Part shown: positions 1-32,000 of the stretch, in pieces | Numbering within the stretch: the first letter of the stretch is position 1 | Layout: the number at the start of each line of letters is the position of its first letter | Source of the DNA: Erysipelotrichaceae bacterium | GTDB lineage: Bacteria > Bacillota_I > Bacilli_A > Erysipelotrichales > Erysipelotrichaceae | Assembly (NCBI GenBank): GCA_963663995.1 | Contig: OY760660.1 | Location: forward strand, 1,710,001 to 1,742,000 | Length of the DNA: 32,000 nucleotides | Direction of reading: 5' to 3' | The notes under the pieces: model-generated | The model's input: only the letters and a program-made list of their open reading frames with translations | Told to the model about the DNA's origin: nothing | Databases searched by the model: none | Translations under genes and position numbers: made by a program

Positions 1-1283
1 GATATAATCGTACTGTTCCTGAAGTGCTTCCTGATAAATGTCCTGGTAACTTTACGTTTTATCCTGAAATCAGCAAACATGTATTTACATCATTCTCAGA
101 TTTTCAATGGGATTTAAACTTTAAAAATCCTGAAGTATTTAATGAAATGACTGATAATTTGTTGTATTTAGCAAACTTAGGTATCAACATGATTCGTTTA
201 GATGCGATTCCATTTATGTGGAAAGAATTAGATACGACATGCAGAAACTTAGCTCCTATCCATGATTTAATGCGCTTATTCCATCATATAAAAGAAGATG
301 TTTGTCCATCCTTAGCTCTTTTAGGTGAAGCGATTGTGGAACCTGAGGAAATTGTAAAATACTTTGGAAATGACCATGAATCTGAATGTGAAATCATGTA
401 TAACGCTAATTTGATGGTTGATATTTATAATGCATTCGCAACACGTGATGTGCGTCTTATATCTGTTGATGCAAATAGATTCCAAATACCACAAAGAGCG
501 AGTTGGATGAATTATGTTAGATGTCATGATGATATTGGTTGGGGGTTTAATAATGAAGCCATTCAATCCTTTGGTTTAGATCCTGACGCACATAAACAAT
601 TTCTTATCCAATTCTATGGAAATTCATATGAGGGAACTTTCTCTAAAGGTGAATACTATCAATATAATCCGCTCACAAGAGATGCTCGAACCAATGGTAC
701 TTTAGCTAGTTTATTGGGACTTGAAAAAGCTATTGATTTTAAAGAAACATATCGTCAATATGAAGCAGTAAGAAGGATTAATTTAGCCCATGCTTTGATT
801 ATGAGTTATCGTGGTTTTCCATTAATTTACTCAGGCGACGAGATTGCAACATTAAATGATCAAAGTTATAAAGATGATTCTGCTAAATCACGTGAAGGTC
901 GTTGGGTACATCGTCCATTCTTTGATTGGAAACGTTCTAAGAATAAGGATGAAAAAGGTACCTTTGAATATGAAGTTTATCAAAGTTTAAAAACACTTAT
1001 TCAAAAACGTAAGAAACTACCTTTCTTAAAAGGACAAGCTGTACAGTTTGCTTTAGATGTTCATAATAATGCTGTATTATGCCTAATTAGAAGACATGGC
1101 AATAATGCGATGTTTATGTTGTTTAATTTTTCTGAGAATACTCAAATTATTCAAACTGATATTTTAAGACAAGTCTTAAGTGCAAGTCATTATGAAGATA
1201 TCATTCAAGGCAGAGAATTTGATATGAACTGGCATAGTATTACTTTAAGTCCATATGAATATATTTGGGCAGTTCCTAAATAA
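1..1283 (+). CDS. Amylosucrase-like GH13 (alpha-amylase family) enzyme, 5' end cut by the window edge
   Basis: The frame is open from the window edge (in-frame YNRTVPE lies before the listed GTG at 24). GH13 catalytic-region motifs are present: GINMIRLDAIPFMWKE, LGEAIVEP and YVRCHDDIGW. Overall layout matches amylosucrase or sucrose-utilising GH13 enzymes as I recall them. Confidence 0.8.
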   Translation, partial: YNRTVPEVLPDKCPGNFTFYPEISKHVFTSFSDFQWDLNFKNPEVFNEMTDNLLYLANLGINMIRLDAIPFMWKELDTTCRNLAPIHDLMRLFHHIKEDVCPSLALLGEAIVEPEEIVKYFGNDHESECEIMYNANLMVDIYNAFATRDVRLISVDANRFQIPQRASWMNYVRCHDDIGWGFNNEAIQSFGLDPDAHKQFLIQFYGNSYEGTFSKGEYYQYNPLTRDARTNGTLASLLGLEKAIDFKETYRQYEAVRRINLAHALIMSYRGFPLIYSGDEIATLNDQSYKDDSAKSREGRWVHRPFFDWKRSKNKDEKGTFEYEVYQSLKTLIQKRKKLPFLKGQAVQFALDVHNNAVLCLIRRHGNNAMFMLFNFSENTQIIQTDILRQVLSASHYEDIIQGREFDMNWHSITLSPYEYIWAVPK

Positions 1284-1373
1284 TGAAACGAATAGTATCC
1301 TTTGATGGTTGCTATTCTTTTTCCAGTATAATTAAACTAAGTAAAAATTTTAAAAATATCTGGGGAGCTAATA

Positions 1374-2720
1374 ATGAATGCTAAAGAATATGTAGAATCA
1401 GTCATTAATGCTGTAAATGAAAAAAATCCAAATGAATCGGAGTTTAAAACAGCCGTCAAAGAAGTTTTTGAGAGTTTAGTTCCATATTTTGAAAAACATG
1501 AGGAACTAATTGATGAGGCTTTGTTGGAAAGAGTGGTTGAACCAGATCGAATCATAAGTTTTAGAGTTACATGGCTTGATGATCAAAATAGTATCCAAGT
1601 TAATCGTGGATATCGTGTCCAGTTTAATTCAGCCTTAGGACCTTATAAAGGTGGTTTACGACTACACCCAAGTGTGAATCAAAGTATTGTTAAGTTTTTA
1701 GGTTTTGAACAAGTTTTCAAGAATTCACTTACAACCCTACCAATGGGTGGTGGTAAAGGTGGAAGTGACTTTGATCCTAAAGGCAAAAGTAATAACGAAG
1801 TCATGCGTTTCTGCCAAGCATTTATGGCCGAACTTCAAAGACATATTGGAGCTGATCTTGATATCCCAGCTGGTGATATTGGTGTAGGAGCACGTGAAAT
1901 AGGTTATTTATATGGTTATTATAAAAAAATTAGAGATGTTCACGCTCAAGGTTTCCTAACAGGTAAAAGTGTTGGTTGGGGTGGTTCATTAGTTAGAACT
2001 CAAGCAACCGGCTATGGTTTAGTTTATTTTGTTGAAAATATGTTGAATGATTTGAATACAGACTTTAAGAACAAAACAGTTGTCGTATCTGGTTCAGGAA
2101 ATGTTGCGATCTATGCGATTGAAAAGTGTCAATCATTTGGCGCGAAAGTTGTCGCATGTTCAGATTCGAATGGCTATATCTATGATCATAATGGACTAGA
2201 TTTAGTTAGCATCAAAGATATTAAAGAAGTAAAACGTGCACGTATTAGTACGTATTGTGATACTCATTCAAACGCTGTGTTTAATGAAGGTTCCACAAAT
2301 ATTTGGGACATTAAATGCGATATTGCCCTTCCTTGTGCAACACAAGGTGAATTAGATAAAAAAGCAGCACAAACACTTATTAATAATGGATGTATTGTGG
2401 TAGCTGAGGGCGCAAATATGCCATCAACTTTAGAGGCAATTGATTTATTTATTAAAAACAATGTTTATTTTGCGCCTGGTAAAGCAGCTAATGCGGGTGG
2501 TGTCGCAACTTCAGGTTTAGAAATGAGTCAAAATAGTTTAAGACTATCTTGGTCGTTTGAAGAAGTGGATGAAAAGTTAAAAGGCATCATGAAAAATATT
2601 TATCTTAATGCTTCAATTACAGCGCTAGAATATGGACATCCAAAGAATTTAGTCATTGGTTCTAACATAGCTGGATTTAAAAAAGTAGCAGAAGCGATGA
2701 TAGCTCAAGGATTAGTTTAA
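1374..2720 (+). CDS. gdhA: NADP-specific glutamate dehydrogenase
   Basis: 448 aa with the classic Glu/Leu/Phe/Val dehydrogenase signature (GGGKGGSDFDPKGKS, KGGLRLHPSVN). A GGGGAG Shine-Dalgarno sequence lies upstream of the ATG. Confidence 0.95.
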   Translation: MNAKEYVESVINAVNEKNPNESEFKTAVKEVFESLVPYFEKHEELIDEALLERVVEPDRIISFRVTWLDDQNSIQVNRGYRVQFNSALGPYKGGLRLHPSVNQSIVKFLGFEQVFKNSLTTLPMGGGKGGSDFDPKGKSNNEVMRFCQAFMAELQRHIGADLDIPAGDIGVGAREIGYLYGYYKKIRDVHAQGFLTGKSVGWGGSLVRTQATGYGLVYFVENMLNDLNTDFKNKTVVVSGSGNVAIYAIEKCQSFGAKVVACSDSNGYIYDHNGLDLVSIKDIKEVKRARISTYCDTHSNAVFNEGSTNIWDIKCDIALPCATQGELDKKAAQTLINNGCIVVAEGANMPSTLEAIDLFIKNNVYFAPGKAANAGGVATSGLEMSQNSLRLSWSFEEVDEKLKGIMKNIYLNASITALEYGHPKNLVIGSNIAGFKKVAEAMIAQGLV

Positions 2721-2781
2721 ACAAAAAAGAAGAAGTATCTTGTTTTAGGATAAATCTGAAATTAGAAATAAAAGTCTTCTG

Positions 2782-2810
2782 AAGGTGGTAGCATGCTACC
2801 ACCTTTCTTT
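2782..2810 (+). terminator. Rho-independent terminator of gdhA
   Basis: Perfect GC-rich hairpin AAGGTGGTAGC/GCTACCACCTT followed by a T-rich tract. Confidence 0.8.
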
Positions 2811-2820
2811 ATCTCTCGCA

Positions 2821-2852
2821 GTAGTTATATTTTAATGTAGTTATATTTTAAT
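2821..2852. repeat. Perfect tandem duplication of a 16-bp unit (GTAGTTATATTTTAAT x2)
   Basis: Read directly: 2821-2836 equals 2837-2852. Confidence 0.9.
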
Positions 2853-3028
2853 AAGGTTTGATTATAAGTAATAGAGTATTAAGAAGATGCTTGAAACATA
2901 TAAAATGGAAGTCAATAGACTGCATTTTTAGCTTAATATAAAACAAAGTGTTATATATGTTTTACATATATCGAGAAGCGTGTTATAGCAACAAAGTAAA
3001 AAATATTTTACATTATAGGAGGTATGAA

Positions 3029-3253
3029 ATGGATTGGTCATTTATTACATTAATTGCTGTACTTGTTATTTTGGTAATACTGATTTTTGTGTTTTTAGTT
3101 TCACTACTCAATGAAGGTGACGAAAGATATGAATATATAAAAACAAAAGCGATGAGAGATTCTTTTATTTCAACTGCTGGTGCCTTGGTAATACGTGTCT
3201 GTTTCAAATCTTTAATCCCAGCAATCAAAGCAACAACACCTCAGCTAATCTGA
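3029..3253 (+). CDS. Small membrane protein, probably a decayed (frameshifted) copy of a multi-TM partner of small XRE regulators
   Basis: AGGAGG at 3017-3022 sits 6 nt before the ATG at 3029, which is in frame with listed ORF 2948-3253. An N-terminal TM helix is followed by a DERYEYIKTKA motif. A further TM-like segment (LNLLITTAIIFLISLE) and a basic tail (HRRKYGY) lie in other frames downstream, suggesting frameshifts. Confidence 0.5.
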   Translation: MDWSFITLIAVLVILVILIFVFLVSLLNEGDERYEYIKTKAMRDSFISTAGALVIRVCFKSLIPAIKATTPQLI

Positions 3254-3326
3254 ATTTACTCATCACAACGGCCATTATATTTTTGATTTCATTAGAATAG
3301 CATAGAAGAAAATATGGTTATTGATA

Positions 3327-3410
3327 ATGAATAATAAAATTCGAGAATTGCGGAAAGAAAAAAAGTTATCCCAAGATGAATTAGCAAAGCTCAGTGATGT
3401 TTTTCTATAA
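3327..3410 (+). pseudogene. Truncated XRE/Cro-type HTH regulator (only about 25 N-terminal codons remain)
   Basis: MNNKIRELRKEKKLSQDELAKLSDV matches the N-terminal half of the roughly 65-aa XRE HTH regulators. The reading frame leaves family-like sequence at 3392, where repeat module A begins, and stops at 3408-3410. Confidence 0.75.
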
Positions 3411-3624
3411 CTAAATTAATAGCTAAATAGGTGCTCGGCCAATAAACCACAGAGTCTGGAAATGTTTACTTTTCTGCACTAATAGAGAAGTCTAGTAAAT
3501 ACACGCTACTTAACGTATCTTGTCAAGATATAATTATAAAGGAATATTAAAGTTAATAAGAATAATTTGTAAGTACAAATGTGAGTATGCTATAATTTAT
3601 CGCAAATAATAGAAGTAAGTGGGG
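3392..3624 (+). repeat. Repeat module A: conserved upstream segment, palindromic operator ATTTGTAAGTACAAAT (3565-3580), extended -10 TGCTATAAT (TATAAT at 3591-3596) and conserved leader motif TAAGTGGGG (3616-3624)
   Basis: Aligns by eye along its length with 7894-8119 and 9266-9439, and in its 3' part with 8262-8349. A roughly 45-bp core around the palindrome is near-identical to copy B. Confidence 0.8.
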
Positions 3625-3805
3625 ACTTATAATTATTGGGACTGGGGAATACAAATCATATACATAGAACTAACAGTACAATCGTTACTGATTTTTTTGT
3701 TATACAAAAACCTATGTTTTTTATAAAGGTTTAGAAAGGAGGCTTATGCGAAATTGAACTGTAGTGATTGGATGATTTAGTATATTAAAATTGAAAGGAA
3801 AATTT

Positions 3806-4429
3806 ATGAAAAAAATAATTAAAATCATATCCTCTATACTAATGGTATTAAGTTTATCAAGTCCAGTTTACGGTATTACAAAGCTGACCAATAATACATC
3901 TTTGTATTATATGCGAGAACAACTTTTACAAGACATTGCATTAATAGAAAGTGTTGATATAAGTGATTTAAAAGAATTTCAAAATGATAATAAAAAATGG
4001 ATTGAGGATGTTAATTCTAGATTAGAAAATTATATTTCATTGGTTTCCGATAGTAAATATATGAGAACTACTATTTTAAAAAATCTTATTAGTGAATCAA
4101 TCAATAAATATTTGTTGGAAGATGATAATTATATGAGTTCTCGATCTGTATCTGACTATTTTAATTACAATATTTATCATTTTAGAAACGGGTATTGGAC
4201 ATATAGTTTACAGCCAAAATCATCAACTAGATTATTACGTTATGTAGCAATCGAAGGTTGGGAGGAGTTAAAAGGTATATATTATGCCATCTCTATTGAT
4301 GGTGGTAGTTTATATAACCAATATATGTGTCATTTTGATCTTGTTGTTGAAGAAGATTGGGACATAGAGCGTGGCAGACCGCATGTTTTATATTTTTTGA
4401 CTGTTTTAGCGCTATGCAACCCTGAGTGA
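3806..4429 (+). CDS. Secreted protein with a DUF2599-like C-terminal region
   Basis: The ATG at 3806 is in frame with the listed TTG at 3791. Signal peptide MKKIIKIISSILMVLSLSSPVYG. The C-terminal SLYNQYMCHFD...EEDWDIERGRP resembles the QxxCH...WxxE..RP pattern I recall for DUF2599. That assignment comes from memory, not from a search. Confidence 0.65.
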   Translation: MKKIIKIISSILMVLSLSSPVYGITKLTNNTSLYYMREQLLQDIALIESVDISDLKEFQNDNKKWIEDVNSRLENYISLVSDSKYMRTTILKNLISESINKYLLEDDNYMSSRSVSDYFNYNIYHFRNGYWTYSLQPKSSTRLLRYVAIEGWEELKGIYYAISIDGGSLYNQYMCHFDLVVEEDWDIERGRPHVLYFLTVLALCNPE

Positions 4430-4504
4430 AGTATAATAAATGGAATCAAATTTAATAAATTACTATTTTATAAACAGAGTTAAAGCCTGTTGCGTAGGTG
4501 GTTT

Positions 4505-4822
4505 ATGCCATTAACTTTTTATTTTTTACTTTTTACCATAATACTCATTTTAATCATCATTTTTTCAAATGCAAAGGTCTTTAATTTTAGTAGAACAGCT
4601 AGTGAAAAAATAGATGTCTTATTACTTATTTTTAGTGTTTTTTCGCTAATTATATCTGTGAAATTATTTTGGAATCTTGCCGTTTATACTGACGATTTTG
4701 GCGCAACAATTAAAGAATTATTTGGTGGATATTTTTGGCTATATATGAATTGGCTGAATCTACTTGTTTTATATCTAATGAGTATGGTGTTGTTGACTAA
4801 AATTAAAAGAAAAAAAGACTAA
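4505..4822 (+). CDS. Small three-TM membrane protein (orphan)
   Basis: Three hydrophobic helices and a basic tail (KIKRKKD). It lies directly downstream of the secreted protein gene. The start could be the ATG at 4505 or the TTG at 4490. Confidence 0.55.
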   Translation: MPLTFYFLLFTIILILIIIFSNAKVFNFSRTASEKIDVLLLIFSVFSLIISVKLFWNLAVYTDDFGATIKELFGGYFWLYMNWLNLLVLYLMSMVLLTKIKRKKD

Positions 4823-4912
4823 ACTTGTTAAACTGTACCCTATAGAGTAGACACGATAAAAAAGTGTTACCCTTGAACTTGTAAAGGAAAATTAGACAAG
4901 TTTAAAAAACAA

Positions 4913-5713
4913 TTAGAACCCTAAGTCATGTTTATATTGAATTGGGGTTTTATATTGTAAGGTATATGCAGGACGTTCATGATTAAAATGATGAATATAT
5001 TCTTTAATTGTTTGATAAACATCATTTGAACGAGAGATATTAAAATCTATATACAATTCATCTTTCATCCATCCATTAAGTGCTTCATTGACTGGATTAT
5101 CCGTAGGTGTACCTGAGCGATTCATCGAACGAATAATGTTATAATTTGAAAGAGCTTGATTGAAAGCTTTACTGGAGTAGACTGACCCTTGATCTGTGTG
5201 AAGGATGATGGGGTATTCTATTCCTTTTATTTGCTTTAAATATTGGGATAAACAATCATAATAAGGTTTAATATCACCTTTTTGAGATGACATGGATTGA
5301 GCGATAATTTCATTATTGAACGTATCGATAAACAATGTGAGTTCATATGCTTTCCCTCGATTACGAATCTGAGTCATGTCTGATACGACAATCTCATAAG
5401 GTTTTGAGGCATTCCAATGCCCAGCCACTTCATTTTTGTAAATGACATGCTCATCACCAACTTTTCGATATCTATACTTTCTCGCACTTGATTTTAAACC
5501 CAACTGTTTCATACATTTATGAACCAAGTGATCAGAGAACACAAACTCTGTTTGATTACGTAATTCATAGGCTACTCGATGATAACCATAAGTCTTATGT
5601 TTTTGATGTATTTGCGTAATATATGGTATTAACTTCATTCGATATTGGATGTATTGATTAGGTCTATCTTTGCGCTCTAACCATTTGTAGTACCCTGATC
5701 GATTCAATCCCAT
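4913..5713 (-). CDS. IS3-family transposase OrfB (DDE/rve integrase core), expressed as an OrfAB fusion by -1 frameshift
   Basis: rve-type core present (HTDQGSVYSS..., NPVNEALNGWMKDE). The orfB frame stays open upstream of the listed Met as far as the slippery site and reads ...ERSWFTEGIRYTIRQDYQIADGLKDKYSITQLLKEMGL. Confidence 0.9.
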   Translation of the reverse strand: MGLNRSGYYKWLERKDRPNQYIQYRMKLIPYITQIHQKHKTYGYHRVAYELRNQTEFVFSDHLVHKCMKQLGLKSSARKYRYRKVGDEHVIYKNEVAGHWNASKPYEIVVSDMTQIRNRGKAYELTLFIDTFNNEIIAQSMSSQKGDIKPYYDCLSQYLKQIKGIEYPIILHTDQGSVYSSKAFNQALSNYNIIRSMNRSGTPTDNPVNEALNGWMKDELYIDFNISRSNDVYQTIKEYIHHFNHERPAYTLQYKTPIQYKHDLGF

Positions 5714-5760
5714 TTCTTTAAGTAATTGAGTAATTGAATATTTATCTTTTAATCCATCAG

Positions 5761-6138
5761 CTATTTGATAGTCTTGCCGGATAGTGTAACGTATTCCTTC
5801 TGTGAACCAACTCCTTTCACGGTGTATCCTTTTTTTAAGCGTTCAATTTCAATGTCTCGTTTCATAAGCTCAAGTTTTAAACGTTCAACTTCAGTTAAAT
5901 TTTTACTTGTATACAGGGCTGAATAAGGGTTGCCTTTGCCCTTGTGAATGGTTCTAAGACCTTCAATTCCATTCTCTCGATAATGTCTTATCCAGTTTCT
6001 GATGACGGAATGACTAATGTTTAATTCCGATTCTAAGCGAGGTAGTGAAACTCTATCTTCTAAATAACGATTAATTACTTCAATCATAAATTCTAATTCG
6101 TATTTTCTGTTCTTCCCACCTTTTGGTCTTCCTCTCAT
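5761..6138 (-). CDS. IS3-family transposase OrfA (HTH)
   Basis: 125 aa with an HTH and leucine-zipper-like region (ERLKLELMKRDIEIERLKKGY). AGGAGG precedes the ATG. Confidence 0.9.
   Translation of the reverse strand: MRGRPKGGKNRKYELEFMIEVINRYLEDRVSLPRLESELNISHSVIRNWIRHYRENGIEGLRTIHKGKGNPYSALYTSKNLTEVERLKLELMKRDIEIERLKKGYTVKGVGSQKEYVTLSGKTIK
5830..5836 (-). promoter_or_regulatory. Programmed -1 frameshift slippery heptamer (A AAA AAA G) of IS copy 1
   Basis: The minus strand reads CGC TTA AAA AAA GGA in the orfA frame. The -1 frame is open from here into orfB. Confidence 0.75.
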
Positions 6139-6272
6139 ATAACCTCCTTTTCTTTAGGTATAAGAAAAAAGTAGACTTTATTCAAGAAAATGGTTTTTTC
6201 TTGTGTCTACTTTTACTTTACTACTTCACCCTATAGGGTTTTTAAATATAATAAAGAAAATGAGGAAAAGTT

Positions 6273-6707
6273 ATGAGTAAAGTCCGATTTTCAGAAGAAC
6301 AGATTAAACGATTGAAAGATAATCCGTATATAGAAAATATTAGTGAAAAGTCGATAACTTACACGATGGCTTTTAGAGAGAAATCAGTTGATTTGTATCA
6401 GAGAGGATATAGTTCTAGACAGATTTTCGAAGATGCAGGATTAAGTGTTAAAGATTTAGGAATGAATCGTATCCGTTTGTCGTTAGAGCGTTGGCGAAAG
6501 ATGAGTAAACGCGATGAAGGGTTTAAAGACACGCGAAAAGGAAGTTCAGGTCGTTCAAGACAAAAGCCAAGAACACTAGAAGAAGAACTTAAGTATTTGA
6601 AAGATCGAAATGAATACTTAGAACAGGAGAATGAATTCTTAAAAAAGCTCGACGCACTGGAAAGGAGTGTGAGATACAACTTAGCGCACAAGAAAAATAC
6701 GAAATAA
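6273..6707 (+). CDS. IS3-family transposase OrfA
   Basis: 144 aa with an HTH region and a coiled-coil (LKYLKDRNEYLEQENEFLKKLDALE). A GAGGAAAA Shine-Dalgarno sequence lies upstream. Confidence 0.9.
   Translation: MSKVRFSEEQIKRLKDNPYIENISEKSITYTMAFREKSVDLYQRGYSSRQIFEDAGLSVKDLGMNRIRLSLERWRKMSKRDEGFKDTRKGSSGRSRQKPRTLEEELKYLKDRNEYLEQENEFLKKLDALERSVRYNLAHKKNTK
6641..6647 (+). promoter_or_regulatory. Programmed -1 frameshift heptamer A AAA AAG of IS copy 2
   Basis: TTC TTA AAA AAG CTC in the orfA frame. This is the classic IS3/IS150 slippery motif, and the -1 frame is open from here. Confidence 0.8.
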
Positions 6708-6754
6708 TTTTTAACCTTAATTCAAAACGTAAAAATCGTTTAGATATAAATTAT

Positions 6755-7639
6755 ATGTGTACAATCGCACAAGTATCCAGATCAGGTTATTACGCCTTTA
6801 TCAAACGCAAACGAAGCCTTAATTTTAAAGACATTCAAGATGAGATTGATTTTGCCTACATCAAAGAAGCCTTCAACTATCGTGGCTATGATAAGGGTGC
6901 ACGACCCATTAAGATGTATCTTCAAGATAAACATAATAGGTGTATGAATCTTAAGAAAATACGAAGATTAATGCGTAAATACGGCTTAGTGTGTGAGATT
7001 AGACAAGCAAATCCATATCGACAAATGATGAGAGATATGGCAACTAACGATATATCAGTCAATCGAGTTAATCGACAATTCAAACAAGGGGTTGCGCGTA
7101 AAATACTTCTCACAGATATTACGTATATTACTTATGGTTCTCATAAGCGAGCTTATTTATCTGTCATCAAAGATGCCTCTAGTAATAAGATATTATCTTA
7201 TAGGGTATCAGAATCCTTAGATGTCTCGTTTGTATTAAAGACCGTTCAAGGGCTTATTGAAACACAAATGGGTGATTTAAATCTAAAGGTTCTCATTCAC
7301 TCAGATCAAGGTTCACATTATACATCAAGAGCCTTTAAACAAGTCTTAGATGAACTAGGAATTGAAAGTTCAATGTCGAGACGTGGAAATTGTTTAGATA
7401 ATGCAGCTCAAGAAAGTTTCTTTGGGCACATGAAAGATGAAGTAAAATTTAAGCATTATAAGACCTATATTGAATGTGTTGAAGCGATTATGGACTATAT
7501 CAACTACTATAATTATGATCGCCCACAATGGGGGTTACATCGTATGACACCTCATAAATATGAAAGTTACTTAGATCGTTCAGATGATATTCCATTATTA
7601 TTACCTGTTCTCTATCATCAGCCAGTAATATACCTATAA
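6755..7639 (+). CDS. IS3-family transposase OrfB (DDE/rve), OrfAB fusion by -1 frameshift
   Basis: rve core present (HSDQGSHYTS, GNCLDNAAQESFFGHMKDE). The orfB frame is open back to the slippery site and reads KARRTGKECEIQLSAQEKYEIIFNL.... Confidence 0.9.
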   Translation: MCTIAQVSRSGYYAFIKRKRSLNFKDIQDEIDFAYIKEAFNYRGYDKGARPIKMYLQDKHNRCMNLKKIRRLMRKYGLVCEIRQANPYRQMMRDMATNDISVNRVNRQFKQGVARKILLTDITYITYGSHKRAYLSVIKDASSNKILSYRVSESLDVSFVLKTVQGLIETQMGDLNLKVLIHSDQGSHYTSRAFKQVLDELGIESSMSRRGNCLDNAAQESFFGHMKDEVKFKHYKTYIECVEAIMDYINYYNYDRPQWGLHRMTPHKYESYLDRSDDIPLLLPVLYHQPVIYL

Positions 7640-7875
7640 TTCAATCGTTTCTCTTAAACATATTTTTATTATGATCAAACGAAAAAGGAACATATTTTCT
7701 ATTCAGAAATTCTGTTCCTTTTATCTAATTCTCTAAAGTCCTTTTTTTAAGTGTCCTTGACAAAGGGGACAGTTCATGTTGAAGTAATATAATTTAGAGT
7801 TTGGCTAAAAGAGTAACAGTTTACTTAATGTTTATTTAACGCATCAATTTTCTCACCATAAAATATAATAGTTTT

Positions 7876-7905
7876 AAAACATCACCTTTGTGCCAGTGAT
7901 GTTTT
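7876..7905 (+). terminator. Rho-independent terminator hairpin whose right arm starts repeat module B
   Basis: AAAACATCAC / GTGATGTTTT stem with a T-run. The left arm is absent from copy A. Confidence 0.65.
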
Positions 7906-8119
7906 TATAGGACTAAATTTATAGCTAAATGGATGATTGGCCAATAAATCATTGTGTCTATAAATGTCTACTTCCTTGAACTTATTTCATATTAAATGGC
8001 TAATAAACGTAACTTACTAATTTATAATTGTAAGGGTATATTAAAGTTAATATGAATAATTTATAAGTACAAATGTGAGTATAAGTTGAATCGTCACAAA
8101 CTGAAAGACCTATGTGAAA
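7894..8119 (+). repeat. Repeat module B (orphan copy): operator ATTTATAAGTACAAAT at 8059-8074 and a degenerate -10 (TATAAG)
   Basis: Collinear with module A from CAGTGATGTTTTT onwards. No intact ORF follows; a Shine-Dalgarno-like AAAGGAGA at about 8215 has no start codon after it. Confidence 0.75.
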
Positions 8120-8261
8120 TTAGCAGAATAGATCCATTCAATATATGACTACAAGAAAATAGTCAGTCAACCATAAATAAATATAAAGATTAAGGTAATA
8201 AATAATTTCATTTAAAAGGAGAAGTTAACTACAATTAGACATAATTTGAAAAAATAATGCT

Positions 8262-8349
8262 TTAGATGTATATTTGAGTAAGTAAATAAATTTGTAATTA
8301 CAAATTTGAATATAGTTTTAATTGTCACAATTCAGCAGATTAAGTGGGG
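8262..8349 (+). repeat. Repeat module D (3' part only): perfect 20-bp palindrome AAATTTGTAATTACAAATTT (8288-8307), -10 TATAGT, leader motif TAAGTGGGG (8341-8349)
   Basis: Read directly. Same order and spacing of operator, -10 and leader motif as module A. It sits directly upstream of CDS 8413-9150. Confidence 0.75.
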
Positions 8350-8412
8350 TGAAATGTATAATAAACCGAATTTTATTAGAATAAATATACTATTTATGAA
8401 TAAGGGGATTTC

Positions 8413-9150
8413 ATGAAAAAGTCATTAAGAAAATTGTTATTGGCAACTATGTACTTGGTTATAGTTAATAAAACATCAACTTTAAATGTTGTTGCTAAAA
8501 TTATTAATGATTCCACCAAAAACAAAAATGATATCTGGGTGGAACAAATTAATGAAAACGGAGAATATTTAGTAAATATAATATCAGGTGAAACTATGAG
8601 CGGTTTTATATCTGTAAGTGGTGAAAGTATTTCGATTAATGAAATGAAAGAGAGACTCAATAATTACGAAGTTGAATTTACCAAAGTTATATTTATTGAA
8701 GAGAAATTAGCAAGTTGTCCTATTTTCAACATAAACTCTGAAGCAAGATATAATTTTAATAAACGGCGCGAATGGGTTTCGTGGAAATTAAATCAATTTA
8801 AAGTAACACCAACGATCGTAGGACCAGCTACAATTTCCTACGGAAATTCAATCACAACAACTGAAAGTTTTGACTTCATTCCTGTAACAGTGACTGAACC
8901 TATTAGAAATTTACTTAGAGATAATGCCTCGTTTACATGGGTTAACTTCGCTTCAAGTATAACTTATTTCGATAAGACATTTACAGTTGTTGATGGGAAA
9001 GCAGGATATGTTGCTTTTTCGCCAGCAAATAATAATATTTCAGCAGACGTAACTATCAATGGTGTACATCGTATAGTAAAAGGAACATCTCCAATAATTC
9101 TTTCAAATAATATAAATGATGGGTTTTATGCGTGTATAAATTGTATCTAA
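8413..9150 (+). CDS. Orphan protein, probably secreted, of unknown function
   Basis: 245 aa with AAGGGGA before the ATG. The N-terminus is hydrophobic (KLLLATMYLVIV). The C-terminal half is beta-rich and Ser/Thr-rich. I recognise no family motif. Confidence 0.7.
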   Translation: MKKSLRKLLLATMYLVIVNKTSTLNVVAKIINDSTKNKNDIWVEQINENGEYLVNIISGETMSGFISVSGESISINEMKERLNNYEVEFTKVIFIEEKLASCPIFNINSEARYNFNKRREWVSWKLNQFKVTPTIVGPATISYGNSITTTESFDFIPVTVTEPIRNLLRDNASFTWVNFASSITYFDKTFTVVDGKAGYVAFSPANNNISADVTINGVHRIVKGTSPIILSNNINDGFYACINCI

Positions 9151-9174
9151 AAAAATAGTTGGTTGGTGTTTATT

Positions 9175-9220
9175 AAAAAAACCTCAAGAGAAGGACTGAT
9201 AAGATCCATCTGAGGTTTTT
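9175..9220 (+). terminator. Probable terminator of CDS 8413-9150
   Basis: AACCTCA / TGAGGTT stem with an A-run before and a T-run after. The loop is unusually large (about 24 nt). Confidence 0.55.
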
Positions 9221-9265
9221 AAATGTAAGCTCTAGGTCAAATGTTGGAATAATTCAAAAAATAAC

Positions 9266-9439
9266 TTAGCCGATAAATATTTACTTTTTTGTGTTTATAG
9301 ATCAGTCTAATAAATAGAGCTTCTTAACATATCTTACCAATATATAACTGAATGAGTATGTTCAAGACAATAAGAATAATTTGCAATTACTTATGTGAAT
9401 ATAGGATGAATTATCATAATACGATTGATATAAGTGGTG
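9266..9439 (+). repeat. Repeat module C (orphan copy at the island's right edge): degenerate operator ATTTGCAATTACTTAT (9379-9394) and leader motif TAAGTGGTG
   Basis: Collinear by eye with modules A and B. Only a 40-codon ORF (9444-9566) follows. Confidence 0.7.
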
Positions 9440-9810
9440 TAATATGGAAAATAATTTTTCCAAAAATAAGTTTAAAATTATCCATAAAAAATCTTTTTTA
9501 TTAATTTTGGATTCAGTCAATGATTTTTCAAAAAGATTCACAATCCATAGGGACAATTTTCATTAATTTCTGATATTTAAGGTAATATAGCGTTTTCATC
9601 AAACAATAAAAGTAAGTGATTTTACATTTGTTCTATGTATGTTTATTGTAGTATATTTGCTCAAGTAATTTATATCCTTAGAATCTTAACAACATATATT
9701 CAGTTAATGGTTTTTAGACGTTAAAAAACTAACTATCCTTTTTATATTATTTCCATAATAAGTAAAAATTAGAATGATTAATATTTATTTAGTTATTACT
9801 TGCATTTCTA

Positions 9811-10983
9811 TTACTTTTCGATAAAGGATTGTAGTTTATCCATTCCAATTGCACCAAGAGGAGCTGTCACTAATATTGCAAGTACAGCCATTGCTAAGAT
9901 GGTATTACCACTCTCTAGTCCAACGCTAAGTGGTATAGCACCAATCGCTGCTTGTACGGTTGCTTTAGGTGAATAAGCGACCATACAATAAAGTTTCTCT
10001 TTAAATGTAAAATGATTCTTTGACACTGAAATAAAAACACCAATAGATCTAAAGAATAAACCAATCATAAGTAAGATTAAAGCACTTAATCCGATGTATT
10101 GCAGATGATTTAAATCTACGATTGCTCCAACTAAGACAAAGAGTAATAACTCTGCCGCAACCCATGTTTTGTTGAATTTTGAAGATAAACGATGCGCCAA
10201 AATTGGGTAATGTTGAAGTAAAGCAATGCCCATTGCTAGGATTGAAATGTAACCTGAAAAAGGGATAAAGTCTCCATAATAAGATTCAATATTAACAAGC
10301 ACAAATGAAGTGGCTAATAGGATTAGATATTTTACTGTATCTCTAATATGAAATCTCTTGAAAAATTTGACTAATAAAATACTGATTAGAATACCCATTA
10401 AGATACCTGTTAAAAGACCAATCGGTAACTTTATAAAGGTCATGGCATTGATGCTTTGTCCAAGTGCTAATGCGAGAAATGAACTAAATAACACAATAAC
10501 AAATACATCATCGACTGATGCACCAGCCATGATTAATTGTGGAATCTTCTTATGATTAACTTGATCATTGTTGATGAGTTTCAGCATACGAGGTACCACC
10601 ACTGCTGGTGAAACAGCCGCAATGATACTTGCTAGTAGTGCTGCATCAATGGTAGATAGACCTAAGAAAATGGGAGCTAATAAAGTGATGGTGATTATTT
10701 CAATACTTGCCGGTAAAAAGGATAATAATATAGCTGGGCGTCCTATTTTCTTCAAATCTTCGATATCCAAAGCTAAGCCAGCTCTTAGTAAAATGACGAT
10801 TAAAGCAACTTGTCTTAGTTCACTTGAAATATATAATATTTTTGAGTCGATTAAATTTAAACTATGAGGACCTAAAAGCATACCTGCAATCATCATACCG
10901 ATTAATCCAGGTAATTTAAGATGGTTTAAAATGCCGCTAAACAGTAATCCTGTTAATAAAATAATCGCTAAACTCAATAACAT
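9811..10983 (-). CDS. Cation:proton antiporter (Na+/H+ exchanger family)
   Basis: 390 aa, highly hydrophobic with about 11-12 TM segments. The N-terminus LPGLIGMMIAGMLLGP is typical of CPA-type exchangers. Confidence 0.8.
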   Translation of the reverse strand: MLLSLAIILLTGLLFSGILNHLKLPGLIGMMIAGMLLGPHSLNLIDSKILYISSELRQVALIVILLRAGLALDIEDLKKIGRPAILLSFLPASIEIITITLLAPIFLGLSTIDAALLASIIAAVSPAVVVPRMLKLINNDQVNHKKIPQLIMAGASVDDVFVIVLFSSFLALALGQSINAMTFIKLPIGLLTGILMGILISILLVKFFKRFHIRDTVKYLILLATSFVLVNIESYYGDFIPFSGYISILAMGIALLQHYPILAHRLSSKFNKTWVAAELLLFVLVGAIVDLNHLQYIGLSALILLMIGLFFRSIGVFISVSKNHFTFKEKLYCMVAYSPKATVQAAIGAIPLSVGLESGNTILAMAVLAILVTAPLGAIGMDKLQSFIEK

Positions 10984-11051
10984 AATCTAGTTATAGCATG
11001 TTCATTGTAAAAGACAAAGATAATAATGTATATTATAAGAAAAGGGGACAG

Positions 11052-11420
11052 ATGATGAAAAAAATCTTCTTATTATTAAGTATGCTATTAGCATTAACTG
11101 CCTGTACTTCAAGTGCGAATGTCACAAAAATTAGCGCAAAAGAAGCAAAAGAAATGATCGATACTGAAGAAGTTATTATTGTAGATGTAAGAACTCAAGA
11201 AGAATACAATGAGTCTCATATTGAAAATGCAATATTAATTCCAAACGAGACAATTGATTCGGAACCTGCTGAATTACCAGATAAATCGGCCACGATTTTA
11301 GTTTATTGTCGATCAGGCAATCGTTCAGCTCAAGCAGCAGCAAAATTAGCTGATTTAGGCTATACAAATGTCTATGATTTTGGTGGCATTATAGATTGGC
11401 CATATGCTATTGTTAAGTAA
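11052..11420 (+). CDS. Rhodanese-domain lipoprotein (sulfurtransferase-like)
   Basis: Lipobox LLALTAC follows MMKKIFLLLSM. The rhodanese active-site loop CRSGNRS is present. The start at 11052 is preceded by AAAAGGGGA. Confidence 0.85.
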   Translation: MMKKIFLLLSMLLALTACTSSANVTKISAKEAKEMIDTEEVIIVDVRTQEEYNESHIENAILIPNETIDSEPAELPDKSATILVYCRSGNRSAQAAAKLADLGYTNVYDFGGIIDWPYAIVK

Positions 11421-11422
11421 TC

Positions 11423-12073
11423 ATGGCGAGAAAAGCACGAAATACATTAGATTCAAATCTTGTTTTAATTACCCAAGTTTCACAATGTGAAGTTTTTCGT
11501 GATGATAGTGATCGTGAACATTTCTTAACTTTAATAGAAAAAACACAGAACCAGTATAACTGTAATATATTAGCTTTTTGTTGCTCTGAGGATTTTGGTT
11601 TCCAAATAGTTTTAGATACGAAGAGTGCGAATCTATCACGAATTATGCAATCTATTCAAATATCTTATGCGATGTATCGTAAATGTGAAGAAAGATTATT
11701 TGAGCAACGGTATAAATCTTATCCACTTTATTCGGTTGAGCAGCTCAAAGAAAAGATTCAAGAAATAGGATTAAAAGATCCGCAATTTGCAGGCTGTTGT
11801 TTTATGAAGGATGAAACACATTCATGGATGAGAAAAGTGAATTTAGATGCAACTCAATTCGCTCGTAGTGAACATGAGATCAATAGTCGAACTTATCTGC
11901 AAAAGTATCTTGATGAGCATGGATTAACTTTTGAAGATTTATTAAAAGATAAAGTTTTACGTAACAAGGCAATCTTTGAATTACGACAAAATTCGAGCTG
12001 TACATTAAAGAGACTATCAATAGCCTTTAATTTATCGGAATCGACTATTTCAAAAATCCTTAAACAATTTTAA
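11423..12073 (+). CDS. IS200/RayT-like (Y1 HUH-superfamily fold) protein lacking the HUH motif, with a C-terminal HTH
   Basis: The N-terminus MARKARN...FRDDSDREHFL...ILAFCC...LSRIMQSIQISYAMY...RLFEQRYKS is collinear with REP-associated/IS200-like tyrosine transposases. The position of the His-hydrophobic-His motif reads SEDFGFQ. The C-terminal LKRLSIAFNLSESTISKILK looks like an HTH. Confidence 0.6.
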   Translation: MARKARNTLDSNLVLITQVSQCEVFRDDSDREHFLTLIEKTQNQYNCNILAFCCSEDFGFQIVLDTKSANLSRIMQSIQISYAMYRKCEERLFEQRYKSYPLYSVEQLKEKIQEIGLKDPQFAGCCFMKDETHSWMRKVNLDATQFARSEHEINSRTYLQKYLDEHGLTFEDLLKDKVLRNKAIFELRQNSSCTLKRLSIAFNLSESTISKILKQF

Positions 12074-12143
12074 AAAAACGGAAGCAAAGTTCTTTACAAT
12101 TCAAGTTCTGTCCCCTATACTATCCATTGTAGGAGGAATACAC

Positions 12144-13106
12144 ATGAGTTTCAACTTTGCTTTTAAAACGGAAACGAAGTCTGTTGATACTTCCATTACC
12201 TATGATTTTGTAACTATTGGTGGTGGACCTGCATCATTCAATGCTGCATTATATGCAAAACGTAAAGGTTTAAAAACGTTAATGATTGCAAAAAAAATAG
12301 GTGGTAATCTATTAGATACCGATCAAGTCGAAAACTATTTAGGATTTAAAATGATTAGTGGTGAAGGTTTAACAGAAAGTTTCGAAAATCATCTAAAATC
12401 ATTAGATGTTGAGTATATCAGTGATACTTTGGTAAAAAGTCTATCAAAGGCAAATAATTTGTTTCAAATAGAACTTGAAACAGGTGAAATATTAAATAGT
12501 AAAACAGTTATGGTAGCGACAGGGTCACAAGCAAGACACTTAGGAGTTAAAGGCGAAGAAACCTTTAAAAACACTGGAGTTGCTTATTGTGCTATCTGTG
12601 ATGCACCCTTATATAAAGATAAAATTGTTGTGATTGCGGGGGGTGGAAATTCAGCTGTAGAAGCAGCAATAGATGTTGCGAAATATGCTAAGAAAGTTAT
12701 TGTTGTACATCGCTCAGAATTTAGAGCTGATGCAATTCTAATGGAGCGTATGGAAGCGATTGAAGGCATCGAAATCTATAAGCAAACACAAATCTTAGAA
12801 CTTGTTGGTAATCAAAGATTAGAAGCAATAAAAGTAATTGATAAAGTAACAAGTGAAGAGAGATTAATAAAAACAGAAGGCATATTTATTGAAATTGGGC
12901 ATGTACCAAATTCAAACTTAGTAAAGGATTTAGTCGAACTAAATTCACAAAATGAAATTGTTGTTGATCAAAAACAACAAACTAACATTGAAGGTTTATT
13001 TGCGGCAGGGGATGTCACAAACACGCCTTATAAACAAATTATATTAGCTGCAGCTGATGGCGCAAAAGCCGCTCTTGCTGCAAGTGAATATGTAATACAC
13101 CATTAA
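12144..13106 (+). CDS. Thioredoxin-reductase-like FAD/NAD(P)H disulfide oxidoreductase
   Basis: FAD-binding motif GGGPAS, redox-active CAIC (TrxR has CATC), NAD(P)H motif GGGNSAVEAA with HRSEFRA, and C-terminal GDV. AGGAGG lies upstream. Confidence 0.85.
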   Translation: MSFNFAFKTETKSVDTSITYDFVTIGGGPASFNAALYAKRKGLKTLMIAKKIGGNLLDTDQVENYLGFKMISGEGLTESFENHLKSLDVEYISDTLVKSLSKANNLFQIELETGEILNSKTVMVATGSQARHLGVKGEETFKNTGVAYCAICDAPLYKDKIVVIAGGGNSAVEAAIDVAKYAKKVIVVHRSEFRADAILMERMEAIEGIEIYKQTQILELVGNQRLEAIKVIDKVTSEERLIKTEGIFIEIGHVPNSNLVKDLVELNSQNEIVVDQKQQTNIEGLFAAGDVTNTPYKQIILAAADGAKAALAASEYVIHH

Positions 13107-13121
13107 CAAAGGAGAAAAACA

Positions 13122-13760
13122 ATGGAAAAATTATTAAACACTGAAGTAGAAAATCAACTAAAAGATGTCTTCAATGGTATGACATCAGAAATCACAATGG
13201 TTTTATTCACATCAAAAGATGCGTGTGAAACTTGTGAACCTACAGAACAATTATTAACTGAAGTCGCTGCATTATCTGACAAAATTAATGTTGAATTAAA
13301 AGATATTACAGATGCTGATGCGAAGAAATATGATATTGAACGTGTACCATCATTTGTTGTTTTAAATGACAAAGGTGAAGACAAAGGGGTTAAATTCAAT
13401 GGTATCCCTGCTGGACATGAAATCAACTCATTCGTAAGTGCAATTATGGAAATGGGAGGGGCTGCATCTGAAGTACCTTCTGAAATAATTGAACGTATTG
13501 CGAAAATTGACAAACCTGTTAACATCAAAGTATTTGTTACACTATCTTGCCCACATTGCCCAGGAGCTGTTCAAAAAGCACACAAACTTGCAATGTTGAA
13601 TCCTAATGTAACCGGCGAAATGGTTGAAGCACAAACATTCTATGAGCTATCACAAAAATTCAATGTTTCTGGTGTACCAAAAATTATTATCAACGATTCT
13701 TTAGAACTTGTTGGTAATCAACCTATTGAAGCTTTCTTAGATCAAATTGAAAGTTTATAA
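13122..13760 (+). CDS. Two-unit thioredoxin-fold protein disulfide oxidoreductase (PDO / glutaredoxin-like / AhpF N-terminal-like)
   Basis: 212 aa with two CXXC motifs (CETC in the N-terminal unit, CPHC in the C-terminal unit). The size and layout match archaeal/Thermotoga PDO-type proteins. It starts 15 nt after the TrxR-like gene. Confidence 0.75.
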   Translation: MEKLLNTEVENQLKDVFNGMTSEITMVLFTSKDACETCEPTEQLLTEVAALSDKINVELKDITDADAKKYDIERVPSFVVLNDKGEDKGVKFNGIPAGHEINSFVSAIMEMGGAASEVPSEIIERIAKIDKPVNIKVFVTLSCPHCPGAVQKAHKLAMLNPNVTGEMVEAQTFYELSQKFNVSGVPKIIINDSLELVGNQPIEAFLDQIESL

Positions 13761-13767
13761 GACTAAA

Positions 13768-13796
13768 GGGCAGTTCAAATTGAACTGTCTTTTTTG
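13768..13796 (+). terminator. Rho-independent terminator
   Basis: CAGTTCA-AAT-TGAACTG hairpin followed by TCTTTTTT. Confidence 0.8.
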
Positions 13797-13814
13797 TGGT
13801 ATATTAATGTCCGT

Positions 13815-14720
13815 ATGAGAACTGAAGAAAAACAACTTAAATTAATCTGGAAGAAGATTGGTCAACTAGATCGTCATTACTATAAAAATGCAGTTGAACC
13901 AAAGGGTGCTTTTGTTTCTGAAAGTATTAATTATCTTAATGATGATAATCCAATGCATGAGTTAGAAGTAGTATTGCCTAATGAAAATAATCAGTGTCTA
14001 CCAGTGATTATCAATATTCATGGTGGGGCATGGATTTATGGTGAAAAAGATTCGTATTACAAATATTATTGTATGGAACTTGCCCAGTTTAATTATGCTG
14101 TTATTAGTATTAATTATCGTTTAGCTTTTGAAGAGCCATTTCCTTCAATGATTGAAGATATCTTTGCGGTGTTTGCATGGTTAGAAAATCAAACAAGCTA
14201 CGATTTTGATTTAAACAATATTTTCTTAGTGGGTGATTCTGCAGGGGCACATTTAGCGGCACTATCTGCACAAATTACACAGTCTGATATATTACTGAAA
14301 CAATATCAAGTAACTCAGCCAAAATTTACGATACGTGGATTAGGTTTAAGTTCAGGTGTCTATGATTTTGATGAATTAATGGAAGGTGATAATGAACTAC
14401 CATTAAAAAAGACATTGCTAGAAGTTATGTTTAAACGAATTGATTTTAGAAATAATCCAATTTATCCATATGCATCCGTATCAAAGAATTTAAACAGTGA
14501 TTTTACACCTGCTTATGTTGTGTCATCCTTAGCTGATCCACTAACACATGAGTCAAAAAGATTTGTTGAGGAACTCAGTGAAAAAGGCTGTCATTTTAAG
14601 CAACATTTCTTTGATAAATCCTTAGAATTACCTCATGTATTTAATCTAAAAAGTATCTATCCTGAGAGTGATTTAGTAAACTCAGAAATGATTGCATTCT
14701 TTGACTCTTTAAAGGCTTGA
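13815..14720 (+). CDS. Alpha/beta hydrolase, HSL-type esterase/lipase
   Basis: Oxyanion-hole motif HGGAW and nucleophile elbow GDSAGAH. The listed TTG at 13794 lies inside the upstream terminator, so the ATG at 13815 is preferred. The start remains uncertain. Confidence 0.8.
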   Translation: MRTEEKQLKLIWKKIGQLDRHYYKNAVEPKGAFVSESINYLNDDNPMHELEVVLPNENNQCLPVIINIHGGAWIYGEKDSYYKYYCMELAQFNYAVISINYRLAFEEPFPSMIEDIFAVFAWLENQTSYDFDLNNIFLVGDSAGAHLAALSAQITQSDILLKQYQVTQPKFTIRGLGLSSGVYDFDELMEGDNELPLKKTLLEVMFKRIDFRNNPIYPYASVSKNLNSDFTPAYVVSSLADPLTHESKRFVEELSEKGCHFKQHFFDKSLELPHVFNLKSIYPESDLVNSEMIAFFDSLKA

Positions 14721-14758
14721 TTCTGTTTATCTTAAATGATAAACTTAAAAAGCCTTAT

Positions 14759-14834
14759 GGACGCTTAGCTCAGCTGGGAGAGCACTACCTTGACGTGGTA
14801 GGGGTCATGGGTTCGAGTCCCTTAGCGTCCACCA
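14759..14834 (+). tRNA. tRNA-Val (anticodon GAC)
   Basis: Cloverleaf folded by hand: acceptor GGACGCT/AGCGTCC, anticodon stem CTACC/GGTAG, loop TTGACGT, GGTTCGAGT T-loop, encoded CCA. Confidence 0.9.
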
Positions 14835-14844
14835 TTTATTTTAT

Positions 14845-14920
14845 GCGCCCGTGGCGCAATGGATAGCGCATTTGATTCCGATTCAAAAGGTTGCAGGTTC
14901 GACTCCTGTCGGGCGCGCCA
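14845..14920 (+). tRNA. tRNA-Arg (anticodon CCG)
   Basis: Acceptor GCGCCCG/CGGGCGC, anticodon stem TTTGA/TCAAA, loop TTCCGAT, encoded CCA. Confidence 0.9.
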
Positions 14921-14940
14921 TTTAACGGGTTAAATATTGC

Positions 14941-15016
14941 GGGGATTTAGCTCAGCTGGAAGAGCACAACGCTGGCAGCGTTGGGGTCGTGGGTTCGAGT
15001 CCCATAATCTCCACCA
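14941..15016 (+). tRNA. tRNA-Ala (anticodon GGC)
   Basis: The G3:U70 wobble pair (the Ala identity element) is present. Anticodon stem CAACG/CGTTG, loop CTGGCAG, encoded CCA. Confidence 0.9.
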
Positions 15017-15028
15017 TCAAAAAAAACT

Positions 15029-15054
15029 TAAGCTCAGCATTGCTGAGCTTTTAT
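15029..15054. terminator. Bidirectional terminator between the tRNA cluster and the convergent gene 15056-15487
   Basis: TAAGCTCAGC/GCTGAGCTT hairpin with an A-run upstream and a T-run downstream. Confidence 0.8.
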
Positions 15055-15055
15055 A

Positions 15056-15487
15056 TTAATAGACCTTATTTTGTTTGATTGCTTCTTTGTCTTTTGCAGT
15101 CCCGATTGCGACACCAATTGCTAAGCCAAATGTAATACCCAGGGCAATAGATGAGGAATTGCTGCTTGAAAAGGCCGCTCCAATTCCTGTACCCATTGTT
15201 AAACCGAGTGCTAAATAAGTATTTCGATAATAATCTTTTTCAACCAATCCATATTTTTCTTTAACAGAATTGAATAATTTAACCGATGTTTTTTTGACCT
15301 CTTTAAATGATCTATTCTGTAAAAGACTTGTTATATGAGTATAACTACTAATTATGTTATTATCTGTAATTCCCATTTCTGACAACTTATTAGCTAAGTT
15401 AATAAGTTTGTGAATAAACAACTTTTTTTGTTCTTTTTCACTAAGTTGATCCATTAAAAATTCTAGTTTTTTGATTATTTCTTGCAT
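15056..15487 (-). CDS. Hypothetical protein with a C-terminal glycine-zipper membrane segment
   Basis: 143 aa with a helical N-terminal part. The C-terminus GLTMGTGIGAAF...ALGITFGLAIGVAIG is a glycine-zipper-like TM region. Confidence 0.6.
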   Translation of the reverse strand: MQEIIKKLEFLMDQLSEKEQKKLFIHKLINLANKLSEMGITDNNIISSYTHITSLLQNRSFKEVKKTSVKLFNSVKEKYGLVEKDYYRNTYLALGLTMGTGIGAAFSSSNSSSIALGITFGLAIGVAIGTAKDKEAIKQNKVY

Positions 15488-15561
15488 ATTCCTATTCTAA
15501 CACAGCTTTTTCAAGAAGATATTAATTGAAAATCCTGCTTGAACAAAGTAGGATAGGTCAC

Positions 15562-16092
15562 ATGAGAAATATTAAAACACTAACATATGCCGCAATGTTT
15601 GCGATTATTCTAAGTATTTCAGCTTATATCAGTATTCCACTTCCTAGTTTCACAGTATCCTTTACACTTCAAACATTGGTTTTAATGTTGATTGGTTTAA
15701 GCATGCCTTTTGATGTGGCAGTTACTTCAGTTCTTTTATATCTATTTTTGGGTGTCGTTGGTTTACCTGTGTTTTCACATGGGCAAGCTGGTCTTACAAC
15801 GCTCTTTGGACCTACGGGTGGTTATCTTATTGGTTTTGTGTTTGCGACTGCCTTTATGGCTCTGTTTAAGTCAAAAAATATGGTAAGTCGATTCTTATCT
15901 GCATTTATGGGTGGAGTCATCATAGTGTATATCTTTGGTGTAATAGGTTTAATATGGGTATTAGAGATAAACATGATGGATGCGATTATGATAGGTGTGA
16001 TCCCATTCATAGTATTAGATACAATTAAAGCGATAATGGCTGCTTATTTTGTATCGAAGTATCCCTCAGTGTTTAGTCGATTTAGGAGATAA
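15562..16092 (+). CDS. bioY: Biotin transporter BioY (ECF S component)
   Basis: The FTLQTLVLMLIG and GPTGGYLIGF motifs are typical of BioY, with about 6 TM segments. The ATG at 15562 is preferred over the listed TTG. Confidence 0.85.
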   Translation: MRNIKTLTYAAMFAIILSISAYISIPLPSFTVSFTLQTLVLMLIGLSMPFDVAVTSVLLYLFLGVVGLPVFSHGQAGLTTLFGPTGGYLIGFVFATAFMALFKSKNMVSRFLSAFMGGVIIVYIFGVIGLIWVLEINMMDAIMIGVIPFIVLDTIKAIMAAYFVSKYPSVFSRFRR

Positions 16093-16095
16093 ACG

Positions 16096-16614
16096 ATGAG
16101 TCAAAAAGCTTTACTAGTCATTGATATGCAAAGAGGAATCTTTGAAGACACAGCTTATGTTCTTGAAAACCAAGATCAGTTGTTTGCAGTGGTAAATCAA
16201 GCAATCGAAAAAGCTCGTGAAAAAGACTTGCCAGTTCTTTTTGTTCAACACACTGAAAAACAAGGTTTAGTTGAATTTAGTAGTGATTGGCAATTAGATT
16301 TAAGATTGAATAGAGAACAAAATGATTTTGTTTTCTCTAAACATCATTCTGATGCTTTTTGGGATACTAAACTTAAATCTTACTGTGATAATCATGATAT
16401 TAATGAGCTTATTATCTGTGGTGTACAAACAGAATACTGTGTTGATACTACTGTAAGATCAGCACATCGTCTTGGCTTTAAAGTGAACCTAATTTCTGAT
16501 GGACATTCTAGCGTGAAGAATCAAGTTTTAACGGTTGATCAAATCATTAGACATCATAATGAAACATTAAGTGGATTTGCGGATGTTCAAGCTTTAAAAG
16601 ATCTTGAATTTTAA
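16096..16614 (+). CDS. Isochorismatase-family cysteine hydrolase
   Basis: ALLVIDMQ at the N-terminus and a catalytic Cys context (ICGVQTEYCV). It starts 3 nt after bioY. Confidence 0.8.
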   Translation: MSQKALLVIDMQRGIFEDTAYVLENQDQLFAVVNQAIEKAREKDLPVLFVQHTEKQGLVEFSSDWQLDLRLNREQNDFVFSKHHSDAFWDTKLKSYCDNHDINELIICGVQTEYCVDTTVRSAHRLGFKVNLISDGHSSVKNQVLTVDQIIRHHNETLSGFADVQALKDLEF

Positions 16615-16780
16615 TTATTGTGCACAAAACTGAAACAATTCACAAAAATTTCACAGTTCTTACATTGTGTTTTCATATTACTTAAGTATACTGTACACAT
16701 AACAAGGAAACCTGTATCAAATTTTGTGCAAATTTCATTGTTCCCCCTATTAAATAAAATTAATAATCCTTGTTAAAATG

Positions 16781-16812
16781 AAATCGTACTGGCAGCGTAC
16801 GATTTTTATTTT
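16781..16812 (+). terminator. Terminator-like hairpin immediately upstream of the DUF296 gene
   Basis: AAATCGTAC-TGGCAGC-GTACGATTT followed by TTTATTTTA. It ends 12 nt before the ATG at 16824. Confidence 0.6.
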
Positions 16813-16823
16813 ATACTTAGGGT

Positions 16824-17213
16824 ATGAGTAAAACTGTAGTCTTAAGATTAAAGCCAAGAGAAGACATAAAACAAGCTTTAAAGAGTTTAGATATTGATTC
16901 AGGATCTGTCGTAAGCGCGGTTGGTTCCGTTTCAAAAATGTGTTGTCGAATAGATGATGGTGTCACTGTCCTAGAACATCATGAACCAATGGAAATTATT
17001 AGTTTTAGTGGTACTTTAACAAAGAAAAATTTACATATTCATATTGCCGGTATTAATGGAAAAATGGAAATGTTTGGTGGACATCTAATGGATGGCTGTA
17101 TTGTGAATACGACTATGGAAATAGTTATTTTAGATTTCAGTGATGAATATCAAAACAATCGTGAATTTGATGAAGCGACGGGCTATGATGAACTTGTTGT
17201 GATAAAGCGTTGA
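16824..17213 (+). CDS. PPC/DUF296 domain protein
   Basis: 129 aa. The pattern EIISFSGTL...HIHIAG..G...GGHL..G.IV.TTMEIVI is typical of PPC (DUF296) domains. Confidence 0.75.
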   Translation: MSKTVVLRLKPREDIKQALKSLDIDSGSVVSAVGSVSKMCCRIDDGVTVLEHHEPMEIISFSGTLTKKNLHIHIAGINGKMEMFGGHLMDGCIVNTTMEIVILDFSDEYQNNREFDEATGYDELVVIKR

Positions 17214-17246
17214 CATCAATCTTTTCTTTTTATACGATTTAATCAC

Positions 17247-17322
17247 GCCGGCTTAGCTCAATTGGTAGAGCAACTGAATCGTAATCAGTAGGTTGCGGGT
17301 TCAAGTCCTGTAGCCGGCACCA
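17247..17322 (+). tRNA. tRNA-Thr (anticodon CGU)
   Basis: Acceptor GCCGGCT/AGCCGGC, anticodon stem ACTGA/TCAGT, loop ATCGTAA, encoded CCA. Confidence 0.9.
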
Positions 17323-17333
17323 TCTTTGTAAAT

Positions 17334-17352
17334 AAAGCCTTCGGGCTTTTTT
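17334..17352 (+). terminator. Terminator after tRNA-Thr
   Basis: AAAGCC-TTCG-GGCTTT plus a T-run. Confidence 0.8.
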
Positions 17353-17357
17353 ATGTG

Positions 17358-17771
17358 ATGTATAATTGTGTTATGGATGATGAAAATAACATACAAGAGT
17401 TTTCTGAAGACACATTACAAAAGAAGATTTTCAAGGTTGCGAAAAAAGCAGGCATAAAAGTTATCTATCTTGTTTTGATTTTGTTTTATACACTACAAAA
17501 GAAGACAACACCAGTAAAGGCAAAGTCAGCCATTATTGGAGGACTTGCTTACTTCATATTACCTTTTGATTTTGTCTCTGATTTAATCCCTGCGATTGGT
17601 TTTTCAGATGATTTAACCGCTTTGTTTTCAGTTTTAATAGCGGTTGCGATGTATGTGGATGCAGATGATAAGCGAAGAGCCAAAGAGCGTTTAAAGCTAT
17701 GGTTTGGAGAATATGATTCTAATATATTAAATGATATTGATAAAAAGATAAAAAATGAGAATGAAAACTAG
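17358..17771 (+). CDS. YkvA/DUF1232 family membrane protein
   Basis: The ILPFDFVSDLIPAIGFSDDL motif is characteristic of DUF1232. The exact start is uncertain (17355, 17358 or 17373). Confidence 0.7.
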   Translation: MYNCVMDDENNIQEFSEDTLQKKIFKVAKKAGIKVIYLVLILFYTLQKKTTPVKAKSAIIGGLAYFILPFDFVSDLIPAIGFSDDLTALFSVLIAVAMYVDADDKRRAKERLKLWFGEYDSNILNDIDKKIKNENEN

Positions 17772-17833
17772 AAAGCAGTAAGGCTTTTTCTTTTTTTAGC
17801 GTTACAATTGAAGCATTGATATCGGAGGATAAT

Positions 17834-18997
17834 ATGAATTTAAAAGAATTGTTGGAAAAACATTACCAAGAAGCGTCTGACTTAAGAGATAGTTTACATC
17901 TTGAGCCTGAATGTGCGTTTGAAGAAGTAAAAACTTCTGCGAAAGTTAGAGCTTTTTTAGATAAGCATGGTATTGAATATAAATATCCAATCGCTAAAAC
18001 GGGAATTCTTGCTGAAATTAAAGGTAAATTTCCTGGGAAAACAATATTGTTAAGAGCTGATATGGATGCCTTACCAATGCAAGAAAACAAAGAGCATTAT
18101 AACGCTTCTGAAATAGATGGGAAAATGCATGCTTGTGGTCATGATGGACATACTGCAGGATTGTGTTTAAGTGCAGCTGTTATCAATGAATTAAAAGACG
18201 AATTACAGGGAACAGTTAAATTTATGTTTCAACCTGCTGAAGAAGCCATTGGTGGGGCAAAACCAATGATTGAAGAAGGCATTTTAGAAGGTGTAGATAT
18301 GGCTTTTGGTGCACATCTACAAGGAATGATGGTTGAAGGTCATGTAGGCTTAAAATCTGGACCAATGATGGCTTCACCAGATACCTTTAAGATTGTTGTG
18401 AAAGGCAAAGGTGGTCATGGTTCAAAACCAGATATTGCGATTGATCCTGTTGTGGCGGCCGCCAATATAATTATGTCTCTACAAACCATCGTTTCTCGTT
18501 TAAATGATGCCTTAGAACCGCTTGTTATTTCAGTTGGAAGCATCCATGGTGGAAGTGCACCCAATATAATTCCTGATCAAGTTGAAATGATTGGAACAAT
18601 AAGAACTTTAAATAATGATTTACGTGCTAAAGTGCCTGATGATATTAGATCCGTTGCCCAACATGCGGCAGCTATCTTGGGGGCAAGTGCTGAAGTAACA
18701 TTTGAAATGGCATATCCTGTTTGTGTGAATGATGCTGAAGCAACAGCGATTGCGAAAAAAGCATGTTTAAAATTTTTACCAGCTGATCATGTCATTGATA
18801 TTAAAAAGCCAAGTATGGGTGGAGAGGACTTTGCCTACGTGGCTCAAAATGTTCCTGCAAGTTTCATTTATGTAGGTATAGCAAAAGATGAGGATCATTT
18901 AATTAGTCATCATCATTGTGACTTTACCTTTGATAATAAGAACTTAAAGGTAATTTCTGAGGTACTTATTCAAGCAAGTTTAGAAGCATTGAAATAG
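17834..18997 (+). CDS. M20-family amidohydrolase (N-acyl-L-amino acid amidohydrolase / hippurate hydrolase type)
   Basis: MHACGHDGH metal-binding motif and FQPAEE. A GGAGGA Shine-Dalgarno sequence precedes the ATG at 17834. Confidence 0.85.
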   Translation: MNLKELLEKHYQEASDLRDSLHLEPECAFEEVKTSAKVRAFLDKHGIEYKYPIAKTGILAEIKGKFPGKTILLRADMDALPMQENKEHYNASEIDGKMHACGHDGHTAGLCLSAAVINELKDELQGTVKFMFQPAEEAIGGAKPMIEEGILEGVDMAFGAHLQGMMVEGHVGLKSGPMMASPDTFKIVVKGKGGHGSKPDIAIDPVVAAANIIMSLQTIVSRLNDALEPLVISVGSIHGGSAPNIIPDQVEMIGTIRTLNNDLRAKVPDDIRSVAQHAAAILGASAEVTFEMAYPVCVNDAEATAIAKKACLKFLPADHVIDIKKPSMGGEDFAYVAQNVPASFIYVGIAKDEDHLISHHHCDFTFDNKNLKVISEVLIQASLEALK

Positions 18998-19002
18998 TCG
19001 TA

Positions 19003-19031
19003 AAAAAATCATACTCTTGGGTATGATTTTT
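19003..19031. terminator. Bidirectional terminator between convergent genes
   Basis: AAAAATCATAC-TCTTGG-GTATGATTTTT. Confidence 0.8.
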
Positions 19032-19038
19032 CGTTTAA

Positions 19039-19785
19039 TTAGGGATTCACTATATTTTCTTCAAAACCTTCAAACCAATCTACTTCGGAAAACTCGTAAG
19101 TACGATTATATTCATCACCGACAAAGTATGTGGATGCATCATAAACTTCCCACACTCCATTAATCATGACTTCTGCACGATAGTGAGCACTCGTTTCTTT
19201 AGCGATTGATCGAATCAATTCATAGTCATAATTATAGCCTTTACGATTCAACATCATTTCAAGTCTAGAATATTCATCTGGTCCTAAACCCGTTGTTGTT
19301 TTAGGATCAATTGAAGAATCAAGCTCACTTGGCTTTTCTGCCATTTGAGTGACTCGACAATCTAAACCATATGCTTCAGCAATGGAACAATAGATCGTTG
19401 CAAAGTTAAAACATAAGCCTTCGATTTTTCCTTCAGAGTTGGTCACATCTAACATTTCAATCGTTGTCTAAATAACTGGTAATATATAGTTCCAACGCAT
19501 CGCGTCAAATATTGGTCCAAAGGCAACATAAGTCATGTTCTCGGTTTGCCAATCATAAATACCTTGAGCAATTTCAGCATCTGTTCCACTAAGATTGATG
19601 TTTAATTTATCAAGTATGCTTTGATCAAACTCCACGACTGGACTACTTGGTAAGAATTCAATCGTATTGATAGGTTCTTCAGTTTCGTCCTCTTCATCCA
19701 TTTCACTAGCGTATTCGTTATCATCTGCTGGTGAACAAGCAGTTAATAGAAGCAATGCAATGATTAAAATAAATAGTTTTTTCAT
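19039..19785 (-). pseudogene. Transglutaminase-like (Cys-protease fold) lipoprotein interrupted by one in-frame TAG
   Basis: Listed ORFs 19468-19785 and 19039-19455 are in the same frame. They are separated only by a TAG (19468-19470) and four sense codons (PVI*TTIEMLDV). The N-terminal part has a lipobox (LLLTAC). The C-terminal part has a transglutaminase-core-like GLCFNFATIYCSIAEAYGL. Confidence 0.7.
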
Positions 19786-19891
19786 AAGATATGCCTCCTA
19801 TTTTTATGGTATGACTATGACACAAATGATGCAATGGTTAAAAGGTTGAATCCATATTGAATGTTTTTTTGATTTGAGTCACAATTATAGT

Positions 19892-20350
19892 ATGAAAAAC
19901 TATAAAATTTCTGAATCACATGTTAGAGATGATCATTTCAGAACATTATTAAAAGACAAAATAAAAAGTTTAAACAATACGATTTCTTATTATCATCGAA
20001 TTTCGCGTGAAGAAGATTATGTTCAATACTATCAAGTTCAAATTGAAGATAATGGTTTTGTGGCAGGACTAAGCGCTCGATTATATTGGGATTGTATGGA
20101 AGTTGATGATTTTTTTATTGAACAAGAATTTAGATTTCAAGGTTTAGGATCATATCTTCTTGAAATGGCCATAGAAGAGGCGATTAAACAGAATAAATCA
20201 TTTGTATTTCTTTCGACATTTTCATTTCAAGCCCGTAATTTTTATGAAAAATTTGGGTTTTATGTGATTGGTGAAATCAAGGATTATCCACCAGGAGAGT
20301 CACTGTATACACTTCGCTTAGATATAAAGAAAAATGAGACTCTGTTGTGA
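19892..20350 (+). CDS. GNAT-family N-acetyltransferase
   Basis: Acetyl-CoA binding motif region QEFRFQGLGSYLLE followed by FYEKFGF. The start is ambiguous (TTG 19874 or ATG 19892). Confidence 0.75.
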   Translation: MKNYKISESHVRDDHFRTLLKDKIKSLNNTISYYHRISREEDYVQYYQVQIEDNGFVAGLSARLYWDCMEVDDFFIEQEFRFQGLGSYLLEMAIEEAIKQNKSFVFLSTFSFQARNFYEKFGFYVIGEIKDYPPGESLYTLRLDIKKNETLL

Positions 20351-20365
20351 ATCTCATTTCTTTAA

Positions 20366-22192
20366 TTATTCTACCGTAACTGATTTTGCTAAGTTACGTG
20401 GTTTATCAACATCTAGTCCTCTTAATACACTTGAATAGTAAGCGAAGAGTTGTAAGGGAATGATAGATAGAAGTGGTACTAAATCAATATGACTATTAGG
20501 CAAGACATAAGTTGTATCACTGAAATCATCCAAATATTCGATACCTGGTGTTGCAATTGTGATTACTTTTGCACCACGTGCTTTTACTTCTTTAATATTA
20601 GATACCATTTTTTCTGCAGTATCATGTTGTGTGATTAAAGCGATAACTGGGAAATTTTCTTCAATTAAAGAAATGGTCCCATGTTTTAATTCACCAGCAG
20701 GGTAGGCTTCTGAGTGAATGTATGAAATTTCCTTTAGTTTTAAGGAAGCTTCTAAAGCCATTGCATAATCCATGCCTCGTCCTAAGAAGAAGATGTTTCG
20801 AATGTTTTGTAGTTCTGAAGCTAATTGTTTGATGGATTCTTGTTCGTCTAATAGTTTTTGAGCTAACTTTGGTACGGACAATAATGAATCAACTAATTTT
20901 TCGATATCACTAGCGTTCAAACGACCCTTTAATTGACCTAATTTATTAGCTAAGAGAATAAACAAAGCAACTTGTACAAAATAGGCTTTAGTTGAAGCAA
21001 CTGATATTTCAAGACCAGCCCATGTATAGAGAACATGGTCAGCTTCTCGAGCAATTGATGAGCCAACAACATTTACAATCGCTATGGTTTTAACACCATT
21101 CTTTTTAGCTAGTCTCATCGCTGCTAAAGTATCAGCTGTTTCACCCGATTGTGAAATAACAATGACGATATCCTTTTTGTTTAAAATTGGGTCTTTGTAT
21201 CTAAATTCTGATGCGACATCAACTTCACATTGAATACGTGCATACTTTTCAATCAATTGTTTACCAATCATGGCTGCATGCATGGCAGTTCCACATGCCA
21301 CTAAATGAATATGTTCAATATCATTTAAGATTTCATCTGTTAAACCAGCTTCTGTAAAATCAATCATCTTATCTTTGATTCTAGGATTGATTGCACTTAA
21401 GAGGACTTTAGGTTGTTCAGAAATCTCTTTCAACATAAAGTGTGGATAGCCTTCTTTTTCAGCTGTTTGGCGATCCCATGATGCGTGTTGAACATCTTTT
21501 TTAATTTCTTCAAAATCAAGGTTTACGATTTTAATAGAATCTTGTTTAATAACAGCTATTTCATCTTCTTCAAGAAGATAGTAATTACGTGTACGATCTA
21601 AGATCGCAGTAATATCAGATGCGACGAAGTTCTCATCTTCTCCAATCCCAACAATAAGAGGTGAATCCTTACGAATCGCATAAATTGTATCTTCGTAACC
21701 TTTGAAGATGATTGCAGTCGCAAATGAACCTCTGATTTTTTCTAAGACTTTACGAATCGCTTCAAGCGGATCACCTTTTTGAACAAAATAGTAATCAACT
21801 AATTTTGCGAGAGCTTCTGTATCTGTCTCAGTTTCAAAAGTATAACCTTTACGAATCATTCTTTCTTTAATTTGTAGATAGTTCTCAATAATTCCATTAT
21901 GGACAATAGATATACGATGATTTCCATGAGGATGTGAATTGATATCACTTGGTTCACCATGAGTCGCCCATCTTGTATGACCAATCCCTACTTGGCAATG
22001 ATCTAGTTTATAGTTCTTTAATTTCTTTTCAATATTATCAATACGACCAACTGTCTTAACGGTTGAAATTTCGCCATTATCAAAAACGGATATTCCAACT
22101 GAGTCATAGCCACGGTATTCAAGTTGTCTTAATCCCGCAACTAAAAGGTCAGGCGCATTCTTGTCTGTAATTACACCAACAATTCCGCACAT
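20366..22192 (-). CDS. glmS: Glutamine--fructose-6-phosphate aminotransferase
   Basis: 608 aa with the N-terminal MCGIVG nucleophile, two SIS domains and the C-terminal KSVTVE. Confidence 0.97.
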   Translation of the reverse strand: MCGIVGVITDKNAPDLLVAGLRQLEYRGYDSVGISVFDNGEISTVKTVGRIDNIEKKLKNYKLDHCQVGIGHTRWATHGEPSDINSHPHGNHRISIVHNGIIENYLQIKERMIRKGYTFETETDTEALAKLVDYYFVQKGDPLEAIRKVLEKIRGSFATAIIFKGYEDTIYAIRKDSPLIVGIGEDENFVASDITAILDRTRNYYLLEEDEIAVIKQDSIKIVNLDFEEIKKDVQHASWDRQTAEKEGYPHFMLKEISEQPKVLLSAINPRIKDKMIDFTEAGLTDEILNDIEHIHLVACGTAMHAAMIGKQLIEKYARIQCEVDVASEFRYKDPILNKKDIVIVISQSGETADTLAAMRLAKKNGVKTIAIVNVVGSSIAREADHVLYTWAGLEISVASTKAYFVQVALFILLANKLGQLKGRLNASDIEKLVDSLLSVPKLAQKLLDEQESIKQLASELQNIRNIFFLGRGMDYAMALEASLKLKEISYIHSEAYPAGELKHGTISLIEENFPVIALITQHDTAEKMVSNIKEVKARGAKVITIATPGIEYLDDFSDTTYVLPNSHIDLVPLLSIIPLQLFAYYSSVLRGLDVDKPRNLAKSVTVE

Positions 22193-22211
22193 TATTATTT
22201 ATGATCCTTTC

Positions 22212-22346
22212 AAATGTTGTGTTCAGTTTGGGTTCTGTTTCTTTGTCCCATTCCTAACGATGTCACACTCACCGATGAGGCATCCGCCGAAAACTTCGAT
22301 ACTCCTCATTCCTCGTCACTTATCTCACTATAAGTCGGGCGCTATA
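22212..22346 (-). ncRNA. glmS ribozyme: glmS ribozyme/riboswitch in the glmS 5' UTR
   Basis: The minus strand reads AGCGCCCGACTTATAGTGAGATAAGTGACGAGGAATGAGGAGTATCGAAGTTTTCGGCGGATGCCTCATCGG.... This matches the conserved core (cleavage-site AGCGCC, GACGAGG, TTCGGCGGATGCCTC). The 3' boundary is approximate. Confidence 0.9.
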
Positions 22347-22405
22347 ACTATAATTCTTTATGATCTTTTGTTTGTTTTTTACTGATTTCCCCCTTTCTAA
22401 TGAAC

Positions 22406-22436
22406 CTATAATACCATAGGGAAAGGGCAAGTCAAA
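22406..22436 (-). promoter_or_regulatory. Probable glmS promoter
   Basis: The minus strand has TTGACT, a 16-nt spacer and TGGTATTAT (extended -10), about 60 nt upstream of the ribozyme. Confidence 0.55.
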
Positions 22437-22480
22437 TAGTCTATACAAGCATTAACCTATCGTGTATAATAGTCTAGCAT

Positions 22481-22557
22481 CGGGACGTAGCACAGCTTGG
22501 TAGTGCACTACCTTGGGGTGGTAGGGGTCGCGCGTTCAAATCGCGTCGTTCCGACCA
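22481..22557 (+). tRNA. tRNA-Pro (anticodon GGG)
   Basis: Acceptor CGGGACG/CGTTCCG, anticodon stem CTACC/GGTAG, loop TTGGGGT, encoded CCA. TGTATAAT lies about 11 nt upstream. Confidence 0.9.
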
Positions 22558-22561
22558 TTAC

Positions 22562-22638
22562 GCGGCTGTAGCTCAGCTGGATAGAGCGAGCGCCTCCTAA
22601 GCGCTAGGTCACAGGTTCAACTCCTGCCAGTCGCACCA
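22562..22638 (+). tRNA. tRNA-Arg (anticodon CCU)
   Basis: Acceptor GCGGCTG/CAGTCGC, anticodon stem AGCGC/GCGCT, loop CTCCTAA, encoded CCA. Confidence 0.9.
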
Positions 22639-22671
22639 GCTCATAATTGAGTGATGTTATATAGATAAAAT

Positions 22672-22754
22672 GCACCAGTGGCGGAATTGGTATACGCGCA
22701 CGTTTGAGGGGCGTGTGGGCAACCGTACGGGTTCAAGTCCCGTCTGGTGCACCA
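22672..22754 (+). tRNA. tRNA-Leu (anticodon GAG), class II with long variable arm
   Basis: Anticodon stem CACGT/GCGTG, loop TTGAGGG, long variable arm, encoded CCA. Confidence 0.85.
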
Positions 22755-22765
22755 TTAAAAACTAG

Positions 22766-22790
22766 AAAGATACGTTTCGTATCTTTTTTT
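22766..22790 (+). terminator. Terminator of the tRNA Pro-Arg-Leu cluster
   Basis: AAAGATACG-TTT-CGTATCTTT plus a T-run. Confidence 0.85.
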
Positions 22791-22893
22791 AATACTTGTG
22801 TTTAAATTTATAAAGTTCACTTGAATCTTATGTGAAACTTAAGTATTTGTATTCATCATAAGACCTAAAATATGCTATTCTAATGAAAATAAA

Positions 22894-22918
22894 ACACAAA
22901 TTGTTTCAGGATTTGTGT
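22894..22918. promoter_or_regulatory. Perfect inverted repeat ACACAAAT-N9-ATTTGTGT upstream of the ATP-grasp operon
   Basis: Read directly. It lies 26 nt upstream of the ATG at 22944. It could be an operator or an RNA hairpin. Confidence 0.5.
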
Positions 22919-22943
22919 AAATGTTTTCATAAGGTGGTGGACT

Positions 22944-24104
22944 ATGAACTATGTATTTATTTCTGTGAGCTTTCCGGATAATTTTAAGTATTTTGTTAAT
23001 CGATTAAACTCGTATGGTATTAACGTATTTGGAATTGCTTCCGATAACTTTGATGCGCTTGATCCTGACTTGCGAGAACATTTAAGTGATTATTACCGTG
23101 TGAATGATTTAGAAAATTATGAAGAAGTTTATCGTGCAGTTGCATATCTTGCTTATCGCTTTGGGAAGATTGACTATATTGAATCACACAATGAACATTG
23201 GATGGAATTGGACGCTAAACTAAGAACTGATTTCAATGTTGATGGAATAAAAAATAATTCGATTATGAGAATCAAAAAGAAATCAGAAATGAAAAAGATT
23301 TTTGAGTCTTTAAATTTAGCTCATGATGAAGGCGCAACTTTTAACACTTTAAATGAAGCGAAGAAATTAGCTAAGAAATATAAATATCCTGTATGTGTTA
23401 AACCAGATATTGGGGTTGGCGCAGCTTATACCTATCGAATCAATTCAAACGAAGATTTAGAATCATTCTATGCTTCAAAACCAGATAAAACTTTCATTAT
23501 GGAACCCTATAATGAAGGATCAATTATGACTTATGATGGGCTTTTAGATAAAGAAGGTAAGATTGTTTTTGATAATTCACTTGTTTACTCACAACCCGTC
23601 ATAGATATTGTGAATAGTAATTTAGATATGTTTTACTATACAGAATTGAAAGTAAATAAAGAACTAAAAGAAATGGGGAAAAAGATTTGTGATGCGTATC
23701 AACTTCATTCTCGTTTCTTCCATTTTGAATTTTTTAAGAGCAGTGATGGAAAACTATCACTCTTAGAAGTGAATATGCGTCCACCTGGTGGGAAAACAAT
23801 GGATATGTTCAACTTTGCGAATGACTTTGATTTCTATGATGCCTATGCCAGAATAGTAGCTAATCAAGAACTTTCGATTCCTCAAAAGAAACTTTACAGT
23901 GTTTGTCATGTTGGGTTAAAAACAGAAAATGATGATAAACGTTTATTAAAATATGATCAAATTAAAGAACAGTATGGTGATTTAATTGTCTATGAGGGTT
24001 CAATGGCTGATATTTTATCGCCAGCACTTGGAAATTACTGCTTCTTTTTGAGAAGTAAAAAGGTGTCTGAGCTTAAGAAGGCAGCTCATACGATTATAAG
24101 ATAA
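22944..24104 (+). CDS. ATP-grasp domain protein (carboxylate-amine ligase type), paralog 1
   Basis: 386 aa with AAGGTGGTGG before the ATG. ATP-grasp-like blocks YPVCVKPDIGVGA, IMEPY and LLEVNMRPPGG. Collinear with the next gene along its full length. Confidence 0.75.
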   Translation: MNYVFISVSFPDNFKYFVNRLNSYGINVFGIASDNFDALDPDLREHLSDYYRVNDLENYEEVYRAVAYLAYRFGKIDYIESHNEHWMELDAKLRTDFNVDGIKNNSIMRIKKKSEMKKIFESLNLAHDEGATFNTLNEAKKLAKKYKYPVCVKPDIGVGAAYTYRINSNEDLESFYASKPDKTFIMEPYNEGSIMTYDGLLDKEGKIVFDNSLVYSQPVIDIVNSNLDMFYYTELKVNKELKEMGKKICDAYQLHSRFFHFEFFKSSDGKLSLLEVNMRPPGGKTMDMFNFANDFDFYDAYARIVANQELSIPQKKLYSVCHVGLKTENDDKRLLKYDQIKEQYGDLIVYEGSMADILSPALGNYCFFLRSKKVSELKKAAHTIIR

Positions 24105-24116
24105 GAGGATACGTTT

Positions 24117-25286
24117 ATGAATGTTATTGTGATATCACCCCACTTTCCAGATAACTTTAGATTGTTTTCATTAGCATTATCTAAAGAAGGTATTCGTGTG
24201 TTTGGGATAGATAATCAACAATACAGTGACCTATCTCATGATTTAAAATCATCATTAACTGAGTATTATCAAGTTTCAGATTTAGAAAATTATGAAGATG
24301 TTTTAAAAGCGGTTGCTTACTTTACCCATAAGTATGGAAAAATTGATCGCATTGAGTCTCATAATGAACATTGGTTGATGTTGGATGCGAAGTTAAGAGA
24401 AGATTTTAACGTCTTTGGTTTTAAACCAAAAGATTTAAAAGCGATACAATCAAAATTAAAAATGAAAGAAGTCTTTAATGAAAATGGCATTAAAACTGCA
24501 CGTGGTATTTTAATTGAGAACTTTGAACAAACCTCTAGATTTATTAAAGAAGTTAACTATCCAGTTGTCGCTAAACCTGATACTGGTGTTGGCGCAAGTG
24601 GTACTTATAAAATTCATAATGAGGAAGAACTAAAGAATTTCTTTAAAAAGGGAATCCATACTGCTTATGTCATGGAAGAATATATCAAAGGTGAAATCCA
24701 TACTTTTGATGGTTTAGTTGATCGTAATGGGCATATCGTTTATGCCAATTCTTTTATTTTTCCTGTTGGTGTGATGGAAACAGTAAATGCTGATTTAGAT
24801 ATGATTTACTATACTCAAGCTAGTATTCCAGAGGACATAAAAGAAGCTGGATATAAAATAGTTGAAGCTTTTAATCTTAAAGAACGATTCTTTCATATTG
24901 AATTCTTTAGAACTGAAAATCAAAATTTATATGCATTAGAAATCAACGTACGTCCACCTGGTGGTTATTCTGTCGATATTTTTAACTTTGCGAATGATAC
25001 TAATTATTATGCAGAATATGCCAAACTTGTGGCTGGTCAAAAAATAGTCGAACGGATTGGGAATAAATATGTTTGTTTATATATTGGACAAAAAGCACAT
25101 TTTGAAAATGAATATAAATTAAGCAAAGAAGAAGTAAGACAAAAATATTTACCACATATTGTTTTCTATGGTGAAATAGCATCAATTTTTGCGAAAGCGA
25201 TTGGTAATTATGCTTACATTTTAAAAGGTCAAGATTTAGATGAATTAAAAAATATTGCGAAAGCCATATTGGAAAAGAGATCATAA
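24117..25286 (+). CDS. ATP-grasp domain protein, paralog 2
   Basis: 389 aa sharing blocks with paralog 1: FPDNF, YY.V.DLENYE.V..AVAY, GKID.IESHNEHW, LDAKLR.DFNV, YPV..KPD.GVGA, RFFH.EFF, E.N.RPPGG, D.FNFAND, GNY. Confidence 0.75.
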   Translation: MNVIVISPHFPDNFRLFSLALSKEGIRVFGIDNQQYSDLSHDLKSSLTEYYQVSDLENYEDVLKAVAYFTHKYGKIDRIESHNEHWLMLDAKLREDFNVFGFKPKDLKAIQSKLKMKEVFNENGIKTARGILIENFEQTSRFIKEVNYPVVAKPDTGVGASGTYKIHNEEELKNFFKKGIHTAYVMEEYIKGEIHTFDGLVDRNGHIVYANSFIFPVGVMETVNADLDMIYYTQASIPEDIKEAGYKIVEAFNLKERFFHIEFFRTENQNLYALEINVRPPGGYSVDIFNFANDTNYYAEYAKLVAGQKIVERIGNKYVCLYIGQKAHFENEYKLSKEEVRQKYLPHIVFYGEIASIFAKAIGNYAYILKGQDLDELKNIAKAILEKRS

Positions 25287-25288
25287 GT

Positions 25289-26041
25289 ATGCATGTAGAA
25301 TATCATGATTATTATAGCTATCGCTTAGGTCGAAATATGGCATTTAAGATTTATGGCCATGCTGGAAAACCAATCATAGTTTTCCCCTCTTCAGGAGGAC
25401 GTTTTTACGAGTATGAAGATTTTCAAATGATTGACTCTATTGCATGGTTTATTGATCAAGGATTAGTCAGAGTGTATACACCTGATTCAATAGATGCTGA
25501 AACATGGTTTTCAGATGACAAATGGGCTGGGGATAAAGCGCGTTATCATAATGCCTATGACCAATATATTGTCGAAGAATTTGTGCCTTATATTAGATTG
25601 CAAAGTGGATGGTCCTATCAAATGATCGTGACAGGTTGTTCAATGGGTGCCTATCATTCAGCTAATTTCTTTTTTAAACATCCAGATGTTTTTGACACAT
25701 TGATTGCTTTAAGTGGCATTTATGATGCAAGATTTTTTGTAGGCGACAATATTTCTGATACAGATGTTTATTTTAATTCTCCAGTGGATTATTTAAAAGA
25801 TTTAAATGATCCATATTATTTGGACAGAATTAAAGAAGGGAATATAATTGTATGTACAGGCCAAGGTGATTTTGAAGCTGATTCACTCAGAGATACACAG
25901 CATCTTCAATCGGTTTTGAATGAAAAAGGAATTCCGGCATGGATTGACTATTGGGGGCAAGACGTCAAACATGATTGGAAATGGTGGAAAATTCAAATGC
26001 CATATTATCTTGGTAAATTGAAAGAGTTAGGGAAACTATAG
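25289..26041 (+). CDS. Esterase-family alpha/beta hydrolase (putative-esterase / esterase D-like fold)
   Basis: 250 aa with nucleophile elbow GCSMGA. It starts 2 nt after the stop of ATP-grasp paralog 2. Confidence 0.7.
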   Translation: MHVEYHDYYSYRLGRNMAFKIYGHAGKPIIVFPSSGGRFYEYEDFQMIDSIAWFIDQGLVRVYTPDSIDAETWFSDDKWAGDKARYHNAYDQYIVEEFVPYIRLQSGWSYQMIVTGCSMGAYHSANFFFKHPDVFDTLIALSGIYDARFFVGDNISDTDVYFNSPVDYLKDLNDPYYLDRIKEGNIIVCTGQGDFEADSLRDTQHLQSVLNEKGIPAWIDYWGQDVKHDWKWWKIQMPYYLGKLKELGKL

Positions 26042-26042
26042 A

Positions 26043-27227
26043 ATGATTGATTATCCAGATTTTTTTGATCAAATTAATGATCGACACAACACCAACAGCA
26101 TGAAATGGGATGCTCATGACATGCTTAAGAAACCAAGTGACTCATATCCATTATGGGTGGCAGACATGGACTTTAAAGTCATGCCAGAAATCGTAGAAGC
26201 ATTACATAAAGAAGTTGATCTCTCGCTTTATGGCTATACTTTTGAAAGCGAAGAGTATACCAATTCTATTATCAATTGGTTAGATCGCCGACATAACTAT
26301 CACACTCAAAAAGAATGGATAACATCAACGCCTGGAGTCGTATCAGGATTAAATGCAGCCATACTTGCACTCACAAATGTTGGGGATCATATCCTTATTC
26401 AAGAACCGGTTTATTATCCTTTTAAACGCTCGATTTTAACAAACAAACGTGAAGTTACAATTAATGAACTAGTTTATAAAGATAACGAGTATTCTATCGA
26501 TTTTGTCGATTTTGAAAAACAAATTAAAGAGAATGATATAAAACTCTTTATTCTATGTTCACCACATAATCCTGTTGGGAAAGTTTTTACAGAGAATGAA
26601 CTTAGCCAAATGGTGGATATCTGTAAGAAATATGAAGTCATTATTGTTTCTGATGAAATCCATATGGACTTTGTATTTGCGCCAAATAAACATATTGTTA
26701 CGGCTGAACTTAGAAAAGATTATGCAGATCACATTATTACTTTATATGCAGCATCTAAAACATTTAACTTAGCTGGAATGAAAGTATCTCAGTTGATATC
26801 TTCAAATCTTGAAATGATAAAGAAAATTAAAGATACTTATATGATTTTAGGATTACATGGTGTCAATACAATGGGATTAATCGCATCAACAGCAGCATAT
26901 ACTTATGGTGATGCTTATGTTGATAACATTGTTTCCTATCTTGATACATCTATTAAGTGGCTACAAGATTACTTAAAAACTGAGTTGCCTCAAGTTAAAC
27001 TTGTTAATCCACAAGGGACATATATTCTTTGGTTAGATTTTAAAGCTTTGAATATGAAACAAGAAGACTTGGATCAATTCTGTTTAAATGAGGCAAAGAT
27101 GTGGCTAAATAACGGATCGCTTTTTGGTCAAGGGGGTGAAGGTTTTATGCGTATTAACATAGCCCTTCCTTTATCTGAACTTAAAAAAGTGATGAATAAT
27201 TTAAAGAAAGCGATTGATTCGCTTTAG
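26043..27227 (+). CDS. PLP-dependent class I/II aminotransferase-fold enzyme of the MalY/PatB (C-S lyase) type
   Basis: 394 aa with PLP-lysine motif AASKTFNLAGMK, plus NPHNPVGKVF-like SPHNPVGKVF and the RINIA tail typical of PatB/MalY. It starts 1 nt after the esterase stop. Confidence 0.8.
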   Translation: MIDYPDFFDQINDRHNTNSMKWDAHDMLKKPSDSYPLWVADMDFKVMPEIVEALHKEVDLSLYGYTFESEEYTNSIINWLDRRHNYHTQKEWITSTPGVVSGLNAAILALTNVGDHILIQEPVYYPFKRSILTNKREVTINELVYKDNEYSIDFVDFEKQIKENDIKLFILCSPHNPVGKVFTENELSQMVDICKKYEVIIVSDEIHMDFVFAPNKHIVTAELRKDYADHIITLYAASKTFNLAGMKVSQLISSNLEMIKKIKDTYMILGLHGVNTMGLIASTAAYTYGDAYVDNIVSYLDTSIKWLQDYLKTELPQVKLVNPQGTYILWLDFKALNMKQEDLDQFCLNEAKMWLNNGSLFGQGGEGFMRINIALPLSELKKVMNNLKKAIDSL

Positions 27228-27237
27228 GAGATTGTTT

Positions 27238-27786
27238 ATGAAAGTTGCGGCATTACTAGCAAATGGTTTTGAAGAAACTGAAGCGATATCAGTCATTGAT
27301 ATCTTAAGAAGAGCCAATATCACGGTTGATCTTGTCTCAATAAAAGATGAAGTGGTTGAAAGCTCCCATGGCATTAAACTTGTAGCTGATAAATTGTTTG
27401 AAGACATGAATCAATATGATGCTTTATTTTTACCAGGTGGACAGCCGGGAACCAATAATCTTAAAGCAGATACACGTGTTTTATCACTTGTTCAAGATTA
27501 TGTTTCACAAAATAAATGGGTCGTAGCTATCTGTGCCGCACCACTCGTTTTAGAAGAAGCAGGCGTGCTAAATCAAAAGGCTATTACTTCATATCCAATG
27601 GGTGATCCTAAAACAATCTTTCCAGATGCTCACTACAGTGAAGAGTTAGTTGTTAAGGATGGAAAGATAATCACTTCAAGAGGCGTTGGAACGGCTTTAT
27701 ACTTAGGATTTGCTTTTGTTGAAGCATTAGGTTTAGATAGTACACAACTTCAAAAAAGTACGCTATTCCAAGGCAAACTCAAATAA
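27238..27786 (+). CDS. DJ-1/PfpI family protein
   Basis: MKVAALLANGFEE start with AGGAG upstream and nucleophile-elbow Cys in VVAICAAP. The ATG at 27238 is preferred over the listed start at 27214, which overlaps the previous gene. Confidence 0.85.
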   Translation: MKVAALLANGFEETEAISVIDILRRANITVDLVSIKDEVVESSHGIKLVADKLFEDMNQYDALFLPGGQPGTNNLKADTRVLSLVQDYVSQNKWVVAICAAPLVLEEAGVLNQKAITSYPMGDPKTIFPDAHYSEELVVKDGKIITSRGVGTALYLGFAFVEALGLDSTQLQKSTLFQGKLK

Positions 27787-27813
27787 CAATAAACAAGTAA
27801 AACTTGTTTATAT

Positions 27814-27897
27814 GCACCAGTGGCGGAACTGGTATACGCTCACGTCTCAGAAGCGTGTGACTTTGTCGTACGGGTTCAAGTCCCGTCTGGTGCACCA
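27814..27897 (+). tRNA. tRNA-Leu (anticodon CAG), class II
   Basis: Anticodon stem CACGT/GCGTG, loop CTCAGAA, long variable arm, encoded CCA. The 5' 15 nt and 3' 31 nt are identical to tRNA-Leu(GAG) at 22672. Confidence 0.85.
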
Positions 27898-27920
27898 TAA
27901 TAATAAAAAGAGGCACAATT

Positions 27921-28691
27921 ATGTCAAAACAAGTTATCTATCAAATCTATGCAGAATTAAGTGATTACAAGTATGGATGTAGTAGAAGATTTCAAATAAA
28001 GGCAAATGATTCATTCGCAAAACTGGGATATGTGCTTATGACTTTGTTTGAAATGAAGGCTAGTCATCAATTTAGATTTATCTATGACGTAGAATCAAAT
28101 TTTATTCGTAATACAAATGAATTAATTCATAATGAAGTAAATCAAAAAGTTTTGAAGCGATTTAAAGAAGAACCTTTTCTTAAATTTTGCTTAATAGAAA
28201 TACCCAATAAATTCATACCACCAGCACCACACTATCAAAATATGGATGCGACAGTTATGGCAATAAAAGATGTGATGTTAGAAGCGAAAGAATTTATAGA
28301 TTTTGAGTATGACTTTGGCGATAGTTGGTATATTCATCTTATTCTTGAAGAAATCATAATTTCTGATACAAGCTATCTCCCTTCGAAAAACTATCCAAAT
28401 GTACTTTCAGGAAAAGGCTTTGGCATTATTGAAAATTGTGGTGGAGTGTGTGGACTTGAAAGTATATATCGAGCATTTGAAAGAAAATCTGGTAAGAAAT
28501 ATGAAGAATATGTCGATTGGTTAGCAACTGATCAAATAGATTTAAATGCATTTAATTTGGATGAAATGAATTCACGTATTAAAAAGATACCTAAAATATT
28601 TAAAAAGATATACGAAGAAGATTATCAATTAGCAGAAGCAGAGCTTAAATATATACTAAGAGAAACATTCAACAAAGATGTTTTGACATAG
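27921..28691 (+). CDS. pRiA4b ORF-3-like family protein
   Basis: 256 aa. The YQIYAEL...RRFQI N-terminus and the FEYDFGDSWYIHLILEEI block resemble the plasmid pRiA4b ORF-3 family (recalled motif YDFGD.W.H). Confidence 0.65.
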   Translation: MSKQVIYQIYAELSDYKYGCSRRFQIKANDSFAKLGYVLMTLFEMKASHQFRFIYDVESNFIRNTNELIHNEVNQKVLKRFKEEPFLKFCLIEIPNKFIPPAPHYQNMDATVMAIKDVMLEAKEFIDFEYDFGDSWYIHLILEEIIISDTSYLPSKNYPNVLSGKGFGIIENCGGVCGLESIYRAFERKSGKKYEEYVDWLATDQIDLNAFNLDEMNSRIKKIPKIFKKIYEEDYQLAEAELKYILRETFNKDVLT

Positions 28692-28710
28692 GTTTTCGGT
28701 ATGGTATAAT
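28683..28710 (+). promoter_or_regulatory. Sigma-A type promoter of the trp operon leader
   Basis: TTGACA (28683-28688), a 16-nt spacer and TGGTATAAT (TATAAT at 28705-28710). The -35 element abuts the stop codon of the previous gene. Confidence 0.7.
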
Positions 28711-28716
28711 GTGAAA

Positions 28717-28999
28717 AATAAATAAACCGTTGATACGGAGATAACGGTAAGTATGACTTTACAGAGAGCCCAGGGTGCTGCGATTTGGGTAAGACACAGT
28801 TTATCAAATGGACCGTAGAGGGTGCAGTGAAAAGCAATAGCCTAGTATTCTGCAACGTGAATGGCATACGTTAGTTGGCCAGGGATATGTTAGTATCCTG
28901 AAAGTGAGTGCATAAGTGTATACTTATGAATTCAAGGTGGCACCGCGTACACAAATATACGTCCTTGATAGAAGATTTTTCTGTCGAGGACGTTTTTTA
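28717..28999 (+). promoter_or_regulatory. T-box leader (tRNA-Trp responsive) with terminator/antiterminator
   Basis: Stem I AGAGAG...GGTGCTGCGA. Candidate specifier TGG at 28809-28811 followed by A. T-box sequence AAGGTGGCACCGCG at 28934-28947. Terminator ACGTCCTTGATAG/CTGTCGAGGACGT plus a T-run at 28959-28999. Confidence 0.85.
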
Positions 29000-29046
29000 T
29001 TTCTCTAGTACAGTTAAATCACAAGCACTTTAAAAGAGGTAAACTT

Positions 29047-30507
29047 ATGAAAATTGTTCCAAGTCTAGAAGAAGTTAGAAAGATATCAAATAAAGATTTT
29101 GATATCGTACCCTTAAGTTGTGAGATTTTATCTGATTTCACTACACCTTTAGAAGTATTAAAAATCCTAAAGAAAAAATCAAAACATGCCTTTTTGCTTG
29201 AGTCTGTGGCTGGTCAAGAGAAGTGGGGACGTTATACGTTTTTAGGTTATGATCCTAAGTTTGATTTGAATTGTGTAGATAATGTCATGACGATAAAAGA
29301 TGTATCTAGTTATACAGATAATCCATCACAAGTACTAAGAGATATCTTAGCTCAATATCGAAGTCCAAAATTTGATTACTTACCCTCATTTACAGGGGGC
29401 TTAGTTGGTTATTTCTCCTATGACTTTATCAATTATTCTGAACCAAGCGCTAAAGTAAAAGTGGATGACACAGAAGGTTTTAAAGATGTAGATTTAATGT
29501 TGTTTGATAAGGTTATAGCCTTTGATAACTTTAAACAAAAAATTATTCTCATTGTAAATATTCCTCTCAAGAATATCGAAGGTGAATATGCCAAAGCTAT
29601 TGAAAGTATTAAGGCATTCGTATCTTTACTTAAAAAGGGTCATAAGATTGAAGAAGAAAATGGCAAGCTTACAGGTGAAGTCACTGAACTCTTTAATAAG
29701 GAACAATTTTGTTCAATGGTTGAAAAAGCAAAACATTATATTCATGAAGGAGATATTTTCCAAATTGTCTTATCTAATAGACTAAGTGCTCCATTTATGG
29801 GAAGTTTACTCAATACTTATCGAATTTTAAGAACAATTAATCCTTCTCCATATATGTTCTATTTCTCAGGAACAGATGTAGAGGTAGCGGGTGCATCACC
29901 TGAAACTTTAGTTAAACTAGATCACAAAGATCTCTATACTTTTCCACTTGCAGGAACTCGTAAAAGAGGTAAAACTGAAGAAGAAGATATCGCGTTAGAA
30001 AAAGAACTCTTAGCTGATCCTAAGGAGATTGCTGAACATAATATGTTAGTTGATCTAGGGAGAAATGATTTAGGTAAGATTTCTGAATTTGGAACAGTAC
30101 ATGTCGAAACACTTCATTCTATTGAACGTTTCTCACATGTCATGCATATTGGATCAACTGTGAAAGGCAAAATTCGCGATGAATTTGATGCCTTAGATGC
30201 GATCAGTGCAGTCCTACCCGCAGGTACCTTATCAGGGGCTCCTAAGATTAGAGCTTGCCAACTTATTGGTGAATTAGAAAATAATAAACGTGGTATCTAT
30301 GGTGGAGCCATTGGCTATATCGATTTTGCAGGAAACATGGATACCTGTATAGCGATAAGAATTGCTTATAAGAAAAACAATACGGTTTTTGTTAGAAGTG
30401 GAGCAGGAATCGTAGCTGATTCTGTTCCTGAGAGTGAATACCAAGAATGTATTAATAAAGCACAAGCAGTCATCAATGCTTTAAAACAAGCAGAAGGAGT
30501 TGAGTAA
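29047..30507 (+). CDS. trpE: Anthranilate synthase component I
   Basis: 486 aa with chorismate-binding motifs ([19 protein letters not shown]). It is the first gene after the Trp T-box. Confidence 0.93.
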
Positions 30508-31088
30508 TGATACTTCTCATTGATAATTACGATAGTTTCTCCTACAACTTGTATCAATTAATTGGGGAAATTAATCCTGACATTAAAGTCATTCGAAATG
30601 ATGAGTTAACAGTTGAAGAAATTAAAGCTCTAAAACCTGATCATATTATTTTATCGCCAGGTCCTGGACGCCCTGAGGATGCTGGTGTGATTGAAGAGGT
30701 TGCATTAAGTTTAGGTAAAGAAATCCCAATTTTAGGCGTATGCTTGGGTCATCAAGCAATCTGTGATAGTTTTGGCGCAACCATAACTTATGCCGATAAG
30801 CTTATGCATGGTAAACAATCAAAAGTAAGTTTAGATACATGTTCAAAGTTATTTAAAGACTGTGAGAAAGTTACAGATGTAGCTCGCTACCATTCATTGG
30901 TCGTAGATCCACAAACTTTACCTGATTTCTTAAAAGTTACTTCTCTCACGGAAGAGGGTGTCATCATGGCAGTAGAACATAAAGATTATCCAATCTATGG
31001 TGTTCAATTTCATCCTGAATCCATTATGACCCCACAAGGTAAACTCATGTTGAAGAATTTTATCAATATTAAAGGAGCAAGCAAATGA
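30507..31088 (+). CDS. trpG: Anthranilate synthase component II (glutamine amidotransferase; TrpG/PabA type)
   Basis: 193 aa with GATase class I motifs ILGVCLGHQ and GVQFHPES. Its start overlaps the trpE stop (TAATG). Confidence 0.92.
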
Positions 31089-32000
31089 TTAAAGAGGCGA
31101 TTATAAAAATAGTTAATAAAGAAGACTTAAGTTTTAAAGAAGCTTATACAGTTATGAACGAAATTATGAGTGGAGAAACAAGTGCTATTCAAAATGCTGC
31201 TTTTTTATCCGCATTATCTACAAAAAGTGCGAAAGCTGAAACCACAGATGAAATAGCGGGTTGCGCAACAGCGATGCGTGAACATGCGACGAAAGTAGAT
31301 GTTCCTTATGATGTTTTTGAAATTGTTGGGACAGGCGGAGATCACTCTAACAGTTTTAATATCTCAACGACATCCGCTCTTGTTGCTGCAGCAGGTGGCT
31401 TAAAAGTTGCGAAACACGGAAATCGTGCAGCTTCATCAAAGAGTGGTACAGCTGATTGCTTAGAAGCCCTTGGAGTAAACATTCAACAAGATGCTGAAAA
31501 GTGTGTAGAACTTTTAGATAAAGTGGGTATGTGTTTCTTCTTTGCTCAAAAATACCATACATCGATGAAACATGTTGGACCGATTCGTAAGGAATTGGGT
31601 ATTCGAACAGTATTTAATATCTTAGGACCACTCACTAATCCAGCTAGTCCTAAATACCAACTTTTAGGTGTTTATGATGAATACTTAGTTGAACCATTGG
31701 CTGAAGTTTTAATGGAACTCGGTGTTAAAAAGGGGATGGTTGTTCATGGCTTAGATAAGCTAGATGAAATTTCTTTATCAGCCCCAACTAAAATCTGTGA
31801 ATTTAAAGATGGCTTACATAAAACTTATATTATTCAACCAGAAGATTTTGGTTTTGAAAGATGTAGTAAAGATGATTTAGTTGGTGGAAGTCCTGCCGAA
31901 AACGCTCAAATCACTTTGGATATACTAAAAGGTGAAAAAGGTCATAAACGCAATGCAATTTTATTAAATGCAGGTGCAGCTTTATATATTGGTTCGAAAG
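31085..32000 (+). CDS. trpD: Anthranilate phosphoribosyltransferase (3' end cut by the window)
   Basis: Not in the ORF track because no stop falls within the window. ATGA overlap with trpG. The translation [21 protein letters not shown]...[22 protein letters not shown]...[12 protein letters not shown] carries the TrpD motifs. Confidence 0.9.

Follow-up and report, generated by a model that had tools for sequence, protein, structure and literature searches.

Two characterized bacterial operators, those of RelB and AraR, resemble the palindrome described here. RelB autoregulates toxin-antitoxin operons; its operator in Escherichia coli, relO, is built of hexads with the core [A/T]TGT[A/C]A and needs two contiguous 12-bp units (four hexads). 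The AraR consensus of Bacillus subtilis, ATTTGTACGTACAAAT, and the bases critical for binding of this GntR-family protein have been described (PMC1950556, PMC3592433). A palindrome resembling both was encountered in a 32-kb window (the whole stretch of DNA analyzed) from an uncultured, gut-type Erysipelotrichaceae bacterium, as part of a module of 120–250 bp that is repeated within a small, IS-rich island (Table 1).

The island proposed in the initial annotation is real. In a related species (L005/L006; 81% nucleotide identity), gdh is separated by only about 60 bp from the convergent Na+/H+ antiporter gene, so that the sequence between these genes in the window represents an insertion; the island was not found at the gdh/antiporter site in any of the related loci compared (L005, L006, and L014). 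The four same-orientation copies claimed for the module (A, B, C, and D) were recovered, at or near the positions originally proposed, by nhmmer and by a repeat finder, which produced the same repeat families with 61–78% identity. All four are direct repeats; an nhmmer profile built from them detected no further copies in the 32-kb window, and the degenerate core AATTTRYAAKTACWWATKTGARTAT has exactly 4 matches vs 0.02 expected. Each module comprises an entire inter-cassette spacer that runs from the terminator of the preceding cassette, through about 110 bp, to a predicted promoter (P1), the palindrome about 16 nt further on, a second, weaker inverted repeat (TGTGA-N15-TCACA), and GTGGGG, which resembles a Shine-Dalgarno sequence. 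The terminator hairpin upstream of copy B, which is separated from its DUF2599 operon by two IS elements, contributes its 3' arm as the first 12 nt of that copy.

Table 1. Coordinates of the island, the module copies, and associated features in the window
Feature	Position	Strand	Details and support
Accessory island (7.1 kb)	2725..9810		Between gdh (1374-2720, +) and Na+/H+ antiporter gene (9811-10983, -)
Truncated XRE/HTH_3 regulator gene, 27 codons	3327..3410	+	Interrupted exactly at start of copy A; translation MNNKIRELRKEKKLSQDELAKLSDVFL*; Pfam HTH_3 positions 1-21 of 55, E 5e-5
Module copy A, full length	3392..3640	+	nhmmer E 5e-69; alignments
P1 of copy A, predicted sigma-70-like promoter, TTGTCA-17-AATATT	3520..3548	+	Promoter scan
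Box A, ATTTGTAAGTACAAAT, putative operator	3565..3580	+	Sequence; 3565-3584 (20 nt) identical in copy E of L014
P2, second predicted promoter, TTGTAA-18-TGcTATAAT	3567..3596	+	Promoter scan, 10/12 with TG; strong in A only
Second inverted repeat of copy A, TGTGA-N15-TCGCA	3580..3604	+	Present in all five copies
Shine-Dalgarno-like motif of copy A, TAAGTGGGG	3616..3624	+	Sequence
Cargo of A, 207-aa secreted DUF2599 protein	3806..4429	+	Pfam DUF2599 E 4.7e-10; 10 homologue clusters
Membrane partner of DUF2599 protein, ~83-110 aa, multi-TM	4490..4822	+	33-38% identity to ~105-aa proteins in L004, L007, L020
IS3-family insertion sequence 1, approximate ends	4836..6240	-	ORFs 4913-5713 and 5761-6138; inverted ends in sequence
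IS3-family insertion sequence 2, approximate ends	6241..7775	+	ORFs 6273-6707 and 6755-7639; weak matches to annotated IS3 transposases
Terminator hairpin of DUF2599 operon, AAAACATCAC-10-GTGATGTTTT + T-run	7876..7905	+	Inverted repeat in repeat search; sequence
Module copy B	7894..8130	+	nhmmer E 9e-62; P1 8014-8042; box ATTTATAAGTACAAAT 8059-8074; TGTGA-N15-TCACA 8074-8098
Module copy D, 3' half only	8235..8361	+	nhmmer E 6e-23, profile positions 118-246; P1 8246-8274; box AAATTTGTAATTACAAATTT, perfect 20-mer palindrome, 8288-8307; TCACA 8325-8329
Upstream ORF, 20 codons	8354..8416	+	TGA overlaps ATG of 245-aa gene; translation MYNKPNFIRINILFMNKGIS*
Cargo of B and D, 245-aa secreted protein, weak DUF6060 similarity	8413..9150	+	One homologue, P0035, 58% identical
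Terminator hairpin of 245-aa gene	9180..9221	+	Sequence; 3' arm aligns with start of A and B
Module copy C, decaying	9246..9451	+	nhmmer E 1e-49; P1 9334-9362; box ATTTGCAATTACTTAT, degenerate, 3 mismatches, 9379-9394; TGTGA-N15-TCATA 9394-9418
40-codon ORF behind copy C	9444..9566	+	Translation

The palindromes of the four copies read as originally quoted and follow, in degenerate form in C, a 16-base pattern, ATTTGTA-NN-TACAAAT. A fifth copy (E) was identified in a related MAG (OY781039.1; L014 5136-5289), beside an IS3 element and at a different chromosomal site, equivalent to window positions 13760/13794. Conservation elsewhere, the absence of which was named in the initial annotation as grounds for rejection, was thus observed: copies A and E share a run of 20/20 identical positions exactly at ATTTGTAAGTACAAATGTGA, whereas the remaining non-coding sequence is 50% identical (160/318). 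A sixth box, ATTTGTAATGACAAAT, is located in L019 on the promoter of a 67%-identical homologue of the cargo of E, between divergent predicted promoters (TTGACA-17-TAATAT and TTGTCA-17-TATAAT), and in L012/L013, a box with 2 mismatches precedes by 58 nt the probable start codon for the homologue of the 245-aa protein. Sites with at most one mismatch number 5 in 208.6 kb of non-redundant sequence vs 0.18 expected, and all 5 are upstream of signal-peptide genes. The pattern for genome-wide search is stricter than copy E and would miss this copy. No box was found at distant DUF2599 loci, so that the sample of boxes comes from only three or four related organisms. Together, the identical A and E boxes, the L019 box, and the 5 sites support the original proposal of one palindromic, operator-like element in front of different accessory secreted-protein genes.

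The predicted promoter P1 follows the pattern TTGnnA-17-(T/A)AT(A/G)TT (TTGnnA-17-TATATT) in all five copies, about 16 nt 5' of the box, with TTACTA-17-TATATT in B, TTGAAA-17-TATATT in D, and TTACCA-17-TATGTT in C. Box A additionally overlaps the −35 hexamer of P2, for which the alignment of the copies reveals no suitably spaced counterpart in the other four. The TTGTAA/−10 geometry originally assigned to all copies accordingly stands for A but fails for B, C, and D, where TATAAG (B), TATAGT (D), and TATAGG (C) follow TTGTAA by only 13 nt, a spacing too short for a sigma-70 −10 element. Shuffled sequence yields promoter-hexamer matches at least as often, and the transcription start sites in all copies are predictions from such matches. 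The second inverted repeat varies mostly in its right arm (TCACA in B, D, and E; TCATA in C), and its left arm is TTTGA in D. The motifs TAAGTGGGG (also at 8341-8349, in D) and TAAGTGGTG (9431-9439, in C) occur where the initial annotation placed them; rather than a conserved transcribed motif, however, TAAGTGGGG is better read as a probable Shine-Dalgarno sequence, given that in both C and D, an ATG is found 4 nt beyond the motif at the aligned position. The L019 equivalent is GGTGGAGG.

The secreted-protein genes behind copies A and D had been considered orphans, but both have homologs (Table 1). The ~105-aa proteins related to the membrane partner of the DUF2599 protein are encoded directly after DUF2599 genes, and such pairs of cargo and membrane partner are kept across lineages. 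Besides the 245-aa protein, the cassettes encode a DUF2599 protein accompanied by a 3-TM protein and a Gly-rich protein of 137 aa accompanied by a TM peptide of 35 aa. Copy B, originally viewed as lacking a gene, is not strictly without one: the 231 bp that separate it from the downstream copy D contain no terminator, so that both face the 245-aa gene. The ORF behind copy C has no family match in Pfam.

The interpretation that we favor, and to which we give somewhat better than an even chance, is that the repeats are paralogous copies of whole spacers from between the secreted-protein cassettes of an accessory locus in this Erysipelotrichaceae lineage, and that the palindrome is a putative DNA operator for one trans-acting dimeric protein. 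This protein, possibly binding as a dimer of dimers, would be encoded elsewhere in the genome; no candidate regulator gene for the box was detected in the 32-kb window or in any related locus compared. Relative to P1, the box occupies about +10 to +25 in A, B, C, D, and E, and the L019 box covers the −35 element of one of the divergent predicted promoters and, in the other, both the −10 element and the predicted start site. Because the box always lies inside the core promoter or immediately 3' of it, the bound protein would be expected to act as a repressor, and each cassette under its control would pair a small secreted protein with a small membrane protein. The similar spacers and nearby IS3 elements probably provide homology for gain, loss, and movement of cassettes, which would account for the cargo-less copy C, the tandem B–D arrangement, and the different site in the sister species.

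The copies could instead be neutral remnants of a segmental duplication of a gene and its flank, with a functionless palindrome, and their 22–39% divergence, the loss of their own cargo from C and B, and the scrambling of the locus, manifest in the insertion sequences and in a junction with microhomology, where the XRE codons share CAGTGATGTT with the terminator arm, are compatible with such an origin. This reading is strongly disfavored and very improbable in view of the box that is perfectly conserved between species inside strongly diverged flanks, the L019 promoter that carries it amid otherwise unrelated flanks, and downstream genes from three unrelated families. Even less credence goes to an RNA function of the module, whether as the start of a small RNA, the alternative raised in the initial annotation, or as a structured element of a 5' UTR, with the palindrome forming a hairpin in the RNA. 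The box would be transcribed if P1 is used, and the TCGCA (A) and TCATA (C) variants would still pair via G-U. However, with an E-value limit as permissive as 5, an Rfam search with the module still gave no match, the leader folds are no better than those of shuffled sequences (z-scores +0.04 to −1.05), the consensus structure of the copies reaches only −2.1 kcal/mol, and the box hairpins range from 0 to −4.5 kcal/mol, with no fold at all in copy B, where the single change, G5 to A, is uncompensated and would destroy the hairpin; moreover, the L019 box straddles the predicted start site, so that an RNA would hold only part of it. At the same very low level we place a role of the palindrome in recombination or transposition, either as the end of a mobile element or as the attachment site of a cassette. 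The different chromosomal sites of the cassettes in sister species and the IS3 elements 120–170 bp from copies B and E would suit such a role, but the box is found at no IS end or island boundary and has no similarity to IS inverted ends, IS3 transposases are the only recombinase genes found in the island, and four direct copies within 6 kb, if active, would delete the DNA between them.

A more serious, albeit still unlikely, alternative is that the palindrome is only a core-promoter feature, that is, back-to-back −35-like TTGTAA hexamers of a once bidirectional promoter, with no dedicated regulator. Each half-site is itself a good −35 hexamer, so that part of the conservation could reflect promoter function rather than repressor binding; TTGTAA serves in this capacity in P2 of copy A, and in L019, the divergent promoter takes its −35 (TTGTCA) from the right half whereas the plus-strand promoter abuts the left half. 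Yet no divergent gene is present at A, B, C, D, or E, a co-directional terminator precedes each module, no −10 element lies 16–18 nt from TTGTAA in copies B, C, D, and E, and the conservation spans 16–20 bp, including A1, T16, and the symmetric right half, that is, extends well beyond a hexamer. It is also quite unlikely that the operator belongs to a repressor of the ribbon-helix-helix (RelB/CopG-like) or XRE type and not to a GntR-type protein. Copy D contains TTGTAATTACAA, identical to a perfect relO half-site, and the L019 box contains TTGTAATGACAA (vs TTGTAATGACAT in relO), both likenesses of motif; furthermore, a relB-family gene with its own palindrome (TTGTAAC-N9-GTTACAA) lies 0.85 kb from the L012 box, and the truncated XRE gene adjoins copy A. 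Against this, the hexad adjacent to the half-site, ATGTGA, breaks the relO core and nothing follows it, the targets of RelB are not secreted-protein genes, the XRE operon carries a different palindrome of its own (2953-2971), and conservation reaches the outer positions A1 and T16, which fits a site of 16 bp.

Under the favored interpretation, that of paralogous spacers with an operator for a dimeric protein, the pairs of secreted and membrane proteins look like an effector/immunity layout. The initial annotation did not recognize the palindrome as any known box, which was too strong a statement: apart from the relO half-site in D, the box is identical to the AraR consensus in 15 of 16 positions, as a likeness of motif. 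Because the box resembles two unrelated families, AraR and RelB, such likeness alone cannot name the protein. The recognition pattern, with a TTG-N6-CAA core, conserved A1 and T16, and a purine at position 5 that is kept in box B, matches, as judged from sequence, the one expected for winged-helix proteins of the GntR type, AraR among them, and the module set would be a tidy but fairly ordinary case of a lineage-specific regulon.

Repeat finding, MAFFT alignment and an nhmmer profile agree on four copies of the module in the window (A, B, C, and D), all in direct orientation, as the initial annotation had it; its quoted palindromes and TAAGTGGGG/TAAGTGGTG motifs also agree exactly with the sequence. 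The nhmmer profile detects no fifth copy in the remaining 25 kb of the window, and the core pattern yields 4 matches vs 0.02 expected. Modules B and C open with part of the preceding gene's terminator hairpin (the 3′ arm and the T-run) and, when both insertion sequences (IS) are subtracted, B comes directly after the operon encoding a DUF2599 protein of 207 aa; thus, each module amounts to a whole inter-cassette spacer. Module A begins at the same nucleotide as B, its upstream neighbor being codon 24 of an XRE gene, and 10 nt, CAGTGATGTT, occur both in XRE codons (for S-D-V) and in the terminator arm, so that the left edge of A looks like a microhomology deletion junction. BLASTN comparison of the module and of both halves of the surrounding island with plasmids and phages produced no match.

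Positions of the modules and of associated features in the window and in loci from other genomes
Feature	Sequence	Position	Remark
gdh	window	1374-2720	left neighbor of the island
Island	window	2725-9810	
Tandem duplication of a 16-mer	window	2821-2852	exact
8-3-8 palindrome	window	2953-2971	precedes TM/XRE operon
Small TM gene	window	3029-3253	
Module A	window	3392-3640	direct
Mini-ORF leader	window	3738-3764	
DUF2599 gene and 3-TM partner	window	3806-4822	cargo of A
IS3 pair	window	4836-7775	back to back
Terminator hairpin before B	window	7876-7905	
Module B	window	7894-8130	direct
Module D	window	8235-8361	direct; 3′ half only
Gene of 245-aa protein	window	8413 (start)	cargo of B and D
Terminator hairpin before C	window	9180-9221	
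Module C	window	9246-9451	direct
Na+/H+ antiporter gene	window	9811-10983	right neighbor of the island
216-aa ORF	window	11423-12073	syntenic in L014
Genes flanking the E insert site	window	13122-13760; 13794-14720	33 bp apart
ATP-grasp gene run	window	22944-27227	downstream of tRNA cluster
5′ module fragment (rejected)	L014	~4160-4300	~16-nt match; nhmmer E 0.8
Gly-rich protein and TM peptide genes	L014	4346-4959	cargo of E
Mini-ORF leader	L014	~5035-5000	minus strand
Copy E	L014	5136-5289	nhmmer E 5.6e-4
IS3-type element	L014	5466-7186	~170 bp upstream of E
Amylosucrase-like/antiporter gene junction	L014	11168-11192	gdh missing
Gly-rich protein and TM peptide genes	L019	296-952	
relB-family gene palindrome	L012	6130-6165	minus strand
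Mini-ORF leader	L020	1075-1090	
Mini-ORF leader	L007	1540-1560	

Each module includes a 16-bp palindrome, ATTTGTA-NN-TACAAAT (hereinafter, the box), and a predicted promoter, P1, which became apparent in an alignment of five copies, the fifth (copy E) coming from a related MAG (OY781039.1; locus L014). P1 is of the sigma-70 type, with hexamers at a spacing within 16-18 nt that is conserved among the copies: -35 hexamers TTGTCA (A), TTACTA (B), TTACCA (C), TTGAAA (D), and TTGTGA (E) are followed, after exactly 17 nt, by -10 hexamers AATATT, TATATT, TATGTT, TATATT, and TATATT, respectively; hexamer matches as such are no commoner here than in shuffled sequence. The homology of D to the other copies begins just upstream of the P1 -35 hexamer. 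The distance from the end of P1 to the box is 15-17 nt in these copies and, with every transcription start placed from the hexamers, the box would occupy approximately positions +10 to +25. The initial annotation had a TTGTAA hexamer within the box serve as the -35 element in all four modules. This arrangement was recovered in A only, as an additional promoter, P2 (TTGTAA-18-TGcTATAAT); in B, C, and D, the proposed -10 hexamers are 13 nt after TTGTAA. Accordingly, the box is located downstream of P1 in all five copies and also on the -35 element of P2 in A, and in a third organism (locus L019), it covers the -10 element plus the start site of one promoter, as well as the -35 element of another. 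Judging by this geometry, the positions of the box are those of a repressor operator, acting by occlusion or as a roadblock, not those of an activator site.

Directly 3′ of the box, all five copies carry TGTGA-N15-TCACA, with the variants TCGCA in A, TCATA in C, and a TTTGA left arm in D; a CRP/FNR site, TGTGA-N6-TCACA, is excluded by this spacing. The most plausible reading of the TAAGTGGGG motif is a Shine-Dalgarno sequence because GGGGTGA pairs with the anti-Shine-Dalgarno. An ATG follows 4 nt after the motif both in D, where it opens a 20-codon ORF with a stop overlapping the ATG of the gene for the 245-aa protein, and in C, where it opens a 40-codon ORF. The counterpart of this motif in L019 is GGTGGAGG.

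The alternative proposed in the initial annotation, that the module encodes the 5′ end of a small RNA family, did not withstand analysis. The region 3200-9800 of the window has no Rfam match at the gathering threshold or under relaxed settings (E up to 5), the leaders fold no better than shuffled sequences (z from +0.04 to -1.05), and the RNAalifold consensus amounts to -2.1 kcal/mol; thus, neither a covariance model match nor a stable covarying structure was obtained. The hairpins of the box amount to 0 to -4.5 kcal/mol, the G5-to-A change in B is uncompensated, and the L019 box straddles the predicted start site. The better reading is that the box acts at the DNA level rather than in RNA.

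Conservation of the box in other genomes supports the essentials of the regulon-style interpretation put forward originally. Copy E, with another IS3 element beside it, is part of a 3.3-kb insert that separates the orthologs of two window genes. The longest uninterrupted match in the alignment of A with E, 20 nt, coincides exactly with ATTTGTAAGTACAAATGTGA, and the remaining non-coding part is 50% identical; at such background, we estimate that a run of this length would occur in ~3 of 10,000 alignments of the same length. The only homolog of the E cargo (P0037, 67% identity) is encoded in L019, where the box ATTTGTAATGACAAAT is located between a plus-strand promoter, TTGACA-17-TAATAT, and a minus-strand promoter, TTGTCA-17-TATAAT, the latter facing a homologous gene for a 35-aa TM peptide. 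In two further loci (L012 and L013), ATTTGTAATAACAATT is found 58 nt upstream of the likely start codon of the homolog of the 245-aa protein; because the alignment with D is ambiguous, the L012 box is counted as weak support for conservation. Altogether, allowing a single mismatch to ATTTGTA-NN-TACAAAT, the box was found at 5 sites vs 0.18 expected in 208.6 kb of non-redundant sequence, and all five are upstream of signal-peptide genes. Neither the module nor the box was detected upstream of the more distant DUF2599 genes (L003, L004, L007-L011, L020, and L021; GC content of the loci 30-46%), so the motif seems confined to this clade. Scans of the whole DNA collection with the pattern AATTTRYAAKTACWWATKTGARTAT returned no matches in genome contigs and none in viral contigs; the pattern is too strict, and these zeros carry little weight because copy E itself would be missed. 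Its single metagenome match (L002) was rejected as a chance, intragenic hit in a very AT-rich organism. A possible further fragment from the 5′ part of the module, located downstream of the E cassette, was left out of the count.

The window DNA is of the low-GC (~32%) Firmicutes type, with T-box, glmS, and tRNA genes. The protein encoded by the antiporter gene is 86% identical to its counterpart in OY781039.1, a 1.96-Mb chromosome. In a related species (L005/L006, 81% nucleotide identity), gdh is followed by ~60 bp and the convergent antiporter gene, and L014 has no insert at this site either; hence the island represents a 7.1-kb insertion. Besides the four modules, it contains a small TM gene with the truncated XRE gene that abuts A, the DUF2599 gene and its multi-TM partner, the gene for the 245-aa secreted protein, and two different IS3-family elements. 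A metagenome contig of the same species (L001) is 99.9% identical and ends within the IS. Both the window and L005/L006 have gdh, but OY781039.1 lacks it, and there an amylosucrase-like gene adjoins the antiporter gene; the clade thus varies at the gdh-antiporter junction.

Several other features of the region were noted. The left edge of the island, directly after the gdh terminator, shows an exact tandem duplication of the 16-mer GTAGTTATATTTTAAT. Further on, the palindrome ATATATGTTTTACATATAT overlaps a -35-like TTTACA, 17 nt before TATAGC, and precedes the small TM gene and the truncated XRE gene; it differs from the box and is probably the own operator of the TM/XRE operon, unrelated to the modules. 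The IS3 pair splits the DUF2599 operon from its terminator and, in the sister MAG, a third IS3-type element is located upstream of copy E; IS3 elements land repeatedly beside these modules. Outside the island, an ORF combining an IS200-like Y1 transposase N-terminal domain with a C-terminal HTH is syntenic in L014; it therefore reads not as an active IS but as a gene that has been domesticated or serves a housekeeping role. Another stretch, with two ATP-grasp paralogs plus genes for an esterase-like protein and an aminotransferase, may constitute a small peptide or amino-acid ligation cluster.

The genes behind the boxes encode unrelated secreted proteins, some of which form two conserved pairs with small membrane proteins. 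One pair consists of DUF2599 and a ~105-aa 3-TM protein (in the window and in L004, L007, and L020); the other, of a Gly-rich protein of 137/143 aa and a 35-aa TM peptide (in L014 and L019). In copy E, the cargo is a 137-aa secreted protein followed by a 36-aa TM peptide. The part of the gene coding for its signal peptide has 80% identity with the one behind A, with which E also has the box and the leader in common; the mature parts are unrelated. The layout of these pairs suggests a secreted effector with a membrane, immunity-like partner. DUF2599 genes of other lineages have disulfide-bond genes (PedC-like, DsbB, or DsbA) as neighbors and, in some cases, ECF sigma/anti-sigma or LytTR genes in the vicinity. 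The literature search on DUF2599 returned nothing relevant, the model of the DUF2599 protein (pLDDT 67) found no PDB fold match (best E 1.3), and the predicted structure of the 245-aa protein was unusable (pLDDT 34). In several unrelated lineages, a strong Shine-Dalgarno sequence and a mini-ORF of 2-5 codons (MRN*, MRLNY*, MH*, MI*) occur 50-70 nt upstream of DUF2599-type genes, which may be a conserved translational leader feature.

Comparison with known operators left two types of box-binding protein to be weighed. The consensus operator of AraR, the regulator of the arabinose regulon of B. subtilis with an N-terminal domain of the GntR family, is ATTTGTACGTACAAAT; AraR represses from operators placed inside the core promoter or a short distance downstream of it, and in these operators, replacement of C8 by A lowered competition in vitro, and G9 is crucial, its change to T abolishing regulation (PMC1950556, PMC3592433). 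The box matches this consensus at 15 of the 16 positions in A and E, 14 in B, D, and L019, and 11 in C. Like the AraR operator, it is an AT-rich palindrome of 16 bp with the GntR signature GT-Nx-AC, and it retains A1, Pu5, T6, A11, Py12, T16, and the core TNG-N6-CNA, in the form of TTG-N6-CAA in A, D, E, L019, and L012 and of TTA-N6-CAA in B. Unlike in AraR operators, the central CG is replaced by AG, AT, or TG: C8 is A in every copy, and G9 persists in A, B, and E, with T in its place in C, D, and L019. Nor are there paired in-phase operators of the AraR kind here, or genes of arabinose or arabinan utilization downstream; the genes that follow the box encode DUF2599, a DUF6060-like protein, and the Gly-rich secreted protein of 137 aa, with no glycoside hydrolase or sugar-pathway domain. 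The other candidate, relO, which is bound cooperatively by the ribbon-helix-helix protein RelB of E. coli relBE, consists of two contiguous 12-bp units with the hexad core [A/T]TGT[A/C]A and overlaps the promoter, autoregulating the toxin-antitoxin operon by repression (PMC2812701). The box shares the promoter overlap and the hexad core on both strands, with the hexads inverted and unspaced as in a relO unit: TTGTAATTACAA in D is a perfect relO right half-site, and its equivalents are TTGTAAGTACAA in A and E and TTGTAATGACAA in L019, the latter matching the other half-site at 11 of 12 positions. However, a second unit is absent because, in the next 12 bp of A (ATGTGAGTATGC), ATGTGA departs from the core and a fourth hexad is lacking; conservation of the box extends over 16-20 bp, and the box precedes secreted-protein genes, with no toxin or antitoxin gene in the island or beside the E or L019 box. 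The cargo genes fit neither regulon. Given that conservation covers 16 bp, a GntR-like recognition pattern is slightly favored for the putative box-binding protein. No GntR-family gene was found in the 32-kb window or in the short fetched loci, and no regulator gene for the box in the window or the fetched loci.

As a separate observation, a relB-family antitoxin gene in L012 is preceded by a perfect palindrome, TTGTAACGCAAATTGCGTTACAA, which shares the TTGTAA hexad with the module box and otherwise differs from it; the adjacent RelE/ParE-like ORF has an internal stop.

The WalR (YycF) box, TGTWAH-N5-TGTWAH, precedes genes of secreted cell-wall hydrolases and, similarly, TGTAAG...TGTGAG repeats can be read in the module ahead of secreted-protein genes; in A, however, these take the form TGTAAG-N6-TGTGAG, deviating in the spacing and in the second hexamer, and direct repeats leave the conserved symmetric right half-site unexplained. 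On sequence or spacing, WalR, LytTR direct repeats, dif, DnaA boxes, CcpA cre, CodY, Fur/PerR/Zur 7-1-7, Rex, and TnrA/GlnR were excluded.

A broader reading, which we advance tentatively and consider rather improbable, is that of a portable 5′ expression module (promoter, operator, and mini-ORF leader, together with the signal peptide in A and E) that would recombine among copies, swap secreted effector/immunity cargoes behind a single repressor switch, and move between chromosomal sites. If the operator reading itself is correct, the box would amount to a cis-regulatory motif with a small regulon of its own, made up of cassettes of a secreted protein and a membrane partner, in an uncultured, probably host-associated lineage of Erysipelotrichaceae in which no regulation was previously known. 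ATTTGTA-NN-TACAAAT beside a signal-peptide gene would then be a handle for finding more accessory effectors, and the 20-bp AAATTTGTAATTACAAATTT would be a bait for catching the regulator. The case would also illustrate the reshuffling of cassettes by conserved spacers and IS3 elements; it challenges no established concept, and its general interest is modest.

Among known systems, this portable module would be the 5′-end counterpart of C-terminal toxin swapping in polymorphic toxin loci. A single palindromic box ahead of unrelated secreted-protein genes, some of them accessory, is also the layout of the PlcR regulon in the Bacillus cereus group; PlcR, however, is an activator with the box TATGNAN4TNCATA upstream of the -35 element, whereas the present box has another sequence, is placed inside the core promoter or downstream of it, and is accompanied by no RRNPP-type regulator or peptide gene. 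In the blp locus of Streptococcus pneumoniae and the pln locus of Lactiplantibacillus plantarum, a regulated promoter with 9-bp direct repeats for LytTR response regulators is repeated before each bacteriocin/immunity cassette. The likeness extends to near-identical promoter modules before secreted/membrane cassettes, strain-variable content, orphan promoters, and IS scars; here, in contrast, the repeat is a palindrome, the island lacks LytTR, histidine kinase, and ABC exporter genes, and the cargo signal peptides are Sec-type. The module is a new, lineage-specific case of a familiar layout, a presumed repressor-type operator within a repeated promoter spacer before accessory secreted-protein cassettes.

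Follow-up and report, generated by a model that had tools for sequence, protein, structure and literature searches.

Among enzymes of described function, the closest to the two ATP-grasp proteins considered here are the L-amino-acid ligases RizA (4wd3), BL00235 (3vot) and YwfE/BacD (3vmm/3wnz), which provide both the best profile match in the PDB (4wd3, E 4e-21) and the best fold matches (TM ~0.74), and with which they share an ATP-grasp fold of three domains (some 390-470 aa) and a catalytic set of ATP-binding Lys, Mg-binding Glu/Asn and catalytic Arg. Nonetheless, identity to these enzymes is only 14-17%, the N-terminal motifs FPDNF and ESHNEHW belong to the present family, and this family lies outside antibiotic clusters and is paired with PF00756 esterases, a pairing that to our knowledge is not known for any L-amino-acid ligase.

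Ligases co-inherited with a hydrolase of the same amide have precedents in E. coli Gss, the glutathionylspermidine synthetase/amidase, and in PuuA/PuuD of putrescine use, both of which follow a reversible-conjugate or attach-transform-release logic; their hydrolases (a CHAP amidase in Gss, a class I glutamine amidotransferase-like enzyme in PuuD) have folds other than that of the one described here, neither system is related in sequence to the present proteins, and the likeness is an analogy only. Cyanophycin synthetase CphA and cyanophycinase CphB obey a like logic, in which an ATP-grasp-type synthetase is kept with the hydrolase of its product. However, the present ligases (386-389 aa) have no Mur-ligase domain and score 21 and 33 bits against TIGR02068, far from its cut-off of 850, and CphB is an S51 peptidase whereas the hydrolase here, ESTA, has the esterase D fold. 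ESTA shares this fold, the GxSxG elbow and the Ser-acid-His triad with Esterase D/S-formylglutathione hydrolase, CE1 feruloyl esterases and antigen 85, but it is only 11-18% identical to its fold matches (CE1 feruloyl esterases, FrmB and Ag85C), lacks a signal peptide, matches no NCBIfam model, the S-formylglutathione hydrolase model TIGR02821 included, and is partnered with an ATP-grasp ligase.

A first-pass annotation of the 32,000-nucleotide stretch analysed here (the window) had read five adjacent genes, encoding two ATP-grasp ligases, an esterase, a PatB-type enzyme and a DJ-1 protein, as one system. One part of that reading stands, in that the ATP-grasp genes and the esterase gene belong together by both adjacency and co-occurrence; the other, the membership of patB and the DJ-1 gene, is contradicted by relatives in which the first three genes are missing from the site (L164 and L166) and by a neighbourhood survey. 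We consider it likely, with a probability of about 0.7, that the locus is a mosaic in which a ligase-esterase cassette of predicted make-and-break chemistry was placed before a resident patB-DJ-1 pair.

A three-gene insertion in a tRNA frame

The features of the locus are as follows (coordinates in the window, strand, description).

22481-22754, + strand: tRNA-Pro(GGG), tRNA-Arg(CCT) and tRNA-Leu(GAG), left border of the tRNA frame (ARAGORN)
22766-22792, + strand: hairpin and T-run 3' of tRNA-Leu(GAG), likely terminator of the tRNA cluster (sequence reading; scan stem at 22766-22786)
22868-22932, + strand: promoter/leader element (..TGCTATTCTAATGAAAATAA..TTTTCA..) with an 8-bp inverted repeat at 22894-22918 (conservation)
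22944-24104, + strand: AG1, L-amino-acid-ligase-like ATP-grasp ligase, 386 aa, the more diverged paralog
24117-25286, + strand: AG2, L-amino-acid-ligase-like ATP-grasp ligase, 389 aa
25289-26041, + strand: ESTA, predicted cytoplasmic PF00756 serine hydrolase, 250 aa
26043-27227, + strand: patB, PatB/MalY-type C-S lyase, 394 aa (TIGR04350), resident gene outside the cassette
27238-27786, + strand: DJ-1/glyoxalase III family gene (TIGR01383), resident gene
27814-27897, + strand: tRNA-Leu(CAG), right border of the tRNA frame (ARAGORN)

All five open reading frames were re-located at 22944-27786 with the gaps first reported for them (12, 2, 1 and 10 nt). Every gap contains a purine run resembling a Shine-Dalgarno sequence, and a terminator scan found no convincing intergenic terminator within the block, which supports the earlier view that the packing is that of a single transcription unit. 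The DJ-1 gene encodes 182 aa counted from its ATG; the longest open reading frame begins with TTG at 27214. Profile scores agree with the domains originally assigned: the two ligases reach 37.8 and 53.5 bits for ATP-grasp_4, and ESTA, with its GCSMGA motif, belongs to PF00756 (35.4 bits, gathering cut-off 22). Likewise, PatB falls within TIGR04350 (429 bits, cut-off 340, residues 8-391 covered) and DJ-1, which carries the nucleophile-elbow Cys in an AICAAP motif, within TIGR01383 (163 bits, cut-off 131).

The tRNA-Pro/Arg/Leu(GAG) trio precedes patB in three relatives (L164, L165 and L166), and in L164 and L166 the same four tRNA genes enclose only patB and the DJ-1 gene (PatB 59% identical). 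Because the tRNA frame of these relatives encloses nothing but patB and DJ-1, the 3.1-kb AG1-AG2-ESTA block (22944-26041) was inserted downstream of the promoter of the resident patB. The leader upstream of AG1 aligns with an element upstream of patB in the empty-site relative L166, is kept upstream of AG1 in G034, L140 and L141, and matches no Rfam family. At the syntenic site of G110, a genome of the same genus, the tRNA trio is present and a 51% identical DJ-1 ortholog lies just 5' of tRNA-Leu(CAG), with no ligase, ESTA or patB. The ancestral order would have been tRNA-Pro/Arg/Leu(GAG), promoter, patB, DJ-1 and tRNA-Leu(CAG), and the cassette would have landed between the patB promoter/leader and patB, so that all five genes, as their spacing also suggests, are probably co-transcribed from that one promoter with PatB and DJ-1 as putative co-expressed neighbours of the cassette. 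The tight packing at this locus would then reflect insertion into an existing operon and not a five-enzyme pathway.

As for the source of the cassette, AG1 and AG2 group in the ligase tree with sequences of Tissierellaceae, Clostridiaceae and Acidaminobacter, while the main clade of Erysipelotrichaceae lies elsewhere, and ESTA shares 70% identity with its Peptoclostridium acidaminophilum counterpart but 35-49% with those of most Erysipelotrichaceae, G034 and genus g35 being exceptions. Acquisition was probably by horizontal transfer from a Clostridia/Tissierellia-type lineage.

Distribution of the ligase-esterase pair

The association between ligase and esterase was examined in a neighbourhood survey of 83 ligase loci and by co-occurrence in 151 Erysipelotrichaceae genomes. 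ESTA directly follows the ligase in 61 of the 83 loci, across at least ten phyla, with the pair spanning Chloroflexota, Thermodesulfobacteriota, Deinococcota, Pasteurellaceae and others. Within the family, the ligase is found in 90 and ESTA in 87 of the 151 genomes, both in 85 and neither in 59 (Fisher p = 2.5e-33, in a test that takes no account of phylogeny); by this co-inheritance ESTA is the ligase's obligate partner, with seven exceptions (five genomes with only the ligase and two with only ESTA). An esterase adjoins the ligase in 82 of the 90 ligase-positive genomes, and ligase and ESTA are co-present though unlinked in 34 genomes.

Clustering of 838 neighbouring open reading frames yielded only the ligase and ESTA as conserved neighbours, the remaining clusters being two antisense artefacts and lineage-specific housekeeping genes (ArgRS, PGM, RuvB, MnmA and BipA). 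A second PF00756 esterase type, ESTB, occurs in 77 of the 90 ligase-positive and 1 of the 61 ligase-negative family genomes; it is missing from the genome that contains the window, where there is only a 29% identical PF00756 match about 1.3 Mb away (E 4e-18). A single ligase per locus is the norm (76 of 83). The real unit is one ligase with ESTA, often joined by ESTB, a widespread module of which the local version is doubled in its ligase: the window, with AG1, AG2 and ESTA, carries this module without ESTB.

Among two-gene enzyme modules for which no product is known, the pair is one of the more widely distributed; it is present across the majority of genera in a major gut family, and is gained and lost jointly even when unlinked. 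A full-text search, the coverage of which does not extend to the 2009 ATP-grasp survey, found no paper on it, and knowing what it makes would give hundreds of gene families an annotation (ESTA alone forms 570 clusters at 50% identity). Defence-system models (PADLOC) gave no match, and no riboswitch or T-box was found upstream of the ligase in 28 loci or in the two leaders.

Predicted properties of the ligases and ESTA

AG1 and AG2, first described as full-length paralogs of roughly 40% identity, align without gaps over 385 residues at 42% identity (E 5e-118), and the motifs listed for them (FPDNF, GKIDxIESHNEHW, YPVxxKPDxGVGA, RFFHxEFF, ExNxRPPGG and FNFAND) are present in both. AG1 retains 68 of 71 family-conserved positions (68-69 for the two paralogs), and Lys153, Glu275, Asn277 and Arg279 are invariant in 20 ligase sequences, AG1 included. 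The AlphaFold2 model of AG2 (pLDDT 90.6) has its best Foldseek matches in RizA 4wd3, BL00235 3vot and YwfE, followed by PurK. Structure prediction, which had been recommended as the route to the nearest characterised ligase, leads to the L-amino-acid ligases with RizA first and to no characterised family, since identity to RizA is 17% and the score against the BacD equivalog NF053745 is 27 bits (cut-off 850). The initial impression that no known pathway fits was also correct, as models of BacD, cyanophycin synthetase, PylC and Ddl all stay far below their cut-offs. On profile and model evidence we regard the ligase as L-amino-acid-ligase-like and nearest to RizA, and from their conserved residues, and for AG2 also the confident fold, both ligases look catalytically competent.

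The suggestion that twin ligases form two successive bonds does not hold generally, given the predominance of single-ligase loci and a ligase tree in which tandem duplications arose independently several times and AG1 and AG2 are not sister clades. The second ligase would instead be a putatively active add-on, providing a second specificity or forming a heteromer, and not a required second step.

ESTA (AlphaFold2 model pLDDT 95.9) has an intact Ser118-Glu196-His228 triad and likewise looks competent. Across 51 sequences Ser118 and His228 never vary, and residue 196 is Glu in all but two, which have Asp; Glu also serves as the triad acid in Ag85C. Some ESTA homologs bear 200-aa tails, mostly basic and rich in Ala, Lys and Thr, of a kind typical of polyanion binding. 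Such low-complexity tails and one GDSL fusion are the only fusion partners found.

Proposed chemistry and competing readings

Taking the two enzymes together, the most likely scheme is that the ligase forms an amide or ester, derived from an amino acid, on a compound of the cytoplasm and that the esterase breaks this bond. The ligase would first convert a carboxylate, most likely an amino acid's, to an acyl phosphate, and the acyl group would then pass to an amine, or perhaps to a hydroxyl or thiol, on some common molecule of the cytoplasm, after which ESTA would hydrolyse the bond or a derivative of it in a make-and-break or attach-then-release cycle. The product might be a new cytoplasmic conjugate.

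Two points count against the scheme: the nearest structures share only 14-20% identity, and most PF00756 enzymes are (thio)esterases or acyltransferases whereas the nearest ligases make amides. In another version the ligase would form no peptide bond; it would make an ester or thioester, for instance when the hydroxyl group of a sugar, nucleotide or polymer is aminoacylated, and two dedicated PF00756 esterases would remove it. We think this version unlikely, but if true it would constitute a new ATP-driven reversible acylation cycle, or a reserve compound, in about 60% of Erysipelotrichaceae and at least ten bacterial phyla. It is possible, though doubtful, that the pair acts on a macromolecule or sugar and not on a free small molecule, through reversible (amino)acylation of a glucan, cell-wall precursor, nucleic acid or protein: the best folds for ESTA, CE1 feruloyl esterases and the mycolyltransferase Ag85C, act on sugar esters, the basic 200-aa tails point the same way, and neighbours are often translation or sugar genes (in the unlinked ESTA loci sampled, BipA in 10 of 10, ArgRS in 5, phosphoglucomutase in 5, and tRNA genes, glmS and polysaccharide deacetylase). 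Such neighbours are, however, housekeeping genes common by descent within lineages, and neither ligase nor ESTA has a binding module above Pfam cut-off. For a glucan in particular, glgA is near-universal in the family (141 of 151 genomes) and hence discriminates little, is absent from ligase-positive G018 and G138, and in the complete genomes checked sits either on a different contig from the ligase or at a great distance from it. A secondary-metabolite cassette, in which the ligase produces a di- or tripeptide antibiotic of the Trojan-horse type, akin to bacilysin or rhizocticin, and the esterase provides self-protection or maturation, would accord with the nearest characterised relatives (RizA, YwfE/BacD and BL00235) and with the twin ligases of rhizocticin biosynthesis, but it is very unlikely: no locus has warhead-biosynthesis, exporter or regulator genes, the BacD model score is as low as given above, and presence in 60% of the family and at least ten phyla at 40-55% identity fits core metabolism. 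The tandem arrangement also recalls MdnB/MdnC of the microviridin-like graspetides, a RiPP identity that is effectively refuted, as no conserved precursor peptide gene lies beside the ligases. The gaps between the five genes are too small for one, the sole upstream open reading frame has no Shine-Dalgarno sequence and varies in length, the fold is nearest to L-amino-acid ligases and PurK and not to graspetide cyclases, and single-ligase loci dominate.

There remains the reading in which ligases, esterase, C-S lyase and DJ-1 jointly produce, modify or recycle a small amino-acid derivative that contains sulfur. Relatives of Esterase D are thioesterases and both DJ-1 and PatB handle thiol chemistry, the gaps are tight and the promoter probably single, and the gene order is retained in at least six genomes or contigs with ligase identity down to 64%. 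We nevertheless judge it improbable, as empty-site relatives hold patB-DJ-1 without the cassette and a single insertion inherited by descent accounts for the shared order. When conservation of the five genes was checked, as first proposed, their order was found only in a narrow clade (L086, L087 and L140-L142; ligase at least 64% identical), an outcome that the first-pass annotation had itself named as refuting its reading. PatB or DJ-1 adjoins the ligase in none of the 83 other ligase loci, the exception in kind being a distant aminotransferase match about 7 kb away in L033, and no DJ-1, ligase or ESTA gene adjoins patB in the 28 nearest PatB loci of other family genomes. Absent from those 28 loci, patB-DJ-1 is not a generic pair of the family, yet in close relatives the two genes are the residents of this tRNA site. 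For the mosaic locus, the persistence of the five-gene order down to 64% ligase identity makes some selective advantage of joint expression with patB-DJ-1 conceivable.

Five packed genes within a tRNA frame

The five open reading frames (ORFs) described in the first-pass annotation were confirmed at their coordinates, and family scans agree with the labels it had given them. They encode two ATP-grasp ligases (AG1 and AG2), a 250-aa esterase (ESTA), a PatB C-S lyase and a DJ-1 protein, and are enclosed by tRNA genes:

22481-22754, plus strand: tRNA-Pro(GGG), tRNA-Arg(CCT) and tRNA-Leu(GAG), immediately 5' of the five genes
22944-24104, plus strand: AG1, ATP-grasp ligase (ORF; ATP-grasp_4 match)
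24117-25286, plus strand: AG2, ATP-grasp ligase (ORF; ATP-grasp_4 match)
25289-26041, plus strand: ESTA, esterase (ORF; PF00756 score 35 bits, cut-off 22)
26043-27227, plus strand: PatB C-S lyase (ORF; TIGR04350 score 429 bits, cut-off 340)
27238-27786, plus strand, from ATG: DJ-1 (ORF; TIGR01383 score 163 bits, cut-off 131; a TTG at 27214 gives the longest ORF)
27814-27897, plus strand: tRNA-Leu(CAG), 27 nt 3' of DJ-1

The gaps from AG1 through DJ-1 measure 12, 2, 1 and 10 nt, as had been claimed, and each has a purine-rich Shine-Dalgarno-like run; a terminator scan between the five genes gave no convincing candidate, and we infer that they are co-transcribed. AG1 and AG2 are indeed full-length paralogs, with 42% identity over 385 gap-free residues and all of the motifs quoted for them in common. 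A near-consensus sigma-70-like site (TGGACA-16-TATAAT, 25821-25848) lies within the ESTA gene, 195 nt 5' of patB, and may reflect an internal promoter or a coincidence in AT-rich sequence. Beyond tRNA-Leu(CAG), the window continues with a pRiA4b ORF3-like gene (27921-28691); in G034, a genome of the same genus, a HAD hydrolase gene intervenes between the two (locus L086, 11875-13341), and in two further relatives (L164 and L166) other genes, not pRiA4b ORF3-like, lie downstream of this tRNA.

The ligase-esterase pair across bacteria

From genome and metagenome collections we took 85 loci around homologs of AG1 and AG2 (hereafter ligases), 83 of them distinct, sampling Bacillota, Chloroflexota, Thermodesulfobacteriota, Myxococcota, Deinococcota, Melainabacteria, Bacteroidota, Lentisphaerota, Synergistota, Pasteurellaceae and Deferrimicrobiota. 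ESTA is present in 61 of the 83 distinct loci, nearly always directly 3' of the ligase, and PatB and DJ-1 adjoin the pair in none of them. Clustering of all 838 neighbour ORFs yielded no third conserved family, two antisense-ORF artefact clusters having been set aside; the clusters that rank next consist of lineage-specific housekeeping genes. The second ligase is an optional add-on; tandem ligase duplications are seen at about seven further loci, with at least three independent origins. The ESTA family comprises 570 clusters at 50% identity (E <= 1e-30), and a full-text literature search found no publication on the ligase-esterase pair. The core module is real, widespread and apparently uncharacterised.

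Within the window's own family, Erysipelotrichaceae, we counted co-occurrence in 151 genomes. The ligase is found in 90 and ESTA in 87; 85 genomes have both, 59 neither and 7 one alone (Fisher p = 2.5e-33, uncorrected for phylogeny). The two genes are non-adjacent yet co-occurring in 34 of the 85 double-positive genomes, and in nine of ten such unlinked genomes that were fetched the ligase is followed by ESTB, a second PF00756 esterase (86 bits) unrelated to ESTA. ESTB is present in 77/90 ligase-positive and 1/61 ligase-negative family genomes, one or other esterase adjoins the ligase in 82 of 90, and the string ligase-ESTA-ESTB occurs in 20 genomes; the window's genome has no ESTB ortholog. 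Ligase and ESTA are co-inherited and functionally interdependent. A tie between the ligase and glycogen synthesis gained no support in this family, where glgA is almost ubiquitous, lies apart from the ligase in those genomes inspected and is missing from two that carry the ligase.

Several individual loci are worth recording. In all ten sampled unlinked genomes (L143-L162), ESTA adjoins typA/bipA, a ribosome-associated GTPase gene, and in six to seven of those ten the ligase sits in the string Amidase_3 - NUDIX - ligase - ESTB - ApaH-like phosphoesterase. One of them (L144, G132:C1:1609700-1622500) carries an apparently truncated, 295-aa ligase-like ORF directly 5' of ESTA, with a full-length ligase and ESTB 0.5 Mb away, and this ORF may be the remnant of an older ligase-ESTA pair. 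Ligases of the Pasteurellaceae (Glaesserella and Actinobacillus) form a tight clade with that of one Streptococcus metagenome-assembled genome (loci L026, L030, L050 and L082 together), which suggests cross-phylum transfer among host-associated bacteria. A deltaproteobacterial locus (L081) has, after ligase-ligase-ESTA, a 249-aa ORF (9959-10708) that lacks a Pfam or NCBIfam match and may be a further module component.

A cassette inserted before patB

The order ligase(-ligase)-ESTA-PatB-DJ-1 recurs in G034 (81-86% identity) and in four metagenome contigs, where AG2 is 64-71% identical; loci L140 and L141 start with the 3' end of a tRNA-Leu(GAG) gene. Using PatB (55-59% identical), we retrieved slightly more distant relatives in which the tRNA frame holds patB and DJ-1 without the 3.1-kb AG1-AG2-ESTA block (22944-26041). 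One (L166) reads glmS (minus strand), tRNA-Pro, tRNA-Arg, tRNA-Leu(GAG), patB, DJ-1, tRNA-Leu(CAG); in L164 the same four tRNAs enclose patB and DJ-1, and in L165 two extra genes separate patB from DJ-1 within the same frame. G110, of the window's genus, retains a 51% identical DJ-1 gene directly 5' of tRNA-Leu(CAG) but lacks ligase and ESTA, and patB is absent at this site. An AT-rich element 5' of AG1 (about 22868-22932, ..TGCTATTCTAATGAAAATAA..TTTTCA..) is alignable to the element 5' of patB in L166, which places the cassette downstream of the resident promoter/leader of patB and upstream of patB itself and thus accounts for the tight packing and apparent operon. The cassette is inherited as a unit of its own. 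The five-gene order arose locally by insertion and, with PatB and DJ-1 absent beside the pair elsewhere, the single five-gene pathway proposed in the first-pass annotation is unsupported.

The cassette was likely acquired horizontally, because AG1 and AG2 group in the ligase tree with Tissierellaceae, Clostridiaceae and Acidaminobacter, outside the main Erysipelotrichaceae clade, and because ESTA is closer to its counterpart in Peptoclostridium acidaminophilum (70% identity) than to the ESTA of most Erysipelotrichaceae genomes (35-49%, with G034 and genus g35 as exceptions).

The frame itself, tRNA-Pro(GGG)/Arg(CCT)/Leu(GAG) ... tRNA-Leu(CAG) beside glmS, is conserved with variable contents (window and L163-L166), namely patB-DJ-1, SIS-PTS IIB-DJ-1, patB-glyoxalase-MatE-DJ-1 or the window's five genes, and looks like a small hot spot of gene exchange between tRNA genes. 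The window leader also contains an 8-bp inverted repeat (22894-22918, ACACAAAT..ATTTGTGT), not evident in the L140 or L141 leaders; in its G034 counterpart (L086, about 6780-6805, ACATAAAT..ATTTATGT) both arms are changed and pairing is preserved. Within the original patB leader this repeat may represent either an operator or a hairpin of the 5' UTR.

Protein features and proposed chemistry

The AF2 model of AG2 (pLDDT 90.6) finds its nearest matches in the L-amino-acid ligases RizA, BL00235 and YwfE/BacD, followed by PurK and biotin carboxylases, with a TM of about 0.74 and 14-20% identity to the nearest structures. A profile search with the ligase family matches RizA (E 4e-21), and every curated model falls far below its cut-off. 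The window ligases resemble L-amino-acid ligases in their presumed mode of action but lie outside any characterised family. Both are probably active, because each retains the ATP-binding and catalytic residues and 68-69 of the 71 positions whose conservation across the family is 90% or higher.

The ESTA model (pLDDT 95.9) has an esterase-D/CE1/Ag85 fold; Ser118 and His228 do not vary, and all 51 sequences have Glu or Asp at position 196. No N-terminal signal sequence was evident when the sequence was read by eye. Ligase and ESTA both look competent and cytoplasmic.

We propose that the ligase would activate an amino-acid-like carboxylate as an acyl phosphate and couple it to a nucleophile through an amide, ester or thioester bond, and that ESTA would hydrolyse the product or a derivative thereof. 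The nearest ligases form amides, enzymes of PF00756 act mostly on esters, by cleavage or transfer, and a ligase kept with a hydrolase of its own product has precedents in CphA/CphB, the Gss synthetase/amidase and PuuA/PuuD. The strong conservation between phyla (40-55%) points to a universal substrate; in the ligase loci and leaders, neither a riboswitch or T-box nor a transporter, regulator or precursor peptide hints at the chemistry.

One ESTA family member is fused to a GDSL hydrolase. A few homologs (including P0150, P0185, P0188 and P0236) bear C-terminal, 200-aa low-complexity tails without a Pfam domain match, which are mostly Ala/Lys/Thr/Pro-rich, basic and histone-H1-like, some opening with an acidic AEAE stretch.
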